Shown here: positions 1 to 64,000 of the stretch, piece by piece
Layout of the letters: each line of letters begins with the position of its first letter
How positions within the stretch are numbered: the first letter of the stretch is position 1
Source: Amycolatopsis vancoresmycina
Lineage (GTDB): Bacteria > Actinomycetota > Actinomycetes > Mycobacteriales > Pseudonocardiaceae
NCBI RefSeq assembly: GCF_000716785.1
Contig: NZ_JNYY01000016.1
Span: 179,259-243,258, forward strand
Reading direction: 5' to 3'
DNA length: 64,000 nucleotides
The notes under the pieces: model-generated
Told to the model about the DNA's origin: nothing
The model's input: the letters and a program-made list of their open reading frames with translations, nothing else
Database searches by the model: none
Made by a program: the position numbers and the translations under genes

Positions 1-3000
1 GGCCCAGGTACTCCAGCTCACCGCGCGCGGTCCAGCGCACGACGTCGCCGGTGCGGTACATCCGGGCGCCCGGCTCGCCGAAGGGGTCGGCGACGAACCG
101 GCCGGCGGTCAGGCCCGGCCGGCCGAGGTAGCCGCGGGCCACCCCGGCGCCGCCGAGGTGCAGCTCGCCGGGGACGCCGACCGGCACCGGCCGCATCCCG
201 GCGTCGAGGACGCAGGCGCGGAGGCCGGCGATCGGGCGGCCGATCGGCGGGGTGCGGTCGGTGTCGTGGTACCACGCGGTGGCGTACACAGTGGACTCGG
301 TGGGCCCGTAGATGTTGGCGATCCGGCTGCCGGGCAACGCCTTCCGGATGTCGTGCAGCGCGTGCAGCGTCAGCGCTTCGCCGGCCAGGACCACAGTGGA
401 CGGCCGGACCGACACCGCGCCCTGGGCCAGCAGCTGCGCGAACGCCGACGGCACGCCGCTGACCAGGCCGACCGGCCGGCCGGTGTCCTCGCCCTCGCCG
501 AGGGCCAGCACGTCCCGGACCACCTCGACGGTGGCGCCGGTCATCAGCGGCGCGAAGATCTCGAACACCGAGACGTCGAAGTTCAGCGACGTCGAAGCGA
601 CCACTGTGGACCCCGGCCGGAAGACGTCCCGGAAGTCGTTGCCCGCCCACGCCATCAGGTTCGCGGCGCTGCGGTGGGCGACCACGACCCCCTTGGGGCG
701 GCCGGTCGAGCCGGACGTGTGGATCACGTAGGCCGGGTGGTCCGGGTTCGTGGCGCGGCCGAGCGGCTCGCCGGAGCAGCCGTCGAGCAGGCCGGGGTCG
801 TCGAACGCCAAGGTGGGCACGGCGCCGGGACCGCGGCCGTCCGGCGTGAGCAGCAGGGCCGGGGCGGCGTCCTCGAGGATCAGTTCCTGGCGGTCGGCCG
901 GGTAGGCCGGGTCGACCGGGAGGTAGGCGGCGCCGGACTTGAGCACGCCGAGCAGCGCCACCAGGATCCGCTCGGTGCGCGGCAGCGAAACGGCGACGAA
1001 CCGCTCGGGCCCGGCACCCCGTCCGGCCAGGATCCGGGCCAGCCGGTTGGCCTGCTCGTCGAGCTCGGCGTAGGTGAGCGAGCGGCCCTCGCAGACGACG
1101 GCGACCGCGTCCGGCGTGCGGGCCGCCTGGGCCTCGAACAGCTGCGGCAGCGTGGCTTCCGGCGCGGCGGGCACCGGACCGCGGGAGAGCTCGGCGAGGT
1201 GGGCCAGCTCGGCGTCGCCCATGATCGGCAGCCCGGCCACCGGCCGGTGCGGCTCGGCGACCACGGCCGCGGCCAGCGTCCGCAGGTGCCCGGCGAACCG
1301 GTCGATCGTGGCGGCGTCGAACAGGGCGGTGTCGTACTCGATCGCGAAGCCGCGGCCCTGCGGCTGGAACTCCAGCACCAGGTCGAACCGGGCCCGGGGG
1401 CGGGGCAGATCGTGCTCGCCCAAGCGGAGGGCGCCCGCCTCCCGGGGCCGGACCAGGTCCTGCTGCAGCACCAGCAGGACCTGCACCAGCGGGGTCCGGC
1501 TCGGGTCACGGGCCGGCCGCAGGTCGTCGACGACCTGGTCGAAGGGCACTTCCGCGGCGGCGAAGGCCGCCAGCGTCGTTTCCCTGACCCGGCCGAGGAA
1601 GGTGTCGAACGGTTCTCCCCGGTCGATCGCGGACCGCAGGACGAGGGTGTTGACGAAGAAGCCGGCGAGCCGTTCGAGCTGGTCGTGGTCGCGGCCGGAC
1701 ACCGCGGTGCCGACGGCGACGTCGTCCTGCCCGGTGTAGCGGGCCAGCAGCACCTGGACGAGCGCGGTCAGCGTCGTGAACAACGTCGCCCCGGTGTCGT
1801 GGGCCAGCTCGGTGAGGCCGGCGGGCAGGTCGTACCGGCGGATCGCGCCTTCGGTGGCGCGCACGGGCGGGCGCGGCCGGTCGGTGGGCAGGTCCAGGGG
1901 CTCGAGCCCGGCGAGCTGCGCCCGCCAGTACGCCAGCTGCCGGTCGCGCAGCGGGCCGGCCAGCCGCTCGTGGTGCCAGCGGGAGTAGTCGCGGTAGCCG
2001 ATCTCCAGCGGGTCGAGCTTCTCCCCCGCGTACAGCGCGGCGAGCTCGTCGACGAGCAGGCCGACCGACCAGCCGTCGGTGACGATGTGGTGCTGGCTCA
2101 GCAGGAGCACGTGGTCTTCGGGGCCACGGCGGAGCAGCAGGGCACGCGTGAGCGGCCCGGTCCCCAGGTCGAACGGGCGGTCCAGCTCGGCCGCGAGCTG
2201 CCCGTCCAGGTCGGCTTCGGCCTCGGCCTCCCGCAGGGGGATGGTGCCCTCGTCGGCGACGACCTGGACGCCTTCGCCGTCGACGGTCCGGAACGTCGTC
2301 CGCAGTGACTCGTGCCGCGCGGCCAGCGCGTCGAGGCAGGCACGCAGCGCGTCGCGGTCCAGCGGGCCGGTGAGGGTGAGGCCGACACCGGCGTTGTACT
2401 CGGTGCTGCCGGGGTTCTGCCGGTCGAGCACCCAGAGGCGGCGCTGGACCGGCGACAGCGGCACCACGGCGTCGTGCGGCACGGACGCGATCCGGCCGGC
2501 GGCCGGGGTGTCACCGTCGGGCAGCAGCTCGGCGAGTTTCGCGATGGTGCGGGCGTCGAACACCACCCGCGGCGAGAGGTCGGCGCCGAACCGGGCGCGG
2601 ATCCGGGCGAGTGCGCGGGCGCCGAGGATCGAGTCGCCGCCGAGCTCGAAGAAGTCCGCGTCGACGCCGATGTCCGGGACACCCAGGACGTCGGCCCAGA
2701 TCTCGGCGAGGGCCCGCTCGGCCGGGGTCCGCGGCGGAAGGTGCGCGGCCTGCACCTGCGCCTGCCAGTCGGGTTCGGGCAGCGCGTCGCGGTCGAGCTT
2801 GCCGTGGTGGGTCAGCGGCATCCGCTCGAGCGGGACGATCGCGGCCGGGACCATGTAGGGCGGCAGCCGGTCGGCCGCGGCGGCGCGCAGCCGCGCCGGG
2901 TCGGCGTCTCCGGCGAAGTAGGCGACCAGGCGCTTGACGCGGTCCTCGCGGGCGACGACGACCGCCTCGCGGACACCGTCCTGCGCGAGCAGCAGCGCTT

Positions 3001-4252
3001 CGATCTCGCCGGGTTCGATCCGGAAGCCGCGGATCTTGACCTGGTGATCGGCCCGCCCGACGAACTCCAGCTCGCCGGTGGTAGTGCGGCGGACGACATC
3101 ACCGGTCCGGTACATCCGAGCGCCCGGCGCGCCGAAGGGGTCGGCCACGAACCGGCTCGCCGTCAGCCCCGGCCGGTCGAGGTAGCCGCGGGCCAGGCCC
3201 GGGCCGGTGACGTAGAGCTCGCCGATTTCGGCGGGGCGCAGCGCGTCGTCGAGGACGTAGGCGGTGGCCTCCGGCAGCGGGCGGCCGATCGGCGGCGTGC
3301 CCCCGGGGACCAGCGGGTCGCTCCAGGTGGCCACGACGGTGAACTCGGTGGGGCCGTAGGAGTTGATCATCCGGCGCCCGGGGGCCCAGGTCCGGACCAG
3401 TTCAGGCGGGCAGGCGTCCCCGCCGACGATCACCGTGCGGAAGTCCGGCAAGGCGTGCCCGGCCGGCAGCGTGGCGAGCGCGACCGGCGGGATGAGCGCG
3501 TGGGTGACCCGGTGCTCGGCCAGGACCTCGGCGAGCCGGTCGCCCAGCAGCGGGCCGGGTGGCGGCACGACCAGGGCCGCCCCGTGCGGCAGCGCCATGC
3601 CGAGCTCCAGGATGGACGCGTCGAAGCTCGGCGAGGAGAACTCGAGGACCCGGTCGCCGGGCCGCACGTCGTACTGCTCGCGCATGGCGGCGAAGAAGCC
3701 GGGCAGGCCGCGGTGGGTGACGAGCACGCCCTTGGGCACGCCGGTCGAGCCGGACGTGTAGATGAGGTAGGCCGGGTGGTCGACGTGCAGCGGGCGCGTC
3801 CGGTCGGCGTCGGTGAGGTCGGTGTCCGGCTCGGCCCGATCGTCGAGTTCGCCGAGGTCGAGGGTGGCTTCCGCGTGCCCGCGGCCCACGACCAGCACCG
3901 GCCGCGCGTCGGCCAGCATGAACGCGATCCGCTCGGCGGGCTGGCCGGGGTCGACGGGCAGGAAGGCCACGCCGGCCTTGGCCGCCGCCAGCTGCGCCAC
4001 GACGAGGTCGGCCGACCGCGGCAGGACGAGCGCGACGACGCCCTCCGGGCCTGCGCCGCGGGAGACCAGCAGCCGCGCCAGCCGGTTCGCCCGTGCGTTC
4101 ACCGCCGCGTAGCTCGTCGCGACGCCGGCGCCGGTCAGCGCCGTCGCCCCCGGAGTGCGGGCGACCTGCGCTTCGAACAACTCGGCCAGGGTGCGCACGG
4201 GCACCGATCTGTCGTCGTCGGCGGCGGGAACCGAGACGTCGTATCGCGGCAT
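1..4252 (-). CDS. Non-ribosomal peptide synthetase, N-terminal part (A-T-C-A...). The start codon is at 4252 and the gene continues beyond the window start.
   Basis: The minus-strand translation has no stops from 4252 down to 1. It begins [14 protein letters not shown] with the A1 motif ([14 protein letters not shown]) about 30 aa in. Further motifs are A3 ([14 protein letters not shown]), A8 ([35 protein letters not shown], plus strand about 3080-3200), PCP ([12 protein letters not shown], about 2630-2680), the condensation motif HHIVTDGWS (about 2070-2095), and a second A domain with A1 [15 protein letters not shown]2 [16 protein letters not shown]3 [15 protein letters not shown] and A8 [21 protein letters not shown] at 1-120. 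A GAAAGG Shine-Dalgarno lies upstream of the ATG. It is missing from the ORF track because it runs off the window edge. Confidence 0.9.
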
Positions 4253-5124
4253 TGCGGAAACCTTTCGAGCACGGGTGAGGGCGGCGCAGGGGCCGTCGAT
4301 GCGCGGGGAGAGCACATCCGGATCGGGCCTGCGACCAGGCGATTCACGAATTGCGATGGAGCAGCGGGCCGGTTCCGGCCGTCGACCCCCCGAGGCCGGG
4401 AACCGGTTCTTTTTGCCACTCGTTCAACAAATCGGCCCGGCGTGCCACCCGCCGGGCGAACCCGCTGGAACGAGCGCAAGACACAGTGATCCTTTCCACC
4501 CGGACCGCCGCGGCGAGACTCGGAAACAGTTCCGATATCGGCGGTCACCCCCGCGGTGCGATTGCGCACCAGCGACCGCCGAACGCGTGCGACAACCGGC
4601 GTTCTTCGTGCAACAGGTCGGTCATCCGGCCGTCAAGTACCCCCAAGACCAGCCGGATTGGCATCACGCTACCCAGAGAACGCGTTGCTCGTACCGCCGA
4701 ACGGAGCATTGGCGAAAATGTCCAAAAATCGCATCGCTAAGTCCGGACAGCGAGTAGTTCGTCGTCGATTTTTGTTCACTCTTCTGCCGGAAAATGTTAC
4801 CTCGATTGGGAGGTTTGAGTTTGCTGCAGTGCGCCTACCTGCACCGATCCGGCGCCAGCCGGGTGACGAGCGGAGCCAACCGGGCGGATACCCCTGCAGA
4901 AGCAAGTATCGAAATTCGTGGTCCACGTTACGGGACGTCACCCGATTGGCGGGTAACACGGACATCCGCGAAAAGATCGCGTCACGGATGCACCCGGCGC
5001 AGATCTTCACGGTCGCCGTCAAGCGGACAAACTTCACGCCGTAATGGTGACCCGGCGATTGCCGCGCCTTGCGACCCGCGGCCGGCTACCCCTACGGTCG
5101 GCGAGTCGACGAAGGGGAGGCGGC

Positions 5125-6528
5125 GTGCGCGTGTTCGCAGCGGTACTGGGAAGCCTGCTCATCCTGGCCGGCGGCACGCCCGCCGTGGCCGGCCCCGGCT
5201 GGTCGCCGGCACCGATTGTCTGGACAACCTGTCCCGACGACCCGGACAGCCCCGCCCCGCCCGACGGCGAGTGCAGCACGCTGCAGGTGCCCCTGGACTG
5301 GGCGCGGCCGTGGGGCCCGTCGATCAGCCTCGCGGTGGCCCGGCACCGGGCGTCCGATCCCGCGCACCGGCTCGGCGTGCTGCTGGCCGATCTCGGCGGC
5401 CCCGGCTCGTCGAACGCGGAGTTCGCGCTGAGCCCCGGCCTCTTCAGCCCGGAGGTCCAGGCCCGGTTCGACGTGGTCGGCTTCGACGTGCGCGGCACCG
5501 GCCGCAGCGAGTTCGTCAAGTGCGCGGACACGACCGCCCCGCCGGACGACGAGCCGGCCGGCCGCGCGCAGTTCGACGCGCTGCGCAGCTACCAGGAGAA
5601 AGCGGTTTCCGACTGCCGCGCCCGCAACCTCCCCGTCTTCGACCACGCCGACACCGGCGTCAACGCCGAGGACATGGACGCGGTCCGCCGCGCGCTGGGC
5701 GAAGCCCGGATCAGCTTCCTCGGCATTTCCTACGGCACGCTGCTCGGGCAGCAGTACGCCGAGAAGCACGGCGACCGGGTCCGGGCGCTGGTGCTCGACA
5801 GCTCCATCGACCACAGCGCCGGCCTGGAGCGCTTCCTCGGCGACCGGGCCGCCGCCGCGGACGACCTGCTCCGCCAGTTCGCCGCGTGGTGCGACCGGAC
5901 GGCGACCTGCGCGCTGCACGGCCGGGACGTCCTGGCGCTCTGGCCGCGGGCCCTCGCGGTGGCCGACGGGCTGCCGGCGCCGCACAACTGGCTGCGCGAC
6001 CGGGTGTTCAAGGACATGTACGGGCCCGACTGGGCCGACGCGGCCCAGGTCATCGACAGCACCCTCGCCGGGCAGCCACCGGTGACCGCGCAGTTCGAGT
6101 ACAACTACGACTCGATCCGCCTGGCCGTCGTCTGCCAGGACTTCGACCTCCGGATCCGGGATTTCGCGCAGTACCGCGTGCTGCACGCCGAAGAGCTGCG
6201 CCGCGGGCCGCTGATGCGCGGCAGCATGCTGGGCCACAGCGAGGCGATGGCGTGCCTGGGCGTCCACGGGCCGCCGTCGAACCCGCCCCACCGGCTGAAC
6301 CTCTCGCGCGCCCCGCAGGTCCTGCTGCTGAATTCCCGGTACGACCCGGCAACGCCGTACGCCTGGGCCCTCGCCATCCACCACCAGGCACCGGCGAACA
6401 CGACGTTGCTGACGTACGAGGGCTCGGGCCACGGCGTCTACCCGCGCACGGCCTGCACCCGGGCGGCGGTGGACCGCTACCTGCTGACGCTGGAACCGCC
6501 GCGGCACGACGTCAGCTGCCCGGCCTGA
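5125..6528 (+). CDS. Secreted alpha/beta-hydrolase, S33 tripeptidyl-aminopeptidase (TAP/SlpD-like) family
   Basis: A GTG start at 5125 is preceded by GAAGGGGAGG. The signal peptide is RVFAAVLGSLLILAGGTPAVAGPG and the nucleophile elbow is GISYGT. The size (about 467 aa) and the architecture (secreted hydrolase with lid and catalytic domains) are typical of Streptomyces Tap. The longer track ORF from 5044 has an Arg-rich leader that is probably not translated. Confidence 0.75.
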   Translation: MRVFAAVLGSLLILAGGTPAVAGPGWSPAPIVWTTCPDDPDSPAPPDGECSTLQVPLDWARPWGPSISLAVARHRASDPAHRLGVLLADLGGPGSSNAEFALSPGLFSPEVQARFDVVGFDVRGTGRSEFVKCADTTAPPDDEPAGRAQFDALRSYQEKAVSDCRARNLPVFDHADTGVNAEDMDAVRRALGEARISFLGISYGTLLGQQYAEKHGDRVRALVLDSSIDHSAGLERFLGDRAAAADDLLRQFAAWCDRTATCALHGRDVLALWPRALAVADGLPAPHNWLRDRVFKDMYGPDWADAAQVIDSTLAGQPPVTAQFEYNYDSIRLAVVCQDFDLRIRDFAQYRVLHAEELRRGPLMRGSMLGHSEAMACLGVHGPPSNPPHRLNLSRAPQVLLLNSRYDPATPYAWALAIHHQAPANTTLLTYEGSGHGVYPRTACTRAAVDRYLLTLEPPRHDVSCPA

Positions 6529-6678
6529 CCACGCGACGGCTCGCGCCGATCCTTTCCGGCGCTCTCCCACCGCCCGCCCCGGCCATCGGTGATACACCAA
6601 CGGAAATGGTATCCGCCCCGGAATTTTCGCGACAATTCCGTCGCCGGGTTCGCGCGAATTCCGCCGTACAATGGCCGG

Positions 6679-8316
6679 ATGAGCAGCCAGGAACAGCAGG
6701 CCCTCGACGCGCTCTACGACGTCGACAACGTGCTCACGATCGATATCGTGCTGCCGCAGGCGGACTGGGACGCCGTGCGGGGCGAGCAGCCCGCCGGCGG
6801 GGTGTGCAACTTCGACTGGGCCGGCGGAAGCCGTTACACCTGGCGGAAGGCGACGTCGGTCGAGATCTCCGGGACGAAGTTCCCGGCGCGGACCTCGTTT
6901 CCCGACGTCGGGATCAAGAAGAAGTCGTTCTGCGGTTCGATCGACAGCGACAAACCCTGCCTGCACATCGACTTCGGCAAGTTCCTCGACGCGAACAAGG
7001 GGCCCGTCCAGCAGCTGATCGGTTCGCGGTACCTGACGCTCAACAACTCCGTGCAGGACCTCTCCTATCTGCGGCAGCTGCTCGGGTACAAACTGTTCGA
7101 GCTCGCCGGTCTCCCCCATTCCCGCGCCAACTACGCGCGCGTGCTCGTGAACGGCACGCCGATCGGGCAGGGCGTGGCCCGGGTCAACAGCCCCGGTGTC
7201 TTCGTGAACGTCGAACCGATCATGCCCCGGTACATCGAACGCAACTTCGGGGACCACAAGGGGAACCTGTACGAGATCGAGCACCAGGACGACTTCGTCG
7301 ACGGCCGGTTCTCCTTCGTCGGCGTGGAACCGCTGTCGAGGTTCGACGACAAGGCCGACCTGCGGTTCGCCATCGACCACCTCGCCGCGCACGGGCTCGC
7401 CGGCGCGGCCGACGTCTTCGACCTCGACCAGTTCACCCGGCTGTACGCGATGGAGTTCTTCCTCAAGCACTGGGACGGCTATTCCCGGAACACCAACAAC
7501 ACCTACGTCTACAACGACGTGGACGCCGTCGCGCAGCCGGGCGTGGACGACATCGACTTCAAGCTGATCCCGTGGGGCCTCGACCAGACCCTGCAGCCCG
7601 CCCGCCACTTCCGCCTCGACACGGCCGGGCTGCTCGCCAAGCTGGTGCGCGACGACCCCGGGCGGCGGGCGCAGGTGTTCGACCGGATCCGCGAGTACCG
7701 CGAAACCGTGTTCGGCCGCCGGACCCAGCAGGAGGTCCTCAAGCCGCTGCTCGACCGGATGGCGGCGGTGCTGACCGGGCTCGGCGTCCCGGACGTGCCC
7801 GCCCAGCTCACGATCGTGCGCAAGCAGCTGCGGCTGGCCACGTCCGCCGGCTACCTCTGCGGCGGCCTGCCGGGCGCCGAGGGCGCGTACGTCCGCGACG
7901 ACGTCACCAACGAATGCATGCACGCCGGCGCCTCCGAGGCGGTCGCGGACGGCTTCGAGGTCACCCACCGGCTCCGGCCGGCGAACGTCGACGACGCGGA
8001 CCTGTGGTGCTTCGCCCCTTCCGGCGGCGGTCAGGGCGGCGGGCAGTCGGTGCGGAGCAAGGCGTCCGGCCGGTTCCTCCACGCGACCGCGACGACGTCG
8101 GCCCAGGGTCACCCGCTGCTCGCCACGCAGGCCGCGGACGACGCGTTTTCGGTCGTCCCGGCCGACCCCGCCGACGACGAATTCACCTCCGGCGGCCGGT
8201 TCACGCTGAAGAACGTCCGCACCGGCCTGAGCGCGGCGTTCGGCGCGGACCCGACGCCGGCCGGGAAACCCCGCGTGTACCAGGACCCCGCGCCCACGCA
8301 GCTGTACTTCACCTGA
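6679..8316 (+). CDS. CotH-like kinase family protein, cytosolic, with a C-terminal beta-trefoil/lectin-like region
   Basis: The ATG is at 6679 (MSSQEQQALDALYDV) and there is no signal peptide. The central region (LNNSVQDLSYLRQLLGYKLFELAGLPHSRANYARVLVNGTPIGQGV...HKGNLYEIEHQDDF) matches the CotH kinase-fold signature. The C-terminus has beta-trefoil-like repeats (GRFLHATATT...GGRFTLKNVRTG). Confidence 0.6.
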   Translation: MSSQEQQALDALYDVDNVLTIDIVLPQADWDAVRGEQPAGGVCNFDWAGGSRYTWRKATSVEISGTKFPARTSFPDVGIKKKSFCGSIDSDKPCLHIDFGKFLDANKGPVQQLIGSRYLTLNNSVQDLSYLRQLLGYKLFELAGLPHSRANYARVLVNGTPIGQGVARVNSPGVFVNVEPIMPRYIERNFGDHKGNLYEIEHQDDFVDGRFSFVGVEPLSRFDDKADLRFAIDHLAAHGLAGAADVFDLDQFTRLYAMEFFLKHWDGYSRNTNNTYVYNDVDAVAQPGVDDIDFKLIPWGLDQTLQPARHFRLDTAGLLAKLVRDDPGRRAQVFDRIREYRETVFGRRTQQEVLKPLLDRMAAVLTGLGVPDVPAQLTIVRKQLRLATSAGYLCGGLPGAEGAYVRDDVTNECMHAGASEAVADGFEVTHRLRPANVDDADLWCFAPSGGGQGGGQSVRSKASGRFLHATATTSAQGHPLLATQAADDAFSVVPADPADDEFTSGGRFTLKNVRTGLSAAFGADPTPAGKPRVYQDPAPTQLYFT

Positions 8317-9183
8317 TCAGAGCACCGCGTACCCGCCGGCGTCGTCGACGACGAGGAGCCGCTCCTCGCCGTCGACCGTGAAGGCCGTGACGCCTTCCGG
8401 CTTCGCGGTCCGGTGGAAGGCGACGTCGAGCAGCTCGACCCGGCCGCGGCCGGGGTGCCAGGTGCCGAGCCGGAACGGCGCGTCGCCGTCGCTGGCCGAC
8501 CGCCCGAGCAGCACCAGCAGGTCCCCGGCCCGCCCGGCACCGGCCAGGTCGCGGATGCCCCACGGCACGGCCGGGTCCGGCAGCGGCAGCGCGACCACCT
8601 CGGGCGCCCCGAGGACGGCGGTCGTCCACCGCGCCGCGCCGACGTCGGCCGGGACCCGGACGACGGTGGCTTCGCCGGGCGTGGCCGGCCCGCGCAGGCC
8701 GAACAGCAGGGTGCCCGCGTCCCAGGCGAGGCCCTCGACGTTCAGCCCGCCCGCATCGGGCACCAGCCGCCCGGCCGCGGCGAACTGCGGGAGGCGCGCG
8801 AGGAACCAGGCGCGGAAGCCGTCCATCGGCTCGGCGGGCAGGTCACCGTCGCGCCGGTAGCGGACGCGCACGAGACCGTCGCTGACCCGGTCCCCGTTCC
8901 CGGCGCACAGCGAAGAGGCGACGACGAGGAAGGTTTCCCCGGCCACGTCGGCCCGCGTCAGCCCTTCGGGATCGCGCAGGGCGGTCCGGCCCAGCCCGGC
9001 CAGCCGCCGCCGGTGGATCCGCTCGACCGTGGTGATCCGGGGGTCGAAGGTCAGTTCGAAGAGGGAGCCGGGATCCTTGTTGTCGACGAAGACGAAGTGC
9101 CGCGAGCCGACCCGGACCACGCCGGAAGCGTTGAACGGCACGGCGCCGTTCTTCTCGGGGAAGGGCACCGGCCTGACCTTCAC
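8317..9183 (-). CDS. Hypothetical protein, possibly DUF3616-like beta-propeller
   Basis: This is a clean 288-aa ORF, convergent with the CotH gene (the stops abut at 8316/8317). It has no signal peptide and I recognise no catalytic motif. Confidence 0.45.
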   Translation of the reverse strand: MKVRPVPFPEKNGAVPFNASGVVRVGSRHFVFVDNKDPGSLFELTFDPRITTVERIHRRRLAGLGRTALRDPEGLTRADVAGETFLVVASSLCAGNGDRVSDGLVRVRYRRDGDLPAEPMDGFRAWFLARLPQFAAAGRLVPDAGGLNVEGLAWDAGTLLFGLRGPATPGEATVVRVPADVGAARWTTAVLGAPEVVALPLPDPAVPWGIRDLAGAGRAGDLLVLLGRSASDGDAPFRLGTWHPGRGRVELLDVAFHRTAKPEGVTAFTVDGEERLLVVDDAGGYAVL

Positions 9184-9319
9184 GACGGCACCTCCCCGGA
9201 CCCGCGTCCGATACCGGCTGAGTCGCGGACCCCGGCCGTGCCGTTACGGCCGGCGCGGCCGCCATCGATTTCGGCGCCAACTGCCCCCGGACGCGGTGCT
9301 CGGTGATTAGGGTTCCGGG

Positions 9320-10282
9320 GTGGACCGAGTGGAACTGGGATTGCTGCAGGCGCTGCAGATCTACGGGCGGGTGCCGTTCAGCCAGGTGGCCGAGGTGCTC
9401 GGCGTGTCGGACCAGACCGTCGCGCGGCGCTACCAAGCGTTGCGCGCCTCGGGCGCCGTCCGGGTCGTGGGGCAGACGGCGCCGGACGCCGTCGGGGAGG
9501 AGTCCTGGCTGGTCCGGGTCGCCTGCACGCCGGGCGCGGCCGACGGGCTCGCCCGGGCGCTGGCCAACCGGCCGGAGACGTCGTGGGTGCACATCGCCTC
9601 CGGCGGCTCGGAGATCGTCTGCATGGTACGCACCCCGGCGCAGGCGGCGACGTCGTCGGTGCTCGCCCGCCTGCCCCGCACGCCGCCGGTGACCCAGGTG
9701 AGCGCGCACTGCGTCGTGCACGTCTTCTTCGGCGGCCCCACCAGCCAGCTGACCAAGTCCGGGCCGCTGACCCGGGCCCAGGCCGAGCAGTTCCGGCCAC
9801 CGGACCCGGTGCTCCCGGACGACCCGGTCGAGCTGACCGGCGGCGACCGCGCGCTGCTGGCGGAGCTGGCCCGCGACGGCCGCACCGGCTTCCGCGAGCT
9901 CGCCGCGGCGACCGGCTGGTCGCAGACGACAGTCCGGCGGCGGCTCGGCGAGCTGCGCGACTCGGGGGCGCTGTACTTCGACGTCGACTTCGCGCCCGAG
10001 GTGCTGGGGCTGCGCACGGCGGCGTCGCTGTGGCTGTCGGTGGCTCCCCGCCACCTCGAGTCCGCCGGGACCGCGCTCGCCGGGCACGCCGAGGTGGGGT
10101 TCGCCGCGGCCACGACCGGGCCGGCGAACCTGTACGTCAGCGTCCTGTGCCGCCACCCCCGCGCGCTCTACGGCTACCTCACCGGCCCGCTGGCCGCGCT
10201 GCCCGGCGTGTCCGCGGTGGAGACCGCCCCGGTCATGCGGACCCTCAAACGGTCGGAAACCGCCGTCCAGTCTTCGAAATAG
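9320..10282 (+). CDS. Lrp/AsnC-family transcriptional regulator, tandem two-domain type
   Basis: There are two HTH_AsnC-like N-terminal segments (LGLLQALQIYGRVPFSQVAEVLGVSDQTVARR... and DRALLAELARDGRTGFRELAAATGWSQTTVRRRLGELRDSG), each followed by an RAM-like domain. Confidence 0.8.
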   Translation: MDRVELGLLQALQIYGRVPFSQVAEVLGVSDQTVARRYQALRASGAVRVVGQTAPDAVGEESWLVRVACTPGAADGLARALANRPETSWVHIASGGSEIVCMVRTPAQAATSSVLARLPRTPPVTQVSAHCVVHVFFGGPTSQLTKSGPLTRAQAEQFRPPDPVLPDDPVELTGGDRALLAELARDGRTGFRELAAATGWSQTTVRRRLGELRDSGALYFDVDFAPEVLGLRTAASLWLSVAPRHLESAGTALAGHAEVGFAAATTGPANLYVSVLCRHPRALYGYLTGPLAALPGVSAVETAPVMRTLKRSETAVQSSK

Positions 10283-10379
10283 GAGGATAACGCCGAAATT
10301 CGCGGCTTTCCTGGGGTTGTTCCGGCACGGCGATGACAGTGGGGCCCGTCCTGGTGCCCTCTCTGATCGGAGACCTCCC

Positions 10380-11210
10380 ATGTCCCTCGGCCTCGGCCTG
10401 CCCGTCGCCCGCCCCGAACGGCTGCTCGACTGGGCGAAACGCGCCGACGACGGCCCGTTCCGCACCCTCGGGCTGGCGGACCGCCTCCTCTGGGACAACC
10501 CCGAGCCGCTGGTCACCCTGGCGGCGCTCGCCGGCGCGACGAGCCGGATCCGGCTGCAGACCGAGGTCCTGCTCGCCCCGCTGCGCGAACCCACGCTGCT
10601 GGCGAAGCAGGCGGCGACCCTGGACCGGCTGTCCGGCGGCCGATTCACGCTCGGCCTCGGCGTGGGCGGGCGTGCGGACGAGTTCGAGCTCGTCGGCGTG
10701 GACCTGCGCACCCGTGGCCGCCGGTTCGACGAGCAGCTGAAGCTCATGCGCGACATCTGGTCCGGCGGCCCGGTCGGCCCGGCCCCGGCCCGTCCCGGCG
10801 GTCCCGAGGTGCTGATCGGCGGGTTCGCCGAGCCGGCCCTCGACCGCGTGGCCCGGTTCGCCGACGGACTGCTGTGCGCGACCGCGCTTTCCGCGGCGGG
10901 CCGGCAGTTCGAGTACGTCGAAGCGTCCTGGGCCCGCGCCGGGCGGCCCGGACGGCCGCGGCTGGTGGGGCAGGTGACCGTCGCACTGGGCCCGGAGTCC
11001 ACTGTGGAGGAAGCGCGCGAGCAGATTCTCGCCTACTACGCGTTCGATCCGCAGCTGGCGGCCGCGACGGCCGGCCGCCTGCTGACCACCCCGGCGGCGA
11101 TCCGGGACGCGGTCGCGGAGTTCACCGCACTGGGCGCCGACGAGGTGGTCTGCTACTGCTGGTCACCGGACACCGACCAGGTGGACCGTCTCGCCGACGT
11201 CCTCTGCTGA
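10380..11210 (+). CDS. LLM-class (luciferase-like) flavin/F420-dependent oxidoreductase
   Basis: The ATG at 10380 (MSLGLGLPV) is preceded by GGAG. The sequence resembles TIM-barrel LLM proteins (RLSGGRFTLGLGVGG, EVLIGGFAEPALDRVARFADGLL). Confidence 0.7.
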   Translation: MSLGLGLPVARPERLLDWAKRADDGPFRTLGLADRLLWDNPEPLVTLAALAGATSRIRLQTEVLLAPLREPTLLAKQAATLDRLSGGRFTLGLGVGGRADEFELVGVDLRTRGRRFDEQLKLMRDIWSGGPVGPAPARPGGPEVLIGGFAEPALDRVARFADGLLCATALSAAGRQFEYVEASWARAGRPGRPRLVGQVTVALGPESTVEEAREQILAYYAFDPQLAAATAGRLLTTPAAIRDAVAEFTALGADEVVCYCWSPDTDQVDRLADVLC

Positions 11211-11415
11211 CCACGGGTGCGGCGGCGGCCGGTGGGCACAATTCCACATTCCCCCGTTCCCGCCGGCCGCCGCCGTGAAATTTTCATTCGTCGGCTCCGC
11301 CTTTCAGCCGAACGGTTCGGCGGATCCGCGCCGCCTCTTGTGAGCGTGAACATCCGATGCCACACTGCGTTCACCGTCACCCAGGAAAGGCGGCGGCCGG
11401 AAAGTTCCGCGGTGA

Positions 11416-14228
<2,813 letters not shown>

Positions 14229-14253
14229 AATTTTCGTCGAGCGAAGGAACACC

Positions 14254-16227
14254 ATGTCGTTACGTTCGCCGGTCCTGGCGGCGGCCACCGCGGTCGCCGC
14301 CGGGGCGGCCGCGACCCTGGTCGCGCTGTCCGCCCCCGCCGCGGCCGCCACCGGCTGCTCAATCAGCTACACGAAGACGTCGGAGTGGCAGGGCGGGTTC
14401 GGCGCGTCCGTGTCGATCACCAACCTCGGTGACGCGGTCAGCGGCTGGACGCTCGAGTGGTCCTTCGCACCCGGCCAGCAGGTGGGCCAGCACTGGAACG
14501 CGACGCTCACCCAGGACGGCACGCAGGTGACCGCGAAGAACGTCGCCTACAACGCCGCCATCCCCACCGGCGGCAAGGCGGAGTTCGGGTTCAACGGCAC
14601 CTTCTCCGCGAGCAACCCGGTTCCCTCGTCGTTCCGGCTCAACGGCACCACGTGCACCGGCGGCGTCGACACGCCGACACCCACGACGACTCCCACCACC
14701 CCGACCACCACGACGACGCCGAACCAGCCGGGCACCTTCACGAACCCGGTGGTGTGGCAGGACTTCGCCGACGGCGACATCATCCGCGTCGGCGACACCT
14801 ACTACTACTCGGCCTCCACGATGCACTACTCGCCGGGCGCGCCGATCCTGCGCTCCTACGACCTGGTGCACTGGGAGTACGCCGGCCATTCGGTGCCGAA
14901 GCTGGACTTCGGCGCCAAGTACGACCTGAACGGCGGACGCGGGTACGTCCGCGGCATCTGGGCGTCGTTCCTCAACCACCGGGCGAGCAACAACACGTTC
15001 TACTGGGGTGGCTGCATCGACTTCGCCAAGACCTACATCTACACCGCCACCGCGGTGGACGGCCCGTGGTCGCGGCACACGACGATCGACAAGTGCTACT
15101 ACGACGCCGGGATGCTCATCGACGACGACGACACGATGTACGTCGCCTACGGCAACACCACCCTCAGCGTCGCCCAGCTGTCCCCCGACGGGAAGACGGA
15201 AGTCCGTTCGCAGCAGGTGTTCCAGACGCCGTCGAACATCGGCACCCTGGAGGGTTCGCGGTTCTACAAGCGCAACGGCAGCTACTACATCTTCGCCACG
15301 CGCCCGGCCAACGGCCAGTACGTCCTGAAGGCCAGCAACCCGTTCGGCCCCTACACCGTGCAGCAGGTGCTGCTGGACCTGCCGGGCCCGATCCAGGGCG
15401 GCGGCGTGCCGCACCAGGGCGGGCTGGTGCAGACGCAGAACGGCGACTGGTACTACATGGCTTTCGTCGACGCCTACCCCGGCGGGCGCGTCCCGGTGCT
15501 GGCCCCGATCACCTGGACGGCCGACGGCTGGCCGCGGCTGCAGACGGTCGACGGGCGCTGGGGCGTCACGTACCCGAAGCCGAACCTGCCGCCGCCACCC
15601 CGCCAGGTCGAGCCGATGACCGGCACGGACACCTTCCAGGGCACCGCGCTCGGGCCGCAGTGGGAGTGGAACCACAACCCGGACCCGGCGAAGTTCTCGG
15701 TCGGCAACGGGCTGAAACTGTCCACCGCCACGGTCACCAACGACCTGTATTCGGCCCGCAACACGCTGACCCGCCGCATCCAGGGCCCCACCTCCACCGC
15801 GACGGCCACGCTGGACCTGACGTCGATGCGGGACGGCGACCGGACCGGGCTCGCGATGCTGCGCGACTCGTCGGCGTGGATCGGTGTCAAGCGCGACGGC
15901 GGCCGCAACCGCGTCGTCATGGTCACCGGACTGACCATGGACGGGAACTGGAACACGACCGGCACCGGCACCGAGGTCGCGGCCGCGGACCTGCCGGGCA
16001 CGAAGATCTGGCTGCGCGCCAACGCCGACATCCGCCCCGGCACCGGACGGCAGGCCCGGTTCTCCTACAGAACGGACGGGGTGACGTTCACCCCGCTGGG
16101 CAGCGGGTTCACGCTGAACAACGCGTGGCAGTTCTTCATGGGCTACCGGTTCGCCGTGTTCGACTACGCGAGCCAGTCGCTCGGCGGCGCGGTCACCCTG
16201 CAGCGGTTCGACCTGACCACGCCGTAA
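14254..16227 (+). CDS. Secreted CBM2-GH43 beta-xylosidase/alpha-L-arabinofuranosidase with a C-terminal beta-sandwich
   Basis: After the signal peptide comes an N-terminal CBM2a (CSISYTKTSEWQGGFGASVSITN...NGTTCTGG) and a PT linker. The GH43 core (FADGDIIRVGDTYYYSASTMHY, EGSRFYKRNGSYYIF) is followed by a laminin-G-like C-terminal domain. Confidence 0.85.
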   Translation: MSLRSPVLAAATAVAAGAAATLVALSAPAAAATGCSISYTKTSEWQGGFGASVSITNLGDAVSGWTLEWSFAPGQQVGQHWNATLTQDGTQVTAKNVAYNAAIPTGGKAEFGFNGTFSASNPVPSSFRLNGTTCTGGVDTPTPTTTPTTPTTTTTPNQPGTFTNPVVWQDFADGDIIRVGDTYYYSASTMHYSPGAPILRSYDLVHWEYAGHSVPKLDFGAKYDLNGGRGYVRGIWASFLNHRASNNTFYWGGCIDFAKTYIYTATAVDGPWSRHTTIDKCYYDAGMLIDDDDTMYVAYGNTTLSVAQLSPDGKTEVRSQQVFQTPSNIGTLEGSRFYKRNGSYYIFATRPANGQYVLKASNPFGPYTVQQVLLDLPGPIQGGGVPHQGGLVQTQNGDWYYMAFVDAYPGGRVPVLAPITWTADGWPRLQTVDGRWGVTYPKPNLPPPPRQVEPMTGTDTFQGTALGPQWEWNHNPDPAKFSVGNGLKLSTATVTNDLYSARNTLTRRIQGPTSTATATLDLTSMRDGDRTGLAMLRDSSAWIGVKRDGGRNRVVMVTGLTMDGNWNTTGTGTEVAAADLPGTKIWLRANADIRPGTGRQARFSYRTDGVTFTPLGSGFTLNNAWQFFMGYRFAVFDYASQSLGGAVTLQRFDLTTP

Positions 16228-16360
16228 CCCGTTCGGCGGTAAACCGGACGCCCCGGGATTTCCACCGGCCTGCACCACGGACTCGCCGCCGTCGCGGTGG
16301 TTCACTGGTCACCGGAGCCGACCCCCAGGGCTCCCGGGCCGCCGGGCCGCACGCCACGAA

Positions 16361-16390
16361 GGTGGCCGCCGCACCGGCCCGGCGGCCACC
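16361..16390. terminator. GC-rich hairpin between convergent genes (GH43 and the protease)
   Basis: GGTGGCCGCCG-caccggcc-CGGCGGCCACC is a perfect 11-bp stem with an 8-nt loop, lying 10 nt downstream of the protease stop. It has no U-tract, as is usual in actinomycetes. Confidence 0.3.
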
Positions 16391-16400
16391 CCTCGGCGGG

Positions 16401-17123
16401 CTACTTCCAGGACTCGATTTCGGCGATCACCTCCCGGGTCAGCCGCACCGCTTCGTTGGACTTCTTGTCCGCCGCCACCCCCGCGTGGATGCCCACGGCG
16501 GCGGGCGAGCGCTCCTCCAGGTACGGCGACACCGGGGCCCCGCTCTGCCCGCCGGAAGTGGAGATCCGGTAGTTCAGGATGCGGGTGCCCGGCGGGCTGA
16601 GCAGCTTGCCGCTGTCGTACCACAGCGAGTTCTCCGGCGCCTTGTCGTCGGGGTAGCCGGCGACCTGCCACGTCGCGGCCTCCAGGCCGGTGTCCGTCGC
16701 GGGAAGCATCTGGTACAGCGTCACCTCAGATGGCAGCGGCGCCGCCAGCCCGAGCAGGCAGTAGTCGTACGGCCGGCCGCCGGAGGGGTACTGCCCCGGG
16801 TAGGTCCACGCGGTCGCCTTGACCACGCCGAACGGCGTCCGGGTGGCGTCCCGGGCGGCCTGGAACGTCACCGCGACGGCCCGGCCGCCGTTGGCCTGCT
16901 TGTAGACCGCGTGGGCCGCGGTCACCACGTACCGCGGGGCGATGGCGAACCCGGTCGACTCCCAGATTTCGCCGTCGGGCATCGTCGCCGACACCAGGCC
17001 GAGGCCCGACCAGGGCGGCTGGGTGGTCTGCTGCACCCGCTCCCGGCCGTCGGGGTGGAACGGGATGCCGACCTGGGCGTGGGCGCGGACCGGCTGGTGG
17101 AACACGGGCAGGGTGGTCGTCAT
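16401..17123 (-). CDS. Cytosolic trypsin-like serine protease (S1 family, V8/Glu-specific-endopeptidase-like)
   Basis: It has a His motif TAAHAV and a Ser motif TSGGQSGAPV (the GxSGxP type), and no signal peptide (MTTTLPVFHQPVRAHAQ). A perfect SD (AAGGAGG) sits 6 nt upstream of the ATG at 17123. It lies 25 nt downstream of the 17149-18552 ORF, so the two form an operon. Its GC content (about 65%) is lower than the flanks. Confidence 0.75.
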   Translation of the reverse strand: MTTTLPVFHQPVRAHAQVGIPFHPDGRERVQQTTQPPWSGLGLVSATMPDGEIWESTGFAIAPRYVVTAAHAVYKQANGGRAVAVTFQAARDATRTPFGVVKATAWTYPGQYPSGGRPYDYCLLGLAAPLPSEVTLYQMLPATDTGLEAATWQVAGYPDDKAPENSLWYDSGKLLSPPGTRILNYRISTSGGQSGAPVSPYLEERSPAAVGIHAGVAADKKSNEAVRLTREVIAEIESWK

Positions 17124-17148
17124 GGCAGTCCTCCTTGGGGTTTCGCGG

Positions 17149-18552
17149 TCAGACCTTGACTCGCCGGGGTGCGGTCGAACGGCTCACGCGCGGCGCCGGC
17201 ACCAGGCCGCCGGTCACCATTTCCTCGACGCGCGCCAGTACGCGGTCGACCTCTTCCGGCGATGCCGCGGTGATTTCCGGGCTGCCGTCTTCGCGGATCC
17301 CGGCCACCGACGCGAATTCGGTGAGCGCCTGGGTGTTCAGGTACGAGACCATCGTCGAGTACTGCTGCGGCGTCCACTCCCCGGATTCGACCTTGGCCAT
17401 GTAGAGCAGCAGTTTCTTCCGCTTGGCCTCCTTTTCGGTGTTGATCCGCTGCTGCAGCCCGTCGTGCTTGGCCTTGGTGACGCAGCCCTGCTGCATCAGC
17501 TGCAGGTCGTAGAAGTGGCTCTCGGTCGACGCCGCGCACGGCACCGCCAGCGCCATCGAGCTGTTGAACCGGACCGGCATCATGCCCTCGAACGTCACCG
17601 TCTGGTCGAAGGTGATTTCCTGGTTGAAGAAGTTGCTGACGTACCCGACGTTGATCGACGTGGTGAACGGCAGCAGTTTCGACGCCCACTTCTCGTCTTT
17701 CGTGGGTTCCTGCGGGGTCGGGTTGGGTTCGAACTTGAACATCCCTTCGCCCGCGGTGATCTGCTTGTTGATCGCCTCGAAGAGGGTTTTGGTGCTGTTG
17801 AGCATCTGCCAGCCGAACTCGTTGCCGCCGCCGCCCTGGACGTACCGGATCTGGACGACGTTGTTCGTGATCAGGTCCTGGGTGATCTTGTCGATGCTGG
17901 TGCCCAGGTTGAACCAGCCGATGTTCAGCCCGACATCGACCTTCGTGCGGGTGTACTCCCAGACCCGCCGGAGGTCGGCGTGGATTTCGGCCACCCACGG
18001 GTCGGCGTAGAGCTCGGCCTCGCCGGAGAGGTTGATCGCGAAGTCCGGCCGCGGTTCCGCGTTGTCCTGCTCGCTGCCCACCAGTTCGGCGAACAGGCTG
18101 TTGCCGCTGCCGATCTGGTAGCCGGTGCTGGCGCCCAGCGACATCTCGTTGGGGAAGGTGGCCGAGCCGCCGGTGCCCATGTCCACGATGTGCTTGGCGA
18201 AGATCGGCTGCACGGTGACGTTGTTCAGCACCAGCGGCACCAGGTTGGGTTTCTTGACGCCGTAGACGTCCCCGATCACCTTGCTGATGTTGGCCCGCTG
18301 GGCCGTGGTGATCTCCGGCACGGCGGTCCCGGACAGGTTGCCGCCGACGCAGCTCTGGTAATCGCCGTTGCCCATGTCGACCCAGTACGGCTTGGCGTTG
18401 ATGCCGTAGTAGTCGACCTTGAAGTTGCGCAACGTCTCGCCGAGGACCGAATCGATCCGCAGCGGGAAGTAGTGGAACATGTCCTGCTTGTCCTTGTCCT
18501 GGTACGCGACGACGCCATCCGCCGCGGCAGGACGGTTGAGCCTTCCGGCCAT
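17149..18552 (-). CDS. Hypothetical Asn/Thr/Gly/Lys-rich protein of unknown function, low-GC and probably horizontally acquired
   Basis: The ATG at 18552 (MAGRLNRPAAADGVVAYQDKDKQDMFHYFPL) is preceded by GGGAG. It encodes 467 aa with about 58-60% GC against roughly 72% in the flanks. The overlapping 17120..18598 frame is Arg-rich junk. There is no signal peptide and I recognise no motif. It has a beta-rich central region with Ser/Gly/Thr alternating segments and an alpha-helical, Lys/Glu-rich C-terminal tail. Confidence 0.6.
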   Translation of the reverse strand: MAGRLNRPAAADGVVAYQDKDKQDMFHYFPLRIDSVLGETLRNFKVDYYGINAKPYWVDMGNGDYQSCVGGNLSGTAVPEITTAQRANISKVIGDVYGVKKPNLVPLVLNNVTVQPIFAKHIVDMGTGGSATFPNEMSLGASTGYQIGSGNSLFAELVGSEQDNAEPRPDFAINLSGEAELYADPWVAEIHADLRRVWEYTRTKVDVGLNIGWFNLGTSIDKITQDLITNNVVQIRYVQGGGGNEFGWQMLNSTKTLFEAINKQITAGEGMFKFEPNPTPQEPTKDEKWASKLLPFTTSINVGYVSNFFNQEITFDQTVTFEGMMPVRFNSSMALAVPCAASTESHFYDLQLMQQGCVTKAKHDGLQQRINTEKEAKRKKLLLYMAKVESGEWTPQQYSTMVSYLNTQALTEFASVAGIREDGSPEITAASPEEVDRVLARVEEMVTGGLVPAPRVSRSTAPRRVKV

Positions 18553-18967
18553 GGGAAACTCCCGAAACGAAGGAAAAGGTGAAGGGGCAGGTGCGCAATT
18601 TCGGTGGCCACCGGTTCCGCGCCTCATCGACGGTACGCAGAATTCGCGTGGCTCCATCAGTCCACGAACTGATGAGCTTCCCTCACCGCGGGTCACGACG
18701 GCTTCCCGATCGCCCGGGATTTCCCCCGGTCCGGCAGAATCGTGCCGCCAAGCGGACCGCTTTCCCCGTGGCGAGGCCACGGCGGCTTCCCCGCCCCGCC
18801 ACCGGAAACCGGGCCGGCACCCGCGCCGCCGCCCGGTGAACATCGCTGCTCCACGTGAGGGAAACGCTTACCGTTCGGGGAAATCCCGGCGCGGCGCGGG
18901 TCAGCGGTCCGCGTCCCGGTTACGCCACCCGGAGGACCGGCGCCGATCGATCCGGGTGGTTCCCGCG

Positions 18968-20167
18968 TCAGAACCCGAGCGCCGCCGCCAGCAACGCCGC
19001 CACCGCGGCCCGGTGTTCGGGCCGGTCCGCCCACCGCAGCAGCCTTCCGGCCTCCACCACCACGCCGAAACCCGCGTGCACCAGCACCCGCGCCTGGCGC
19101 GCGTCCAGCTCCGGGCGCGCCTCCCGCAACTGCTGCTCCCACACCGCGATGTGCTCGCGCTGCGCCGCCACCAGGGGGCGGCGCAGCGCCGCCGGGAGGC
19201 CCGCGATCTCCGCGTCGGCCACGCTGGTGAGCGCGTGGTGCTCGAAGCTGTAGGCCACGTAGGTCGCCGTCAGTGCGGCCAGCGCGTCGTGCGGGCCCGC
19301 CGTCCCGCGGACGTTGTGCTCGACCGCCTGGGCCAGCAGGCCCGCGGCCTGCAGGCAGGCCGCGGCCAGGATGTCGGCCTTGCCGGGGAAGTACCGGTAG
19401 AGCGCGGACGGCACCAGGCCCACCGCCTCGGCGATCCGGCCGTTCGTGACCGTGGCGAAGCCGTCCCGCTCGAACAGCGGGACGGCGGCCGCGAGGATCT
19501 CCGACCGGCGGGTGCGGGGCACGGGCGCGGCCGGGAGTTCGACGACGCGCGCGTTCGCCGCCGGAGCCGTCGCGGCCACGCGCAGCGCCGCCTCCTGCAG
19601 GAGGGTCTCGGCGCGGCGCTGGGCGATCGACGTGTGGTGCATCGTGACGGACCCGATCGCCCCGAGCGCGGCCACCGCCCGCAGCTGCTCGCCGGGCCAC
19701 GGGTGCGCGCGCCGCACGGCGTCCGCGACGCGGCCGACCACCGACGCGAACTTCGCCCGCAGCAGCCTGCGGTCCGCGCGTTCGAGGTACCGGGCTTCCC
19801 ACCGGTACACGCCACCGGACGCGCGGTGGGCGACGGTGACCCGGGTGACGGCGGCGAGGACGTCCGGCAGCCCGGCGTCCGCCGGGACCTCGCCGAGCGC
19901 CGCGACCAGCCGGTCCGCCATGACGTTCGCGCACTCGGCGAACAGCGCGTACTTGTTCGGGAAGTGCCGGTACAGGGCGGCCGCGGTGATGCCCACGCGC
20001 GCCGCGATCTCCTCCATCGACGCCGCGTGGTAGCCGCGCTCGCTGAACAGCGTGGCGCCCGCTTCGACGATGAGCTGCCGCCGGTTGCGCGGCCGGACGG
20101 CCGCGGCGGGCCCGGCCGTCACCGCGGCCGCCGGGGCGAGGTGCGCGGGGCCATGGGTGCCATCCAA
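18968..20167 (-). CDS. Tandem-duplicated TetR-family transcriptional regulator (two TetR_N HTH domains)
   Basis: The first HTH is LIVEAGATLFSERGYHAASMEEIAARVGITAAALYRHFPNKYALF and the second is EILAAAVPLFERDGFATVTNGRIAEAVGLVPSALYRYFPGKADIL. The overlapping 18693..20171(-) and 18479..20182(+) frames are artefacts. Confidence 0.8.
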   Translation of the reverse strand: MDGTHGPAHLAPAAAVTAGPAAAVRPRNRRQLIVEAGATLFSERGYHAASMEEIAARVGITAAALYRHFPNKYALFAECANVMADRLVAALGEVPADAGLPDVLAAVTRVTVAHRASGGVYRWEARYLERADRRLLRAKFASVVGRVADAVRRAHPWPGEQLRAVAALGAIGSVTMHHTSIAQRRAETLLQEAALRVAATAPAANARVVELPAAPVPRTRRSEILAAAVPLFERDGFATVTNGRIAEAVGLVPSALYRYFPGKADILAAACLQAAGLLAQAVEHNVRGTAGPHDALAALTATYVAYSFEHHALTSVADAEIAGLPAALRRPLVAAQREHIAVWEQQLREARPELDARQARVLVHAGFGVVVEAGRLLRWADRPEHRAAVAALLAAALGF

Positions 20168-20302
20168 CCACAGCGCGGCTAGGTCTTGCCGACCCGCGAG
20201 CGACCTCTTATGTTAATGAGGAATCTCGTCTTGATGCCCTGCCGCACGATGGATCACGACCGCTGAACGGCCTACTGCCTACCATGGAAGCTAGGTAAGT
20301 AA

Positions 20303-21481
20303 ATGAGCAATCTCAGCAGGAGGAACGTCCTTACGCTCGGTGTCGCGCTGGGTCTGGTGAGCGCGGCGAGCGTCGTCCCCGCCTGGGCGGCCGGCGCCGC
20401 CGACCCGTGGTGGGTCTGGGACGACGAGGTGGACCGCCTGGTCGCGGGCCTCGTCGACGGCGGTCAGGTGCCCGCCGTCAACACCGCGCTGCGGTCGTGG
20501 GTGAACAACGGCGACCCGCTGCCCGCCGGGCTGCCGTCGGGCCTGGCCGGCTGGCTCGGGCGGGTGAACGGGCTGCCGTCCTGGGCCGACGCCGCGAAGC
20601 TGCGGCGCGCCGCCGACTTCAACCGCCGCAAGGACACCTACCTGTTCATGCTGTACGGCCTCGGCAGCGGCATCATGAGCACGGTCATCCCGCGGGAGGC
20701 CCGGTCGGTCTACTGGTCGGCGGGCGGGGCGAACATGCAGGACCGCGCGGCCAAGACGTTCACCTTCGGCTACGACCTCAGCGACCTCAACGCGTTCGAA
20801 CCCTCGGGCCAGTTCGTCGTCACGGCCAACAAGACTCGGCTGGTGCACGCGGCGGTCCGGCACCTGCTGCCGCAGTCACCGCACTGGCGGGCGGTCTCCG
20901 ACGAGCAGGTGCCGATCAGCAACGGCGACATCCTGGTCACCTTCCACAGCCTCGGCACCTTCGTGCACCGGAAGCTGCGCGAATGGCACGTCCCGATGTC
21001 GGCCGCCGACGAGGAGGCCTTCCTGCACCAGTGGCAGGTCGCCATCCACCTGCTCGGCGTGCGCGACGAGTTCATCCCGAAGACGTGGGCGGAGGCGGAC
21101 GCGCAGTCGGCCCAGGTGCTCACCCCGCTCCTGGCCCCGACGACCGAGGGCAAGGAGCTGGCCGAGGACCTGCTCGGGCTGACCGCGCAGATCGACCTCG
21201 GCGTCACCCGCGGGTTCCTCAACGAGTTCGTGCGGTACGTGCTCAGCGACGAGGTCGGCGACTGGCTCGGCCTGCGTCGCGACTACGCGGCCGCCGCGCT
21301 GGTGCGCACCGGGTGGCCCGCCTACATCGCGTTCCGCGAGGGCCTGCTGCCGATCGCCCCGGCGGGTTTCTACCTGTTCGACCAGTTCCTGCGCGCGATC
21401 GCCATGCTGTTCCTCAACAAGGCGTCGTCCCCGGCGAGCACGCCGATCACCATCCCGACCGGGAACCGGCCCGGCGCCTGA
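20303..21481 (+). CDS. Tat-secreted oxygenase of the MpaB/DUF2236 family (latex-clearing-protein-like)
   Basis: It has a twin-arginine signal (SRRNVLTLGVALGLVSAASVVPAWAAG). The size and the conserved HxxxPxxxxxW-type core are consistent with DUF2236 oxygenases, but this is a family-level call only. Confidence 0.55.
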   Translation: MSNLSRRNVLTLGVALGLVSAASVVPAWAAGAADPWWVWDDEVDRLVAGLVDGGQVPAVNTALRSWVNNGDPLPAGLPSGLAGWLGRVNGLPSWADAAKLRRAADFNRRKDTYLFMLYGLGSGIMSTVIPREARSVYWSAGGANMQDRAAKTFTFGYDLSDLNAFEPSGQFVVTANKTRLVHAAVRHLLPQSPHWRAVSDEQVPISNGDILVTFHSLGTFVHRKLREWHVPMSAADEEAFLHQWQVAIHLLGVRDEFIPKTWAEADAQSAQVLTPLLAPTTEGKELAEDLLGLTAQIDLGVTRGFLNEFVRYVLSDEVGDWLGLRRDYAAAALVRTGWPAYIAFREGLLPIAPAGFYLFDQFLRAIAMLFLNKASSPASTPITIPTGNRPGA

Positions 21482-21535
21482 CGGGGTGACCGCTCCGGTC
21501 ACCGGACCGTGACCCGGTGACCGGAGCGGGGCCGG

Positions 21536-21820
21536 TCAGCAGAAGTACTGCGCCAGGACGTAACCGCCGTACGGCGAGTTGATGTGCCACCACACGTTGT
21601 CGTTGTGGTTGTCGACGTTCACCCGGACGCCGTAGCCGATCGTCTCGCCCGGGATGGCCGGGCCGCCCGCGTACGAGCGGACCGTGACGCTGTCCGCGCC
21701 GCACTGCCAGCGGACCTCGTCCACCGCGCTGCCGCCGGCGCTCGCGATGCCCGGGGTACCCAGGCAGATCGCCGCGGCCACCAGCACACCCGCTCCGATG
21801 ACGTTCTTCGCACTGCGCAC
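21536..21820 (-). CDS. Small secreted Cys-containing protein (about 94 aa), hypothetical
   Basis: The GTG at 21820 is preceded by GGAAGGA. It has a signal peptide (VIGAGVLVAAAICLGTPGIASA) and lies 16 nt downstream of the 21837-22484 gene, so the two form an operon. The upstream part of the track ORF (to 22114) is Arg/Thr-rich junk. Confidence 0.45.
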   Translation of the reverse strand: MRSAKNVIGAGVLVAAAICLGTPGIASAGGSAVDEVRWQCGADSVTVRSYAGGPAIPGETIGYGVRVNVDNHNDNVWWHINSPYGGYVLAQYFC

Positions 21821-21836
21821 GATCGTTTCCTTCCGG

Positions 21837-22484
21837 TCAGTCGTTGTCGTTGTAGAGGGAAGCCGGCCGCTGGACGCAGCCGATCGGCAGGAACCCCCAG
21901 CCGAGCACGGTGTCGCGCACCACGGCCGCCTGGCCGTCGCGCGTGGTGAAGCGGTAGCGGACGCTGCTCTGCGGCGCGCCCGCCGCCGTCGCCCAGTGAC
22001 CGCCGTTCGACGCGAAGTCGGTTCCGTAGAAGTAGTTGAAGTACAGCGTGCACGCCGGGTTGGCCGGCACCGAGCTGCCGTCGGTCGCCTGGTGGGCGGG
22101 GGCGTTGTAGTCACGGCCCACGGTCAGGCGGTGCGAGATCGTCGCCTGCGTGGTGGCGGAGCAGCTGTCCGCCACCGGCCCGGCGTCGGCGCCCATCGAG
22201 CCCGGGAGCACCCAGCCGCACATGTTGACCGTCGACTGCGCGCGGCCGAAGTGCCAGTTGGCGCTCGTGGTGACCTCGTCGTCGAAGGTGTCCCCCGGCA
22301 TCGCCCGGCCGACGTAGTACCCGCTCGGCTTGTTGACGATCCAGCTTCCGCCCCCGTCGATGGGTGCCCCCGTGCTCGGCGACGGCGCGGTCTTGATCCG
22401 GTGCACCTCCCCGGCCTGCGCGGCGGGCGCCGCCGTCAGCAGCGCCAACCCGAGGGAGACAGCCAGTAATCGGAGTTTTCCCAT
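21837..22484 (-). CDS. Secreted hypothetical protein (215 aa)
   Basis: It has a signal peptide (MGKLRLLAVSLGLALLTAAPAAQA) and a Cys-containing beta-rich mature domain. I recognise no motif. Confidence 0.5.
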   Translation of the reverse strand: MGKLRLLAVSLGLALLTAAPAAQAGEVHRIKTAPSPSTGAPIDGGGSWIVNKPSGYYVGRAMPGDTFDDEVTTSANWHFGRAQSTVNMCGWVLPGSMGADAGPVADSCSATTQATISHRLTVGRDYNAPAHQATDGSSVPANPACTLYFNYFYGTDFASNGGHWATAAGAPQSSVRYRFTTRDGQAAVVRDTVLGWGFLPIGCVQRPASLYNDND

Positions 22485-22603
22485 CGCACCTCGTTTCGTT
22501 CGGTAATCGGTGACCTCACCGAATGGATCCTGGTGAACGGCCGACAGCGGCGGCTAGGGTTCGGGACGCACCCGGACGGATCCGGACGAGAAACGGAGCG
22601 AAG

Positions 22604-23215
22604 ATGCCGACCGGAACGACGACGCAATTGATCGGTGATCTGCACGGGATCCGCCGCAGAAACGGCATGCCGAGCTTCGCGGAACTGGCCCGAAGAACCG
22701 GCTTCCCCCGCAGCACGCTGCACGACGCGCTCCGGGGTGACCGCCTGCCCGCCTGCGACCTGGTGGTGGCGGTGGCCGAGGCGTGCGGCGAACCGGGCCC
22801 AGCCTGGAAGGAACGCTGGATCGCCGCGGCGGCCGCCGAGCAGGACGGCCGTCCGGCACCGTCCGGCGGCCGTCCGCACCCGTCCGAACCGCCGCCGACC
22901 AGGCGGATCAGCGTCCGGACGGCCCTGGTGGTGAGCGCGGCGGCGGCGCTGACCGGCGCCGGCGTGGCGCTGCTCGGCACGGCGGACGAGCCGTGCGTGC
23001 CGGCCCGCGACTACCGGGTCACCCGCGCCGGAGCGGTCCTCGACGCGGCGGGCAGCCCGATCGGCGAGGTCCGCACCGCCGACGTCGTCCAGGTGCGCAC
23101 GCTGACCCACGACCGCTACCCGCACCGCTACTTCGGCACGGTCGCGCGCACCGGGATCAGCGGGTACGTCGACGAGGCCAAGCTGACGTTCACCGCACCC
23201 CGCTGCACGTCGTGA
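22604..23215 (+). CDS. XRE-like HTH regulator with a transmembrane anchor and an extracytoplasmic C-terminal domain
   Basis: The ATG at 22604 is preceded by GGAG. The HTH is SFAELARRTGFPRSTLHDALRG. A TM helix ([19 protein letters not shown]) follows a Pro-rich spacer. Confidence 0.55.
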   Translation: MPTGTTTQLIGDLHGIRRRNGMPSFAELARRTGFPRSTLHDALRGDRLPACDLVVAVAEACGEPGPAWKERWIAAAAAEQDGRPAPSGGRPHPSEPPPTRRISVRTALVVSAAAALTGAGVALLGTADEPCVPARDYRVTRAGAVLDAAGSPIGEVRTADVVQVRTLTHDRYPHRYFGTVARTGISGYVDEAKLTFTAPRCTS

Positions 23216-23299
23216 TCGCGACCCGGGAACCCGCGGCCCCATTCCCGGTGCCGTAGGATCGGCTTCTTCTCGCGGGGGCGGCGATCTTGGGGGAGTTCG

Positions 23300-24193
23300 A
23301 TGACCGGCAACAGTTCTCCGGCGAACAACGTCGAGGGAAATGCCGCGCAGATCCTGCAGGCCCGTGACATCACCGGCGACGTTTACGTCGGCAAGCGGCC
23401 CATGCGGCCGCGGTGGTGGCTGATCGGCGGCCTGGTGGTCCTGCTCGCCGCCGGCACCGGCGCCGTCGTCTGGCTGCAGCCGTCCGGGCCGGCCGGCCTG
23501 CGCGTGACCGCGGACCTGTCGGCCAACGACGCCGGGCCGTGGGGCTACGCGAGCGAAGACCCGGGGTTTCCCGGTCCCGAGCTGGCCGCCCGGCTCGCCC
23601 GCCCCGGCGCCGTCACCGATTCCGCGCTGGCGCACGACGTCCGGGTTTCCGGCGGCGCGAGCCTGCTGCACCAGGTCATCCGCCTGCACCTCGAGGGCCC
23701 GCGGACCGGGCAGGTCGTCGTCACCGACATCCGGGCGGTGATCCGCAAGCGGCGGCCGCCGTTGAGCGGCAGCCTCGTGTGGTCACCGCCGCAGGGAGCG
23801 GAGGATTCGGCGCAGACGCTGCTCGAACTGGACGACCGGTTCCCCGTCCTGCAGTCGGCCGTGCGCGACGACGTCCACGACCGGAACATCCCGGCGGGTC
23901 CGTACTTCCCGACGCACACGATCAAGCTCACCGGTGGCGAAACCAGCGAGGTGATCGTGACCGCGTCGGCGGCCAAGGGCGCCTACGAGTACGCCCTCGC
24001 CGTGTTCTCCCAGTCCGGGACGGAGATCAAGCAGACGATCGTCGACGACGGCGGGGAGCCGTTCCGCGTGAGCGGATTCCCCTGCAGCGGCCGGGGGCAG
24101 GCGGCGTACCGCACCTTGTACTTCGGCCAGGCCGACACCACCGTCTCCCGCCAGCCGGATCCGCAGCACTTCGACGGTGTGAGCGAATGCTGA
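23300..24193 (+). CDS. Membrane-anchored hypothetical protein
   Basis: It has an N-terminal cytoplasmic tail, then a TM helix (RWWLIGGLVVLLAAGTGAVVWL), and a large extracytoplasmic domain. Its stop overlaps the next start (ATGCTGA). Confidence 0.5.
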   Translation: MTGNSSPANNVEGNAAQILQARDITGDVYVGKRPMRPRWWLIGGLVVLLAAGTGAVVWLQPSGPAGLRVTADLSANDAGPWGYASEDPGFPGPELAARLARPGAVTDSALAHDVRVSGGASLLHQVIRLHLEGPRTGQVVVTDIRAVIRKRRPPLSGSLVWSPPQGAEDSAQTLLELDDRFPVLQSAVRDDVHDRNIPAGPYFPTHTIKLTGGETSEVIVTASAAKGAYEYALAVFSQSGTEIKQTIVDDGGEPFRVSGFPCSGRGQAAYRTLYFGQADTTVSRQPDPQHFDGVSEC

Positions 24194-24702
24194 TCAGGGG
24201 AGGCTCCGTGCGGAGAAGAACCCGGTGGCTCGTCGCCGGTGCGGTGCTTTTGCTCCTGCTCGGCGGCACCGGCTGGCTGGCGTACCGTGGGAACGATCCG
24301 GAAGCTGCTTTACCGCCACCGGACGAGCCGGTGTGCGGGGCGATCAGGATGGTCGACCGGACTGGCCGCCCCATAGCCGAACAGCTCGTGGTCCCCGTCG
24401 CCGCCGTCCACGACGCAGCCTGCCACCGTGACTACGAAGCGCTGTCCGAGTGGATGGAGAACCCGTCCGGCACCCGCATGGCCGAGCTCCGGGCGAACGA
24501 CGGCGCCCCGCTGACGATCCTCGCGCAGACCCTCGAAGGCGCCGCGATCACCGATCAGGGCGGTCTGACCTACTGCCACCCCCATGGCGCGATCGCGGTC
24601 TTCTCCCGCGGAACCCCAGCCCACCAGGGCCAGCTGACCGTTTTCACCCTCACCGGCGACAACCCCATGTCAGCAGCCTGCTACGACGCCAGCCCCCGGT
24701 AG
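24187..24702 (+). CDS. Membrane-anchored hypothetical protein, a paralogous architecture to the previous gene
   Basis: The ATG is at 24187 and it has a TM helix (RWLVAGAVLLLLLGGTGWLAY). It is translationally coupled to the 23300-24193 gene. Confidence 0.5.
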   Translation: MLIRGGSVRRRTRWLVAGAVLLLLLGGTGWLAYRGNDPEAALPPPDEPVCGAIRMVDRTGRPIAEQLVVPVAAVHDAACHRDYEALSEWMENPSGTRMAELRANDGAPLTILAQTLEGAAITDQGGLTYCHPHGAIAVFSRGTPAHQGQLTVFTLTGDNPMSAACYDASPR

Positions 24703-25214
24703 ACCGGGACCGAGACCCGCCGGGCGGGCCCGGTCCACGGCGTGCGCCCCCACGGCTTGGCGACCGAAAGCCACGTCATGAACAGGAAAGCCACGAGGTT
24801 GAGCGCCGCACCGTAGGCCAACGGACCGGCGGCCGGGCTCTCCAGCCCGCCGGCGGCCCGGTTCTCCTCCACCCAGACACCGAGGCCGAACGTGCTGTAC
24901 CCGATCACCGCCACCGTGAGCACCAGCTTCACCAGCACCCACCAGTAGCGGGCGACGCCCCACTTCGTGACCACGCACAGCACGAGACCGCCGGCGAGAC
25001 TGGCGAACGCCGCCGGGATCACCACGAAGTCGTCGATCTTCTCGATCATCAGGTAGCACACGATCCGCACGTCCGGCCGGTCCGTGTAGCCGGCCGTCAT
25101 GGCCAGGACGACGTTCGCGGCGCCGGCCCCCAGCCAGCCGACCGACACGGCCACGTGGACGAAGACCAGCAGCTGCCGCAGGCGCTTGCCCGCGGTCCAC
25201 CCCCGCAGCACCAT
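24681..25214 (-). CDS. Integral membrane protein (4 TM helices), hypothetical
   Basis: It is hydrophobic throughout and lies immediately downstream of tspO (stop 25225), so the two form an operon. Confidence 0.5.
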   Translation of the reverse strand: MVLRGWTAGKRLRQLLVFVHVAVSVGWLGAGAANVVLAMTAGYTDRPDVRIVCYLMIEKIDDFVVIPAAFASLAGGLVLCVVTKWGVARYWWVLVKLVLTVAVIGYSTFGLGVWVEENRAAGGLESPAAGPLAYGAALNLVAFLFMTWLSVAKPWGRTPWTGPARRVSVPVYRGLAS

Positions 25215-25224
25215 CAGCGTCCCC

Positions 25225-25694
25225 TCACGGGTTGAGCACGACGATCGCCGCGTTGAGCGCCGTGGCGAACAGGGTCCAGGCCAGGTACGGCAGCTGCAGC
25301 GCGGCGGCCGCCGCCGAGCGCCGCCGGAACACCACCAGCGTTCCGGCGACCACCACGTCGAGGACGACGATCTCCACCAGCGCCAGGGTGTACGCGCCGG
25401 CCGCGAAGAACAACGGCGTCCACGCCGCGTTGAGCACCAGCCCGGCCGCGTACCAGGCGAATTCGCGGCGGGTGCCCGAAGCGCGCCAGAACAACCAGCC
25501 CGACACCGCGATCAGCACGTACAGCACCGTCCACACCGGACCGAACAGCCAGGACGGCGGCGCCCAGCCCGGCTGCACGAGTCCGTTGTAGACAGTGCGG
25601 GACTGCGTCGCGGCCAGGCTGCCGACGACGGCCACCACGGCGACCGCGGCGAGGAAACCGGCCAGGGCCAGCGGGGACCGGGCGGATCGGGGCA
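25225..25694 (-). CDS. tspO: TspO/MBR tryptophan-rich sensory protein
   Basis: The ATG is at 25694 (MTTLPRSARSPLALAGFLAAV). It has five TM helices rich in Trp, Tyr and Pro (WAPPSWLFGPVWTVLYVLIAVSGW, LNAAWTPLFF), about 155 aa. Confidence 0.8.
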
Positions 25695-25700
25695 GCGTCG

Positions 25701-27071
25701 TCATGCCGGGTCTCCCGCGGTCGAACCGATCAGCCCGGTGGCGGGGGCGGCCGCGGTGCCGAGCAGGTGCGCGAGCGCGTCCGCCAGCCGCGGGTGGCGG
25801 AACTCGTGACCGGCGTCGAGTAGCCGCCGTGGCTCGACCCGCTGGTCGGCGAACGCGAGTTCCCGGGCGCCGTCGGCACCGAGCAGCAGCCGCGGGCCGA
25901 ACGCGGGCACCTTCAGCAGCGTCGGCCGGTTCAGCACCTTGCCGAGGACCCGGGTGTATTCGGCGTTGCGCACCGGCTCCGGGCTCACCGCGTTGACCGC
26001 ACCGGACAGGCCCGGATCGGTCACCGCGCGCAGGTAGACGTCGGCCAGGTCGTCGATGCCGATCCACGGCATCCACTGCCGCCCGCTGCCGAGCGGGCCG
26101 CCCAGCCCGGCGGCGAACAGCGGGTACTGCAGGCGCAACAGGCCGCCGCGCGGGCTGAGCACCAGCCCGGTGCGCACCCGCACCACCCGGTGCCCCGCCA
26201 CCAGGGCCGGTTCCGTCGCCGCCTCCCATTCGGCGACCACGTCGGCGAGGAACCCGGTGCCCCGCTCGCTTTCCTCGGTGAGAACCACATCGCCGCGGTC
26301 GGGCCCGTAGTAGCCGACCGCGGACGCCGAGACGAACACCTTGGGCCCGCCGGCGGTCCGCGCGGCCAGTGCGGCGAGCGCCCGCGTCGGCGCGATGCGG
26401 CTTTCGCGCACGGCCCGCCGGTGCCGCTCGTCGAACCGCCCGGCCACCGAGGCGCCGGCGAGGTGCACCACGGCGTCGACGCCGTCGAGCAGGTCCGCGG
26501 CGGGGTCATCCGGCTGCCACTCCCGCTCGCCGTCCGCCGCGACGGGCCGCCGCACCAGCCGGACGACCTGGTGGCCGCCGGTGGTCAGCAGGGCCGTCAG
26601 CGCGGTCCCGACGAGCCCGCTCGCCCCGGTCACCGCCACGGTCAGCGGCTCGTGCCGGTACCGCCGGTGCGCGGCCAGGTCGGCGGCCAGCTGCCGGTGC
26701 CGGTAGGCGAACATGGCCCGCAGGAAGGCCTCCGGAACCGGCGTGTCGACCTGATCGGTGACGGCCGTCCGGTCGGGCCCGGCCGCCTCGAAGCGGTGCG
26801 TGTGCCGCCACCGCAGCAGCGGGCTGGCCAGCCGGTCGACGAACTGCCGCGGGGGCGCGTAGCCGGCCGCGTCGTGGGCGGCCACCCACGGAAGCCCGCC
26901 GGGCAGCAGGAGTTTCGCGGTGCCGTCGCGCAGGGAACCGGCTTCGGCCCCGACTCGCACGGGCTGCCACGGCGGGGTCAGCCTGGTGATCGCGCCGGGC
27001 CGGGCGTGCCAGGCGAAGACGTCGTCGACCGCCGACCGGACGACCGACCGGAACACCTTGACCACAGCCAC
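25701..27071 (-). CDS. SRPBCC-domain plus TIGR01777 (YfcH-like, SDR39U1) NAD-dependent epimerase-family fusion protein
   Basis: It has an N-terminal SRPBCC-like region of about 140 aa, then a Rossmann motif VAVTGASGLVGTAL and a C-terminal DUF1731-like tail (AFADQRVEPRRLLDAGHEFRHP). Confidence 0.75.
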   Translation of the reverse strand: MAVVKVFRSVVRSAVDDVFAWHARPGAITRLTPPWQPVRVGAEAGSLRDGTAKLLLPGGLPWVAAHDAAGYAPPRQFVDRLASPLLRWRHTHRFEAAGPDRTAVTDQVDTPVPEAFLRAMFAYRHRQLAADLAAHRRYRHEPLTVAVTGASGLVGTALTALLTTGGHQVVRLVRRPVAADGEREWQPDDPAADLLDGVDAVVHLAGASVAGRFDERHRRAVRESRIAPTRALAALAARTAGGPKVFVSASAVGYYGPDRGDVVLTEESERGTGFLADVVAEWEAATEPALVAGHRVVRVRTGLVLSPRGGLLRLQYPLFAAGLGGPLGSGRQWMPWIGIDDLADVYLRAVTDPGLSGAVNAVSPEPVRNAEYTRVLGKVLNRPTLLKVPAFGPRLLLGADGARELAFADQRVEPRRLLDAGHEFRHPRLADALAHLLGTAAAPATGLIGSTAGDPA

Positions 27072-27168
27072 CCCTCGATGCGCAGACGCTGCAATGCACC
27101 GAATCCTAGGACGAATTCGGTCAGTTCGCCCGGCGAAGTGTGGTAATGCGATGCAGATTCGATGCAGT

Positions 27169-29157
27169 TCAGCCTTCGGTTCGCTGGGTGACGATCGTGG
27201 TCGGGGTCAGCTGCGCGGGCCGGCCGGCCATCGCCGCGGTCACCGCACCGACGCTGACGTCGAGCGCGAACGCCCAGCTGAACACCACGAGGATGTCGCC
27301 GAGTGTGCCGGTCCAGGCCGGTTCGAGCCAGCGGTAGGCGGCGAGCGACAGGACAACGGCGAGCACCGCGAAGCGCGCCAGGCCCACGGCCCAGCGAACG
27401 CCGGTGACGAGGACCTGACGCCGGCCCAGGGAGACCCGCGATCGCGCCACCGCGCGCCGCGCCGGGACGTGCAGCGCGGGCCGTGCCGGCGTCCCGGTGA
27501 AACCGGCGGCCGCCTCTGCGTCCGCTGACCGGCCGAGCTCGGTCACCCCCAGCTCCAGCAGTGCGGGAAGCTGAGCGGCGGCCGCGGAAAGGGGCAGGGA
27601 TCCGGCCAGCGCCGCGCGGACAGCGGCCGCGGCGGCCGCGCCCGGTGTGCGCTTGGCTTCCGGGAGGGCGGCGGCGAACACCTCGACGGCCTGCCCGAGC
27701 CGGTCGACGAGCTCGGCTTGCGCGTGCGCGGCGCCGTACGCGGCGGTCACCACAGCGGCGGACGAGGCGTCGGACGCGGGAGCGGTCAGCGCCGCCAGCT
27801 GACGAGCCCGGCCGGCGACCGGGCCGAACACGGGAGCGGGCCGGGCGGTGAGGACCTGCGCGAGCTGTCCTGCGCCCTCGGTGATTTCGTCCTGGTACTG
27901 GCGCGCGCTCCCGGCGATCAGGCCGACGTCCGTCTCGAGTTCGTCGAGCGCGGTCCGCGCACGGGAGAGGTTTCCGCGGTCCAGCAGCCCGTCGAGCTCG
28001 TCGAGGCGCTTCCGCGCCTTGGCCAGGAGGCCGGCCCACGGCACGGGTCCGGGCACCGGCCGATCCGGGCGCACCACCTTTTCGAGCTCGGGCAGGGCCG
28101 AGGCGACCTCCGCCAGTCCGGTGTCGAGTTCCTCGAGCGCGGTGTTGGCTCGGGTTTCGGCCTCGGTGACGAGGGTGTCCAGTTCTGCCGCCGGGCGCAG
28201 CAGCCACCGGCGGGACTTCGCGTCGAGGTCGGTGAGCAGGGCGCCGATTTCCCGGCGGAAGTGGTCGTCCTCCCGGCCGGCGGTCAGCTCTGCGAGCCGG
28301 GCGGCGAGCTCGGTGGCGCGGCCGGCGGCCGCGGCGCGGTCCTGCACGGCCACCAGGATCCGGCGGACGGACACCCCGGCGAACAGCCCCAGCAGGGCGA
28401 ACACCACGATCAGCGCCGGATCGCGCCGGGTGGTCACCCGGAACTGCACGGTCAGCGGCCGGGCCAGCTGCGCGGAGTCGAGCTGCACGGTGCGGGTCAC
28501 GGTCCCCAGCGGTGGCGTGCCGGTGATCCGGTACGGCAGCGTGAGCGCGGCCGGGCCGGTCACGGGCATGGCCGGGCCGGTGACCACGACCTGGTCGGCG
28601 CTGCTGTCCAGCCCGGTCACGAGGAGCTCGGTGATCCGCGTGTCGGGCCCGGCCCCGACGTGCAGTTCGGGCAGCTCCTCGCGGGTACCGCCGATGCCCC
28701 ACTCCGGGAACCACACGGTGCGCTTGACCTCGATCGCCGCCGTGGCCTGCAGATCGGCTCCTGGCCGCTTGAAGACGACGTCGACGAGTTCCGAACGCCC
28801 GCCGTCACCGACGGCGACCGTCGCCGTGTAGTCGCCGACGCGCTTCAGATCGTCGACGCGCACGTCGAAGCGCAGCGCCGGCACGGCGGGCTCGATCCGC
28901 ACGCCGATCGCCTGCATCGTCTCCGCCGGAACGGGCCTGCCGTCCCGCACGACCCGGACGACCCGGGCGGTGAGTCCCGTGACGGCGACCCCGGGTGCCG
29001 GGGTGAGCGGCAGCAGCACGACCGCATCGGCTTCGGCAGGCAGCGTCGCCGACGCCCCGGACGACAGCTCCACCAGGTCGTCCGCGCTCGCCGGGCCGGC
29101 CGCGAGCACCACGGCACCGATCGCGAACGCACCGGCGAGCAGGATCGACCGCCTCAT
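27169..29157 (-). CDS. Signal-peptide protein with an extracytoplasmic beta-rich domain, a TM helix, a long cytoplasmic coiled coil and two C-terminal TM helices (662 aa)
   Basis: The ATG at 29157 is preceded by GGAGG and overlaps the CHAT gene stop (ATGA). The signal peptide is MRRSILLAGAFAIGAVVLAAGPASA and the TM helix is ALIVVFALLGLFAGVSV. The coiled-coil region of about 330 aa is rich in Ala, Leu, Glu and Arg. The upstream part of the track ORF (to 29940) is junk. Confidence 0.6.
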   Translation of the reverse strand: MRRSILLAGAFAIGAVVLAAGPASADDLVELSSGASATLPAEADAVVLLPLTPAPGVAVTGLTARVVRVVRDGRPVPAETMQAIGVRIEPAVPALRFDVRVDDLKRVGDYTATVAVGDGGRSELVDVVFKRPGADLQATAAIEVKRTVWFPEWGIGGTREELPELHVGAGPDTRITELLVTGLDSSADQVVVTGPAMPVTGPAALTLPYRITGTPPLGTVTRTVQLDSAQLARPLTVQFRVTTRRDPALIVVFALLGLFAGVSVRRILVAVQDRAAAAGRATELAARLAELTAGREDDHFRREIGALLTDLDAKSRRWLLRPAAELDTLVTEAETRANTALEELDTGLAEVASALPELEKVVRPDRPVPGPVPWAGLLAKARKRLDELDGLLDRGNLSRARTALDELETDVGLIAGSARQYQDEITEGAGQLAQVLTARPAPVFGPVAGRARQLAALTAPASDASSAAVVTAAYGAAHAQAELVDRLGQAVEVFAAALPEAKRTPGAAAAAAVRAALAGSLPLSAAAAQLPALLELGVTELGRSADAEAAAGFTGTPARPALHVPARRAVARSRVSLGRRQVLVTGVRWAVGLARFAVLAVVLSLAAYRWLEPAWTGTLGDILVVFSWAFALDVSVGAVTAAMAGRPAQLTPTTIVTQRTEG

Positions 29158-31001
29158 GAGGCCTCCAGGACGACGTCGGCCGAGCCGAAGGCGACGAACG
29201 CCAGCGCCGGCACCTGTTTCTCCGCGAGGAGGTGCTGCCGGGCCGCCTGCATGGCCGCTCCGACGCTGGCCCCGCTCCCGGCGAGCGTGGCGACCAGGCA
29301 CCGGGCGAACTGGCGGGCGTGATCGGTCATGATCACGCATTCGGTCGCGACCACCCCGCTGGCCCCGACCGCGGTCAGCGCCGAGACGTGGTTGGTGAGG
29401 TTGCCGGGAAGCAGCACGCCCGAGCCGCAGGCCAGCAGCAGGATCAGCGGCGACGGCGCGGTCCACGACCCGGAGACGACCCGCTGTTCGGTGATCATCC
29501 GCGGGGTCAGCCGGATTTCGGCGGTGCCGCAGTCGATCTCCTGCGTGTCCGCGTCGTGGTGACCGAGGATGGTGACGACGGGCGCGCGGTCCCCCGGGTC
29601 CCACAGCAGGGACAGCAGCCGGTGTTCCTTCCCGAGTTTCCGCGGCGCACCGATCGCGGCCAGGTCCGAGACCAGGCCGGTCACCTCGGCGTCGACGACG
29701 CCCAGCGCGAGGTCGACCTTGAGCTTGCCGCGGTGGGGTACGAGGTGGCGGGCGAGGTCGCCGGACCCGTCGAGGCGTTCCTCGACCTGGTGGCGCACGC
29801 CCCAGAAGCCGCGGGCGCAGATCACCCGGCTTTCGCGGTGGTGGCCGCACCGCTTCCCCGAGCCGGGCGGGTCGAATCCCCAGCACACGGGTCCTTCCGG
29901 AGGGCCCGCCGGCAGGAGCCAGTCGTACAGCAGGGTCCACGGCACGGAGTGGTGCCGCTCCGCGCGGGTGATCTGGATGATCTCGTCGGATCGGAGGGTC
30001 AGCTCGCGAAGCGGCTCCCCCGCCGCACCGGGCAGTTCGCCGAACAGCGCCGCCCAGACCGCCCAGCCGCCCTCGGCGAGGGCGCGCAGGGCCGCGTCCG
30101 GCCCGAGCGTTCCCCGGGCCGCGTCCGTCATCGTGTCGCGCAGCGCGGGGAGGACCCTCGTCCGCACGTCGTCGTTCACCGGGAAGTGGAACACGGTTCC
30201 GGTGGACTTGACGAACACCCGGTGCCGGCCGTCACCGGCGTCCGCGTTGACGACCAGCGAAACGTACCGCGGCCGGAAGTCGGCCACATTGGCCCACGCC
30301 GTCGTCGCGGAGTACTCCAGCCGGGCCGCGGTCACCTCTTCGTCGAACCACTGCTCCCGTTCCCCGACCCGGGCGACCAGCCGGTAGGTCTGGATCAGGT
30401 TGTCCCGGTGCAGGACGTTGACCCGCACCCACGCCTCGCCGGGCTCGGCGGGTGCGCGCAGCTCGAAGACGACGGTCTCGGACGGCCCGGCCGGGGGCAG
30501 CCGCAGCGGCCGCACCGGCGGACCGTCCACGGTGAACCCGCCGGTGTAGATCACCACTTCCAGTTCGTGCCCCGACGCGGAATCCGGCAGCAGCGGGTCG
30601 ATGCCCGGTTGCGGCCCGCGTACCACCGACCACGGCGACCGGCCGCCGATCCGCGCGTCCAGCAGGTACTGCCCGCCTGCCTGCAGCGCGCACCGGTCGC
30701 CGACGAAGGGCGTCTTTTCGGCCGCCTCGATGCCGGCACCGCGGCGGAGGGTCAGGTCGAAGACCCGCGGCGGGTCCGGAAAGATGTACTTCCAATCGAA
30801 TTCGATTCTGTTGTACCGCGCCCGCGGGAAATCCCTCCGGAGCAGCACATCCGCGCTCAGCAGCCCGACGACCGCGGGCAGCGCAGCCAGCACCAGCAGC
30901 CACACGAGTTGCGCCCGGCCCGCTTCGACCAGGACGGCGGCAAGGACGAAGGCCAGCGTCGTCACGACAGCGACCAAGGCCTGCAGCCAGCGGATGCGCA
31001 C
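29154..31001 (-). CDS. Membrane-anchored CHAT-domain (caspase-like, clan CD) peptidase
   Basis: The N-terminus has 2 TM helices (LQALVAVVTTLAFVLAAVLV, LVWLLVLAALPAVVGLLSA). The C-terminal CHAT domain has a catalytic His in ILGHHDAD and a Cys in LILLLACGSGV. It is followed by the typical CHAT tail ALTAVGASGVVATECVIMTDHARQFARCLVATLAGSGASVGAAMQAARQHL. Confidence 0.75.
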   Translation of the reverse strand: MRIRWLQALVAVVTTLAFVLAAVLVEAGRAQLVWLLVLAALPAVVGLLSADVLLRRDFPRARYNRIEFDWKYIFPDPPRVFDLTLRRGAGIEAAEKTPFVGDRCALQAGGQYLLDARIGGRSPWSVVRGPQPGIDPLLPDSASGHELEVVIYTGGFTVDGPPVRPLRLPPAGPSETVVFELRAPAEPGEAWVRVNVLHRDNLIQTYRLVARVGEREQWFDEEVTAARLEYSATTAWANVADFRPRYVSLVVNADAGDGRHRVFVKSTGTVFHFPVNDDVRTRVLPALRDTMTDAARGTLGPDAALRALAEGGWAVWAALFGELPGAAGEPLRELTLRSDEIIQITRAERHHSVPWTLLYDWLLPAGPPEGPVCWGFDPPGSGKRCGHHRESRVICARGFWGVRHQVEERLDGSGDLARHLVPHRGKLKVDLALGVVDAEVTGLVSDLAAIGAPRKLGKEHRLLSLLWDPGDRAPVVTILGHHDADTQEIDCGTAEIRLTPRMITEQRVVSGSWTAPSPLILLLACGSGVLLPGNLTNHVSALTAVGASGVVATECVIMTDHARQFARCLVATLAGSGASVGAAMQAARQHLLAEKQVPALAFVAFGSADVVLEAS

Positions 31002-31103
31002 CGCTCCTCACCTCCCGCCACACGCGGTCACAAGGGTGAGTCGCGCGTGCGCCGGACGGCGTAACCGGGTCAGCCTCACACTTCGATCACGAAAGCGGCC
31101 GGC

Positions 31104-32897
31104 CTACTCCCCGGCCACGCCGTCCCCGTTCTCGATCGGCTTGGGCTGGTCCTGCCGGGGCAGCGTCTTGGTGCCGTCCCGCTGGGCTCCCCAGTCCTTG
31201 AGCACGTCCAGGATCTGCGCGGCCGGCATGACCCGGAGCAGGGCGTCGACGCTGTCGCTGCCGCCCCCGCCGCTGATGATCTGCGGGACCTGCGCCTTGG
31301 CGTACTGCGCCAGCACGCGCTCGACCCCGACGTACTCCGGCCCGAGCTGCTCGGCCAGCACCTTCACCTTGACGTACTTCAGCTTCTCGCGTTCCTCCTC
31401 GACCTTCACCCGCATCATCTCGATCTCGGCGAGCACCTTCTCGTTCTTCTTCTCCGCCTCGAGCTCGGCGAGCCGGGCGTTCGCCAGGGCGATCGCCTGT
31501 TCCTGCAGGGACACCCGCTTGCGGCGCTCGTTGATCTCCGGGTCGTCGCACTCGAACTCTTCGAGGTTCGTGCTCGTCGCGATGACCCCGATCGGGGCCA
31601 GCGCCTGCCGCACCTCACCCGTGAGGTCGTTGCAGAGCTCGTTGTACTTGGTGATGAAGTCGAGGATCGTCCGCTCGCCCGAAACCCGCCGGAAGTAACC
31701 GTCCACAGTGGACACCAGGACCTTCTCGACGAGCTGCTTCACGGTGGCCAGCCCGCCGATGTCCTTCGTCGTGCCGAACCGGAGGACCAGCTGCGGGGCC
31801 ACCTCCCGCGGGATCTGCACGGTCTGCTTCATGTCGAGGCGGACCGTGTGACCCTGCACGTTCAGCACGATCTGGTCGAGGGAGGCGTCCAGGTTGTCGT
31901 CGGACTTCTTGTGCTTCGACCACTCCAGGATCAGCTCGCGCGTCGGGATCCGGACGACGTGGGCGAACCAGGGGTTGAGGGAATAGCGCCCGGAGTCGTG
32001 CAGGGTCTCCTGCTGGACGCCCTTCCGGCCGCCGCCGGCCAGGAAGACCCACGGTTCCTGGAAGCTGTGGTGCCCGGGCACCGGCGGCGCCACCGACGAG
32101 CGGTTGCCGGGGCCTTCGACACCCACGTGCGTCACGACGACGCCGGTTTCGGCGACCTCGAGCTTGATGTCGCGCAGGTCCGCGAGGTCGATGCCCTCCC
32201 GCTCGGCCACTTCCGGCGTTTCGACGGTGATGACCTCGAACATCTCGGTGTTGATGTCGTAGTGGCCGCCGGTGAGGATCTGCTGCTGCGGCCCCTGTTC
32301 GCCACCGCCGGCGAGGAAGCTGACACCGTCCCGGAAGAAGTCGCACTCGACGTGCTTGGCCAGCTGGCTGCCGGGCGCCCGGATCCCGCCGACCTTGGCC
32401 TTGACGACGCCGATCGTCCCGTCCGGGACGCGGGTCCGCGGCACGGTGACGACGTCGAACAGCTCGGTGTTGATCTCGTAGGTGCCGCTGGTGAGGACCT
32501 GCTGCTGGGCCCCACGCTCGCCGCCGCCGGCGAGGAACGTGACGCCGTCCCGGAAGTCGTCGCACTCCACGTGTCTCGGCAGGGAGCCCTTCACCCGGCA
32601 GTTCCGGTCGACCTTGGCCTTGACGATGCCGACCATCCCGTCCGGCACGGTGACCCGCGGCACGGTCCGGACTTCGTGCAGGAAAGGCATCAGCCAGGTG
32701 CGGCTGTTGGACCGGAGCGTCCGTGCCTGGACGCCCCTTCCCCCGCCGACGCTCACCGCCGAGTCGTCGTCCCCCTCGGCCCGCCGGCCGAATTTCCGGA
32801 CGACGATCCCGACTTCCCCGGCGGGAACGGTGTGCAGCCCGGCCACCCCGAGGTACCCGGCGGCGGCGAGCAGCACGATGAGAACCACGAATTCCAC
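31104..32897 (-). CDS. SPFH/band-7 (flotillin/YqiK-like) membrane protein with three N-terminal repeats and a C-terminal coiled coil
   Basis: The GTG at 32897 is preceded by GGAG. It has an N-terminal TM helix (EFVVLIVLLAAAGYLGVAGL). There are three repeats of about 75 aa, each containing FLAGGGExGxQQQ. The coiled coil is rich in Glu, Ala and Lys (LQEQAIALANARLAELEAEKKNEKVLAEIEMMRVKVEEEREKLKYVKVKVLAEQ). The start lies 1 nt after the stop of the cyclase-like gene (TGAcGTG). Confidence 0.6.
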   Translation of the reverse strand: MEFVVLIVLLAAAGYLGVAGLHTVPAGEVGIVVRKFGRRAEGDDDSAVSVGGGRGVQARTLRSNSRTWLMPFLHEVRTVPRVTVPDGMVGIVKAKVDRNCRVKGSLPRHVECDDFRDGVTFLAGGGERGAQQQVLTSGTYEINTELFDVVTVPRTRVPDGTIGVVKAKVGGIRAPGSQLAKHVECDFFRDGVSFLAGGGEQGPQQQILTGGHYDINTEMFEVITVETPEVAEREGIDLADLRDIKLEVAETGVVVTHVGVEGPGNRSSVAPPVPGHHSFQEPWVFLAGGGRKGVQQETLHDSGRYSLNPWFAHVVRIPTRELILEWSKHKKSDDNLDASLDQIVLNVQGHTVRLDMKQTVQIPREVAPQLVLRFGTTKDIGGLATVKQLVEKVLVSTVDGYFRRVSGERTILDFITKYNELCNDLTGEVRQALAPIGVIATSTNLEEFECDDPEINERRKRVSLQEQAIALANARLAELEAEKKNEKVLAEIEMMRVKVEEEREKLKYVKVKVLAEQLGPEYVGVERVLAQYAKAQVPQIISGGGGSDSVDALLRVMPAAQILDVLKDWGAQRDGTKTLPRQDQPKPIENGDGVAGE

Positions 32898-32898
32898 G

Positions 32899-34080
32899 TC
32901 ACCACTCCGATTTCCGCAGCTGTCCGTGAACGGCCATGATCATGGACGCCCACTCGTCGTGCCATTCCGGATGTGTTTCGCGCTCCGGATTGCGCAATGT
33001 CGGGTAGAACGGCCCGCCCGCCTCCGCCCGCCGCGTGAACGCGGGATACGGGGGCGAAACCTCTTCCTGGTCCGCGCGCCAGCCGATCCGCACGCACACC
33101 TCGCGGAATTCGCGGCGCTTGGACAGTTCCAGGCCGGCCAGCCGCTGGTGCTGGGCGCGGAATCCCCAGGTGCCGCCGGAGGTGTCCGCCCACGCGGCGT
33201 CCAATTCGGTGATCAGCGCAAGCGGGAGCCGGGCGCCGTCCGACGCGCGCAGCCATCCGCTGCGGCCGCGGCCTGCCGCTTCGGCCAGCACCAGCGTGGT
33301 CACCGTGTCCGCGTGGTCGACTTCGCCGTCCTCGAGGAGTTTCCGGATCTGCCGCACCCGGTCCGTGAGCGCCGGATCCAGTCCGGGTTCGGGCTCCGGC
33401 GGCGGCGTCGCGGGCGGCGGCGACGTGCGTGCGGGCGCCGGCTCGGGCCGTTTCGGGAACGGGATCCGGAAGGGCTCGGCCCGGGTCTCGGGCGGCCGCG
33501 GCGGGAGCGCCGAAACCCCTGGTACGTGGAGGTATGCGGGTTCCCGGAATTCCTTGACCTCGATCCGGACCGGCCGGAACTGCCCGGGCCGCAGCCCACC
33601 GAGCCCCGATCCGACGACCTTCCGGTAAACCGGGCCGGAGATGATCTGCGCGAGGTGCGCGCGGGGATTCTCGTCCAGCGCGGCCCGCAGCGGCTTCGAG
33701 TCGAGCAAGCGGGCGGTGATGATCGAAGCCGGCCCGGCCCAGCCGAGCGGGCCGGCGGTCATGACATCGCTGTGCATGGCGACGCGCAGCCGGATCCGCA
33801 TTTCCGGTTCGTGATCTTCGTTGTGGTCCGCGAGCCGGATGTCCAGTTCGTTGACGAACCCGCGGACGACCGCGATCAAATCCACGTCGGGCGGCACCAT
33901 CGCCAGTTCGCCGTCGCCGCCGGGCTGCCGGTCCCACCGGTCCCGGCCGATTCCCGCGCTCTCCGCCGCCTCCCCCAGAATTCGATCGAGTTCCCGCTGC
34001 AGCACGACGTGCCTTCGGACGGGCCGGTCACTGTACTTCTGGATGTCGACTCCGAGCACGAAACGTTCGAAGAGAGACAC
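32899..34080 (-). CDS. Palm-domain nucleotidyl-cyclase-like protein (class III AC/GC-GGDEF superfamily) with a C-terminal domain of unknown function
   Basis: The GTG at 34080 is preceded by CAGGAGGT (VSLFERFVLGVDIQKYSDR). The metal-binding Asp residues are in GVDIQ and in QPGGDGELAMV, and the sequence IRLRVAMHSDVMTAGPLGWAGPASIITARLLDS matches the class III lrvGihtGpvvaGviG..y.v.GdtVNlAaRle pattern. The C-terminal domain of about 140 aa (GTWGFRAQHQRLAGLELSKRREFREVCVRIGW...WHDEW) is unassigned and may be GUN4-like. The longer track ORF (to 34647) has an Arg-rich junk leader. Confidence 0.55.
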   Translation of the reverse strand: MSLFERFVLGVDIQKYSDRPVRRHVVLQRELDRILGEAAESAGIGRDRWDRQPGGDGELAMVPPDVDLIAVVRGFVNELDIRLADHNEDHEPEMRIRLRVAMHSDVMTAGPLGWAGPASIITARLLDSKPLRAALDENPRAHLAQIISGPVYRKVVGSGLGGLRPGQFRPVRIEVKEFREPAYLHVPGVSALPPRPPETRAEPFRIPFPKRPEPAPARTSPPPATPPPEPEPGLDPALTDRVRQIRKLLEDGEVDHADTVTTLVLAEAAGRGRSGWLRASDGARLPLALITELDAAWADTSGGTWGFRAQHQRLAGLELSKRREFREVCVRIGWRADQEEVSPPYPAFTRRAEAGGPFYPTLRNPERETHPEWHDEWASMIMAVHGQLRKSEW

Positions 34081-34202
34081 GCAACCTCCTGCGCGGCGCC
34101 CCGACCGCTCGAACCGACGAGAGTGACCGGCCCGACAATACTCCCTTCGAATGCCGCTTCTGTGCCAGAAGGCACACAAGCAATAGTTTTTTTCCGCAAG
34201 CG

Positions 34203-34793
34203 TTACTCTTCCACGGCGCGGCCGGCGTTCGCGCGAAGAACGGGCATCGCCAGATCGTCGACGACGTGTTCGGCGAATCCCTCGTCCAGCGGCAGCCGCC
34301 ACAGCCACCGCATGAACATCACCGACGCGACGACCTCTTCGAACAGCCCGGCGTCGGCCGGGCCGGGCAGTTCCCCCCGTTCGACGGCCCGGCCGACCGC
34401 CTCCGCCGGGAGCCGCGCGCCGCTGGAGAACCGGGCCTCGAGCTCGTCGACGAGCTCCGGGTCGGCGGCGCGGGCCTGCACGAGGCCGACCGCGAGCCGG
34501 CCGTCGAACCCGGTGAGCACGTCGGCGAAGCGGCGGGTGTGGGCGAGCAGGTCGCCGCGGAACGTGCCGGTGTCGACGGTCCACTCGGTCTGCGTGCCGT
34601 GGTAGCGGGCCATGGCGGCGACGGTGATCTCCCGCTTGTTGCGCCACCGGCGGTAGATCGTGGCCTTCGACGTGCCCGACCGGGCGGCGACGGCGTCGAT
34701 CGTCATCGACACGTACCCGGCCTCGGCCAGCAGCTCCAGCACGGCGTCGAGGATGCGGGCGTCCCGGGTGGGATCCAGGGGGCGAACACTCAT
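34203..34793 (-). CDS. TetR-family transcriptional regulator
   Basis: The HTH is ILDAVLELLAEAGYVSMTIDAVAARSGTSKATIYRRWRNKREI. It is divergent from the ADH gene. Confidence 0.8.
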   Translation of the reverse strand: MSVRPLDPTRDARILDAVLELLAEAGYVSMTIDAVAARSGTSKATIYRRWRNKREITVAAMARYHGTQTEWTVDTGTFRGDLLAHTRRFADVLTGFDGRLAVGLVQARAADPELVDELEARFSSGARLPAEAVGRAVERGELPGPADAGLFEEVVASVMFMRWLWRLPLDEGFAEHVVDDLAMPVLRANAGRAVEE

Positions 34794-34886
34794 GCCGTGA
34801 GCATATCAGTGCACTTCACAGCGCTGAACAGTACGAAACCGTTTCGTACTGTAGGGTCGACGGCGACTCCGAGAGGAAGGGACACC

Positions 34887-35906
34887 ATGACCGTCACCTC
34901 CTACGCGGCGCACTCCGCGGGCACCCGCCTCGAACCGTACGGCCGCGAGCCCGGCCCGCTCGGCGCGCTGGAAGCCGACGTCCGCGTGACGCACTGCGGC
35001 GTCTGCCACAGCGACATCGGCCAGATCGACGACGAGTACGGCATCACCCGCTACCCCTGCGTCGCCGGCCACGAAGCCGTCGGCGTGGTCGAAGCCGCCG
35101 GCAGCGCGGTCGACACCGAGCTGCTCCCGATCGGCACCCGGGTCGGCGTCGGCGCGATCGCCGGGGCCTGCTTCCGCTGCGCCTTCTGCCTCAGCGGCCG
35201 GCACAACCTCTGCCCGCAGCGCGACGACACCGTCATGCGCGGCGACGGCGGCGCCTTCACCGAGCTGCTCCGCGTCTCCGACTGGCGCACCGCCTACCCC
35301 ATCCCGGACGCCATCCCTTCCGCACAGGCGGCTCCGCTGATGTGCGCCGGTGTCACCGTGTTCGCGCCGCTGCTGCGCCACGGTGTCCGGCCGGTCGACC
35401 GGGTGGCCGTCGCCGGGGTCGGCGGGCTCGGCCACCTGGCCCTGCAGTTCCTGGCCCGGTGGGGTTGCGACGTCACCGCCATTTCGCGGTCACGGTCCAA
35501 AGAGGACGAAGCCCGCTCGTTCGGCGCGACCTCGTTCATCGCCACGGGCGAAGAAGGCGCTCTCGAGGCCGCGGCCGGAACGTTCGACTTCGTCCTCTCG
35601 ACGGTGTCGGCCGACCTGCCGTGGGACGCCTACCTGGACCTCCTGGTCCCCCAGGGCAGGCTGAGCATCGTCGGCGTCCCGCCGGAGAAGATCGCGGTGC
35701 ACCCGATGAGCCTGCTCCCGGCCGAGAAAACCGTTTCCGGGGGCGTTCCGGCCTCCCCGGCGGAAACCAGGCTGATGCTGGACTTCGCCGCCCGCCACGG
35801 AATCGGCCCGCAGGTGGAGCTGTTTCCCGTGGCCGAAATCAACGACGCGATCGACACCGTCCGGGCCGGCCGGGCCCGCTACCGCGCGGTGCTGACCCTC
35901 GTTTGA
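34887..35906 (+). CDS. Zinc-dependent NAD(P)-alcohol dehydrogenase (MDR superfamily, cinnamyl-ADH-like)
   Basis: The ATG at 34887 is preceded by GAGAGGAAGGGA. It has the catalytic Zn motif GVCHSDIGQIDDEYG, the structural Zn motif CxxCxxC (CFRCAFCLSGRHNLC), and a Rossmann motif VAVAGVGGLGHLALQFL. Confidence 0.85.
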   Translation: MTVTSYAAHSAGTRLEPYGREPGPLGALEADVRVTHCGVCHSDIGQIDDEYGITRYPCVAGHEAVGVVEAAGSAVDTELLPIGTRVGVGAIAGACFRCAFCLSGRHNLCPQRDDTVMRGDGGAFTELLRVSDWRTAYPIPDAIPSAQAAPLMCAGVTVFAPLLRHGVRPVDRVAVAGVGGLGHLALQFLARWGCDVTAISRSRSKEDEARSFGATSFIATGEEGALEAAAGTFDFVLSTVSADLPWDAYLDLLVPQGRLSIVGVPPEKIAVHPMSLLPAEKTVSGGVPASPAETRLMLDFAARHGIGPQVELFPVAEINDAIDTVRAGRARYRAVLTLV

Positions 35907-35912
35907 CGCGGG

Positions 35913-38885
35913 TCACGGCAGCAGATCGGGACAGATCTGCCTCGTCAGGGCGAGCAGATCCGCCTTTTCCTCGATCTCCGGGCCGTCGGCGCGCAGCAGT
36001 TCCCGCACCGTGCGGTCCACCATCGACGGCGGCAGCCGGTCGCGCAGGATCCGGAGCTGGTTCAGGAAGAGCACGCGGAACCGCCGGCGCGTTTCGTGGT
36101 CGTAGGGCGCGAAACCGTGCACGGCGTGTTTCAGGCAGGGGAAATACGCGGCCGCCAGCTCGTCGGCACCGGCTCCGCTCCCGGACTTGAGCCAGAGGGT
36201 GATCAGCGCGTTCGCGGGCGAAAGGGGTCGCGCGTCGCCGAAGCCGTAGAACGTGGTGATCATGTTCCCGTAGCCGTCCGCGAACGGCGCCAGTGCGTGG
36301 ACCGCGGTGTCGCCTTCGACGCTGCACAGGAACTCGATCTCCGACGCGAGCGTGTCGAAGGAGAACCGGATCCACCCGCGGTAGCTGTCCTCCCCGATCG
36401 GCTCGGCGTTCGGCTGGAACCGGTAGGACCAGTAGAGGTCGATGTCCGGCTCCGGGGCCTCGGACCGGGCCGCCCCGTTCGTGACCCGGACGACTCTCCT
36501 GCCGTCCTGCCGGCCGCGGAACAGCGTCAGCGCCTCGACGAGTCCGTGCCGTCCTTCGGCGGACAGCTGGGCGGCCCACAGCGTCGCGGTCTTCGTCCAC
36601 TCCCGGACGGGATGCTCGACATCGGGGAAGAGCTGGTCGGTCGTGACCTCGAACGGCGGTCCTGTGACCAGCAGCAGGCACAGGTTCGCGGAATACCGGG
36701 CACAGCGCGCGGGCACCAGGACCCGGTCCGGCCGGTAGCCGGAAAGGGTGGAGTCCCTCGGCAGCAGCGCGGCGCGGAACAGCGTCAGGAGGGTGTCGTA
36801 CACCGGGCGGAAGCGCGGCGCCGCCAGCTCGGCCACGATACTGCCGATGAAGGCGGGCACGGTCTTCCGGTCCGTGAGCGAGGCGAACGACAGCAACGCG
36901 TGGAAGAAGTCGTCGTTGTCGCGCCGCCCTTCGGCGAGGGCCAGCAGTTCCCGCACGGTGAGCCGGGCGATGAGGTACTCGCCGAACGTCGGGTGCATGA
37001 ACTCGTACGTCCGCAGGCGGAGGTGCTCGTCCTTGCGGGCCTGCGCGGTGTGGATGAAGTAGAAACTGCTGATCACCACCCTGGCACTGGCCTCCCCCAC
37101 CGGCAGCGCGGCGAGATCGGCGTCGAGCTCCGCCGCGGTGACCCACTGCCGGCCGCGGTTGAACATGGCGAACGCCGCGACCGACAGCCGGACCAGCTCC
37201 CCTTCGACCAGCCGCGTCACCTCCTCGTCGGGCTCGTCCGCGTGCTGCTTGAGCACCTCCCGCCGCGCGAACCCGGTCAGCAGGCCCTCGTAAAGCTGCA
37301 CCTGCCCGATGGCGTCCCCGTGCTCCGCGAGCGGGCACTCGGTGCGGTCGTAGATCGCCAGGAGCAGGAGCAGCAGGGGCTGGCGGGCCAGCTCGGCGTG
37401 CGGCCGCAGGACGTCGACGGTGAGCGCCGTGCCGTTGAGGCGGCGCCACGGGCCCAGCCACTGCTCGATCTGCTCGTCGTCGAACGGTTCGAGCAGCAGG
37501 CTGACCATTCCGCCGACCGGCCGGGCCCGGTCGGCCACCGACACGCGGCTGGTGACGATCACGACGACCGGGTGCTGCAGATCGGCCTCCCGCTGCTGGA
37601 ACCGGGCCAGCCGCTCGAGGAAGTCGGACTGGCTCGTGTTCGTCGCCTGCAGGAGTTCGTCGAACCCGTCGAGCAGGATCACGGGCACCGCGTCACCCGC
37701 CGAGCGGGCGACCTCGCGCCAGGGCAGCTGCTCCCCGGTCGAGATGCGGAGCCCCTGCTCGATCTGGGTCTGCACGTCGCTGTCGGCGGAAACCTCGCGC
37801 AACGGGACCGGAACGGCCAGGAAGTCGCCGGCCGGCAGCCGCGCCGCGAGCACTTTCGCCAGCATCGACTTCCCCGACCCCGGCTGGCCGAGGACGACGA
37901 GGGGCGCCTCGGTGGCCGACGGCGACGTCAGGTGCCCGATCAGGAACTCCTGCAGGTCGGTGCGGACGGGCTGGCCGTCCCACCACCCTTCGTCGGCGAT
38001 GTTTTCGTTCCCCACCTCGGCGGCGACCCGGAAGCGGGGGTTCACGTAGGCCTCGGCGACGGTGGGCAACCGGATGCCGGCCGGGGTCGCCGGCAGCAGC
38101 GGCCGGGACAGCACCGCCTCGTGGAACCGCGCCAGCCTCGCCCGCCGGTCGTCGGGGGTCCGCCCGGACGCGATTTCCGACAGCACCCGGGTGACCCCCG
38201 CCAGGCCGGCCCGCAAGCGGCGGAGCTCGGCCGTGACCGCCTGGTGGTCGGCCCGGCCCGCCCAGAAGGCGACCTCGGGGAAATCGCCGGCCAGGCGCCG
38301 GAACATGTCCTCGTACGTCGTGACCGCCTTGGCCGTGGCTTCGCCGAGCACCGCCGTTTCGGTGGCCCGCCTGCCCCGCTCGTCCAAGCGGTCCCACCCG
38401 GCCAGCCCGGTGAGGAATTCCAGCACCTCGCCCGCCATCCGGGTGTAGTGGCCGGCCAGGGCTTCGATCGTCTGCTCGTAGGACCGGTGCGGCGCCAGCA
38501 CGGGCGCCGGTGTGCGCAGCAGTGCGGTGGTGAACCGGTCCGGCGGGGTGAGCCCGAGGCCGGCGAGGTCGAAGGGCAGGCGAACCGACGCCACGGCGTC
38601 GAAGAACGCCGCCACCACGATGACGCTGTGCGCGGCGGACAGCTGTTCGCCGCGTTCCACCCGGCTGCTGCCGCGCAGCCGTGTGCTCAGCCGGGACACC
38701 AGTTCGCCGGTCAGCCGGCAGAATCCGGACTCCGCGTCGAACAGGCTCACCGCGACCGCGGACCCGGTGGCGGACAACGCGAACAGGGCACCGCCGGTCA
38801 GCTGGTCGAGGGCGGTCACCACCTTGTTCGGTGCCCCGCCACTCAGCACCAGCACGGCGTCCGCGTAGCTCATAGCCCTCGACAT
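35913..38885 (-). CDS. NACHT-family STAND NTPase (bacterial NLR-like) with an N-terminal helical domain of about 340 aa and a C-terminal helical sensor-like region of about 500 aa
   Basis: The ATG at 38885 is preceded by GGAGGTGG (MSRAMSYADAVLVL). It has Walker A VVLGQPGSGKSMLAKVL, Walker B VILLDGFDELL and the downstream IVTSR. I see no TPR or WD40 repeats. The track ORF start at 39047 adds 54 improbable residues. Confidence 0.8.
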   Translation of the reverse strand: MSRAMSYADAVLVLSGGAPNKVVTALDQLTGGALFALSATGSAVAVSLFDAESGFCRLTGELVSRLSTRLRGSSRVERGEQLSAAHSVIVVAAFFDAVASVRLPFDLAGLGLTPPDRFTTALLRTPAPVLAPHRSYEQTIEALAGHYTRMAGEVLEFLTGLAGWDRLDERGRRATETAVLGEATAKAVTTYEDMFRRLAGDFPEVAFWAGRADHQAVTAELRRLRAGLAGVTRVLSEIASGRTPDDRRARLARFHEAVLSRPLLPATPAGIRLPTVAEAYVNPRFRVAAEVGNENIADEGWWDGQPVRTDLQEFLIGHLTSPSATEAPLVVLGQPGSGKSMLAKVLAARLPAGDFLAVPVPLREVSADSDVQTQIEQGLRISTGEQLPWREVARSAGDAVPVILLDGFDELLQATNTSQSDFLERLARFQQREADLQHPVVVIVTSRVSVADRARPVGGMVSLLLEPFDDEQIEQWLGPWRRLNGTALTVDVLRPHAELARQPLLLLLLAIYDRTECPLAEHGDAIGQVQLYEGLLTGFARREVLKQHADEPDEEVTRLVEGELVRLSVAAFAMFNRGRQWVTAAELDADLAALPVGEASARVVISSFYFIHTAQARKDEHLRLRTYEFMHPTFGEYLIARLTVRELLALAEGRRDNDDFFHALLSFASLTDRKTVPAFIGSIVAELAAPRFRPVYDTLLTLFRAALLPRDSTLSGYRPDRVLVPARCARYSANLCLLLVTGPPFEVTTDQLFPDVEHPVREWTKTATLWAAQLSAEGRHGLVEALTLFRGRQDGRRVVRVTNGAARSEAPEPDIDLYWSYRFQPNAEPIGEDSYRGWIRFSFDTLASEIEFLCSVEGDTAVHALAPFADGYGNMITTFYGFGDARPLSPANALITLWLKSGSGAGADELAAAYFPCLKHAVHGFAPYDHETRRRFRVLFLNQLRILRDRLPPSMVDRTVRELLRADGPEIEEKADLLALTRQICPDLLP

Positions 38886-39021
38886 CCCGCCACCTCCACC
38901 CGGTAGTCGGCGGGACACGGGGCGGTGTTGCGGTATTGCGGCTTCCGGTCCGGCGGGGGTTCCCGCATTACCCCCTTGACGCGCGCCGCCACCCGGTACG
39001 GTGCGCTCGCAGGAGGTACGC

Positions 39022-40029
39022 ATGCCCTCGATCCGCGACGTCGCCAAGCAGGCTCAGGTCTCCACGGCCACGGCTTCCCGGGCCCTGCGCGGGCTTCCCG
39101 CGGTGACCGCCGAGACGCGGGCGCGAGTCGAACGCGTGGCCGCCGAACTCGGTTACGTCATCCCGTTCAACGCCTCGAGCCTCGCTTCGGGCCGGACCAA
39201 TTCCGTCGGGATCGTGGTGCCGTTCGTCTCCCGGTGGTTCTTCGGCACGGTGGTCGCGGGTGCGGAGACCGTGCTGCGCGAAGCCGGCCTGGACCTCGTC
39301 GTGTACGGGGTGCCGGGCGCGCCGAGCCGGGAACGGTTCTTCGCCGAGCTGCCGGTGCGGCGGCGGGTCGACGCGGTCCTCGTGCTGTGCCTGCCGCTGA
39401 CCCGGTGCGAGGCCGACGCCCTGCTGGCGCTCCGGATCCCGGTGGTCCTCGTCGGCAGCACCGCCGACGGCATCTCGTCGGTGCGCATCGACGACGTCGC
39501 CTCCTCGGCCCGGGCGGTGCGGCACCTGGTCGAGCTCGGGCACCGCCGGATCGGGCTGCTCGGGGAAAGCGACCCGCCGCCCCACGGGTTCACCACGCCC
39601 GGCCTGCGCCGCAACGGCTACCTCCGGGTCCTGGCCGAAGCGGGCATCGAACCCGACCCGGACCTGGAGGTGGCCGGCCGGTTCACCGCCACCGAAGGCG
39701 AAGCCGCGATGGCCCGCCTGCTCGCCCGGCGGAACCCGCCGAGCGCGGTGTTCGCGATGTCCGACGAGATGGCGTTCGGCGCGCTGCAGGCCCTGCGCCG
39801 GGCCCGGGTCGACGTCCCCGGCGGCATGTCGGTCATCGGCTTCGACGACCACGAGCTGGCGGCCGCCCTCGACCTTTCGACGATCGCGCAACCGGTCTTC
39901 GCCCAGGGGGAACGCGCGGCCGGGCTCCTGCTCGACCAGCTGCGGCGGCAGGCCCCGCCCGCGGACGTCGTGCTCCCGACCGAGCTGGTCCGCCGGGGCA
40001 CCACCGGACCGGCGGCCGCGCTGAACTGA
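39022..40029 (+). CDS. LacI-family transcriptional regulator
   Basis: The ATG at 39022 is preceded by AGGAGG. The HTH is SIRDVAKQAQVSTATASRALRG and a periplasmic-binding-protein-like sugar-binding core follows. Confidence 0.85.
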   Translation: MPSIRDVAKQAQVSTATASRALRGLPAVTAETRARVERVAAELGYVIPFNASSLASGRTNSVGIVVPFVSRWFFGTVVAGAETVLREAGLDLVVYGVPGAPSRERFFAELPVRRRVDAVLVLCLPLTRCEADALLALRIPVVLVGSTADGISSVRIDDVASSARAVRHLVELGHRRIGLLGESDPPPHGFTTPGLRRNGYLRVLAEAGIEPDPDLEVAGRFTATEGEAAMARLLARRNPPSAVFAMSDEMAFGALQALRRARVDVPGGMSVIGFDDHELAAALDLSTIAQPVFAQGERAAGLLLDQLRRQAPPADVVLPTELVRRGTTGPAAALN

Positions 40030-40035
40030 CCGCCG

Positions 40036-40485
40036 TCAGCGCTCTTCCGCCACCCGCCGGCGGGACCACGCGCCGGCGTCGGTGGTGTAGCGGACGAGGA
40101 GCCGCGCGAACTGGAGGCGTTCCTCCGGCGGCCAGCCGGCAGTGATCTCTTCGAACACCGCGCGCTGCTCGGCGGCGAACCGCGTCCGCTCGGCCTCGCC
40201 GCGTTCGGTCAGCTCGAGCACGGTCCGGCGGCCGTCGGCCTGGGACGCCGCCCGCCGCAGCAGGCCGTCGGCGATGCAGGCCGCGACCGTGCGGCTGGCC
40301 ACCGGCTGCACGACGCCCATCTCCGCGGCCAGCCCGCCGACCGTCAGCTCGCCCGGGGCGTCGGCGACCACGTTCAGCACCAGGTTCCGGGACAGGTCGC
40401 GGCTCGAGGCCGGGGTGCGCCGGCGCAGCCGGGACAGGGCCGGGCCGACCTGGTCCAGCAGCGGGTCTTCGGCGGAACTGGTCAC
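40036..40485 (-). CDS. MarR-family transcriptional regulator
   Basis: It has a winged-helix core (LTVGGLAAEMGVVQPVASRTVAACIADGLLRRAASQADGRRTVLELTERG). It is divergent from the amidohydrolase gene. Confidence 0.75.
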   Translation of the reverse strand: MTSSAEDPLLDQVGPALSRLRRRTPASSRDLSRNLVLNVVADAPGELTVGGLAAEMGVVQPVASRTVAACIADGLLRRAASQADGRRTVLELTERGEAERTRFAAEQRAVFEEITAGWPPEERLQFARLLVRYTTDAGAWSRRRVAEER

Positions 40486-40575
40486 CCGCCGGATCGTAGT
40501 ACCCCCCGCATTTGCATACCAGTGGCAAACTCCATAGCATTAGGTATGCAACTGCGACGAGAAAGCGAGGCCGCC

Positions 40576-41793
40576 ATGGCCACCACTGCCATCACCGGGG
40601 CCCGGGTGTTCGACGGGGAGAAGCCGCTGGGGGTGCAGACCGTCGTCCTCGACGGCCCGAAGATCCGGCGGATCGGCGGCGACGTGCCCGAGGGCGCCGA
40701 AACCGTCGACGGCCGGGGCGCGACCCTGCTGCCCGGGCTCATCGACGCCCACGTCCACTCCAGCCCCGGCTCCCAGGCGCTGGCGCTGCGGTTCGGCGTC
40801 ACGACCGAGCTGGAGATGCAGGGCTTGCACACCCGCGAAAACCGGGCGCACATCACCGAGGACGACACGGTCGCCGACATCCGGTCGGCGGGGTTCGGCA
40901 TCACCCCGCCCGGCGGTCACCCCAGCGAGCTGATGCCGGAGGGGTTCCGGCCGGCGGGCGACCTGCCGCCGGTGAGGCCGCTGATGCCGTTCTCCACCAC
41001 ACCGGAGCAGGCCGCAGCGTACGTCCCCCAGCTGCTGGCGCGCGGTTCCGACTACATCAAGTTCATGATCGACGACGGCAGCGTCGAGGGACACCCCGGG
41101 CTGCCGATGCTCGACCAGGCCACGCTGAACGCGGGCGCCGCCGAGGCCAGGAAGCACGGCGCCCTGACGGTGGCCCACACGCTGACCCTCGACGCCACCC
41201 GGATGGCCGTCGAGGCGGGCATCGACGGCGTGGTCCACGTGTTCATGGACCGGCCGCACACCACCGAGATCGTCGACCTGATCGCCGGGGCGGACATGTT
41301 CGTGGTGCCGTGCATCTGCCTCGACGCGTCGATGATGGGCATCACCGGCAGCACCCTCGCCGACGACCCCCGCGTGGCCCGCCGCCTCGACGTCAAGTGG
41401 GACGAAACCCTGCGGTCGAGCTACCACCGCTACCCGCAGGGCAAACTCGAGGACGTCCTGGAGACGGTGCAGGCATTGGCCACGGCGGGCGTGGACATCC
41501 TGGCCGGCACGGACGCGTCCATGCCCGAAACGTTCTTCGGCGGCCTGGCCCACGGCGCCAGCCTGCATCAGGAACTGCAGTACCTGGTGGCCGCGGGTTT
41601 GACGCCCGCGCAGGCCCTGCGCGCCGCAACGGCCACGACGGCCCGCCGGTTCGGCCTCTCCGACCGGGGCCGGATCGCCGAGGGCCTCCGGGCCGACCTC
41701 CTGCTGGTGGACGGCGACCCGGCGGAGAACATCGCGGACACGCTGAACACCCGCGCCGTCTGGCGCCGTGGCCGCAGGCTCGCGCAGGCGTGA
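40576..41793 (+). CDS. Amidohydrolase-family metal-dependent hydrolase
   Basis: The ATG at 40576 is preceded by GAAAGCGAGG. It has an HxH metal motif (LIDAHVHSS) and downstream His/Asp ligands (VAHTL, GTDAS). Confidence 0.75.
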   Translation: MATTAITGARVFDGEKPLGVQTVVLDGPKIRRIGGDVPEGAETVDGRGATLLPGLIDAHVHSSPGSQALALRFGVTTELEMQGLHTRENRAHITEDDTVADIRSAGFGITPPGGHPSELMPEGFRPAGDLPPVRPLMPFSTTPEQAAAYVPQLLARGSDYIKFMIDDGSVEGHPGLPMLDQATLNAGAAEARKHGALTVAHTLTLDATRMAVEAGIDGVVHVFMDRPHTTEIVDLIAGADMFVVPCICLDASMMGITGSTLADDPRVARRLDVKWDETLRSSYHRYPQGKLEDVLETVQALATAGVDILAGTDASMPETFFGGLAHGASLHQELQYLVAAGLTPAQALRAATATTARRFGLSDRGRIAEGLRADLLLVDGDPAENIADTLNTRAVWRRGRRLAQA

Positions 41794-41890
41794 CCACGGT
41801 TCTTGTGCTGTCCGGCAAGGTGAATCGGGCGCGGCTGCCGGACGTTCCCGTCCGGCGGGTCAGCGCCGGGACGGGAACGGGCGGCCCCGG

Positions 41891-43804
41891 TCAGCCGATG
41901 TTCTTCAGAAACAGGGACTTCGCCGTGCTCGTCTTCGAGTCGTCGACGCCGTGCCCGTGGGTGTAGTCGCGCTGTTCGTTGTGCGCCCAGTCCGCGATCG
42001 GCTTGCCGCCGACGTCGAGGTGGTGGAACGCGGACCCGTCCCAGCCGAACTGGTAGATCTTCGCGTGGTCGGCGTAGTACGGCGTGTACGCCGCGCCCGC
42101 GGTGATCTGCTTGGTCATCGTGTTGGCGAAGAAAACGTTGCGGGGGCCGGAAGAACCGGACCACTTGACCGCCTTCTGCCCGGCCGACCAGTAGATCGGG
42201 AACCACGCCGAGTCGTCCGGTGCGTCGCCGCCCTCGTCGCCGCAGTGCGCGGTGCAGTTGCCCGAGCGGTGGGCGTAGGAGACGTTGTTCGTGTTGTTCT
42301 CGAACAGGTTGTTGCGCTCGTAGCCGCCGTGGATGTTGAAGTCGGAGTCGATGTCGTTGCCGATCACCACGTTGCCCGAGGCCGACCACTGGAAGGTGAA
42401 GTGCCGCAGGTCACGGGTCGTGTTGCCGGCGTAGAGCGAGTCCCACACCCGCGAGCCGCGGAAGTAGCCGTTGCCGCCCTTGCCCTTGTTCCACGAACCG
42501 TCCAGCTCGTTGTTCACGATCTGCAGGTTCTTGGCCTCCTCGGTCACGATCGGGTGCGACCCGGTCATGATCGCGTGGATGCCGCGCACCCACGAGTTCG
42601 CCGCCCACTTGAACACGATCCCCTGCATGGCCAGGGAAGGGGCCAGGTTGCCGTAGTTGTCCTTGGCCTGTTCGGGCGTCACGCCGGGCGGCGGCGCCTG
42701 GGTGAAGGCGAAGTCCTCGAAGCCGACGCCGACGACCGGGTCCACGATCGGCGCCGCCTTCGACGCGTACACCGTGCCGTCGATCGGCGCCGAACCGTCC
42801 GAAGTGGAGTCGACCGGGACGTCGTACTCGAGCGGCTTGTCGACGGACACCGTGTGGTTCTTGGTGTCCACGGCGGTGACGGTGAACCACTGCTGGCGCA
42901 TGTGCAGGTTCTGCAGCGGCCACGTCGTGGGCACCGCGTTCATCGACTGGTAGAACTTCATGCTGTTCGCGGCCCGGATGTTGACGAAGCCGCCGACCTT
43001 CAGGCTCGCCGTCTTGGCGCCGGTGGCCAGGTAGACGGTCCGGTCGCCGGTGCGCGCGGCGAAGCCCTTGTCGCCGGGCTTTTCCCGCAGTTTCAGGCCG
43101 GCCTTCCAGTGCACGTTGACCGTGCCCTCGAAGAGGTCCTTCCGGTTGGCGGGCGCGGACGCGTACTGGTCGGCGTAACTCGGTTCCACGCCGCGCGACT
43201 GCACCCGGAACAGGCCGCGGCCGGGCCACAGCCAGCCCCCGGAGCCGTCCTCGTAGTTCATTTCGTGCTGGTCCCACTGGTCGCCGTCGGGGGTCACCAC
43301 GTCGTATTCGGTGTTCTTGTCCGGCCGGTACACGAACTTCGTCCGGTCGGTGCCGGCGCCGCGGAGGATCAGGTAGCTGGCGTCGACGTGGATTTCGTGC
43401 GTGACGTCCAGCGTGCCGGCCGGGAACGTGATCAGGCTGAGCTTGCCGTAGCCCGCCGAGGGCGAGCACGAGGTGTGGATCCGGTCGATGGCCGCCTGGA
43501 TGCCGGCGGTGTCGTCGACCCCGTCGTCGGGCTTGACGCGGTAGGTGGTGGCGAGCTGGGCCGCGGTGATCCGGCAGCTCGCGCTGGGGTTGACCGCGTC
43601 GGCGCCGGGCAGGTCCTGCCCGCCGCGGAAACCGGCCTTGCTCCAGTCGTAGAGGCCCGGCACCGGCGCCGCGCGGTTGCCCGCCGACGTGTCCAGGGTG
43701 GTCAGTGCGCCCGAGCCGGGTGCGGCGACGGCAGCCGGGGCGAAGCCGGCCGCAACGCACACGGCGGCCACGATCAGTGGTGCGGATTTTTTCCTGCGGG
43801 ACAA
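41891..43804 (-). CDS. Secreted right-handed parallel beta-helix protein (pectate-lyase-fold carbohydrate-active enzyme candidate)
   Basis: It has a signal peptide (MSRRKKSAPLIVAAVCVAAGFAPAAVAAPG) and Asn/Gly-rich beta-helix rungs (IVNNELDGSWNKGKGGNGYF, NNLFENNTNNVSYAHRSGN). Confidence 0.6.
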   Translation of the reverse strand: MSRRKKSAPLIVAAVCVAAGFAPAAVAAPGSGALTTLDTSAGNRAAPVPGLYDWSKAGFRGGQDLPGADAVNPSASCRITAAQLATTYRVKPDDGVDDTAGIQAAIDRIHTSCSPSAGYGKLSLITFPAGTLDVTHEIHVDASYLILRGAGTDRTKFVYRPDKNTEYDVVTPDGDQWDQHEMNYEDGSGGWLWPGRGLFRVQSRGVEPSYADQYASAPANRKDLFEGTVNVHWKAGLKLREKPGDKGFAARTGDRTVYLATGAKTASLKVGGFVNIRAANSMKFYQSMNAVPTTWPLQNLHMRQQWFTVTAVDTKNHTVSVDKPLEYDVPVDSTSDGSAPIDGTVYASKAAPIVDPVVGVGFEDFAFTQAPPPGVTPEQAKDNYGNLAPSLAMQGIVFKWAANSWVRGIHAIMTGSHPIVTEEAKNLQIVNNELDGSWNKGKGGNGYFRGSRVWDSLYAGNTTRDLRHFTFQWSASGNVVIGNDIDSDFNIHGGYERNNLFENNTNNVSYAHRSGNCTAHCGDEGGDAPDDSAWFPIYWSAGQKAVKWSGSSGPRNVFFANTMTKQITAGAAYTPYYADHAKIYQFGWDGSAFHHLDVGGKPIADWAHNEQRDYTHGHGVDDSKTSTAKSLFLKNIG

Positions 43805-43922
43805 CGGAAACCTCCATAGCCGGGCTGGTTGGCACCAGGACTGCTCGAAGGCGGCGGTGAGACGACCATACCGCCGCCTCCCCCATTAGTAAAGTAACCT
43901 TCCAAATGGGGACCGGGCCGGC

Positions 43923-44768
43923 TCAGCGGAAGCCGGCGGCGTGGTCCGCGGCCCACGCGGCGAAGTTCCGCGCCGGGCGGCCGGTGACGTCCCGGACCGT
44001 CCCCGTCGTCGGCTGCGGCCGGCCGACCAGCGCCGCCAGCCGCCGGATCCGGGCTTCGATCACCTCGGCCGACCCGGCGCTGCCGAGCCCGCGGGCCTCG
44101 AACACCGCGGTCAGCTCGCGGCGGTAGCCGTCGAGGTCCTGGGTCTCGACGCGAACCGGACGCCCGGCGACGCGGCGGATCAGCGACACCTGTTCCCGCA
44201 CCGTCAGCGACTCGGGCCCGGTCAGCTCATACACCGCACCGATGTGCCCGGAGGTCAGCGCACACGCGGCGACGGCGGCGATGTCGGCTTCGTGGATCAA
44301 CGCCGAATGCGAGTCCGGGAACGGGTCGCGCACCACACCGCCGCGGACGGACGCCGCCCACAGCAACCGGTTGGCCGCGAACCCGCCGGGACGCAGGAAC
44401 GTCCACGGGATGCCCGCGTCCCGCACCGCCTGCTCGGCTTCGCCGTGGGCGCGGGTGATCGCGTCTTCCGACGTCGCGTCGGCGCCCAGGGCCGACAGCA
44501 GCACCACCTGCTCCAGCTCACCGGCCCGGGACAGGAACCCGTCCAGACCGGCCGTGCCCGCGTAGACGAACGCCTTCGTGACGCCGTCGAGCGCCGCGTC
44601 CCAGCCCGCGGGCCGGGCGAGGTCGGCCGCGACCACCTCGACCCCGCCGGGCAGCCGGGCCCGGCCCGGGTCGCGGCCGGCCGCCCGGACCTCGTGTCCG
44701 CCTTCGAGCAGTTGTCCCACCAGCGCGCGGGCGACGTTCCCGCGGGCGCCGGTCACCAAGATCGTCAC
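43923..44768 (-). CDS. NmrA-like/atypical SDR NAD(P)-binding protein
   Basis: The GTG is at 44768 and the Rossmann motif is ILVTGARGNVARALVGQLLEGGHEV. The upstream part of the track ORF is junk. Confidence 0.7.
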   Translation of the reverse strand: MTILVTGARGNVARALVGQLLEGGHEVRAAGRDPGRARLPGGVEVVAADLARPAGWDAALDGVTKAFVYAGTAGLDGFLSRAGELEQVVLLSALGADATSEDAITRAHGEAEQAVRDAGIPWTFLRPGGFAANRLLWAASVRGGVVRDPFPDSHSALIHEADIAAVAACALTSGHIGAVYELTGPESLTVREQVSLIRRVAGRPVRVETQDLDGYRRELTAVFEARGLGSAGSAEVIEARIRRLAALVGRPQPTTGTVRDVTGRPARNFAAWAADHAAGFR

Positions 44769-44847
44769 GCCCCCGAGCCTCGCCGCCGGGGCGCCGAGCG
44801 GGGTAGGCACTGGCGGTACCACCCCGGCGCGGGGTGATGATGGCAGC

Positions 44848-45642
44848 GTGGACAGGGCGGAACTGAGCGGCTTCCTGCGCAGCCGGCGGGCGCGGCTGCA
44901 GCCCGCCGACGTCGGCCTGGAACCCGGCCCGCGGCGGCAGGCACCGGGGTTGCGGCGCACCGAGGTCGCCCTGCTCGCCGGCATCTCCATCGACTACTAC
45001 GTCCGGCTCGAGCAGGGCCGCGGGCCGAACCCCTCGAAGCAGGTCCTGACCGCGCTCGGGCGGGCGCTGCGGCTGACCGGCGACGAACACGCGTACCTGC
45101 GGCAGCTGGCACGCCCGGCTCCCCCACCCCCACCGCGACCGGTCCCCGGCAACGTCCTCCGGCTGCTGGACCGCCTCGCCGACGTCCCGGCAATGGTGAT
45201 CGACGCGGCCTACGACGTGGTGGCCTGGAACCGGCTGCTGGCCGCCCTGATCGGCAACCCGGCCACCTGGCCACCCAGGCGGCGCAACCGCCTGCGCCGC
45301 CTGTTCGACACCACGGACACGATCACCGGCAACCGCCTGGAGCTGGCCCGCCTGTGCGTCGCGGACCTGCGCGCGGCCGGCCGCTACCCGGCCGACCCCG
45401 CGGTCCGCGAGCTGGTCGACGAGCTGCTCGGGGAGAGCCCGGAGTTCGCGAGGCTGTGGGCGGAGCGGGAGGGGGTGGTCCCGCGCACGCTGACCAAGGT
45501 GACGAACCACCCGGTTGCGGGCCCGCTCGAGCTCGACTGCGAGATCCTCGCGGTCCCCGGCCACGAACACCGGCTGCTGATCTATACGGCAGCGCCGGGC
45601 TCACCGTCCGAGGAAGGGCTGAAGCGGCTGCTCACGGGGTGA
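44848..45642 (+). CDS. MmyB-like XRE-family transcriptional regulator
   Basis: The GTG is at 44848 and the HTH is LSGFLRSRRARLQPADVGLEPGPRRQAPGLRRTEVALLAGISIDYYVRLEQGRG. It has the MmyB-type C-terminal ligand-binding domain. It is divergent from the NmrA-like gene, which is a typical pairing. Confidence 0.65.
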   Translation: MDRAELSGFLRSRRARLQPADVGLEPGPRRQAPGLRRTEVALLAGISIDYYVRLEQGRGPNPSKQVLTALGRALRLTGDEHAYLRQLARPAPPPPPRPVPGNVLRLLDRLADVPAMVIDAAYDVVAWNRLLAALIGNPATWPPRRRNRLRRLFDTTDTITGNRLELARLCVADLRAAGRYPADPAVRELVDELLGESPEFARLWAEREGVVPRTLTKVTNHPVAGPLELDCEILAVPGHEHRLLIYTAAPGSPSEEGLKRLLTG

Positions 45643-45676
45643 CGGCACGCCTCCCACGGTGAGCGGCGACCGTGCC

Positions 45677-47986
45677 TCAGCGATCCTGGCCCAGCTTGTT
45701 CAGCTGGTACCGGCTCACCGAGTCCGTCTTCTCGTCGCGAAGCGTCAGGTACACGACACCGTTCGCCTCCACATCGGCGGTCAGCACGATGTCACCGCCC
45801 GTCGCCACGACGGGGATGGTCCCGAAGACCAGGCCCGATGATCGCGGAATCTCGACGAACGTCATCTCGTGGGTGGTGCCGGCCTTGCCGGTCAGGCGGA
45901 AGCTTTCGGCATCCCTGGTCGGGATCGTCCTCGACGAATCCAAGAGGGTCATGACTTCTTTGTTGCTTCCGGCGTCGGGGGACACCAGGTGCAGGCTGCC
46001 TTCCTTCCCCGACACGCGAACGCCCACCCCGAACCGCAGCGCGTTCAGCAGCAGGAAGCCCCGCTGGAACCCGGTCAGCACGCCGGCCTGGGTGCCGAGA
46101 CCGTGCGCCACGGCGGTCTCCTGGTAGCTCGAGACGACTTCGGCACCGGGGAGGACCGAGGCGATCTGCTCGGACACGGTGAAGATCTTCGTGCCCTGCC
46201 CGGCCAGGAGGACCTTCCCGCCGCGGCTGATCCACGCGCTCACGTCCTCGCCGAACCGGAGCCGGGGGAAGACGGCGCCGAGGGTCGAGCGGATGGTGTC
46301 GTTCAGCTCGGCGGTGAGCTGCCGGAACCGCGCGCGGTCGAGTTCGATGCTGATGTCGACCAGGCCGTGGGAACCGCCGTCGAGGTCGGTCAGCAGCATG
46401 GTCGTGGCATCCCGGTAGCCGAGGTCCCGCTTGGCGCGCTCGGCCTCCCGGCGCAGCTTGTCGCGCACGGTCGACGTCAGTTCGCCGTGCCACCCGTGCA
46501 CCGTCCGCAGCTGGTCCTCGGCGTAGGCCACCAGCGCGTCGTCGAAGTCGAGCCCGCCCACCTCGTTGCTGCCGGTGACCGCCCTGACCTCCGCGATCCC
46601 CTCCCCGGCTTCGACCAGCGCGACGTCGAACGTGCCCCCGCCGAGGTCGACGACCAGGTAGTCCTGCTCCTGCTCGGGGGTCGCCATCAGGGTCAGCAGG
46701 GACGCGGCGTTCGGCTCCCCGATCATCCGGGTGACGGTCAGGTCGGCCAGTTCGAAGGCTTGTTCCAGCGTGTCGATCTGGCGCAGCGTGAAGTTCGCCG
46801 GGTGGGAGGCGAGGCACCGCCGGACCGGCGTGCCGAGCGCCTCCTCGGCGTTGCGCCGGAGCGATCGCAGGATCAAGCCGACCGCGAGCACCGGTTCGAT
46901 GCTGCGGCCGTTGACGGAATAGCCGGCCGAGCGCCCGAGATCGCGTTTCGCGTGCCGGATGGTCGACGACGGCCGGTACGGCGTCGCCTCGACGGCCGCG
47001 GCGCCGACCAGGTAGTCCATGTCCGGCAGGAAGTGCAGCACGGAGGGCACCAGCGGCCGTCCGTCCGGCCCGGGGAGCAGCAGGACGTCACCTTCGGGCC
47101 GGTACCACGACACGACGGAGTAACTCGTGCCGAAGTCGATGGCGAGCAGCGGATCGTCGACGGCACCGGGAGGAACCACCGGAGCGACGCGCCTGGCCCG
47201 CCGCTCGGTGCCGATCGGCGTCGTCGCGCGCCACTGGTTGCGCGTCCGCTCGGAGACGAGTTCGAGGTGCTGCACGCCGAGCGGCTCGACCCGGGAGTGC
47301 GGTCGCTGGTCGGGCTTCCCGTGTGCCCTGGCCAAGGCCGGCACCTGGGTCGAAAGGTAGGCATCGAGTTCGTGGATCGTCCGGCACCGGCCCGCGGGAC
47401 TGAACGCGGAACACAGCGCTTCGGTGAAGACGCCCGCCCTGATGCCGTCGACCTCGTACGACACCCGCCCCGGACGGCACGAGCAGAAGGAGACGACACC
47501 CGGCGGGCACAGGGCGTCGACGTCCACGCGAGGCAGCGACGCCGAAGCCGCCTTCCCGCCGTCCAGGACGTTCCGGCAGGCATCGAGGAACAGCACGAGG
47601 TGCGGCGCTGCGGCCGCACCGAGGTAGCGCACGATCACGTCGAACCGCAGGGCCGTGTCCTCCACGGCCGCCCGCACGCAGTCGATCGGCAGCAGGTACT
47701 GCGTGTTGTCGCCGGCTTGGAAGCCGTGGCCGGAAAAGAAGAAGTAGAGGATCCCGTCGGGCCGGGGATCGGCCGCCATCCGGGTGAGGTGCCGCAGCAG
47801 GTTGGTCCTCGTCGGCCGGTGCGACGCCGGCATGTTGTCGTGCAGGAGGACGAGGTCTGCATCGTCGACGCCGCAGACCGTGCGCAGCGTGTCCGCGACC
47901 CTCGCCGCATCGGTCTGCGCGTGGCGCAGCGGAGCGATGTCGGGGTCCTCGTAGCCCGCGCAGCCGACCACGAGCGCGCGGTTCAC
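45677..47986 (-). CDS. Caspase-domain (peptidase C14)-Hsp70/actin-fold ATPase fusion protein
   Basis: The N-terminal caspase domain has a His-Cys dyad (FFFSGHGFQ ... LVLFLDACRN). The C-terminal part has Hsp70 nucleotide-binding-domain motifs: LAIDFGTSYSVVS (phosphate 1), RMIGEPNAASL, VVDLGGGTFDVALV (phosphate 2), GSNEVGGLDFDDALV, VLLAGQGTKIFTVSE (adenosine), YQETAVAHGLGTQAG. A beta-rich tail follows. Confidence 0.8.
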   Translation of the reverse strand: MNRALVVGCAGYEDPDIAPLRHAQTDAARVADTLRTVCGVDDADLVLLHDNMPASHRPTRTNLLRHLTRMAADPRPDGILYFFFSGHGFQAGDNTQYLLPIDCVRAAVEDTALRFDVIVRYLGAAAAPHLVLFLDACRNVLDGGKAASASLPRVDVDALCPPGVVSFCSCRPGRVSYEVDGIRAGVFTEALCSAFSPAGRCRTIHELDAYLSTQVPALARAHGKPDQRPHSRVEPLGVQHLELVSERTRNQWRATTPIGTERRARRVAPVVPPGAVDDPLLAIDFGTSYSVVSWYRPEGDVLLLPGPDGRPLVPSVLHFLPDMDYLVGAAAVEATPYRPSSTIRHAKRDLGRSAGYSVNGRSIEPVLAVGLILRSLRRNAEEALGTPVRRCLASHPANFTLRQIDTLEQAFELADLTVTRMIGEPNAASLLTLMATPEQEQDYLVVDLGGGTFDVALVEAGEGIAEVRAVTGSNEVGGLDFDDALVAYAEDQLRTVHGWHGELTSTVRDKLRREAERAKRDLGYRDATTMLLTDLDGGSHGLVDISIELDRARFRQLTAELNDTIRSTLGAVFPRLRFGEDVSAWISRGGKVLLAGQGTKIFTVSEQIASVLPGAEVVSSYQETAVAHGLGTQAGVLTGFQRGFLLLNALRFGVGVRVSGKEGSLHLVSPDAGSNKEVMTLLDSSRTIPTRDAESFRLTGKAGTTHEMTFVEIPRSSGLVFGTIPVVATGGDIVLTADVEANGVVYLTLRDEKTDSVSRYQLNKLGQDR

Positions 47987-48357
47987 GTCCCGGTGCCCTC
48001 GGTACGGCGGAAGACCAGCTTCACTCCCCCCTTGATTTCGCTGGAGAAGGACCCGACGAGCCGGACTTCGCCCTTCGCGGTGAGGTCCAGGTTCACCTCG
48101 AAGGCATCGAGCCCGAACGCTTCCGATGCCTCCCCGGCCCGCCGGAAGGCGTTGGCCAGCCGCGAGCAGACGGCCGACAGGTTCCGCGCCAGCTCTTCCG
48201 AGTCCAGTTCACCGATCCGCCCCGCGACCTGGCGCGCGGTCGAGAACAGGCCCTTCTCACCGTCGACGCCCGGATCCACCCACACGATCGGGATGCCGGC
48301 TCCGCTCACCGCCGTCACTGCCTCGCCCTCGCCTTCGTCCGACGCACCAGCTTGCAC
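47983..48357 (-). CDS. Small Trypco2-like (CU044_2847-like) protein, about 110-124 aa, start uncertain
   Basis: Its stop overlaps the start of the caspase-Hsp70 gene (ATGA). The C-terminal pattern LDAFEVNLDLTAKGEVRLVGSFSSEIKGGVKLVFRRTEG resembles trypsin-co-occurring domain 2 proteins. Start candidates are the GTG at 48357 and an internal GTG 13 codons in. Confidence 0.45.
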   Translation of the reverse strand: MQAGASDEGEGEAVTAVSGAGIPIVWVDPGVDGEKGLFSTARQVAGRIGELDSEELARNLSAVCSRLANAFRRAGEASEAFGLDAFEVNLDLTAKGEVRLVGSFSSEIKGGVKLVFRRTEGTGT

Positions 48358-48496
48358 CGGAAAGACTCGGGATGATCAAGCATCGTGTTACGACCGCGTC
48401 CTGGGTGCCGCTGACAAAGCGGCCGCTTACAATGGCGGGCAGCGGATCGGCCGTCGGGGCCGCCGGTGGGGCGGGGCGATCTGGGAGGATCAGCGG

Positions 48497-49117
48497 ATGA
48501 CGATGTCGCTGTCGGCCGAACTGTGGCCGGACGTGCAGCCCGAGACCGCGCGGCGGCTCATGCTCGCCGGGGTCGAGGCCTTCGCCAAGCGCGGGTACCA
48601 CGCCACCACCACGCGGGACATCGCCGGGGCCGCGGGGATGTCGCCCGCCGCGCTCTACGTGCACTTTCCCTCCAAGGCCGCGCTGCTGTTCGCCATCAGC
48701 CGCTACGGGCACGAGCAGACCCTCGCGCTCGTCGAGAACGTCGTCGCCAAGGAAGCCGATCCGGTGGCGCGGATCCGGCTCATCGTCGAGGACTTCGTGG
48801 CCTGGCACGCTCGGCGGCACACCGTCGCCCGGGTCGTCCAGTACGAGTTGCAGGCGCTGCCCGAGCAGGAGTTCGAGGTGGTCGCCGAGCTGCGGCGGCG
48901 GATCGAGCGGATCGTGCGGGAAGTCATCGCCGCGGGCACCGACGCCGGCGTGTTCACCGTGTCGGACCCGCACGTCGCCGCGCGGGCCGTGCTCTCGCTC
49001 GGGGTCGACGTCGCCCGCTGGTACACCGAGCGGGCGCGGCAGACACCGACCGCGCTCGGCAAGGAGTACGGCGGGCTCGTGCTGCGCATGCTCGGCGTGA
49101 TGCCCGTCACAGACTGA
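48497..49117 (+). CDS. TetR-family transcriptional regulator
   Basis: The ATG at 48497 is preceded by GGGAGG. The HTH is LMLAGVEAFAKRGYHATTTRDIAGAAGMSPAALYVHFPSKAAL. The long track ORF from 45869 is junk upstream of this point. Confidence 0.8.
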   Translation: MTMSLSAELWPDVQPETARRLMLAGVEAFAKRGYHATTTRDIAGAAGMSPAALYVHFPSKAALLFAISRYGHEQTLALVENVVAKEADPVARIRLIVEDFVAWHARRHTVARVVQYELQALPEQEFEVVAELRRRIERIVREVIAAGTDAGVFTVSDPHVAARAVLSLGVDVARWYTERARQTPTALGKEYGGLVLRMLGVMPVTD

Positions 49118-49184
49118 GCGGTCGTTCAACACCCCTCGCCAATAGCGGTCACACTCTGTCCGCTTTCTCTGCCAGAGTGACTCC

Positions 49185-50273
49185 GTGCCGAAACTGGACA
49201 CGCGCGCCCTCAACCGCGCCACGCTCGCCCGCCAGCTGCTGCTCGAACGGGCCACCCTCCCCGTGCACGACGCCGTCGCACACCTCGGCGGCCTGCAGGC
49301 GCAGGAGCCGCAGGAACCGTTCACCGGGCTGTGGTCACGGCTGCGCGGCTTCGCCCCGGCGGCGCTGGACGAGCTGCTGACCGGGCGGCACGTGGTGCGG
49401 ACCCACCTCATGCGCCGGACCGTGCACCTGCTCACGGCGGGCGACGTGCTCGCCTGGCGGACCCGCTTCGACGCGATGCTGCGCCAGCGCGTCCTCGGCA
49501 CCTACCGCCGCGAACTCGCGGACGTCGACCTCGGCGAGCTCGCGGCCGCGGGCCGGGCGGTGCTGGCCGACGGCGAGCCGCGCTCGATGGGCGAGCTGGC
49601 CAGGGCGGTCGCCGGCCGGTGGCCCGCCGCGGGGCCGCGGCCGCTCGGCGAGATGCTCGTCGCCGCGCTGATCCCGATGGTCCAGCTGCCGCCACGCGGG
49701 CTGTGGCGGACCAAGGCCGGCGTGCGCAACCTGCCGCTGCCGGCGTGGCTGGGCCGTGACGGCGACCCGCTCGACCCGGCCGACGGTGTCGGGCAGGTCC
49801 TGGTGCGCCGCTACCTGGCGGCCTACGGCCCGGCGGCGACGGCGGACCTGCGCGCGTGGTCCGGCCTGGCCGGGCTGCCGGCGGCGGTGAAGGCGGTGCG
49901 CGAAGAGCTGGTGGCCTTCCGCGACGAGCGCGGCCGCGAGCTGCTCGACCTGCCGGACGCCCCGCGCCCCGGCCCGGACACGCCGGCACCGGTCCGGTTC
50001 CTGCCGGCGTTCGACAACGCGATCCTCGGCTACGACGACCGCACCCGCATCATCGACGACGCCCACCGCGGGCTGTCGGTGGCGGGCGAGCGGGTGGTGC
50101 TGGTCGACGGCCGGGTCACCGCCACCTGGACAACCGACGGTGACGCGGTCGTGGTGCGGCCGCTGCGGCGCCTGACCGCACGAGAACGCCGTGAGGTGGC
50201 CGCCGAAGGAAGCGAACTGGCGGCGTTCCTGACCGACGGCGAGAGCGACCGCGCGCGGGTGGAACCGAGCTAG
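49185..50273 (+). CDS. Winged-helix DNA-binding domain protein (AlkZ/YcaQ-like DNA-glycosylase family candidate)
   Basis: The N-terminus LNRATLARQLLLERATLPVHDAVAHLGGLQAQEPQEP is characteristic of the DUF1006/AlkZ-like family. This is a family-level call only. Confidence 0.55.
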   Translation: MPKLDTRALNRATLARQLLLERATLPVHDAVAHLGGLQAQEPQEPFTGLWSRLRGFAPAALDELLTGRHVVRTHLMRRTVHLLTAGDVLAWRTRFDAMLRQRVLGTYRRELADVDLGELAAAGRAVLADGEPRSMGELARAVAGRWPAAGPRPLGEMLVAALIPMVQLPPRGLWRTKAGVRNLPLPAWLGRDGDPLDPADGVGQVLVRRYLAAYGPAATADLRAWSGLAGLPAAVKAVREELVAFRDERGRELLDLPDAPRPGPDTPAPVRFLPAFDNAILGYDDRTRIIDDAHRGLSVAGERVVLVDGRVTATWTTDGDAVVVRPLRRLTARERREVAAEGSELAAFLTDGESDRARVEPS

Positions 50274-51250
50274 GGCCCGACCGCCCGCGCGAACCGCTCC
50301 GCCACCTCCCGCAGCCGCTCCACCAGTCCCGCCGGTGCCTCCTCCACCACGAAGTCGTACCCCCACTGCGCCAGGTGGTACGGCACCGCGTCCAGACTGT
50401 TCGCCCCGGTCCGCACCCGGCAGCTGTGCTCGTCGACCGCCTCCACCACCCCCGCCGTCGGCGGGATCCGGCGGGCCAGCACCTCGGCCGGTGCGGCCAC
50501 GCGCAGCACGAACTGGTGCGAGTACGGCGCCGTCGAGATCTGCCGCGAGACGTACTCGGCCAGGTCCGGCGCCGGTGGCTCGCGCGGGGCGAACCGAAAG
50601 CCCGCCGACGGCACGCCCGTGATCCGGTCGACCCGGAACGTCCGCCACGCCTCGCGGCCGAGGTCGAACGCCACCAGGTACCAGCGCCGTCCCGTGTGGA
50701 CCAGGCGCAGCGGCTCCACCGACCGGTCCGTCGAGGCTCCCGTGCGGTCGCCGTAGCCGAAGCGCAGCCGCTCGTGGTCGCGGCAGGCCGCCGCGATCGC
50801 CGTCAGCACCGACGCGTCCACCGTCGGCCCCGCCCCCGGCAGGGAGAGCGTCGCCGCGTGCAGGGCGCCGACCCGGGGGCGCAGGCGCGCCGGCAGCACC
50901 TGCTCCAGCTTCGCCAGCGCGCGCACCGACGTCTCCTCGATGCCGCTGACCGTGCCGCTCGCCGCCGTGCGCAGGCCGACCGCGACCGCCACCGCTTCGT
51001 CGTCGTCGAGCAGCAACGGCGGCAGGGCCGCGCCCGCGCCGAGCCGGTAGCCGCCCGCCACGCCCGGGGTCGCGTGCACCGGGTAGCCGAGGGACCGCAG
51101 CCGCTCGACGTCGCGGCGGATCGTGCGGACGTCGACCTCGAGCCGGGCCGCCAGGTCCGCGCCCGGCCAGTCCCGGCGGGCCTGCAGCAGGGACAACAGC
51201 CGGAGCAGGCGTTCCGAGGTGCCGTACATGGCACGCAGTGTGCCAGACAT
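50270..51250 (-). CDS. WYL-domain transcriptional regulator (HTH-WYL-WCX, YafY-like)
   Basis: It has an HTH (LLRLLSLLQARRDWPGADLAARLEVDVRTIRRDVERLRSLGYPV), a WYL-like core (EPLRLVHTGRRWYLVAFD) and a WCX-like tail. The start is at 51250, with an alternative at 51229. The upstream part of the track ORF is junk. Confidence 0.7.
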   Translation of the reverse strand: MSGTLRAMYGTSERLLRLLSLLQARRDWPGADLAARLEVDVRTIRRDVERLRSLGYPVHATPGVAGGYRLGAGAALPPLLLDDDEAVAVAVGLRTAASGTVSGIEETSVRALAKLEQVLPARLRPRVGALHAATLSLPGAGPTVDASVLTAIAAACRDHERLRFGYGDRTGASTDRSVEPLRLVHTGRRWYLVAFDLGREAWRTFRVDRITGVPSAGFRFAPREPPAPDLAEYVSRQISTAPYSHQFVLRVAAPAEVLARRIPPTAGVVEAVDEHSCRVRTGANSLDAVPYHLAQWGYDFVVEEAPAGLVERLREVAERFARAVGP

Positions 51251-51340
51251 CGAGGACAGATCCGGTCCGCGATCCGCCGGATAGTGCAGTCGGGCGGTCA
51301 AACACTTGCCAGGCGCCGCCCCGGCCGGAAAGAGTGGCGC

Positions 51341-51799
51341 ATGCCGATCGACCCGCACGCCCTGCTCGCCGTCGCCCGCGAAGAAGCCGAGCTCGGCAAG
51401 GCCGAAGGCGGCGTGCCGATCGGGGCCGCGCTGTTCGACACCGCGGGCACCCTGCTCGGCCGCGGGCACAACCGGCGCGTGCAGGACGGCGACCCGTCGA
51501 TGCACGCCGAGACCGCGGCCTTCCGCAACGCCGGCCGCCGCCCGCACTACCGCGACACGATCATGGTCACCACGCTCTCGCCGTGCTGGTACTGCTCCGG
51601 GCTCGTCCGTCAGTTCGGTATCGGGCGCGTGGTCGTCGGCGAAGCGGAGACGTTCCACGGCGGGCACGACTGGCTCGCCGGGCTGGGCGTGGAGATCACC
51701 TTGCTCGACGATCCCGGCTGCACCGCGCTGATGACGGAGTTCATCGCCGCGCGCCCGGACCTGTGGTTCGAGGACATCGGGGTGGAAAAGTCCGAATAG
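51341..51799 (+). CDS. Zinc-dependent nucleoside/nucleotide deaminase (cytidine/deoxycytidylate-deaminase fold)
   Basis: The ATG is at 51341 and it has the Zn-binding motifs HAE ... PCxxC (SMHAETAAF, LSPCWYCSGL). It is divergent from the WYL regulator. Confidence 0.75.
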   Translation: MPIDPHALLAVAREEAELGKAEGGVPIGAALFDTAGTLLGRGHNRRVQDGDPSMHAETAAFRNAGRRPHYRDTIMVTTLSPCWYCSGLVRQFGIGRVVVGEAETFHGGHDWLAGLGVEITLLDDPGCTALMTEFIAARPDLWFEDIGVEKSE

Positions 51800-51823
51800 G
51801 ACAGTGCTGGACGAGGAGCCGGT

Positions 51824-52786
51824 ATGCCGTCAACCGTTCCGCTCGTGGACCTGTCGCCGTGGTTCGCGGGCACGTCCGAGGGCCGCGCCGACGTCGCCGC
51901 CCGGATCGACCACGCCCTGCAGGAGTCCGGCTTCCTGCTGGTCACCGGGCACGGCGTGCCGGACGGCCTGCGCACGCGGACCCGTGAGCTGGCCCGGCAG
52001 TTCTTCGCGCTGCCGGAGGACGTCAAGCAGCGCTACGCGGTCACCGTCGGCGGCCGCGGCTGGCTGCCGCCCGGCGTCGAGGCCAACGGGTACGCGGAGG
52101 GCACCGAGACACCGCCGGACCTCAAGGAGTCCTACTCCGCGGGTGCGGACGCCAAGCTCGGCGTCGCCGAGATCGACGGGTTCTGGTTCCAGCCCAACGT
52201 GTGGCCGCACGAGGTGCCCGGCCTCGGCGAGGTGGCCACCGAGTACATGCGCCGGATGCGGGCGCTGTCGGACCACCTGCTGGAGATCTTCGCCGCGGCG
52301 CTCGGCCTCGCGGAGAGCCACTTCACCCGGCACACCGCGCACCCGACGTACACCTTCAACATCAACTGGTACCCGCCGATGACCCACGTCGGGCCGCCGG
52401 AGCCGGACCAGTTCCGGATCGGCCCGCACACCGACTTCGGCACGGTCACCGTGCTCGACCGCCAGGCCGGGCTGGGCGGGCTGCAGGTCTGCACGGCCGA
52501 CGGCGGGTGGGAGGACGCGCCGTTCCACCCGGACGCGTTCACGGTGAACATCGGCGACCTGATGGCCCGCTGGACCGGCGACCGCTGGCGGTCGACGCGC
52601 CACCGCGTCCTGCCGCCGCCGGCATCGGCCCCGGACGAGGACCTGGTGTCCCTGATCTTCTTCTACGAAACCGACCACGACGCCCGGATCACGTCGCTGG
52701 CGCCGCCGCTGGGCACCCGGACCTACCCCGAGGTGATCGCGTCGGAGTACCTGCGGGAGAAGCTCGACGCCATCACGATGAGCTGA
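51824..52786 (+). CDS. 2-oxoglutarate/Fe(II)-dependent oxygenase (isopenicillin-N-synthase-like)
   Basis: It has an N-terminal DIOX_N region, the HxD...H facial triad (GPHTDFGTVTVL ... RHRV) and the RxS motif (RWRSTRHRV). A GAGGAG lies upstream of the ATG. Confidence 0.8.
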   Translation: MPSTVPLVDLSPWFAGTSEGRADVAARIDHALQESGFLLVTGHGVPDGLRTRTRELARQFFALPEDVKQRYAVTVGGRGWLPPGVEANGYAEGTETPPDLKESYSAGADAKLGVAEIDGFWFQPNVWPHEVPGLGEVATEYMRRMRALSDHLLEIFAAALGLAESHFTRHTAHPTYTFNINWYPPMTHVGPPEPDQFRIGPHTDFGTVTVLDRQAGLGGLQVCTADGGWEDAPFHPDAFTVNIGDLMARWTGDRWRSTRHRVLPPPASAPDEDLVSLIFFYETDHDARITSLAPPLGTRTYPEVIASEYLREKLDAITMS

Positions 52787-54053
52787 CGTCCGGTTCGGCG
52801 CAGACCGTCCGGTTGCGGCCCGCCGCCTTCGCCCGCAGCAACGCCGTTTCCGCGGCCGGCAGCGCGTCCGCGAGGCCGCCGGCCGCGCAGCCCGCCACGC
52901 CGATCGACACCGTCACCCCGACGAACTGCGGGCCGTCGCCCGACGCCTTCAGCGCCACCAGCGTCGAGGCGATCCGCAGCCGGATCCGCTCGGCGATGGC
53001 CATCGCGTCGAAGGCGCCGGTGCCGGGCAGCAGCACCGCGAACTCCTCGCCGCCCGAGCGGCCCACGAGGTCGGCGGCCCGGACCTCGTCGCGCAGGGTG
53101 CCGGCGACCGCGCGCAGGACGGCGTCGCCGATGCGGGCGCCGTAGCGGTCGTTGAGCAGGCGGAAGTGGTCGAGGTCGAGCAGCAGCACGGCCGGGCCGG
53201 GACCGTGCCCGCCGAGCCGGTCCAGCCGGGCCTCGGCGGCGCCGCGCCACGACGCGGCGGTCAGCACGCCGGTGCCGGGATCGAGGGTGACGTGGTCGCG
53301 GCGCCCGGCCCCCAGCCCGCCGCGGTGCAGCACGACCGTGGCCCCGGCCAGCAGCGGCACCAGCAGCGGCGCGGCGCCGGCGGCCCAGGCGAGCGGGAGG
53401 CCGAACGCGGTCATCGCGGCGTCGAAGGCGTGCCCGGCGGCGGCGTCGCGGGGACGGCGGGGCCCGTCGGCGCCGGTCACGAGGGCGGCGTTCACCGCGA
53501 GGAACACCACCCCGGCGACGGTGAGCAGGCCGACGGTCCGGGCGTCGAGGGCCTCGCCGAGCGGCCGGACCCCGGTCGCGGTGAGGAAGGCACCGGCGGC
53601 GAGCCCGGCCAGCGCCGTCGCCGCGGCGCCGAACACCTGCCGGTACCCGGGTCTTCTGCGGACCCGGAACCACTGGTGCAGCGCGGAGAGCACGACCAGC
53701 GCGACGGCGAGGCCCGGCCGGAGCACGAGCACCCCGGCGAAGATCCACGGCGTGTCGACGCCGGGGCCGAGCAGGGTGTCCTCGCGGTGGCGTTCCACCG
53801 GCCGCGCGAGTTCGGCCGACACCAGCATCCCGCCCAGGAGCAGCGCGAACGGCCCCAGCATCGCGGGCAGTGGCGGGAAGCGGAGGGCGGCGAGCACGAC
53901 GGCGGCGACGGCGAGCGCGTCGACCCCGAGGAGGTAGCAGACCTGGCCGCGGCGCGGCAGCCGCCACAGCGCCCAGCGCTGCAGGACGAGGGCGGGCAGG
54001 AACCGGCCCGGGCGGCGTTCCCCGCCGGCGGCGACCGTGGAATCCCCCACCAT
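52773..54053 (-). CDS. Membrane-bound GGDEF diguanylate cyclase
   Basis: It has an N-terminal polytopic membrane domain and a GGDEF domain with LLLDLDHFRLLNDRYGARIGD and the active site RSGGEEFAVLL. The start is uncertain. Confidence 0.8.
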   Translation of the reverse strand: MVGDSTVAAGGERRPGRFLPALVLQRWALWRLPRRGQVCYLLGVDALAVAAVVLAALRFPPLPAMLGPFALLLGGMLVSAELARPVERHREDTLLGPGVDTPWIFAGVLVLRPGLAVALVVLSALHQWFRVRRRPGYRQVFGAAATALAGLAAGAFLTATGVRPLGEALDARTVGLLTVAGVVFLAVNAALVTGADGPRRPRDAAAGHAFDAAMTAFGLPLAWAAGAAPLLVPLLAGATVVLHRGGLGAGRRDHVTLDPGTGVLTAASWRGAAEARLDRLGGHGPGPAVLLLDLDHFRLLNDRYGARIGDAVLRAVAGTLRDEVRAADLVGRSGGEEFAVLLPGTGAFDAMAIAERIRLRIASTLVALKASGDGPQFVGVTVSIGVAGCAAGGLADALPAAETALLRAKAAGRNRTVCAEPDVSSS

Positions 54054-54148
54054 TTCGGCAAAGTAGCCGGAATGCGGGCCGGTGTCGATCCGCCTTCAGG
54101 GGAATTTCACATCGGTGGTCCGGACGACTCCGTGGGTCATTTTCCGAC

Positions 54149-54176
54149 CGACGGAGGGTTGACACGCAATATTGGT
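54149..54176 (+). promoter_or_regulatory. Candidate promoter -35 element (TTGACA at 54149-54154) overlapping a DasR-responsive element (dre)-like site ATTGGTCTAGTCCATT (54161-54176) upstream of the GH18 chitinase
   Basis: It matches the dre consensus ACTGGTCTAGACCACT at 13 of 16 positions. It lies 95-110 nt upstream of the chitinase ATG. Confidence 0.5.
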
Positions 54177-54270
54177 CTAGTCCATTGTGTGGTGGCACAC
54201 AGCACTCCTCCCGGGTTGATCCCGCCGCCTCAAACCGGAGGTGCTCCACCTGCGCGTTCGGAGGACCCCC

Positions 54271-55230
54271 ATGAAATCAGTGCGCCGTCTGCTCACCTTC
54301 GCGGCCGCGGCTTCGGCCGCAGTGGCGACGACGGTCGGGCTCGCCCCGCAGGCCATGGCCGCGGTCGACCCGGTGCTCGCCTCCCCGTACCTCTACCAGT
54401 GGGGCGGGCAGACCAGCCCGACCGCCGCGATGTCCGCGACCGGCGTGAAAGCGTTTACGCTCGCGTTCGTGCTGTCGGACGGCTCCTGCAACCCGAAGTG
54501 GGACGGCAGCCGTTCGCTGACCGGCTCGGACAAGACGATGATCCAGAACATCCGCAACGCGGGCGGGGACGTGATCCCCTCCTTCGGCGGCTGGTCCGGC
54601 ACGAAGCTGGGCTCGAAGTGCACGTCGGCGTCGGCGCTGGCCGGCGCGTACCAGAAGGTGATCGACGCCTACGGCCTCAAGGCGATCGACCTCGACATCG
54701 AGAACACCGACGAGTTCCAGAACAACACGGTCCAGGACCGCATCCTCAACGCGGTCAAGCTGACCAAGCAGAAGAACCCGAACCTGAAGGTCGTCATCAC
54801 CATCGGCACCACCACGACCGGCCCCGACTCGTGGGGCAAGCGCCTGATCAACCAGGCCAAGGCGATCGGGGCCCCGGTCGACGTCTGGTCGGTCATGCCG
54901 TTCGACTTCTCCAGCGGCGGCGACATGGCCGCGCACACGAAGTCCGCGGTCGACGGGCTGAAGAACCAGCTCAAGACCACGTTCGGCTGGAGCGACGACA
55001 CCGCCTACCGGCACAGCGGCCTCTCCTCGATGAACGGCAAGACCGACAACGCGGGCGAGACGGTCACCGTGGCGAACTTCAATTCCATCCGCAGCTACGC
55101 GGCGAGCCACCACCTGGCCCGCTTCACGTTCTGGGCCACCAACCGCGACTGCAGCGGCGGCGGCGAATGCAGCGGCATCACGCAGGACAAGTACGCGTTC
55201 ACCAAGGTCGTCGCCGGCTACACCGGCTGA
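54271..55230 (+). CDS. Secreted GH18 family chitinase (single catalytic domain)
   Basis: The ATG at 54271 is preceded by GGAGGA. It has a signal peptide (MKSVRRLLTFAAAASAAVATTVGLAPQAMA) and the GH18 DxxDxDxE motif (AIDLDIENTDE). Confidence 0.85.
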   Translation: MKSVRRLLTFAAAASAAVATTVGLAPQAMAAVDPVLASPYLYQWGGQTSPTAAMSATGVKAFTLAFVLSDGSCNPKWDGSRSLTGSDKTMIQNIRNAGGDVIPSFGGWSGTKLGSKCTSASALAGAYQKVIDAYGLKAIDLDIENTDEFQNNTVQDRILNAVKLTKQKNPNLKVVITIGTTTTGPDSWGKRLINQAKAIGAPVDVWSVMPFDFSSGGDMAAHTKSAVDGLKNQLKTTFGWSDDTAYRHSGLSSMNGKTDNAGETVTVANFNSIRSYAASHHLARFTFWATNRDCSGGGECSGITQDKYAFTKVVAGYTG

Positions 55231-55300
55231 CACGGGCCCGTAGTGGGGCAGTCGGAGGCCCTCTCACCGGCATCGGGGTCGGTGAGGGGGCCTTCGCGGG

Positions 55301-55792
55301 TCAGTGCCCCCAGCCGCCGCAGTAGTACGGGTTGCACGGGTAGGAGTTCCACGGCGGCGGGCTCCAGGTGGGTGGTCGCACGCTCGTCGTCGGGGACGGC
55401 GGCGGCAGCTCGACCGTCACGGTCGGCGTCGGGGTCGGCGTTTTGCGCGCGTGCATGACGACCGGGGACGGCGTGGTCGTTTCGGTCGGCACGGCCAGCA
55501 CGGTCGAGGACGAAGGCACGGCGCTGGCCGGCTGCAGCTGCGGGAACTGCGTGGACCCGGGCACCGGATCCGACCGCGTGGCCAGCACGAGCACCAGCCC
55601 GCCGAGCACGACGATCACCGCCGAAGCCAGCGCCATCCGCGCGGCCCCGCTCGGCCCGGGTTCGCCCCCGGTGTCCCGGCGCGCGGCCAGCTCGGCGGCC
55701 CGCGACCCGGGTTTGCGCGGCCGCGCCCCGGTCTGCCGGAGCAGTTCGTCGACCGTGACCCGGTCCCGCCGCCTGCGCGCACTGCGCGTCAT
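55301..55792 (-). CDS. Membrane-anchored Pro/Thr-rich hypothetical protein
   Basis: The ATG is at 55792 (MTRSARRRRDRVTVDELLRQTG). It has a TM helix (MALASAVIVVLGGLVLVLA), a PT-rich extracellular tail and a Cys-rich C-terminus (CNPYYCGGWGH). Confidence 0.45.
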   Translation of the reverse strand: MTRSARRRRDRVTVDELLRQTGARPRKPGSRAAELAARRDTGGEPGPSGAARMALASAVIVVLGGLVLVLATRSDPVPGSTQFPQLQPASAVPSSSTVLAVPTETTTPSPVVMHARKTPTPTPTVTVELPPPSPTTSVRPPTWSPPPWNSYPCNPYYCGGWGH

Positions 55793-56052
55793 GCACGACC
55801 TCCACCTGATACCCCCGCCGCCGCGCTCGCCCGCGGCGGCCTGATCCGGGTGGATAGTAGAAACCCTTGCAGGAAAAGTAAACGCGCTGATCGCCGCGGT
55901 CTCGTTACCGTTCCGAGACAACCGGATCGCCCTCCCGGCCGTAGCCGTCAACGAGCGGGCAACCCCCCTGCCGCCACTGCCGCGAATGACTCATTCGGGA
56001 CCTCGGACGTCCCGAATGAGTCATTCGCGACGTTCGAACCGGCGGTGCGACC

Positions 56053-57834
56053 TCAGCGAGGCACGAAGCGGCGCCGCAGGCCGGCCACCCGGCGGGTCAC
56101 CGGGGCGAACTCCGGCAACCTCAGCACCGCCAGCAGCCCGAACGGCACCGCCATCCCCAGCAACCCCTGCACCGGCAGCTTCACCCACGCGCCCGGGATC
56201 ACCCCGAGCGACGCCGGCACCGCGTACCCCGCCAGCACCGCCGCCACCACGCCGAGCCCGCTCACCGACAACGTGATCAGGCCGACCCGCAGGGACCGCT
56301 TGCTGCGCAGGTGGCCGAGCCGGACCCACAGCCACACCTGGCCGAGGACCGCGCCGACCACGAACCCCGCGCCGTTCACCAGCATCACGCCGTAGACGAT
56401 GTGCTCGCCGTCGAGCAGGCCGCGGCAGAGCAGCAGCAGGGGGATCTTCACCGCCGTCATCACCAGCATGATCAGCGTGGGCGTGCGGGCGTCCTTCATC
56501 GCGTAGAACACCCGCAGCTGCAGCATGACCAGCGCGAACGGCAGCAGCCCGACCGCGGAGACGGCCAGGGTCTGACCGAGCCGTTCGGCGTCGTCCAGGG
56601 TGCCGCGGCCCCAGGTGAAGATGGCGATGCCGATCGGGGTGCCGACCACGGCCAGCACCGCCGAAATGGGCACGAACAGCACCGTCGACATGCGGGAAGC
56701 GAGCGAGAGGTCGCCGACGAGGGACACCGTGTCGCCGTCCGCGGCGGCGCGGCTCATCCGCGGCATCAGCGCCGTCAGCAGCGAGACGCCGAGGATGCCG
56801 TACGGCAGCTGGAACAGCAGGGACGCGTAGCTGTAGGCCGTGACGCCGCCGCTGTTGCCGCCGGTCAGCACGCGGGTGGTGATGACGAACCCGACGTGGC
56901 TGACCACGACGTAGCCGAGGATCCAGGCGGCGAGCCCGCCGAACTCCTTGATCCGCGGGTCGAAGCCCCAGCGCCAGCGGAACCGGAACCCGGTGCGCAG
57001 CAACGCCGGGATCAGCACGAGCGCTTGCGCGACGATGCCGAGCGTGGTGCCGAGGCCGAGCACGAGCAGCTTCGGGTCGCTCATCCGGACCGGATCGAGG
57101 GTCAGCTCCCCCGGCACCAGCGCGAACACCACGAGCGTGCCGGTGACGACGACGTTGTTCAGCACCGGCGCCCAGGCCGGCGGGCCGAAGACGTTCTGCG
57201 CGTTGAGGATGGCCGAAAGCAGCGCGAACAGCCCGTAGAACAGGATCTGCGGCAGCAGCAGGTACGCCAGCGCGGTGGTCAGCCCGGGGTTCGCGGTCGG
57301 GGACGATTTGTCGACGTAGAGCGCGGTGAACAGCGGGGCGATCGCCACCGCGACGGCCGTGCCGGCGACGAGCAGCACCAGCGCCATCGTGATCAGCCGC
57401 TGCGTGTAGGCGCGGCCGCCGTCCGGGTCGTCGTGGGAACGGACCAGCAGCGGCACCACGACACTGGCCAGGACGCCGCCGAAGAGCAGCTCGAAGACGA
57501 TGTTCGGCAGCGTGTTCGCGACGGTGAAGGAGTCGTTGACGACCCCGGTCCCGACCACGGCGGCCAGCAGCAGTTTCGCGACGAACCCGGTCACCCGGCT
57601 GACGGCGGAGGCGACCGCCATCCGGCCACTGGAGCGGGCCAGCGACGAGCCGGCCCCTTCCCCGCGGCCGGCGCTGACCGGCGACGCGGGCGGCCGCGCG
57701 ACGATCTGGCCGGCGAACTCGTCGTAGGGCCGCCGCGAGACGTCGAGGTCACGGGTCGGCCAGTGCGGGCCCCGCAGCTCGCTCGGCAGGAAGACCGTCG
57801 CCTCGTCGTCCACCGGTGGTGGGTGCTCCGCCAT
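56053..57834 (-). CDS. murJ: Lipid II flippase MurJ (MviN)
   Basis: It encodes 593 aa with 14 predicted TM helices, the actinobacterial N-terminal extension and the C-terminal basic tail. The MviN-type segments VANTLPNIVFELLFGGVLASVVVPLL and RVFYAMKDARTP are present. Confidence 0.85.
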   Translation of the reverse strand: MAEHPPPVDDEATVFLPSELRGPHWPTRDLDVSRRPYDEFAGQIVARPPASPVSAGRGEGAGSSLARSSGRMAVASAVSRVTGFVAKLLLAAVVGTGVVNDSFTVANTLPNIVFELLFGGVLASVVVPLLVRSHDDPDGGRAYTQRLITMALVLLVAGTAVAVAIAPLFTALYVDKSSPTANPGLTTALAYLLLPQILFYGLFALLSAILNAQNVFGPPAWAPVLNNVVVTGTLVVFALVPGELTLDPVRMSDPKLLVLGLGTTLGIVAQALVLIPALLRTGFRFRWRWGFDPRIKEFGGLAAWILGYVVVSHVGFVITTRVLTGGNSGGVTAYSYASLLFQLPYGILGVSLLTALMPRMSRAAADGDTVSLVGDLSLASRMSTVLFVPISAVLAVVGTPIGIAIFTWGRGTLDDAERLGQTLAVSAVGLLPFALVMLQLRVFYAMKDARTPTLIMLVMTAVKIPLLLLCRGLLDGEHIVYGVMLVNGAGFVVGAVLGQVWLWVRLGHLRSKRSLRVGLITLSVSGLGVVAAVLAGYAVPASLGVIPGAWVKLPVQGLLGMAVPFGLLAVLRLPEFAPVTRRVAGLRRRFVPR

Positions 57835-57909
57835 GGGGACAAGACTGCCAGGTCAAGGGCACGCACGGGAGACCGAACACCTGTTCGACCCCGCGACGCT
57901 GCGTGACGC

Positions 57910-58191
57910 TCAGGCAGCGACGGTGATCGCCAGCGCGGCCCGGCCGGCCTCGGTCAGCTCGGCGGCCACGCGCCCGGTGCCGCCTTCGACGGCGGGCCGC
58001 AGGTAGCCGCCGTGGGCGAGGGCGTGCGCGGTCATCTGGTCGCAACAGGCGAATCCGTCGATGAAGAGGTCGGGCTCGCAGCTGCAGGACATCTGCGCAC
58101 GTCCCGCGGCCACCGCCTTCAGCATCGCCATCGCGCGGTGGGTGAGCTCGACTCCTGAACCGGACACCGGACTGCCTTTCTCGTTCGTCAC
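57910..58191 (-). CDS. Small Cys-containing hypothetical protein (93 aa)
   Basis: It is a clean ORF upstream of murJ with the motif CSCEPDLFIDGFACCDQ. I recognise no family. Confidence 0.35.
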   Translation of the reverse strand: MTNEKGSPVSGSGVELTHRAMAMLKAVAAGRAQMSCSCEPDLFIDGFACCDQMTAHALAHGGYLRPAVEGGTGRVAAELTEAGRAALAITVAA

Positions 58192-58392
58192 TACAACGGG
58201 TTATTCGCCCGTTGGGCCGATTGTGTTACTTGCGGCAGTATGACGTTTGGGGGGCGGGTCGGGTTCCGTCCGGTCTCGGTGTCGCTTGGCTTGTGGTCGG
58301 GTTCTAGGGCAAAAGATGTCCTCGCCGGACGGGCAGGCTCTGGGATGACCTTGGGTTTCGTCTTTGCGCTCGCCTTTTCGTGGGGGCCGCGG

Positions 58393-58528
58393 GAGGTCAT
58401 CCCGTCGCCTGATTGAGGCCTATCACTTTGAGCCAGGCCCGCAAGGTTGCGCTTCTGTCTCGCGGTCGTTGGTGGGTTGCGGGCCTGGCTCAAAGTGATT
58501 TTTCGGCCTCAGGCGACGGGATGACCTC
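58393..58528. repeat. Large imperfect inverted repeat/hairpin element of about 136 bp in the intergenic region downstream of the TetR gene
   Basis: Arm 1 (58393-58444) is GAGGTCATCCCGTCGCCTGAttgaggcctaTCACTTTGAGCCAGGCCCGCAA. Arm 2 (58470-58528) is its reverse complement, with 20+22 perfect matches around a 10-nt mismatch. The loop is about 25 nt. The motif GGGATGACCT also occurs at 58333-58342. Confidence 0.5.
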
Positions 58529-58549
58529 GCCGCTCCTTTGGCTGGTTGC

Positions 58550-59146
58550 TCAGCCGAGGCGGAGCTCCAGGGTTCGGGCCCACTCGCGGACGATTTGGCT
58601 TCGTCTGCGGGTGTCGTCGGTCAGGAGGTTGGCCAGGCCCAGGCCTCGGGCCAGGTCCAGGGTGGCCTGGACCAGTTCGCGCACGCCAGGGCGGGACTCG
58701 TCGACGCCCAGCAGCTCCACCGTCACTCGGTGGGCCTCGCGGCCGACTCGGGCCTCCAAGGGCACCAGTACGTCGCGGAGGGCCTCATCGGTCGCCGCCA
58801 CCGACCACAGTTGCAGGGCCGCTCGGAACAGCGGGCCGGTGTACAGGTTCAGCACCATCTCCACCACGCGCTCGATGCGGGACGCGCCGCTCGGCAGGTC
58901 GGCCGCCTGGGCGCGTAGCTCGTCGATCTGGGCCTCGCCCAGCAGGTCGACCGCCGCCACCACGAGGTCCTCGCGGGCCGGGAAGTGGTGCTGGGCCGCG
59001 CCGCGGGAGACGCCCGCCCGCTCGGCTATTCCGGCCACCGTCACGCCGTGCCAGCCGCGCTCGCCGAAACTGTCGAGCGCGGCTTCGACCAGGCGCCGCC
59101 GCGTGGTGCGGCTGCGTTCCTGCTGGGGTTCGCGGATTCCGGTCAC
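58550..59146 (-). CDS. TetR-family transcriptional regulator (liuR-like), translationally coupled to the upstream ACAD gene
   Basis: The GTG at 59146 overlaps the TAG stop of the ACAD gene (TAGTG). The HTH is RRRLVEAALDSFGERGWHGVTVAGIAERAGVSRGAAQHHFPAREDL. Confidence 0.8.
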   Translation of the reverse strand: MTGIREPQQERSRTTRRRLVEAALDSFGERGWHGVTVAGIAERAGVSRGAAQHHFPAREDLVVAAVDLLGEAQIDELRAQAADLPSGASRIERVVEMVLNLYTGPLFRAALQLWSVAATDEALRDVLVPLEARVGREAHRVTVELLGVDESRPGVRELVQATLDLARGLGLANLLTDDTRRRSQIVREWARTLELRLG

Positions 59147-60312
59147 TAGTACGACTTCGGGAGGCCGAGGCTGTGCTGGCCGACGAAGTTGAGCACCATT
59201 TCGCGGCTCACCGGGGCGATCCGGCCGAGCCGCACCGCCGTGACCAGGGTGCCCAGGCCGTATTCGGTGGCCAGGCCGTTGCCGCCGTGGGTCTGTACCG
59301 CCTGGTCGGTTGCCCGGATTGCTACCTCGGCTGCGGCGTACTTGGCCATGTTGGCCGACTCGCCCGCGCCGAAGTCGTCGCCGGAGTCGTAGAGGGACGC
59401 GGCCTTCTGCGTCATCAGCTTGGCCAGTTCCAGCTCGATCTTGATCTCCGCCAGGGGGTGCGCGAGACCCTGGTGGGCGCCGATCGGGGCGCCCCAGACC
59501 TGCCGCTGGTTGGCGTAGCCGACCGCCTTCGCCAGTGCGTACCGCGCGATGCCCAGGGAGAACGACGCGCCCATGATGCGTTCCGGGTTGAGGCCCGCGA
59601 ACAGCTGCGCGATGGCCGCGTCCTCCTCGCCGACCAGTGCCTCGGCCGGGAGCTTGACGTCGTCGAGGAACAGCGAGAACTGGTTCTCCGGCGCCACGAT
59701 GTCCATCGGGATCTTCGTGTACTCGAAGCCCTCGGTGCCGGTCGGCAGGATGAACAGCGCGGGCTTGAGCCGGCCGGTCTTCGCGTCCTCGGTGCGGCCC
59801 ACCACGAGGACCGCGTCGGCCTCGTCGACGCCGGAGATGTAGACCTTGCGTCCACTGAGGACCCAGCCGTCGCCGTCGCGCTTGGCGGTGGTGGTGATCT
59901 TGTGCGAGTTGGAGCCGGCGTCCGGCTCGGTGATCGCGAACACCATCCGCTTGGTGCCGTCGGCGATGCCGGGCAGCCACTGCTTCTTCTGCTCTTCGGT
60001 GCCGAAGCGGGAGATCACGGTGCCGCAGATGGCCGGCGAGACCACCATGAGCAGCAGCGGTGAACCCGCGGCGGCCAGTTCCTCGAGGACGGCCGCGAGG
60101 TCGGCGATGCCCGCGCCGCCACCGCCGTACTCCTCGGGGATGTTGACGCCGAGGTAGCCCAGGCGCCCGGCTTCGTCCCAGAGTTCGTGCGTCTTCTCGT
60201 CCGCGCGGGCCTTGCGGGCGTAGTACTCGTGCCCGTACTTGGCGCCGAGTTCGGCCACGGCCTTGCGAAGCGCGATCCGCTCCTCCGGCTCGATGAAGTT
60301 CATCGCGTTCAT
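59146..60312 (-). CDS. Acyl-CoA dehydrogenase (isovaleryl-CoA dehydrogenase-like)
   Basis: The ATG at 60312 is preceded by GGAGAAG (MNAMNFIEPEER). The ACAD fold has the catalytic-base region GGNGLATEYGLGTLVTAVRLGRIA. The upstream part of the track ORF is junk. Confidence 0.85.
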   Translation of the reverse strand: MNAMNFIEPEERIALRKAVAELGAKYGHEYYARKARADEKTHELWDEAGRLGYLGVNIPEEYGGGGAGIADLAAVLEELAAAGSPLLLMVVSPAICGTVISRFGTEEQKKQWLPGIADGTKRMVFAITEPDAGSNSHKITTTAKRDGDGWVLSGRKVYISGVDEADAVLVVGRTEDAKTGRLKPALFILPTGTEGFEYTKIPMDIVAPENQFSLFLDDVKLPAEALVGEEDAAIAQLFAGLNPERIMGASFSLGIARYALAKAVGYANQRQVWGAPIGAHQGLAHPLAEIKIELELAKLMTQKAASLYDSGDDFGAGESANMAKYAAAEVAIRATDQAVQTHGGNGLATEYGLGTLVTAVRLGRIAPVSREMVLNFVGQHSLGLPKSY

Positions 60313-62258
60313 TCTGCTTCTCCCACCACCGCGAGGATCGTGCCCACTTCGACCTGCTGTCCCACCGTCACCGGCAGTTCCGCCACCACGCCGTCGGCGG
60401 GCGCGGCGATCCGGTGTTCCATCTTCATCGCCTCGAGCCACAGCAACGGGTCGCCCGCCTTGACCGGATCTCCGGCCTGGACGGCGAGCCGGACGACCGT
60501 GCCCGGCATCGGCGCGACCAGCGAGCCCGCCGCGAGCGCCGCGTCCGGGTCGGCGAACCGCGGCGCGGCCTCGAGTGCCACCGAGCCGAGCGCGGAGTCC
60601 ACATAGGACACACCGTCGTGGCGGGCGACGTCGAACGTGCGCCGCACCCCGGCGACGTCGAGCACGACCCGGCCGGGCTCGTTCGACACCAGCTCCACTT
60701 CGAAGCCCTCCGCCCGGAGGCCATCGCGGGTCAGCGAGTAGACCACCTCGTGCTCGCGGCCGGCCACGGTGAAGACCTTGCGCTGCCCGGCCGAGCGGAC
60801 GTTGCGCCAGCCGCTGGGCAACCGGGCCTGCGTGGTCGCTCGCGCCCGGTTGGCCGCCGCTTCCGCCAGTGCCGCGGCGAGCGCGGACAGCCGCTCGGTG
60901 CCGGGCGTGGCCAGCGGCGCGGCGAGCGTGTCCAGGCCGTGGCGGTCGAAGAACGCCGTGTCGGTCTCCCCCGCCAGGAACGCTTCGTGGCGCAGGATGG
61001 TGACCAGGAGGTCGCGGTTGGTCACGACGCCGTGGATCTTCGACGCCGCCAGTGCCTTCGCGAGCCGCCGGGCCGCCTCGGCCCGGGTCGGCGCCCAGGT
61101 GATCACCTTGGCGAGCATCGGGTCGTAGTGCACGCCGACCACCGAACCGGTTTCGAATCCGGAGTCGAGCCGGAGACCGGGTCCGTGCTCGAACGAACGG
61201 TCCACATCGGGCACTTCGAACGTGTGCAGCGTGCCGCTCTGGGGCTGCCAGTTCGCGGCCGGGTCTTCGGCGTAGAGCCGGACTTCGATGGCGTGGCCCA
61301 CCGTCGGCGGCGGGTCGGCCGGGAGCCGCTCGCCCTCGGCGATCCGCAGCTGCAGCGCGACGAGGTCGAGGCCGGTGACGTTCTCGGTGACCGGGTGCTC
61401 GACCTGCAGCCGGGTGTTCATCTCCAGGAAGTAGAACCGGCCGTCGGGCCCGGCGAGGAATTCGACCGTGCCGGCGCCGACGTAGTCGATCGCCTTGGCC
61501 GCTTTGCGCGCGGCGTCGAACAGCTCCTCGCGCATCGCCGCGTCGACGAACGGCGACGGCGCTTCCTCGACGACCTTCTGGTGGCGGCGCTGGATGGAGC
61601 ACTCCCGCTCCCCCACCGCCCACACCGTGCCGTGCCGGTCGGCGAGGACCTGGACCTCGATGTGGCGCCCGGTTTCCAGATACCGCTCGCAGAAGACGGT
61701 CGGGTCGCCGAACGCCGATCCGGCCTCCGCCTTGGCGCTTTCCACGGCCTCGGCGAGTTCGGACAGTTCCCGCACCACCCGCATGCCGCGGCCACCACCA
61801 CCGGCGGATGCCTTGACCAGCAGCGGCAGGTCATCGGAGGTCACCGACGCCGGGTCCAGTTCGGACAGCACCGGCACCCCCGCGGCAGCCATCAGCCGCT
61901 TGGACTCCACTTTGGAGCCCATGGTCTCGATGGCTTCCGGCGGCGGCCCGACCCAGGTCAGCCCGGCGTCGAGGACGGCCCGGGCGAAGGCGGCGTTCTC
62001 GGACAGGAAGCCGTAGCCCGGGTGGACGGCGTCGGCGCCGGTCTCGGCCGCGGCCTTGACCAGTAGCTCGGCCCGCAGGTACGTCTCGGATGGCGCGTTG
62101 CCGGGCAGCCGGACGGCCGTGTCCGCCGCCAGCGCGTGCGGGGCGGCGGCATCGGCGTCGGAGAACACCGCGACCGTGCCGATCCCGGCGTCGCGGCAGG
62201 TGCGGAAGACGCGGCGGGCGATCTCGCCGCGGTTGGCGACCAGCAGGTTCTGGATCAT
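60309..62258 (-). CDS. Biotin-dependent acyl-CoA carboxylase alpha subunit (biotin carboxylase + BCCP), methylcrotonyl-CoA carboxylase-like
   Basis: It has the biotin carboxylase ATP-grasp domain (MIQNLLVANRGEIARRVFRTCRDAGI, EMNTRLQVEHPVTE) and the biotinylation motif EAMKMEH near the C-terminus. Its stop overlaps the ACAD start. Confidence 0.9.
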   Translation of the reverse strand: MIQNLLVANRGEIARRVFRTCRDAGIGTVAVFSDADAAAPHALAADTAVRLPGNAPSETYLRAELLVKAAAETGADAVHPGYGFLSENAAFARAVLDAGLTWVGPPPEAIETMGSKVESKRLMAAAGVPVLSELDPASVTSDDLPLLVKASAGGGGRGMRVVRELSELAEAVESAKAEAGSAFGDPTVFCERYLETGRHIEVQVLADRHGTVWAVGERECSIQRRHQKVVEEAPSPFVDAAMREELFDAARKAAKAIDYVGAGTVEFLAGPDGRFYFLEMNTRLQVEHPVTENVTGLDLVALQLRIAEGERLPADPPPTVGHAIEVRLYAEDPAANWQPQSGTLHTFEVPDVDRSFEHGPGLRLDSGFETGSVVGVHYDPMLAKVITWAPTRAEAARRLAKALAASKIHGVVTNRDLLVTILRHEAFLAGETDTAFFDRHGLDTLAAPLATPGTERLSALAAALAEAAANRARATTQARLPSGWRNVRSAGQRKVFTVAGREHEVVYSLTRDGLRAEGFEVELVSNEPGRVVLDVAGVRRTFDVARHDGVSYVDSALGSVALEAAPRFADPDAALAAGSLVAPMPGTVVRLAVQAGDPVKAGDPLLWLEAMKMEHRIAAPADGVVAELPVTVGQQVEVGTILAVVGEAE

Positions 62259-62265
62259 CGCTCGC

Positions 62266-63864
62266 TCACATCCGGAAGACGCCGAAGCCCTCGGCGCCCT
62301 TCACTGGTCCATTGTGGATCGCGGACAGGCTCAGGCCCAGCACGGTGCGGGTGTCGCGCGGGTCGATGATGCCGTCGTCGTAGAGCATGCCGGAGAGGAA
62401 CATCGGCATCGACTCGGCCTCGATCTGCCCCTCCACCATGGCGCGCATGGCCTTGTCGTGCTCCTCGTTGTACTCCTGGCCCCGGCTTTCGGCCGCCGCG
62501 CGGGCCACGATGGACAGCACGCCGGCCAGCTGCGCCGGGCCCATCACCGCGGACTTCGCGCTCGGCCACGCGAACAGGAACCGCGGATCGTAGGCGCGGC
62601 CGCACATGCCGTAGTGCCCGGCGCCGTAGGACGCTCCCATCAGGACGGACAGGTGCGGCACCTTCGAGTTCGACACGGCGTTGATCATCATCGCGCCGTG
62701 CTTGATGATCCCGCTCTGCTCGTACTCCTTGCCGACCATGTAGCCGGTCGTGTTGTGCAGGAACACCAGCGGCGTGTGGATCTGGTTGGCCAGCTGGATG
62801 AACTGCGCGGCCTTCTGCGACTCCTCGCCGAACAGCACGCCCTGGGCGTTGGCGAGCACGCCGACCGGGTAGCCGTGGATGCTCGCCCAGCCGGTCACCA
62901 GCGACGAGCCGTAGAGCGGCTTGAACTCGTCGAAGTCGGAGCCGTCGACGACACGGGCGATGACCTCGCGCGGGTCGAAGGGCACCTTGAGGTCGGTCGG
63001 GACGATGCCGAGCAGGTCCTCGGTGTCGTACAGCGGCTCGGCGTAGTCCGGCTTCGGCGTCGGGCCCTGCTTGGTCCAGTTGAGCCGCTTGACGATGTTG
63101 CGGCCGAGGCGGATCGCGTCCTGCTCGTCGGCCGCCAGGTAGTCGGCCAGGCCCGAGGTCCGGGCGTGCATCTCGGCGCCGCCGAGCGACTCGTCGTCGG
63201 ACTCCTCGCCGGTGGCCATCTTGACCAGTGGCGGGCCGCCGAGGAACACCTTCGCGCGTTCCTTGACCATCACGACGTAGTCCGACATGCCCGGCAGGTA
63301 CGCCCCGCCCGCGGTGGAGTTGCCGAAGACCAGCGCGATCGTCGGGCAGCCTGCGGCCGAAGCTCGCGTGATGTCGCGGAAGATCCGGCCGCCCGGGATG
63401 AAGATCTCCTTCTGCGTCGGCAGGTCGGCGCCGCCGGATTCGACGAGGTTGATCGACGGCAGCCGGTTCTGCGCGGCGATGTCCGCGGCGCGGAAGCTCT
63501 TCTTGGTCGTCCACGGGTTGCTCGCGCCGCCCTTGACCGTCGGGTCGCTGGCCGAGATCAGGCACTCGACGCCTTCGACGACGCCGATCCCGGTGACCAG
63601 GCTGGCGCCGACGCGGTAGTCGGTGCCCCAGGCGGCCAGCGGCGACAGCTCCAGGAACGGCGAGTCCTCGTCGAGCAGCAGCTCGATGCGTTCCCGCGCG
63701 AGGAGCTTGCCGCGCTTGCGGTGGCGTTCGACGTACTTCTCGCCGCCGCCCGCGACGGCCTTGGCGTGCTCGGCGTCGATCTCGGCGAGCTTCTCCAGCA
63801 TCGCCTCGCGGTTCGCGCCGAACTCGGCGGCCCGCGTGTCCACTGTGGACCTCAAGGTAGTCAC
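62266..63864 (-). CDS. Acyl-CoA carboxylase carboxyltransferase (beta) subunit, methylcrotonyl-CoA carboxylase-beta-like
   Basis: It is a 532-aa carboxyltransferase with N and C domains (GKLLARERIELLLDEDSPFLELSPLAAWG, GGAYLPGMSDYVVMV, HLSVLMGASYGAGHYGM). Confidence 0.9.
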   Translation of the reverse strand: MTTLRSTVDTRAAEFGANREAMLEKLAEIDAEHAKAVAGGGEKYVERHRKRGKLLARERIELLLDEDSPFLELSPLAAWGTDYRVGASLVTGIGVVEGVECLISASDPTVKGGASNPWTTKKSFRAADIAAQNRLPSINLVESGGADLPTQKEIFIPGGRIFRDITRASAAGCPTIALVFGNSTAGGAYLPGMSDYVVMVKERAKVFLGGPPLVKMATGEESDDESLGGAEMHARTSGLADYLAADEQDAIRLGRNIVKRLNWTKQGPTPKPDYAEPLYDTEDLLGIVPTDLKVPFDPREVIARVVDGSDFDEFKPLYGSSLVTGWASIHGYPVGVLANAQGVLFGEESQKAAQFIQLANQIHTPLVFLHNTTGYMVGKEYEQSGIIKHGAMMINAVSNSKVPHLSVLMGASYGAGHYGMCGRAYDPRFLFAWPSAKSAVMGPAQLAGVLSIVARAAAESRGQEYNEEHDKAMRAMVEGQIEAESMPMFLSGMLYDDGIIDPRDTRTVLGLSLSAIHNGPVKGAEGFGVFRM

Positions 63865-63875
63865 GAGGTGTATCC

Positions 63876-64000
63876 CAATCGCTTCGCGGCCAGGCCGGTG
63901 AGGATCTCGGTGGTGCCGCCGCCGATGCCGAGGATCCGGACGTCGCGGTAGTGGCGCTCCACTTCGGACTCGCGCATGTAGCCGAGCCCGCCGTGCAGCT
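63876..64000 (-). CDS. Acyl-CoA dehydrogenase, 3' end only (the gene continues beyond the window end)
   Basis: The minus-strand translation of 63876-64000 ends ...LHGGLGYMRESEVERHYRDVRILGIGGGTTEILTGLAAKRLGYTS*, which is the ACAD C-terminal signature (YxRExxVERxxRDxRI..I.eGTneI). Confidence 0.65.

Follow-up and report, generated by a model that had tools for sequence, protein, structure and literature searches.

Class III nucleotidyl cyclases, such as bPAC (5mbg), Cya2 (2w01), CyaC (1wc1) and 3mr7, have active sites that arise only across a dimer interface; an Asn orients the ribose, and a pair of residues specifies the base, Lys/Asp for ATP or of the Glu/Cys type for GTP. TIR NADases require oligomerisation. 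GUN4 (PF05419; 1y6i, 1z3x) binds porphyrin, for which Arg214 is required in SynGUN4 (PMC1084334), and GUN4 with bound porphyrin is reported to associate with membranes (PMC2757182). In cyanobacteria, GUN4 domains are fused to kinase, caspase, trypsin and TIR domains, and regulation by tetrapyrrole binding was proposed for these fusions by Kaur et al. 2020 (PMC7159879). SPFH proteins assemble into large rings (PMC12624060), and in the eukaryotic vault the SPFH shoulder of MVP (major vault protein) binds NAD+/ADP-ribose, while the particle houses the TIR-like NADase TEP1 (PMC12280208; bioRxiv 10.64898/2026.05.01.722283).

The actinobacterial gene pair described here differs from each of these systems. 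Its cyclase-like domain is undetected by the PF00211 HMM, has Ile/Val in place of the catalytic Asn and Gln/Gly in place of the specificity pair, is fused to a GUN4 domain, is paired with an SPFH gene and carries invariant residues of its own. It is set apart from the PycC cyclases of Pycsar (7r65, 8jsz, 8jsf) by its domain architecture, its partner gene, the lack of a PADLOC match and the lack of a cNMP-binding effector in the operon. Unlike the known GUN4 fusions, it occurs in Actinomycetota, with a cyclase as fusion partner and an obligatory SPFH gene. No description of such a GUN4 and SPFH module, or of a defence phenotype or expression data for it, was found in literature searches combining GUN4, SPFH, cyclase, TIR or anti-phage.

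We analysed a stretch of 64,000 nucleotides from Amycolatopsis vancoresmycina (hereafter the window), in which the cyclase-GUN4 gene has the following features.

32899..34080, minus strand: entire coding sequence for the cyclase-GUN4 protein, 393 aa and a TGA stop (from translation)
34085..34090, minus strand: ribosome-binding site AGGAGG, 4 nt ahead of the GTG (read from the sequence)
34161..34176, no strand: perfect 16-bp palindrome TGTGCC-N4-GGCACA, possible operator

The gene reads on the minus strand from a GTG start codon at 34080 to a TGA stop at 32899-32901. An earlier note on this DNA had proposed the same open reading frame at the same coordinates, and the four peptides that it quoted (GVDIQKYS, QPGGDGELAMV, IRLRVAMHSDVMTAGPLGWAGPASIITARLLDS and GTWGFRAQHQRLAGLELSKRREFREVCVRIGW) are all found in the translation. 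The 393-aa product is supported by the GC content by codon position across the coding sequence (0.75/0.51/0.85) and by a 100% identical NCBI protein (P0001, 393 aa, A. vancoresmycina “GUN4 domain-containing protein”). A longer frame of 582 aa, extending upstream to 34647, was rejected: it overlaps a TetR gene (34203-34793) in another frame, and the extra stretch lacks the coding GC3 pattern. The palindrome sits in the 122-nt intergenic region upstream of the gene and has the TGTG-N8-CACA shape of Crp-type sites. The closest relative, L047, shares it, and L017 has one that is similar. We regard it as a possible operator that is statistically weak when taken alone. A scan of the operon for promoters and terminators gave nothing over chance.

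The N-terminal part of the protein is, by alignment and structure prediction, a nucleotidyl cyclase domain of class III with the palm fold, though a highly divergent one.

33523..34080, minus strand: predicted class III nucleotidyl cyclase domain of the palm fold, divergent, aa 1-186
34045..34047, minus strand: codon of D12, predicted first metal-binding Asp, motif VDIQKYS (alignment to 3mr7)
33913..33915, minus strand: codon of D56, predicted second metal-binding Asp, motif GGDGE (alignment to 3mr7)
33709..33711, minus strand: codon of R124, predicted transition-state or phosphate-binding Arg (alignment to 3mr7)

Sequence models do not recognise this domain. No cyclase or GGDEF match was found at E ≤ 1 in Pfam, NCBIfam and PADLOC scans, and a match of the protein to NCBIfam phiSA1p31 (E 0.063) was judged spurious. 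The earlier note had made its reading depend on a confident placement by either PF00211 or PF00990; neither matches at E ≤ 1, yet the class III assignment is upheld by fold evidence together with profile alignment. The AF2 model (pLDDT 89.9) contains the class III catalytic-domain fold, and the top 50 Foldseek matches of the domain are all class III cyclases. In addition, hhalign to a fragment of 3mr7 gave 67.7% probability and an E value of 4.9e-5. In sequence searches of the PDB, in which the query was either the whole protein or a family profile, cyclases scored only E 0.19-0.8; we used these alignments to map residues and did not take them to prove homology.

Residues were mapped by profile-to-PDB alignment and by hhalign against 3mr7. 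D12 pairs with the beta1 Asp and D56 with the Asp of the GDG motif, R99 with the Arg of “YRIGI” and R124 with the catalytic Arg. D12, D56, R99, R124 and K176 are each kept in 229-244 of 246 aligned family members, with Asp at position 12 in 229, Asp at position 56 in 239 and Arg at position 124 in 243. The earlier note was right to see a nucleotidyl-cyclase palm with both metal-binding Asp about 44 aa apart (D12 and D56, 44 residues), and its transition-state region holds in part: the Arg aligns, whereas the expected catalytic Asn, four residues before it, is I120, leaving the Asn...Arg pair incomplete. Across the family this position is Val in 171, Ile in 49, Thr in 14 and Asn in 7 of the 246 relatives. 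At the base-specifying positions, neither the canonical Lys/Asp nor the Glu/Cys pair is present in the alignment to 3mr7 and the 246 relatives; these positions hold Q52 (Gln in 171/246) and G113 (Gly in 233/246), and the base of the NTP substrate is therefore not predictable. The specificity residues of PycC (PMC11224242) were rejected as a guide since they do not align in register. With both the catalytic Asn and the base-specifying pair lost, cyclase activity may be reduced, altered or absent.

The residue pattern is no accident, given this retention and the size of the family. A word-indexed search returned ~100 homologues, and an exhaustive profile search gave no fewer than 4,386 clusters at 50% identity for the cyclase family, whose own invariant residues are W49, E58 (in GDGE), N87, H103 and S148. 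A relative of the query occurs in 170 species genomes, every one of them from Actinomycetota. No relative was found in phage genomes, and plasmid matches comprised only stand-alone cyclase paralogues and cyanobacterial matches presumed to be GUN4 proteins. A gene with cNMP_binding and HTH_Crp_2 domains adjoins ~55 of 67 stand-alone cyclase loci, and the two functions are fused in P0106 (Crp-cyclase) and P0139 (cyclase fused to cNMP_binding); this adjacency and fusion to Crp-type cNMP receptors supports a cNMP output. A PycTM gene adjoins the stand-alone paralogues at L004, L052 and L088. Other fusions of the cyclase domain are to NB-ARC-TPR STAND NTPases and to TIR/SEFIR domains.

Downstream of the cyclase lie a linker and a second folded domain.

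33376..33522, minus strand: Pro-rich linker, predicted disordered, aa 187-235 (AF2 pLDDT)
32902..33375, minus strand: GUN4-fold helical domain, aa 236-393, motif GFFPTLRNP...W.D.W...H

The linker is weakly conserved in the family alignment (A1), with a pLDDT of 47-63 over aa 190-220 and no secondary structure over aa 186-235. The earlier note had left the C-terminal domain unassigned; it matches PF05419 above the gathering score and has the GUN4 fold, and the public record already names the protein after this domain. Conservation extends to the hydrophobic residues of the “palm” and to the loop motif G-x-x-P, and the C-terminal motif FFPTLRNP...W.D.W is distinctive. The profile alignment to GUN4 ends at a conserved Pro (Syn P208), and when it is continued without gaps, SynGUN4 Arg214, which lies in the alpha6/alpha7 loop, falls on a non-conserved Q/E, with the invariant Arg of the family (TLRNP) three residues earlier, so that the equivalence to Arg214 is uncertain. 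Pfam searches of the neighbouring genes found no chelatase genes.

The GUN4 domain also matches positions 311-404 of PADLOC PDLC04062 (E 1.5e-9), one of many Ser/Thr-kinase models for PD-T4-6, which is a single-gene kinase system. No other model was returned by the PADLOC scan, and the match is confined to the GUN4 region. This places a kinase-GUN4 architecture among defence-candidate models; it does not show GUN4 in the experimentally validated PD-T4-6 protein.

The cyclase-GUN4 gene is the first of a tightly linked pair, the second gene of which starts 1 nt after its stop.

31104..32897, minus strand: SPFH/Band-7 partner, 597 aa, membrane-anchored (Pfam Band_7, PF01145, E 5.3e-14)

In the AF2 model (pLDDT 84.8) of this partner, a TM helix is followed by ~4 beta repeats, the SPFH domain and then a long helix (453-518). 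A Band_7 domain followed by a long helix is also the arrangement of flotillin/YqiK SPFH proteins. By Foldseek, the model resembles the cages of MVP, prohibitin, HflK/C, erlin, stomatin and flotillin. The best matches were to MVP, over the full length (E 6e-11, ~600 columns) though with a TMq of only 0.35, and MVP repeats R1-R7 matched at E 5e-5. With so low a TM-score, the resemblance may reflect only shared generic elements; Pfam found no Vault-repeat match in the partner, and, unlike MVP, the partner has an N-terminal TM anchor and ~4 rather than 9 beta repeats. Pfam also found no cNMP_binding domain in it.

An SPFH gene lies directly downstream of the cyclase-GUN4 gene in 13 of 13 full-length genomic loci, in most of them with a gap of ~15 nt or less or a short overlap, and every metagenome SPFH locus with readable upstream DNA has the same SPFH-GUN4 pairing. 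No GUN4 gene adjoins the more distant YqiK-like SPFH homologues of Proteobacteria and Verrucomicrobiota, so the pairing is specific to this clade and not general to YqiK-like flotillins. The N-terminal enzyme, in contrast to the constant GUN4 and SPFH parts, is exchanged: cyclase, TIR, TIR-TIR, kinase-TIR and TIR-cyclase all occur in front of GUN4 and SPFH. TIR-GUN4 precedes SPFH at L005, L095-97, L099, L101, L103, L106, L107 and L111, TIR-cyclase-GUN4 at L008 and kinase-TIR-GUN4 at L102, the last recalling the kinase-GUN4 architecture of PDLC04062. That an SPFH partner is obligatory and that cyclase and TIR are swapped for each other is, in our view, the most informative feature of the locus, and the earlier note missed it. 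By analogy, MVP with the NADase TEP1 in the vault may parallel TIR-GUN4 or cyclase-GUN4 with SPFH.

Two accessory genes follow the pair on the same strand.

29154..31001, minus strand: accessory gene, 615-aa protein, weak Peptidase_C25/caspase-like match (Pfam E 0.055)
27169..29157, minus strand: accessory gene, signal-peptide/TM protein (frame-specific GC3, translation)

The ATG of the latter overlaps the stop of the 615-aa gene (ATGA), and the 615-aa protein had no match in a PDB sequence search. Pfam further identified a NACHT-NNH7 gene and a caspase-HSP70 gene near the cyclase-GUN4 gene in the window. Apart from the window, only L047 contains the 615-aa gene, and a homologue of the NACHT gene is confined to the window; both were rejected as core parts of the module. 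The flanks of L001 and L003 are ordinary metabolic genes, not defence islands. No cNMP receptor was found in the window (tblastn for Crp and PycTM, and Pfam on neighbouring genes) or in the cyclase-GUN4 loci examined. The nearby NACHT-NNH7 and caspase-HSP70 genes, together with the STAND NTPase and TIR/SEFIR fusions of the family, lend the locus the flavour of a conflict system.

The data show the fold, conservation of the residues for metal and phosphate binding, the linkage of the two genes, the swapping of domains and the association of paralogues with Crp-type receptors; beyond these, we infer a catalytic activity, its product, a contact between GUN4 and SPFH, a trigger and a role in conflict or stress. 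Together these make up a reading to which we give an even chance, namely a cNMP synthase that is tethered to a scaffold, activated by proximity and part of a modular system for conflict or stress. The two-domain enzyme, a predicted class III cyclase joined by a disordered Pro-rich linker of ~50 aa to a GUN4-fold domain, would be tethered at the membrane to an oligomeric scaffold formed by its flotillin/YqiK-type SPFH partner, whose predicted order of beta repeats, SPFH “shoulder” and long helix resembles that of MVP. GUN4 would be the adaptor or regulatory module that holds a nucleotide-converting enzyme on this scaffold, since GUN4 and SPFH are constant while the enzyme is exchanged. Because class III cyclases work only as dimers and TIR NADases only as oligomers, a cue that alters the scaffold or GUN4 would activate either by induced proximity; possible cues are membrane perturbation, infection or a bound ligand. 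The activated cyclase would then turn an NTP into a 3',5'-cyclic NMP that could be read by Crp-family cNMP receptors. A bolder version, which we think rather doubtful, is that enzymes fused to GUN4 and paired with SPFH are unrecognised actinobacterial conflict systems, in which a membrane-anchored, vault- or flotillin-like cage docks nucleotide-converting enzymes via GUN4 (a class III cyclase in this case, TIR NADases or kinase-TIR in others) and activates them by proximity when membrane or cage is disturbed, for example by phage.

Other readings of the locus were considered. The protein could be a PycC of the Pycsar type, a possibility that the earlier note had raised, in which phage infection leads to cCMP or cUMP and a cNMP-binding effector then kills or arrests the cell. 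The 44 residues between the metal Asp equal those between D102 and D146 of EaPycC (PMC11224242), R51-Q52 shortly before D56 loosely recalls the CTP-specifying R142/Q144 of that enzyme, and a PycTM gene is found beside three of the stand-alone paralogues. The spacing from R51/Q52 to D56 is unlike that of EaPycC, however; PADLOC finds no PycC match for the cyclase-GUN4 protein or for the stand-alone paralogue at L004; neither the window nor any cyclase-GUN4 locus has a PycTM, a PycTIR or another effector that binds cNMP; and the paralogues usually neighbour a transcription factor of the Crp type rather than a toxic effector, which makes a Pycsar system improbable. The earlier note had described the domain as intermediate between class III cyclases and GGDEF, and had offered a divergent or inactive GGDEF diguanylate cyclase as its alternative. 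We disfavour this as very improbable and read the domain as a divergent class III cyclase instead: PF00990 gives no match and the GG[DE]EF signature is absent, GGDEF matches cover ~121 residues and class III matches ~163, with Z scores 4-5 units lower for GGDEF, the top 50 Foldseek matches are all class III cyclases, and D-I-x-x-Y-S at the first Asp together with the R...R/K phosphate-binding set are class III features.

A dead enzyme is a further alternative, with a cyclase-like domain that only binds nucleotide or dimerises, in a protein that serves the SPFH complex as regulatory subunit or adaptor. The replacement of the ribose-orienting Asn by I120, with V or I in 220/246 relatives, and the unusual Q52/G113 pair would fit such a protein. 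Yet the metal Asp, and the two Arg (R99, R124) and one Lys (K176) that would bind the triphosphate, are kept almost throughout, including in clusters less than 50% identical to one another, and this retention is hard to explain without catalysis. Moreover, cNMP receptors adjoin or fuse to the paralogues, and the domain is swapped with TIR domains, which are enzymes; we therefore think a pseudo-enzyme quite unlikely. Alternatively, GUN4 could bind haem, porphyrin or bilin and so set the cNMP output, making the protein a metabolic or redox sensor. This reading is partly compatible with the scaffold-tethered synthase, as the ligand could be the cue, and it draws on the conserved palm hydrophobics and G-x-x-P loop, on the proposal for the cyanobacterial fusions (PMC7159879) and on the membrane association described for porphyrin-bound GUN4 (PMC2757182). 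Against it, the essential Arg214 of SynGUN4 (PMC1084334) falls on the non-conserved Q/E in the ungapped continuation, the hosts are non-photosynthetic Actinomycetota without Mg-chelatase context, and ligand sensing alone leaves the strict coupling to SPFH unexplained. We consider it unlikely.

Our combined findings point to a large family of class III-fold cyclases (4,386 or more clusters at 50% identity) that escapes the current models of Pfam, NCBIfam and PADLOC and whose members are annotated as “hypothetical” or by their GUN4 tail only. Their neighbourhoods, with Crp-type receptors, STAND NTPases and TIR domains, suggest substantial unexplored cyclic-nucleotide signalling in Actinomycetota, the main antibiotic producers. 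The non-canonical active site, with no Asn and a Gln/Gly pair, can reveal which residues class III cyclases truly need and which nucleotide results. The strict coupling of GUN4 to SPFH and the swapping of enzymes in front of it lead to a concrete, testable hypothesis on the part that GUN4 plays away from photosynthesis and on the clients of specialised bacterial SPFH scaffolds. If the resemblance to MVP is meaningful, these bacterial modules would be linked to the NADase and NAD+-binding biology newly reported for the eukaryotic vault. If the cage reading is true, they would be a prokaryotic counterpart of the vault, and GUN4 outside phototrophs would be redefined as a domain for cargo or adaptor functions instead of one that senses porphyrin. 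Cyclase-GUN4 with SPFH has the look of a signalling module for stress or immunity that has not been described before, and not of a hybrid between cyclase and GGDEF.

The cyclase-GUN4 gene, at 32899-34080 on the minus strand of the window, is real. Its GTG start at 34080 has AGGAGG 4 bases upstream, and the codon-position GC of the 393-aa ORF (0.75/0.51/0.85) is a coding-type pattern in this 70%-GC genome. The longest mechanical ORF reaches 34647, an extension that overlaps a TetR gene (34203-34793) in another frame. The product is 100% identical to P0001, the NCBI entry [quoted passage not shown]. All peptide strings quoted in an earlier, sequence-only note were found in the translation, and its two Asp residues (D12 and D56 of the product) are spaced as claimed, by 44 residues.

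Pfam recognized only GUN4 in the product (PF05419, aa 242-349, 45.4 bits versus a cut-off of 29.2). The N-terminal 190 residues had no Pfam match at E ≤ 1, so that neither PF00211 nor PF00990, the profiles to which the earlier note had pointed, was matched, and NCBIfam and PADLOC scans gave no cyclase match in the protein. An AlphaFold2 model built from 80 homologues was confident (mean pLDDT 89.9), with the following parts:

aa 1-185: palm domain, beta-alpha-beta-beta-alpha-beta
aa 186-235: Pro-rich linker, disordered
aa 236-392: helical domain

Fold comparison of the model (score in Z units; residues covered)
Class III adenylyl/guanylyl cyclases (5mbg, 2w01, 3mr7, 1wc1 and others): 12-15.6; about 160
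Pycsar cUMP synthases 7r65 and 8jsz: 13.9 and 13.7; 165-168
Pycsar cCMP synthase 8jsf: 11.9; 166
GGDEF domains: ≤10.9; about 121
mCpol: 9.3; 105
Synechocystis GUN4, against the C-terminal domain: 14.0; 138

The top 50 Foldseek matches of the N-terminal domain were class III cyclases without exception (50/50); it is therefore a class III-fold cyclase and not an intermediate to GGDEF. The class III-like cyclase with both Asp residues that the earlier note had proposed was thus borne out, by fold comparison and by profile alignment to 3mr7, whereas its placement between class III and GGDEF was wrong, and a GGDEF identity of this domain is very improbable. The C-terminal domain, which the note had left unassigned while suggesting a GUN4-like nature, is a genuine GUN4 domain. 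Taken alone, the statement that the protein carries GUN4 fused to a homologue of class III-fold cyclases is very probably correct.

Active-site positions were mapped by aligning the family profile to the class III cyclase 3mr7, with which hhalign (67.7% probability, E 4.9e-5) agrees.

Residues of the product and their counterparts in class III cyclases
D12: first metal-binding Asp
D56 (GGDGE): "GDG" metal-binding Asp
R99: Arg in the R-x-G-x-H strand
R124: transition-state Arg
Q52: position of the substrate-specifying Lys
G113: position of the substrate-specifying Asp
I120: position of the catalytic Asn

Across the profile alignment of 246 members, D12 is conserved in 229, D56 in 239, R99 in 244, R124 in 243 and K176, which we infer to be the C-terminal phosphate-binding Lys, in 233. 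Further conserved residues are W49 (239/246), N87 (240/246), H103 (234/246) and S148 (240/246). Such retention implies strong selection on the metal- and triphosphate-binding set, which argues for catalysis. At position 120, V or I stands in 220/246 members and Asn in just 7/246. The substrate-specifying residues that the earlier note had wished to see inspected could be located, at Q52 and G113, but the canonical pair is absent; with the ribose-orienting Asn also missing, rate and substrate are not predictable. The specificity residues of Pycsar cyclases (PMC11224242) had no in-register mapping onto the protein. Overall, we consider it somewhat probable that the protein is a catalytically active cNMP synthase.

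Directly downstream, on the same strand, lies an SPFH/Band-7 gene, as it does in 13/13 genomic loci whose cyclase-GUN4 architecture is complete (the window, L001, L003, L009-L017 and L047). The junction is at most about 15 nt or a short overlap in most loci; in the window, the SPFH GTG stands 1 nt past the cyclase-GUN4 TGA, with GGAG just upstream. Metagenomes were searched for the SPFH partner too; wherever upstream DNA could be read, a GUN4 gene directly preceded the SPFH gene, with these N-terminal domains:

cyclase: L089-L094
TIR-TIR: L095-L097, L107
single TIR: L099, L101, L103, L106
Ser/Thr kinase plus TIR-like segment: L102

TIR-GUN4 with SPFH was also found in Actinomadura formosensis and Streptomyces galilaeus, and no GUN4 neighbour accompanied distant YqiK-like SPFH homologues (≤32% identity; Pelomonas and a verrucomicrobial MAG). 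The constant core is therefore GUN4 plus SPFH, with an interchangeable enzyme at the N-terminus. Such swapping typifies conflict systems. The module's flanks vary between genomes. In the window, the SPFH partner and genes around the module are:

27169-29157, minus: roughly 660-aa signal-peptide/multi-TM protein, found from frame-specific GC3 and absent as a separate entry from the mechanical ORF list; overlaps the next gene (ATGA)
29154-31001, minus: 615-aa protein; TM segment at the N-terminus, a weak Peptidase_C25/caspase-like match (E 0.055) and no PDB sequence match
31104-32897, minus: SPFH partner
35913-39047, minus: 1044-aa bacterial NLR-like STAND NTPase, NACHT N-terminal helical domain 7 (NNH7, E 1.5e-58) plus NACHT
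45677-48208, minus: 843-aa protein joining a caspase domain (Peptidase_C14, E 5e-20) to an HSP70-like ATPase (E 3e-50), an architecture typical of prokaryotic conflict systems

The 615-aa gene is present only in the window and in the closest relative, L047, so it is accessory, as the ATGA-coupled membrane-protein gene probably is too. The NACHT gene lies 1.8 kb upstream of the cyclase gene, separated from it by the TetR gene and by a Zn-ADH gene of opposite orientation. A perfect palindrome, TGTGCC-N4-GGCACA (34161-34176), stands 81-96 nt before the cyclase-GUN4 start, in the 122-nt intergenic region upstream. It is kept in L047 (TGTGCCTTACGGCACA), and L017 has a similar one (GTGTCA...TGACAC). 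At ≤1 mismatch it matched once in the window, and at least once in 17/100 shuffles. This statistically weak TGTG-N8-CACA, of Crp-type site shape, hints at feedback.

AF2 modelled the 597-aa SPFH partner (pLDDT 84.8) with a TM helix at the N-terminus, about four repeats rich in beta structure, an SPFH domain and a helix of 65 residues. Its best full-length Foldseek match was major vault protein (MVP; E 6e-11 over about 600 columns, with a TM-score of only 0.35), followed by prohibitin, HflK/C, erlin, stomatin and flotillin cage subunits; R1-R7, a fragment of the MVP repeats, matched as well (E 5e-5). Recent papers report binding of NAD+/ADP-ribose/ADP to MVP at its SPFH shoulder (PMC12280208) and, inside the vault, TEP1, a TIR-like NADase that is active (bioRxiv 10.64898/2026.05.01.722283). 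The striking likeness of MVP plus TEP1 to TIR-GUN4 or cyclase-GUN4 plus SPFH is an analogy and not evidence of system homology.

With a limit of E ≤ 1e-3, an exhaustive profile search found 4,386 cyclase clusters (50% identity); with E ≤ 1e-30, it found 1,053. In a scan of species-representative genomes, all 170 genomes with relatives were Actinomycetota, and 50,697 phage genomes yielded no relative. The commonest form is a stand-alone protein of about 250 aa, which accounted for 67 of the 80 loci in a tblastn context census. A Crp-type gene (cNMP_binding+HTH_Crp_2) adjoins the cyclase in about 55 of these 67, and PycTM adjoins it in three loci of the census. Downstream come a STAND-like protein of about 770 aa and two further genes, for a roughly 510-aa protein and DUF4407; in Micromonospora, a 269-aa protein follows the STAND-like one instead. 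The cluster proteins had no convincing PADLOC model match. This conserved, operon-like cluster of Crp-type cNMP receptor, cyclase and STAND-like protein, seen in L004, L006, L007 and about 55 further loci (L018-L088), looks like a second undescribed cNMP-based system. After a low-complexity linker, stand-alone cyclases end in short conserved peptides (A2, the family alignment, columns 300-372; e.g., P0060, P0084), specific to three clades: "GRDLYISGRDLYV", "IRTGDIRVxGQNAIGxGATAIGSVGRD" and "VFGFNE". Stand-alone paralogues are also carried by 30 large Streptomyces plasmids and by Nonomuraea and Embleya replicons, annotated at the match, where at all, as "hypothetical protein" (plasmid records H1-H10).

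Fusions of the cyclase domain
P0106: Crp-cyclase, with complete Crp (cNMP_binding+HTH_Crp_2)
P0139: cyclase-cNMP_binding
P0176, P0242: cyclase-NB-ARC-TPR (STAND NTPases)
P0202: cyclase-TIR-AAA-methyltransferase
P0052: TIR-cyclase-GUN4

Counting P0225 with P0106, P0139, P0176, P0242 and P0202, partners include SEFIR/TIR, Crp, NB-ARC-TPR and TIR+AAA+methyltransferase, and in these proteins the domain behaves as a mobile signalling head. In the TIR/SEFIR-cyclase-GUN4 protein P0052 (L008, 8001-9828), GUN4 is seemingly truncated, with the remainder past the annotated stop (9631-9828, tblastn), which could be frameshift, sequencing error or gene decay; the SPFH gene still follows. That members recurrently adjoin, or are fused to, cNMP receptors is the strongest evidence at hand for a cyclic mononucleotide as the product of the family.

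These observations bear on several readings. A true Pycsar cyclase is improbable, since the locus lacks an effector and no PADLOC PycC model matches. A pseudo-enzyme would fit the absent catalytic Asn but not the invariant phosphate and metal residue set, and is unlikely. A tetrapyrrole-gated metabolic sensor, partly compatible with the model we favour, is possible though doubtful. Alignment of the GUN4 family profile to the cyanobacterial domain extends as far as a conserved loop Pro ("GFFP" versus "GHLP"); at the position of SynGUN4 Arg214, which is essential for porphyrin binding (PMC1084334), ungapped continuation past the alignment end gives a variable Q/E, with an invariant Arg (TLRNP) three residues earlier. 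Kaur et al. 2020 described cyanobacterial fusions of GUN4 with kinase, caspase, trypsin and TIR domains, read as tetrapyrrole sensing (PMC7159879). Those described here differ in being actinobacterial, with a cyclase or TIR head and an SPFH partner gene, and are mentioned neither there nor elsewhere in the literature found.

The protein consists of a class III-fold domain, whose metal/triphosphate site is conserved, a flexible linker and a GUN4 domain; its coupling to a membrane SPFH protein is obligatory, TIR can take the place of its head, and its paralogues are linked to cNMP receptors. Class III cyclases must dimerize to form their active sites, and TIR NADases depend on oligomerization. 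In the model we favour, the GUN4 domain would tether the enzyme to a scaffold of SPFH oligomers or regulate it there, a cue that affects either the scaffold or GUN4 would bring the enzyme domains together, and the cNMP then made would be read by Crp-family receptors encoded elsewhere. For this composite of SPFH tethering, cue and cNMP signalling, we judge the case evenly balanced.

Our findings expose a cyclase family that lacks annotation and a GUN4-SPFH module, hitherto undescribed, whose heads (cyclase, TIR, kinase) are swappable, which makes the system level more interesting than the earlier note had realized. If the scaffold-tethering model is true, this could become a new kind of system.

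What the first reader, a model, noticed from the sequence alone, without database searches (positions are those of the whole stretch)
35913..38885. Bacterial NACHT (NLR-like STAND) NTPase with uncharacterised N- and C-terminal domains
The protein has canonical Walker A (GQPGSGKS) and Walker B (ILLDGFDEL) motifs. An N-terminal helical domain of about 340 aa could be an effector. A C-terminal region of about 500 aa has no obvious TPR or WD repeats. bNACHT proteins of this size have been shown to protect against phages. This one sits among other protease-centred candidate defense modules and is divergent from a LacI regulator.
Basis: partly seen in the sequence, partly recalled or inferred. Interest (0 to 1): 0.6.

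Follow-up and report, generated by a model that had tools for sequence, protein, structure and literature searches.

The report
Actinomycete NNH7-NACHT NLR-like ATPase gene
This is an intact gene for a bacterial relative of animal NOD-like immune receptors, from a catalogued but never tested family of filamentous actinomycetes, so it is a sound but fairly ordinary candidate immune sensor.

Summary
Window 35913-38885 (-) encodes an intact 990-aa protein, identical to RefSeq WP_162146236.1 ("NACHT domain-containing protein", Amycolatopsis vancoresmycina). It has Walker A GQPGSGKS and Walker B ILLDGFDEL, which carries the NACHT D[GAS]hDE signature.

- The N-terminal domain is already named (NNH7), though its function is unknown.
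- The NACHT module runs to about aa 651, or about 785 with an HD2-like part.
- That leaves a private C-terminal domain of about 200 aa, not 500.

The family has at least 538 species loci and 665 50%-identity clusters. It is confined to mycelial actinomycetes, has one fixed architecture and has no conserved partner gene.

Neither the window nor the family's neighbourhoods are defence islands, and the LacI adjacency is incidental. In Micromonosporaceae the gene sits at a fixed spot between glnA and glnE, yet diverges far faster than its flanks. The gradient is steep: NBD-WHD 75%, C-terminal tip 32%, with dN/dS below 1.

Best reading: an ATP-driven STAND switch with a fast-evolving C-terminal sensor and an NNH7 output domain, probably immune. 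The defence role and the effector mechanism are untested. It is a new member of a known kind.

The parts
35913..38885 (-). Complete CDS, 990 aa plus stop: NNH7-NACHT STAND NTPase (= WP_162146236.1)
   Evidence: ORF and GC3 0.92. 100% match to the A. vancoresmycina protein. Full-length alignment to 40-101 homologues.
38893..38897 (-). Shine-Dalgarno-like GGAGG, 7 nt upstream of the ATG at 38885
   Evidence: Read directly from the sequence. No sigma-70-like promoter or intrinsic terminator was found by the simple scan.
38250..38879 (-). NNH7 (NACHT N-terminal helical domain 7), aa 3-212; presumed output or effector-adaptor domain
38733..38801 (-). Conserved, uncharged L/A/G-rich segment inside NNH7 (aa 29-51, GGALFALSATGSAVAVSLF)
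   Evidence: Conserved in the family alignment. pLDDT is below 50 in both AF2 models. Kyte-Doolittle 19-aa mean is 1.58, borderline and no higher than buried helices elsewhere in the protein. Role unknown.
38034..38249 (-). Helical linker, aa 213-284, including the conserved DHQATR loop (aa 213-218)
   Evidence: AF2 secondary structure. H214, T217 and R218 are at least 95% conserved in 101 sequences.
37434..38033 (-). P-loop nucleotide-binding domain of the NACHT module, aa 285-484
37866..37889 (-). Walker A, GQPGSGKS (aa 333-340)
   Evidence: Translation. G333, Q334, P335, G336, G338, K339 and S340 are at least 95% conserved.
37653..37679 (-). Walker B, ILLDGFDEL (aa 403-411); D406-G-F-D-E410 matches the NACHT signature D[GAS]hDE
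   Evidence: Translation. D406-L412 are invariant in the family. The signature is as defined in Kibby et al..
37545..37556 (-). Candidate sensor-1 motif, VTSR (aa 444-447)
   Evidence: V444, T445 and R447 are at least 95% conserved. The motif sits at the end of strand 441-447 in the AF2 model. Equating it with the TSR sensor-1 of animal NLRs is my inference.
37245..37418 (-). Helical domain 1 (HD1), aa 490-547
36933..37229 (-). Winged-helix domain (WHD), aa 553-651, with wing hairpin 611-629 and the invariant motif EF-H-TFGE-L (aa 628-638)
   Evidence: AF2. E628, F629, H631, T633, F634, G635, E636 and L638 are at least 95% conserved. Its resemblance to the ADP-contacting His motif of animal NLR WHDs is my inference.
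36531..36911 (-). HD2-like helical domain, aa 659-785
   Evidence: AF2 helices. Foldseek alignments to NOD2, NLRC4 and NLRP3 span 560-630 columns, beyond NBD-HD1-WHD. The tool does not print which residues align, so the HD2 assignment is an inference. No Pfam hit.
35916..36530 (-). Family-private C-terminal domain, aa 786-990 (beta-hairpin 786-803, disordered loop 804-842, helical bundle 843-984); presumed sensor
   Evidence: AF2. It is the most variable part of the protein: entropy about 2.0 against 0.9-1.0 for the NBD. Median identity among syntenic Micromonosporaceae orthologues is 32%, against 75% for NBD-WHD. No match in Pfam, the PDB or elsewhere in the window.

Best explanation
The gene encodes a stand-alone NLR-like STAND switch of the NACHT clade.

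Shown:
- It has a complete NACHT module (P-loop NBD, HD1, winged helix, HD2-like part) with intact catalytic motifs.
- An N-terminal all-helical NNH7 domain precedes the module and a private C-terminal domain of about 200 aa follows it.
- The gene is under purifying selection.
- Divergence rises steeply towards the C-terminus.

Inferred from how characterised STAND/NLR proteins work (NLRC4, NLRP3, Avs, bNACHT):
- In the resting state the protein is a closed, ADP-bound monomer.
- The fast-evolving C-terminal domain binds a trigger. Most likely this is a phage protein or a phage-induced change in a host protein.
- Binding releases the winged-helix lock, ADP is exchanged for ATP, and the NACHT modules oligomerise.
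- Oligomerisation clusters the N-terminal NNH7 domains, which deliver the output.

No conserved partner gene exists, and NNH7 has no enzyme-like fold or motif. I therefore take the output to be non-enzymatic and proximity-induced. It would act through a clustered helical bundle on the membrane, or by recruiting a host protein encoded elsewhere, and would stop growth or kill the infected hyphal compartment (abortive infection). The switch part is well supported. The immune role is moderately supported. The effector step is a guess.
For: NACHT identity:
- Pfam NACHT above threshold and NNH7 at E=1e-58.
- D[GAS]hDE Walker B.
- The Foldseek top 26 are all NLRs.
- AF2 model: pLDDT 78.5, pTM 0.70.

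Functional gene: dN/dS is 0.14-0.61 in all domains of 4 close orthologue pairs. 148 positions are at least 95% conserved in 101 sequences.

Sensor-like C-terminus:
- Among 15 syntenic Micromonosporaceae orthologues the whole protein has a median identity of 58%. Flanking NadE, PanB, GlnE and GlnA have 84-95%.
- By domain: N-terminus 60%, NBD-WHD 75%, aa 652-785 52%, aa 786-990 32%.
- dN/dS for aa 786-990 exceeds that of NBD-WHD in all four pairs, marginally in one (0.21-0.56 against 0.14-0.29).
- This is the pattern Kibby et al. describe for the C-terminal domain of the antiphage bNACHT01 clade.

Self-contained system:
- Clustering neighbours in 81 loci gives no universal neighbour.
- There is no paralogue or shared N-terminal module in the window.
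- NNH7 is found only at the N-terminus of this one architecture.

Accessory behaviour in the window's own lineage: the three closest relatives lie in three different contexts, two of them next to other STAND genes. Copies occur on giant Streptomyces linear plasmids, and there are three copies in Nonomuraea gerenzanensis.

Precedent: diverse bNACHT proteins protect E. coli from phage, and this needs the Walker A lysine.
Against: - No member of this family has been tested. I found no paper on NNH7.
- The protein matches no PADLOC or NCBIfam antiphage NACHT model beyond the P-loop.
- The window is not a defence island.
- Only about 10-12 of 197 distinct genes within three genes of 60 family loci hit any PADLOC model at E<=1e-10, and about half of those hits are to generic models.
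- In Micromonosporaceae, Actinoplanes and Actinomadura the gene keeps a fixed chromosomal position among housekeeping genes. That is atypical for defence genes.
- dN/dS never exceeds 1, so positive selection on the sensor is not shown.
- Its hydrophobic segment is no more hydrophobic than buried helices elsewhere in the protein. The membrane idea therefore has no positive support.
- No homologue is found in phage genomes. This is neutral.
Confidence: 0.55

Rival explanations
1. A non-immune signalling STAND. The protein would be a chromosomally fixed ATP-dependent switch of mycelial actinomycetes. It would sense an endogenous cue such as stress, nutrient status, or hyphal damage or compartment death during development. 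Like MalT or AfsR, it would use STAND mechanics for regulation rather than defence.
For: - It holds a fixed syntenic position between type I glnA and glnE, next to nadE and panB, in 15 Micromonosporaceae loci. Other genus-level syntenies occur in Actinoplanes, Actinomadura and Streptomyces.
- It is under purifying selection throughout.
- It has one invariant architecture, with no effector swapping.
- Its neighbourhoods are not enriched in defence genes.
- It is absent from phages and occurs only on giant linear plasmids.
- Its distribution is limited to filamentous actinomycetes.
- Only 198 of 589 prokaryotic STAND clades were classed as defence-associated in a systematic survey.
Against: - No DNA-binding or other signalling output domain is detectable.
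- The protein evolves about three times faster than its flanks, and its C-terminal tip falls to 24-32% identity between species of one family. That is unusual for a sensor of a conserved endogenous ligand.
- In the window's own lineage the gene is not syntenic and is patchy.
- Paralogues and plasmid copies exist.
Confidence: 0.27
2. An immune NLR whose NNH7 domain is only an adaptor. After oligomerisation it would recruit and activate a separately encoded executioner located elsewhere in the genome, for example a caspase-like or other protease such as the caspase-HSP70 fusion 7 kb away. This would resemble CARD or EAD domains.
For: - NNH7 is non-enzymatic and helical.
- Adaptor-type N-terminal domains are a recognised class in bacterial NACHT proteins.
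- The window holds a caspase(C14)-HSP70 fusion at 45677-48208.
Against: - No protein in the window shares any similarity with NNH7 (tblastn E>=2.9).
- No partner gene recurs next to the family.
- NNH7 is not seen at the N-terminus of any other kind of protein among the best 150 of 665 matches, whereas EAD and Death-like adaptors occur on both receptor and effector.
- The closest relatives lack a nearby caspase.
Confidence: 0.13
3. Not a NACHT protein at all. It would be a generic AAA+/Cdc6-ORC-like or transposition-type ATPase, or a decaying pseudogene, whose Walker motifs misled the reader.
For: - The Pfam NACHT score is modest (33 bits), and AAA_22, AAA and AAA_16 hit the same stretch.
- Sequence profiles find no PDB relative beyond the P-loop.
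Against: - The D[GAS]hDE signature is invariant.
- 39 of 40 members pass Pfam NACHT at E<=0.01.
- The frame is intact and dN/dS is below 1.
Confidence: 0.03

Closest known systems
Pfam PF22738 NNH7-containing NACHT proteins of actinomycetes (RefSeq 'NACHT domain-containing protein'; JGI 'NACHT conflict system protein')
   Same: The protein is a member. It has a full-length NNH7 match (E=1e-58), the same NNH7-NACHT-C-terminal architecture and the same length. It is 40-77% identical to hundreds of homologues.
   Different: Nothing structural differs. The window's copy belongs to a small Pseudonocardiaceae subgroup (63-77% identity) that is about 48% identical to the bulk of the family and is not syntenic. 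The family has no experimental characterisation that I could find.
Antiphage bacterial NACHT proteins (bNACHT01 clade 14 and others; Kibby et al., bioRxiv 10.1101/2022.07.19.500537, later published in Cell)
   Same: It shares the NACHT module with the D[GAS]hDE Walker B. It is a single-gene system. It has a short, non-repeat C-terminal domain that diversifies much faster than the NACHT module, comparable to the SNaCT domain of bNACHT01.
   Different: - It has no match to the PADLOC or NCBIfam antiphage NACHT models.
- bNACHT01 has no N-terminal domain, whereas this protein has a 284-aa helical one.
- NNH7 is absent from their preprint table, which lists NNH1-6 only.
- Clade membership is untested. 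A Nonomuraea protein with 'NACHT 266..682' in their clade 7 is a lead only.
- There is no phage assay.
Animal NLRs (NLRP3, NOD2, NLRC4/NAIP)
   Different: Identity is 12-15%. There is no LRR sensor and no PYD, CARD or BIR domain. Sequence searches do not connect them beyond the P-loop.
Avs (antiviral STAND) proteins such as SeAvs3
   Different: Avs proteins carry enzymatic N-terminal effectors and large TPR-like sensors that bind phage terminase, portal or capsid proteins. Here the effector is non-enzymatic and the sensor is a small helical domain. The NTPase is closer to NACHT than to Avs.
Plant CC-NLR resistosomes (ZAR1) and fungal HeLo/HET-S-type NLR outputs (my own knowledge, used as an analogy for how a helical N-terminal domain can kill)
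   Same: A helical, non-enzymatic N-terminal domain sits on a STAND NTPase with no partner gene.

Membership tests
NACHT clade of STAND P-loop NTPases | Walker A GxxxxGK[ST] | tested here: met
   GQPGSGKS at aa 333-340, conserved in at least 95% of 101 homologues.
NACHT clade of STAND P-loop NTPases | Walker B with the D[GAS]hDE signature (as stated by Kibby et al.) | tested here: met
   D406-G407-F408-D409-E410, invariant in the family.
NACHT clade of STAND P-loop NTPases | Match to the curated NACHT profile above its gathering score | tested here: met
   PF05729: 33.4 bits against a cut-off of 26.7, aa 329-476 covering profile positions 3-159 of 167. 39 of 40 members match at E<=0.01.
NACHT clade of STAND P-loop NTPases | NBD-HD1-winged-helix fold closest to known NACHT modules rather than other AAA+/STAND groups | tested here: met
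NACHT clade of STAND P-loop NTPases | Conserved histidine motif in the winged-helix domain that contacts ADP in the resting state (known from NLRC4 and NOD2 structures; my own knowledge) | tested here: inconclusive
   An invariant EF-H631-TFGE-L motif follows the wing hairpin. No residue-level alignment to an NLR could be obtained, because sequence searches do not reach them.
NACHT clade of STAND P-loop NTPases | NTP binding or hydrolysis and ligand-induced oligomerisation | not testable with these tools
   Needs biochemistry.
NNH7-NACHT family (Pfam PF22738) | Full-length match to the NNH7 profile at the N-terminus, followed by a NACHT module | tested here: met
   NNH7: 199 bits against a cut-off of 27, aa 3-212 covering profile positions 2-224 of 225. 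The same architecture is seen in the listed matches that are long enough to be full-length.
Experimentally validated antiphage bNACHT / NLR-like systems (PADLOC, NCBIfam EruA) | Match to a model of a validated antiphage NACHT protein | tested here: not met
   PADLOC gives only P-loop-length hits (mad8 E=0.015, IetA 0.06). NCBIfam EruA scores 15 bits against a cut-off of 1000.
Experimentally validated antiphage bNACHT / NLR-like systems (PADLOC, NCBIfam EruA) | C-terminal region diversifying faster than the NACHT module | tested here: met
   Median identity is 32% for aa 786-990 against 75% for aa 285-651 among syntenic orthologues whose flanks are 84-95% identical. However, dN/dS stays below 1.
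Experimentally validated antiphage bNACHT / NLR-like systems (PADLOC, NCBIfam EruA) | Location in defence islands or next to known defence genes | tested here: not met
   About 10-12 of 197 distinct neighbours (three genes either side, 60 loci) hit any PADLOC model at E<=1e-10. The window's neighbours are metabolic or regulatory genes.
Experimentally validated antiphage bNACHT / NLR-like systems (PADLOC, NCBIfam EruA) | Protection against phage on expression, dependent on the Walker A lysine | not testable with these tools
Avs (antiviral STAND) families | Enzymatic N-terminal effector plus a TPR-like sensor that binds phage core proteins | tested here: not met
   No nuclease, protease, Sir2 or TPR domain was found. 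Avs3 is a weaker structural match than the NLRs.
STAND transcription regulators (MalT/LAL, AfsR/SARP type) | DNA-binding output domain (LuxR-type HTH or SARP) | tested here: not met
   No such Pfam or NCBIfam domain occurs in this protein or in 40 relatives.

The most novel reading that the evidence does not exclude
NNH7-NACHT proteins could be a lineage-wide NLR of mycelial actinomycetes that is resident in the core genome. In some families it is held at one chromosomal site, glnA-glnE in Micromonosporaceae, while its small C-terminal sensor turns over rapidly. Its NNH7 domain would be a previously unrecognised non-enzymatic death or arrest effector triggered by clustering. That would make it a bacterial counterpart of the fixed-locus, fast-evolving NLR and het genes of plants and filamentous fungi. 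It might act in compartment-level sacrifice of hyphae, or in self/non-self discrimination, rather than as a mobile defence-island gene.
Probability: 0.15. Interest if true: 0.65.

Novelty: new member of a known kind. Interest (0 to 1): 0.3.

Why it matters
Bacterial NACHT proteins are the presumed ancestors of animal and fungal NLRs, but those tested so far come mostly from enterobacteria and were assayed in E. coli. This family is large: at least 538 species loci, and 665 clusters at 50% identity. It is confined to multicellular, antibiotic-producing actinomycetes and has an output domain of unknown mechanism and a small, fast-evolving sensor.

If it is a defence gene, it would matter for actinophage biology and for strain engineering. 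NNH7 would then be a new effector type. If it is not, it would be a clear example of a NACHT switch used for something other than immunity.

For this window, though, the practical result is modest. The gene is already correctly named in RefSeq, and nothing in its sequence or setting is unexpected.

Tried and rejected
1. Looked for a conserved partner gene. I called genes in 81 homologous loci and clustered 758 neighbour proteins. Only lineage-specific synteny emerged, with no universal neighbour.
2. Tested the LacI link. The window's LacI is 30-35% identical to the LacI genes near 6 homologues, so the adjacency is incidental.
3. Looked in the window for a shared N-terminal adaptor module or a paralogue with tblastn. 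There was none.
5. Tested the idea that aa 29-51 is a transmembrane or membrane-inserting helix. The hydrophobicity is borderline (median 1.58) and equals that of buried helices in the NACHT module, so the idea is not supported.
6. Sequence-profile searches of the PDB with the whole family and with HD1-WHD alone found nothing beyond the P-loop.
7. Pfam on 40 members found nothing for the C-terminal region.
8. Looked for positive selection with pairwise Nei-Gojobori dN/dS by domain in 4 close pairs. All values are below 1, and pairwise averages cannot detect site-specific selection.
9. Tried to place the protein in the published bNACHT clades. NNH7 and the accession are absent from the preprint's Table S1, and the supplement of the 2026 STAND survey is not held.
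10. The promoter, terminator and inverted-repeat scans were uninformative in this high-GC DNA.
11. The phage collection had no hit. The plasmid collection had hits only on giant Streptomyces linear plasmids, plus one chromosome filed as a plasmid.


Full report
**1. Observation**

The window is 68-76% GC throughout, so long ORFs occur in all six frames. Codon-position GC singles out the frame 35913..39053 (-), with GC1/2/3 of 0.72/0.50/0.92. The 936-aa antisense ORF 36096..38906 (+) does not pass the same codon-position GC filter and is a composition artefact.

The upstream part of the frame, from a TTG at 39047, overlaps the divergent LacI gene. The ATG at 38885 has a GGAGG 7 nt upstream. It gives a 990-aa product that is residue-for-residue RefSeq WP_162146236.1, 'NACHT domain-containing protein', Amycolatopsis vancoresmycina. 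The GenBank entry EOD65395.1 starts four codons later. Homologues align over 100% of the length, so the gene is intact.

**2. Anatomy**

Pfam gives NNH7 (PF22738, 'NACHT N-terminal helical domain 7') at aa 3-212 with E=1.3e-58. It gives NACHT (PF05729) at aa 329-476 with 33.4 bits, above the gathering score of 26.7, plus the usual overlapping AAA models.

An AlphaFold2 model built on 40 homologues has pLDDT 78.5 and pTM 0.70. Its secondary structure gives this layout:
- aa 1-284: helices only.
- aa 285-484: a beta-alpha P-loop core.
- aa 490-547: a helical domain (HD1).
- aa 553-651: a winged helix with a wing hairpin at 611-629.
- aa 659-785: further helices.
- aa 786-803: a beta-hairpin.
- aa 804-842: a disordered loop.
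- aa 843-984: a helical bundle.

The Walker B D406-G-F-D-E410 fits the D[GAS]hDE signature that Kibby et al. give as diagnostic of NACHT. An invariant VTSR (444-447) and an invariant EF-H631-TFGE-L motif after the wing look like the sensor-1 and the winged-helix histidine motifs of NLRs. I could not confirm this residue by residue, because sequence searches do not reach any solved NLR beyond the P-loop.

The boundaries change, however. The N-terminal part is 284 aa, of which 212 are a named domain. The truly unassigned C-terminal domain is about 200 aa (786-990), or about 330 aa if the HD2-like part is counted. It is not 500.

**3. The two flanking domains**

Two stretches are conserved yet poorly modelled: an uncharged L/A/G-rich segment at aa 29-51 and a DHQATR loop at 213-218. 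I tested whether aa 29-51 could be a membrane helix. Its 19-residue Kyte-Doolittle mean has a family median of 1.58, the same as the most hydrophobic buried helix in the NACHT part, so there is no positive evidence.

A phmmer search of 1.84 billion cluster representatives with aa 1-284 gives 665 hits at E<=1e-3 and 419 at E<=1e-10. Among the 150 listed, the domain starts at or within a few tens of residues of residue 1, except in a few short entries that look truncated. The proteins are mostly 950-1170 aa, and the shorter entries are probably contig fragments. NNH7 is therefore not a shuffled module. It belongs to one fixed architecture.

The C-terminal domain has no Pfam match in any of 40 members, no PDB sequence match and no similarity to anything else in the window.

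**4. Family and distribution**

The word-indexed search returns 1626 proteins at E<=1e-5. The 120 listed are almost all about 1000-1050 aa with NNH7. Two are 690-700-aa truncated forms without it. Where named, they come from Amycolatopsis, Lentzea, Kutzneria, Streptomyces, Actinoallomurus, Nonomuraea, Cryptosporangium and Micromonosporaceae.

The window's protein is 77, 72 and 63% identical to its three nearest relatives and about 48% identical to the bulk of the family, including other Amycolatopsis species.

Copies occur on five giant (0.44-0.71 Mb) Streptomyces linear plasmids. Nonomuraea gerenzanensis has three copies. No phage genome has one.

**5. Genomic setting**

In the window the neighbours are a convergent Zn-dependent alcohol dehydrogenase and a TetR on one side, and a divergent LacI and an amidohydrolase on the other. 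The rest of the window holds an NRPS, hydrolases, CotH, two GH43 enzymes, MurJ and acyl-CoA carboxylase subunits. GC content is even. It is not a defence island.

The only conflict-type genes are a caspase(C14)-HSP70 fusion 7 kb away, and a group made up of a GUN4-domain ORF, an SPFH gene and an unknown gene, whose nearest member lies 1.3 kb away. Unrelated genes lie in between.

The three nearest relatives lie in three different contexts:
- A. oliviviridis: between a photolyase-related gene and an NB-ARC/TPR gene.
- A metagenomic Amycolatopsis-like contig: among HTH_31/DUF397 genes and two other STAND genes.
- Lentzea: among glycoside hydrolases.

Clustering the 758 neighbour proteins of 81 loci shows no universal partner. 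The LacI link is incidental. Of 197 distinct genes within three genes of 60 loci, about 10-12 hit any PADLOC model at E<=1e-10: LmuA, IetA, AriA, capP, mad2/3 and WYL once or twice each, and the rest generic. That is little or no enrichment.

**6. An unexpected regularity**

In 15 Micromonosporaceae loci (Micromonospora and Plantactinospora) the gene sits at one position, in the order nadE - panB - glnA - (DUF350) - NACHT - ... - LD-carboxypeptidase - amidotransferase - glnE. NCBIfam confirms NAD+ synthase, PanB, type I GlnA and GlnE above their cut-offs. Actinoplanes, Actinomadura and some Streptomyces groups have syntenies of their own.

Yet the protein diverges much faster than its flanks. 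Its median pairwise identity is 58%, against 84% (NadE), 86% (PanB), 85% (GlnE) and 95% (GlnA). The divergence is graded along the protein: N-terminus 60%, NBD-HD1-WHD 75%, aa 652-785 52%, and aa 786-990 32% with a minimum of 24%. Identity of the NACHT protein correlates only moderately with that of the flanks (Spearman 0.49).

In four close pairs, dN/dS is below 1 everywhere: 0.14-0.29 for NBD-WHD and 0.21-0.56 for the C-terminal domain. The gene is therefore functional. Its C-terminal tip is either under relaxed constraint or under diversifying selection at a subset of sites, and pairwise averages cannot tell which.

The conservative module with a fast C-terminus is the pattern reported for the antiphage bNACHT01 clade.

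**7. Mechanism**

The NTPase switch is well founded on fold and motifs. By analogy with NLRC4, NLRP3, Avs and bNACHT proteins, the variable C-terminal domain is the likely trigger-binding part, ATP-dependent oligomerisation is the likely transduction step, and the N-terminal NNH7 domain is the likely output.

No partner gene is conserved, and NNH7 is helical and motif-poor. The most economical output is therefore a proximity-induced, non-enzymatic one, acting on the membrane or by capturing a host protein. This last step is inference without direct support.

The main rival is a non-immune signalling role. It draws on the fixed chromosomal position, the single architecture, purifying selection and the lack of defence neighbours. 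It is weakened by the absence of any DNA-binding or signalling output domain, by the very fast C-terminal divergence, and by the patchy, non-syntenic distribution in the window's own lineage.

**8. Comparison and novelty**

The protein is a member of the NACHT clade and of the Pfam NNH7 family. All sequence and fold criteria that I could test were met.

It is not a demonstrable member of any experimentally validated antiphage NACHT family. There is no PADLOC or NCBIfam model match. NNH7 is absent from the preprint's domain table. A possible relative in clade 7 could not be tested. I found no paper that tests an NNH7 protein.

It works like an NLR. Whether it defends against phage is open. The gene is already correctly named in RefSeq, so it is a new member of a known kind. 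The points that go beyond the annotation are the corrected domain map, the single fixed architecture, the lack of defence-island context, and the fixed-locus but fast-evolving behaviour in Micromonosporaceae.

**9. Verdict**

Interest is 0.3. It is a solid but unsurprising candidate whose family would repay one well-designed experiment in an actinomycete host.

Noticed in passing
window 45677-48208 (-): An 843-aa ORF fuses an N-terminal caspase-like Peptidase_C14 domain (aa 77-289, E=5e-20; weak NCBIfam hit to 'caspase, EACC1-associated type') to an HSP70/DnaK-like ATPase domain (aa 355-735, E=3e-50). It is a conflict-system-like architecture, 7 kb from the NACHT gene with unrelated genes in between.
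   Followed up: partly
window 29154-34647 (-): Three co-oriented, nearly abutting ORFs lie here. One has a GUN4 domain (32899-34647 frame, E=2e-11; coding signal only up to about 33900). One is a 597-aa protein with a C-terminal SPFH/Band-7 domain (31104-32897). One is a 615-aa protein with no Pfam or NCBIfam hit (29154-31001). GUN4 is described as cyanobacterial in origin, so its presence in Amycolatopsis is odd.
   Followed up: partly
loci L026-L028, L031, L033, L040, L045, L047, L051, L058, L061, L063, L069, L071, L074 (match at 8001-~10900): In Micromonosporaceae the NNH7-NACHT gene occupies a fixed slot between type I glnA and glnE, beside nadE and panB. It is only 58% identical between species whose flanks are 84-95% identical, and its last 200 aa fall to 24-32%.
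   Followed up: yes
L082 and L083 (8001-10982 and flanks): The closest relative (77% identity, metagenomic contigs) is flanked within 8 kb by two other STAND genes: an HTH_31-nSTAND1-WD40 protein of about 1275 aa, and an AAA_16/TPR protein. An HTH_31/DUF5753 + DUF397 pair is also present. This looks like a local cluster of STAND genes, unlike the window.
   Followed up: no
P0009 and P0010 (homologues, 690-700 aa): Two proteins are 74-78% identical to the window's protein but cover only about 70% of it and lack NNH7. One is from Amycolatopsis sp. NPDC024027. They may be natural N-terminally truncated alleles, or they may have mis-called starts.
   Followed up: no
P0038 (homologue, 1162 aa): One family member carries an extra cyclic-nucleotide-binding domain (PF00027) in addition to NNH7 and the NTPase. 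It is the only architectural variant seen among the 120 listed.
   Followed up: no
H2, NZ_LT559118.1 (Nonomuraea gerenzanensis, 11.85 Mb): A record filed in the plasmid collection is evidently a chromosome. It carries three separate copies of the family, so paralogous expansion occurs in some genomes.
   Followed up: no
window 2-4423 (-): An NRPS module (A-T-C domains plus the start of a second adenylation domain) runs off the window's start. The window therefore lies next to a secondary-metabolite cluster.
   Followed up: no
window 17152-18867 (-): A 572-aa ORF with a coding-type GC3 of 0.88 has no Pfam or NCBIfam match.
   Followed up: no

Follow-up and report, generated by a model that had tools for sequence, protein, structure and literature searches.

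Pepco proteins are pore toxins which become active when a neighbouring protease cuts their C-terminus. In the study supporting this, the 2025 bioRxiv preprint of Evans et al. (PMC12642450), Pepco is regarded as the same family as Trypco1/Trypco2, and the characterised Pepco forms SDS-resistant 9-10-mer beta-barrels, which are toxic only after a precise C-terminal truncation. The proteases associated with Pepcos bear variable sensors; the main text names only FGE, TM-STAND and peptidoglycan-binding sensors (PMC12642450). Among the systems closest to the locus described here is SsPepco–SsAvs4 of Streptomyces subrutilus, in which SsPepco has a tail of about 20 aa (PMC12642450). Fusions in which a caspase is joined to a DnaK-like protein, and which are encoded with an EACC1 effector, were described by Kaur et al. 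2020 as 'System 4' (PMC7159879) and were also pointed out by Evans et al. 2025. Protease-activated pore toxins (viz. Pepco, EACC1 and gasdermin) are emerging as a major logic of bacterial cell suicide. The sensors known for them so far are mostly STAND/Avs ATPases, but in the present locus this slot is filled by a lid-less Hsp70, which is predicted to be ATP-competent. Most likely, this combination of a caspase-linked Pepco with a divergent lid-less Hsp70 represents a Pepco–protease system with an unusual chaperone-derived sensor, serving as a cell-suicide or anti-phage switch.

Organisation of the Pepco and caspase–Hsp70 genes

The window, i.e. the whole stretch of DNA that was analysed (64,000 nucleotides from Amycolatopsis vancoresmycina), contains the following features of interest:

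45677..47986, minus strand: caspase–Hsp70 fusion gene, 769 aa, stop codon within the coordinates
47222..47986, minus strand: metacaspase/orthocaspase-like C14 protease domain, aa 1-255
47726-47728, minus strand: catalytic H87
47576-47578, minus strand: catalytic C137
47150..47221, minus strand: connector between caspase and nucleotide-binding domain (NBD), aa 256-279; end of a conserved motif, then a variable basic stretch
46058..47149, minus strand: Hsp70 NBD, aa 280-643, predicted to be ATP-competent
45680..46057, minus strand: interdomain linker, then a remodelled SBD-beta without lid, aa 644-769; proposed as the end that senses the ligand
47983..48309, minus strand: Pepco gene, annotated product of 108 aa, GTG start at 48309; predicted latent beta-barrel pore toxin
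48318 (GTG) and 48357 (maximal ORF, 124 aa), minus strand: alternative Pepco starts
48004..48012, minus strand: F-x-R motif closing the Pepco core, codons F100-R101-R102 (108-aa numbering); predicted cleavage site, P1 = Arg
47986..48003, minus strand: Pepco C-terminal tail TEGTGT, 6 residues; predicted to be removed on activation
47983..47986, minus strand: GTGA, in which the Pepco stop (TGA) and the fusion start (GTG) overlap, read from the sequence; translational coupling

The preliminary description of this DNA had recognised a single 769-aa ORF fusing a C14 caspase to an Hsp70, and this is borne out by Pfam matches far above the gathering thresholds for both Peptidase_C14 (aa 2-215, E=3e-20) and HSP70 (E=2e-50); the ORF is 100% identical to an annotated 'Hsp70 family protein' of A. 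vancoresmycina. The caspase and Hsp70 motifs quoted there are likewise present and conserved. The overlap between the two genes had been given as ATGA, but it is GTGA, formed by a GTG start over a TGA stop. The translational coupling proposed on its basis nevertheless holds; the 4-nt overlap recurs in 9 of 12 Pepco-bearing loci (gaps of 9-13 nt are found in the other 3). A GAGG-rich RBS lies upstream of the Pepco gene. It is also correct that no DnaJ or GrpE gene is adjacent, none being present within about 5 kb. No tRNA or Rfam features were found in the window, and a consensus scan for promoters and terminators gave no matches, such a scan being uninformative in a 72% GC actinomycete.

The N-terminal domain has the caspase-hemoglobinase fold with a His-Cys dyad, in which S85-G-H87-G and D135-A-C137-R are invariant among the 35 homologs. 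The S1 aspartates of metacaspases are matched by D26 and D135 when the protein is aligned by phmmer with 4afr and 7qp0; in TbMCA2, Asp95 and Asp211 provide an acidic S1 pocket with Arg/Lys specificity (PMC6426788, PMC4357240), and from these S1 aspartates the caspase is predicted to be Arg/Lys-specific. The domain also contains a disordered loop (residues 139-155) with a conserved GGK145. At its junction with the connector, the motif W-x3-P-[IL]-G259-x-E261-x-R263 is conserved and family-specific in an alignment of 82 fusion homologs, and its residues G259, E261 and R263 do not vary among the 35 homologs; this motif may serve as a structural contact or as an autoprocessing site. More distant relatives of this caspase bear FGE, GUN4, WD40, TPR or CHAT domains.

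The remainder of the protein (residues 280-755) can be aligned to DnaK of G. kaustophilus over residues 4-463 of the latter. The preliminary description of this part as a complete NBD followed by a beta-rich tail was right as to the NBD, whereas the tail is in fact the linker and SBD-beta of an Hsp70, without the lid. All of the DnaK catalytic and ATP-site residues (D8, T11, K70, E171, D194, T199 and D201) are kept, and D284/G286, K347, E424, D447-LGGGT452-x-D454, G477-G478-x-D480-x-D482 and G596/G598 are invariant in the 35 homologs. The ATP-binding residues, whose loss on structural alignment had been named in advance as a ground for rejecting the finding, are preserved in both the sequence and the structural alignments, and the module is on this basis predicted to be ATP-competent. 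The linker reads FLLLN in this protein (family consensus LLLD), and it is followed by a beta-sandwich, aligned to DnaK 389-493, in which the canonical hydrophobic residues of the DnaK peptide pocket are not retained. The alpha-helical lid (SBD-alpha) is absent, as the protein stops at the equivalent of about DnaK 500 and its AF2 model has no C-terminal helices; longer homologs carry TPR-like C-terminal extensions on SBD-beta, and a type of about 950 aa occurs in Streptomyces. A deletion of 24 aa is also present in subdomain IB of the NBD. The AF2 model (pLDDT 93.9, pTM 0.89) was built on a 120-sequence alignment, a single-sequence run with pLDDT 37 having been set aside, and it superposes on the ATP-state docked Hsp70s 5e84, 7kzu and 4b9q, with 453 residues superposing on ATP-BiP 5e84. 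The fusion scores below the NCBIfam equivalog cut-offs for both DnaK (172 bits vs 648) and HscA (143 vs 709).

The small upstream protein, which had been likened to Trypco2, matches Pfam Pepco PF24393 with 81.4 bits (cutoff 27, E=8.7e-23, model positions 17-112 of 112), and in view of the identity of Pepco with Trypco1/2 (PMC12642450) this likeness was well founded. Its close homologs carry a precomputed PF24393 assignment, and it shares 99% identity with P0121, an annotated homolog of 108 aa. Pepcos are small proteins of about 110 aa whose genes lie beside one for a serine or cysteine protease; here the neighbour is a cysteine protease gene, with a 4-nt overlap, and the strands of its C-terminal half alternate between hydrophobic and polar residues. 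A word-based homolog search with this protein yielded only 9 proteins, and the diversity of Pepcos was therefore drawn from the loci themselves. The Arg of F-x-R is invariant in 13/13 caspase-linked Pepcos, and the Pfam model stops exactly at this Arg both in the window Pepco and in the FGE-type Pepco of S. meliloti. This invariant Arg, with which the Pepco core ends, fits the acidic S1 residues D26/D135 of the caspase, and we infer that the Pepco is cleaved after it. However, the tails of the Hsp70-linked Pepcos are only 1-9 residues long (1-2 aa in some) as against 26 in the FGE-linked Pepco, and since the tail in the window is very short (6 aa) compared with that of SsPepco, it is less obvious that loss of the tail would bring about activation here. 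By analogy, the Pepco of this cassette is also expected to be toxic. A weak second 'Pepco-like' tblastn match in the window (2837-3148, E=6e-4) was rejected as a shadow ORF, as it has an antisense-type composition and no Pfam match.

Relationship to described protease–effector systems

The locus shares with SsPepco–SsAvs4 (PMC12642450) an upstream small protein of the Pfam Pepco family consisting of a core and a C-terminal tail, a protease that is encoded downstream and joined to a sensor, and an actinomycete host. The protease in the window has invariant H87 and C137 and lies adjacent to the Pepco, with Hsp70 in the position of the sensor, as is characteristic of a Pepco–protease module. However, the SsAvs4 protease is a trypsin-like serine protease, for which the P1 residue is a conserved Ile and the tail about 20 aa long, whereas here it is a metacaspase-like cysteine protease, associated with a conserved Arg and, in the family, tails of 1-9 aa. 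Further, the SsAvs4 sensor is a STAND ATPase recognising the phage portal, its place being taken here by the lid-less Hsp70. A system related in terms of the protease is the Pepco with caspase–FGE(SUMF1) on S. meliloti pSymA (WP_088200861; a class shown in Fig. 5A of Evans et al.), in which the caspase belongs to a related clade (35% identity) and the adjacent Pepco has a core also ending in F-x-R. In that case the sensor is formylglycine-generating-enzyme-like, and the Pepco, with a 26-aa tail, is encoded downstream of the protease rather than upstream.

The EACC1–caspase–DnaK-like fusions (PMC7159879) resemble the window cassette in having a small membrane-active effector precursor encoded upstream of an N-terminal caspase joined to a lid-less Hsp70, and the working logic of the two is probably common. 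However, the effector in these systems is EACC1 (PF19953), whereas here it is Pepco, and the caspases of the true EACC1-type fusions score 222-247 bits against NF047832 (P0090, 247 bits; P0102, 222 bits, with EACC1 upstream of the latter) as against 68.4 for the window caspase (cutoff 140). Due to this score and to the nature of the upstream gene, an assignment of the window cassette to the EACC1 family was rejected. Their Hsp70 part also comes close to canonical DnaK (613-809 bits, about 50% of residues identical), compared to 172 bits and 29% in the window. Between the two types of fusion the Hsp70 parts are only 28% identical and the caspase parts show barely detectable similarity, which indicates that the window fusion is independent of the EACC1-type fusions. 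The existence of such an independent lineage of EACC1–caspase–lid-less-DnaK in turn suggests that the coupling of Hsp70 to a caspase has been selected at least twice, and that, as the two unrelated lineages have the same design, it is functional rather than accidental.

A similar principle is known from gasdermins, where a caspase-family protease strips an inhibitory C-terminal peptide from a pore-former, killing the infected cell. As in the bacterial gasdermin–protease systems and in eukaryotic caspase–gasdermin pyroptosis, a caspase-family protease would here activate a pore-former; however, gasdermin has no relationship to Pepco, which is reported to be pre-assembled, and the sensor is an Hsp70, not an NLR/inflammasome. 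Among ATPases that are not fused to a caspase, the nearest relatives are atypical stand-alone, HscC-like Hsp70s (P0083-P0120, 26-38% identity), which have the NBD motifs in common with the window protein but lack its caspase domain, whereas the window protein has the IB deletion and no lid. The Trypco2/VMAP ternary system (Kaur et al. 2020) was also considered and rejected, as the partner here is a C14 caspase, and no trypsin, vWA or MoxR genes are present in the neighbourhood of the cassette. PADLOC gave no match to a system-level model, but only a generic caspase hit. The statement of the preliminary description that this arrangement has not been characterised as a phage-defense system is correct for the exact architecture. 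It does not hold for the module class, viz. Pepco with a protease and a variable sensor, and caspase–DnaK-like fusions of the EACC1 type had already been pointed out; since the class is already characterised, the novelty is smaller than was assumed.

Distribution of the cassette and its proposed mode of action

The fusion family comprises about 80-100 sequence clusters and is widespread in actinomycetes. A motif scan of genome contigs yielded true fusions in 6 of 80 loci, the rest being ordinary DnaK with DLGGGTFD, and exact-protein contig look-ups were added to it. The small ORF, whose lack of conservation beside the fusion had been named in advance as a second ground for rejection, adjoins the fusion in 12 of the 13 loci examined, which come from the phyla Actinomycetota, Chloroflexota and Acidobacteriota. 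The flanking genes are unrelated, tblastx revealing no synteny between the flanks of different loci but only GC-rich noise, and no fusion copies were found in a search of phages and plasmids. The fusion is under purifying selection (dN/dS from three pairs with dS near saturation: caspase 0.14-0.36, NBD 0.22-0.51, SBD-beta/C-extension 0.36-0.82), with divergence rising from the caspase through the NBD to SBD-beta, the last being the region most variable in length and sequence and with the highest dN/dS. A sensor located at the peptide-binding end would be expected to give such a gradient.

On these grounds the two genes probably constitute a programmed-cell-death or abortive-infection cassette of the Pepco–protease class. 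The caspase had earlier been taken as the terminal effector, but by analogy with SsPepco–SsAvs4 it is probably the activator, with Pepco as the latent toxin. The Pepco, a precursor of about 108 aa, would, by its homology to SsPepco, be present as a pre-assembled 9-10-mer beta-barrel that is harmless until its C-terminal tail is lost, and at rest the protease would be held inactive by the Hsp70 module. A trigger polypeptide, possibly a phage protein or a non-native protein induced by infection or stress, would bind to the fast-evolving SBD-beta, or to the C-terminal extensions in longer homologs. Its binding would be signalled along the conserved LLLD linker and by the ATPase cycle, so that the caspase is licensed, probably via dimerisation or oligomerisation. 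The caspase would then cut behind the invariant Arg in the terminal F-x-R of Pepco, releasing the tail of 1-9 residues, and the trimmed barrel would permeabilise the membrane, leading to cell death ahead of phage release. In this scheme we infer both that the Hsp70 module acts as the sensor and that the trigger comes from a phage. Beside the short tail of Pepco, what speaks against the scheme is that PADLOC gives no more than a generic caspase hit, that the window locus lies outside any recognisable defence island, that phages and plasmids yielded no copies and that the canonical pocket residues of DnaK are not conserved. Tentatively, and with less than even confidence, the lid-less Hsp70 may be a genuine innate-immune receptor, whose SBD-beta detects phage-derived or infection-induced non-native polypeptides and whose ATP cycle licenses the caspase to open a pyroptosis-like pore, this wiring having arisen at least twice independently (in the Pepco- and EACC1-types). 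If so, Hsp70 would join the STAND/NLR ATPases as a new class of bacterial sensor, of the pattern or 'proteostasis-guard' kind.

The same components could also respond to another trigger. The lid-less Hsp70 might monitor proteostasis (under heat, antibiotics or in ageing hyphae) and bring about stress-induced or developmental death in filamentous multicellular bacteria, for which we see a minor but real chance. The concentration of the family in filamentous actinomycetes, including the industrial strain A. mediterranei S699, whose Pepco gene is AMES_6334, is in keeping with this, as are the statistical association of such systems with the multicellular habit (Kaur et al. 2020, PMC7159879), the stress-response role raised by Evans et al. 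for EACC1–DnaK fusions (PMC12642450) and the location of the window cassette, around which no recognisable defence island is present. However, some other loci adjoin TA, HNH, PD-(D/E)xK, helicase or Mom/AEP genes, and the Pepco and EACC1 modules that have been tested answer to phage proteins. Further, the canonical hydrophobic pocket residues are lost, and the fast-evolving, length-variable SBD-beta with its TPR-like C-extensions resembles an arms-race sensor and not a generic binder of unfolded proteins. The variability of SBD-beta also bears on the suggestion, which appears quite unlikely, that the Hsp70 is a dedicated chaperone or substrate-delivery arm, binding the tail or amphipathic helix of Pepco and keeping the barrel soluble or presenting its tail, while the signal enters elsewhere (for instance by way of Ca2+, a host factor or autoprocessing at either K145 or R263). 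A conserved binding pair would be expected in this case, but the opposite is seen, as Pepco has changed little (87% identity from one Amycolatopsis species to another) and SBD-beta is the most variable region (61% in a comparable pair); moreover, other Pepco-linked proteases have non-chaperone sensors (viz. Avs4 and FGE), which argues that Pepco does not need a chaperone. On the other hand, the order of the two genes and their coupled translation imply that the proteins are made together in roughly stoichiometric amounts, and the binding of extended peptides is natural to an Hsp70 SBD-beta. Metacaspases are well established to be often controlled by Ca2+ and autoprocessing (PMC9622860), and the disordered GGK145 loop and the G-x-E-x-R263 motif are conserved. 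It is very improbable that the fusion is a non-lethal quality-control protease, in which Hsp70 would capture misfolded clients for degradation by the caspase, with Pepco acting not as a toxin but as an adaptor or regulator. Although the coupling of chaperones with proteases is a common logic, the Pepco homologs are experimentally pore-forming toxins (PMC12642450), metacaspase-like enzymes cut site-specifically and not processively, the patchy, HGT-like distribution with unrelated flanks is atypical of housekeeping genes, and the scores of the fusion are far under the DnaK/HscA equivalog cut-offs.

Returning to the cell-death cassette with Hsp70 as its sensor, the ligand of SBD-beta would reveal whether bacteria sense infection or proteotoxic stress by a chaperone-type recognition of peptides, and the cassette offers a minimal two-protein system for the control of a protease by Hsp70 allostery. 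The conserved F-x-R end, for its part, provides a concrete candidate cleavage site, which extends the published Ile rule of the trypsin-linked Pepcos.

The conserved two-gene unit

The cassette consists of two overlapping genes in a window whose GC content is ~72%. The features of the neighbourhood are as follows (window numbering):

45677..47986, minus strand: caspase–Hsp70 fusion ORF, 769 aa
47983..48309, minus strand: Pepco ORF, ending at 47983, annotated start GTG at 48309, annotated product 108 aa, GAGG-rich stretch before the start
41891-43804, minus strand: 637-aa ORF, signal-peptide-like N-terminus, no Pfam match at E<=1e-5
48497-52786: cassette neighbours, viz. a divergently transcribed TetR, an AlkZ-like DNA glycosylase, a WYL-domain regulator, a cytidine/deoxycytidylate-type deaminase and a 2OG-Fe(II) oxygenase

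The joining of a caspase and an Hsp70 in a single ORF, as reported in the preliminary description, is real: the 769-aa product has an annotated, 100% identical counterpart in Amycolatopsis vancoresmycina ('Hsp70 family protein'), and it matches Peptidase_C14 (residues 2-215, E=3e-20) and, over the rest of its length, HSP70 (E=2e-50) in Pfam. The small upstream protein, whose length is probably overstated by the maximal ORF of 124 aa, scores 81 bits against Pfam Pepco (PF24393; cutoff 27), and its earlier naming as Trypco2-like was essentially right, Pepco being 'also called Trypco1 and Trypco2' according to Evans et al. 2025 (bioRxiv, PMC12642450). However, the genes do not overlap by ATGA, as had been claimed, but by GTGA, since the junction reads ...GGG ACG TGA ACC..., with a GTG start over a TGA stop.

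Full-length homologs of the fusion form ~82 clusters (90% identity clustering) with 35-82% identity, from Amycolatopsis, Micromonospora, Plantactinospora, Actinomadura, Catellatospora, Actinoplanes, Catenulispora, Saccharothrix and Streptomyces and, outside Actinomycetota, from Limnocylindrales (Chloroflexota). A further copy is present in a Pyrinomonadaceae (Acidobacteriota) MAG. An exhaustive search with the caspase plus connector recovered 98 representatives (50% clusters, E<=1e-30). The length of most of these, 780-1000 aa, agrees with a fusion, with both domains confirmed only for those among the ~82 full-length homologs. None of the phage and plasmid collections searched contained the fusion. 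A Pepco gene lies directly upstream of the fusion in 12 of the 13 loci examined (window counted), so the small ORF, whose lack of conservation the preliminary description had named as an argument against its reading, is retained; a 4-nt overlap is present in nine of these 12 loci and gaps of 9-13 nt in the other three. As the flanking genes are unrelated between the loci, the conserved unit is exactly these two genes. The sole locus without an intact Pepco (L084, a metagenome contig encoding the homolog P0075) has an upstream region that looks degraded, so that the cassette there is either decaying or broken by a sequencing frameshift; fragments resembling a Pepco C-terminus in a broken frame are seen at its positions 3560-4001. 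Its neighbours include AEP-like primase and Mom-like genes, pointing to a mobile element.

Several loci adjoin HNH, PD-(D/E)xK, ParE/antitoxin, large DEAD/ResIII helicase or AEP-primase/Mom genes, and such neighbours hint at possible mobile or defence contexts. Between Catellatospora tritici (L002) and a Limnocylindrales MAG (L081), the caspase and nucleotide-binding domain (NBD) of the fusion are 57-69% identical and the Pepco C-termini are near-identical (TLTFRRRG/P), suggesting that the cassette has moved horizontally across phyla. In the window, the flanking genes encode regulators and enzymes of ordinary kinds (TetR, AlkZ-like glycosylase, WYL regulator, deaminase, 2OG oxygenase, MmyB-like HTH, NmrA). 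Links to DNA-damage or defence functions exist for some WYL regulators and AlkZ-type glycosylases; none of the genes at 48497-52786 is kept beside the cassette at the other loci. The 637-aa ORF encodes an uncharacterised secreted protein, apparently unrelated to the cassette. A weak Pepco-like similarity at 2837-3148 on the plus strand (tblastn, 29% over 104 aa, E=6e-4) was judged spurious; it sits in a long GC-rich shadow ORF of antisense-like composition with no Pfam hit.

Caspase and Hsp70 modules of the fusion

The N-terminal domain of the fusion is a metacaspase/orthocaspase-like protease, whose top sequence matches among solved structures are fungal and trypanosome metacaspases and whose catalytic H87 and C137 are invariant across 35 diverse homologs. 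In sequence alignment, the counterparts of its D26 and D135 are TbMCA2 Asp95 and Asp211, which accommodate basic P1 residues (PMC6426788, PMC4357240), and because of this match to S1-type aspartates an Arg/Lys specificity is predicted. Two segments are candidates for regulation by autoprocessing, viz. the disordered loop directly after C137, with its conserved G-G-K145, and the connector up to R263. The loop (aa 140-149, window 47540-47569), in which G144-K145 is nearly invariant and 145-148 is the sole low-confidence stretch of the model, corresponds in position to the intersubunit linker, at which autoprocessing of caspases and metacaspases takes place. The connector (aa 246-271, window 47174-47251) carries the family-specific motif N-x-W-x3-P-[IL]-G259-x-E261-x-R263 between caspase and NBD, followed by a variable basic stretch; the motif is modelled with high confidence and may serve for autoprocessing or as a latch between the domains.

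The Hsp70 part (residues 280-754) shows 29% identity to an E. coli DnaK sequence whose landmark positions checked out, and its similarity to the NCBIfam DnaK/HscA-like models is far under the equivalog cut-offs (172 bits vs 648). In the alignment to DnaK, the ATP-site residues, the loss of which had been named as contrary evidence, are all kept, viz. D284, T287, K347, E424, D447, T452 and D454 (DnaK D8, T11, K70, E171, D194, T199 and D201), and these positions are invariant or nearly invariant in the family. A hydrophobic interdomain linker (FLLLN here, LLLD in the family consensus) leads to the beta substrate-binding domain (SBD-beta), and the protein ends where the helical lid would start, so that the lid is absent. 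The AlphaFold model, built with a 120-sequence alignment, has pLDDT 93.9 and pTM 0.89. Subdomain IB of the NBD is ~24 residues shorter than in E. coli DnaK (DnaK 75-98 absent; around aa 350-356, window 46950-47000), and at the positions that contact DnaJ the fusion has G423 and N426 in place of N170 and T173 but keeps R167 (R420); these differences may matter for the ability of host J-proteins or GrpE to act on the fusion.

Conservation is high in the caspase and the NBD and drops along the fusion toward SBD-beta, where only scaffold motifs (LLLD, TTIPT, D-x-DAN, QLN) are retained, with insertions of up to +114 aa and C-terminal extensions of up to +196 aa, some of them TPR-like. Pairwise dN/dS, from three pairs only and with dS close to saturation, climbs in the order of falling conservation: caspase 0.14-0.36, NBD 0.22-0.51, SBD-beta 0.36-0.75 and C-extension 0.82. 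In SBD-beta the canonical pocket residues of DnaK are not kept and the region of the between-strand loops is expanded, which points to a ligand site that is remodelled and lineage-specific and away from a generic binder of unfolded proteins.

Predicted Pepco trimming and proposed function

SsPepco has been shown experimentally to form SDS-resistant 9-10-mer beta-barrels; in the SsAvs4 system the neighbouring trypsin-type protease cuts a ~2-kDa C-terminal tail off it after a conserved Ile, and exactly truncated SsPepco is lethal to E. coli (Evans et al. 2025, PMC12642450). In the caspase-linked Pepcos (13/13), the conserved core is closed by F-x-R, the Arg of which is invariant and parallels this Ile; the Pfam Pepco model ends at this exact Arg in the window and S. 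meliloti proteins. The tail after it has 1-9 residues in Hsp70-linked Pepcos and 26 in the FGE-linked one. As this Arg also fits the predicted basic specificity of the caspase, a cut after R102 (or R101), with loss of TEGTGT, is predicted. The strands in the C-terminal half of Pepco alternate hydrophobic and polar residues, consistent with a barrel with a hydrophobic exterior.

The reading with the best support, and a somewhat probable one, is that the two genes form a cell-suicide cassette, in which the caspase would be gated by the Hsp70 module in an ATP- and ligand-dependent manner and would trim Pepco at F-x-R, and the trimmed barrel would permeabilise the membrane. The analysis shows what the parts are and how they fold, that the active sites are intact, that the operon is conserved, how selection varies along the fusion and that the lineage is independent of the EACC1 type, whereas the toxicity, the cleavage site, the sensing by Hsp70 and the trigger are inferred. 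If the Hsp70 module were instead a holdase or delivery arm for Pepco, then SBD-beta would not be expected to be the most variable part while Pepco is conserved, and this reading is therefore disfavoured and quite improbable. That the trigger of identical hardware is proteotoxic or developmental stress and not phage is unlikely, though less so, and a non-lethal quality-control protease is very improbable. Pepco and the fusion offer an attractive two-protein system for asking whether a caspase can be controlled by an Hsp70 that serves as a receptor for infection or stress.

Relationship to EACC1-type and other caspase systems

EACC1–caspase cassettes were described by Evans et al. 2025 (PMC12642450) and Kaur et al. 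2020, and some of these proteins are fused to a lid-less DnaK-like domain ~50% identical to DnaK (PMC12642450). This class as the home of the window protein is ruled out by the model scores and by low identity to P0102. On NF047832 (cutoff 140), the genuine EACC1-type fusions P0090 and P0102 reach 247 and 222 bits and the window fusion 68; on the DnaK model, the respective values are 809, 613 and 172 bits. P0102 has an EACC1 gene (PF19953) upstream; the Hsp70 part of the window fusion is only 28% identical to that of P0102 and its caspase part shows marginal similarity. Fusion of a caspase to a lid-less Hsp70 has occurred on at least two occasions, and the pore-forming partners differ.

The sensors on Pepco-linked proteases are diverse (FGE, TM-STAND, peptidoglycan-binding domains; PMC12642450), and the window locus is a member of this Pepco–caspase–variable-sensor class with a divergent lid-less Hsp70 in the sensor slot. 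The earlier statement that the system is uncharacterised holds in part: the module class is known and a DnaK-like caspase sensor was already raised for EACC1 systems, so the finding is not categorically new. In the literature searched (open papers, with the main text of the 2025 preprint), the Pepco-linked, highly divergent Hsp70 lineage, its independence from EACC1-type fusions, its hypervariable SBD-beta and the F-x-R cleavage-site prediction for caspase-linked Pepcos appear undescribed.

More distant relatives of the window caspase bear FGE-sulfatase, GUN4, WD40, TPR or CHAT modules instead, and a Pepco gene adjoins the one of FGE type that S. meliloti carries on pSymA. In an alignment of such relatives, P0245 has a dynamin-like segment and one caspase-clade member carries, in fusion, the C-terminal (client-binding) domain of DnaJ; parts of chaperone systems may recur as caspase-linked sensors.
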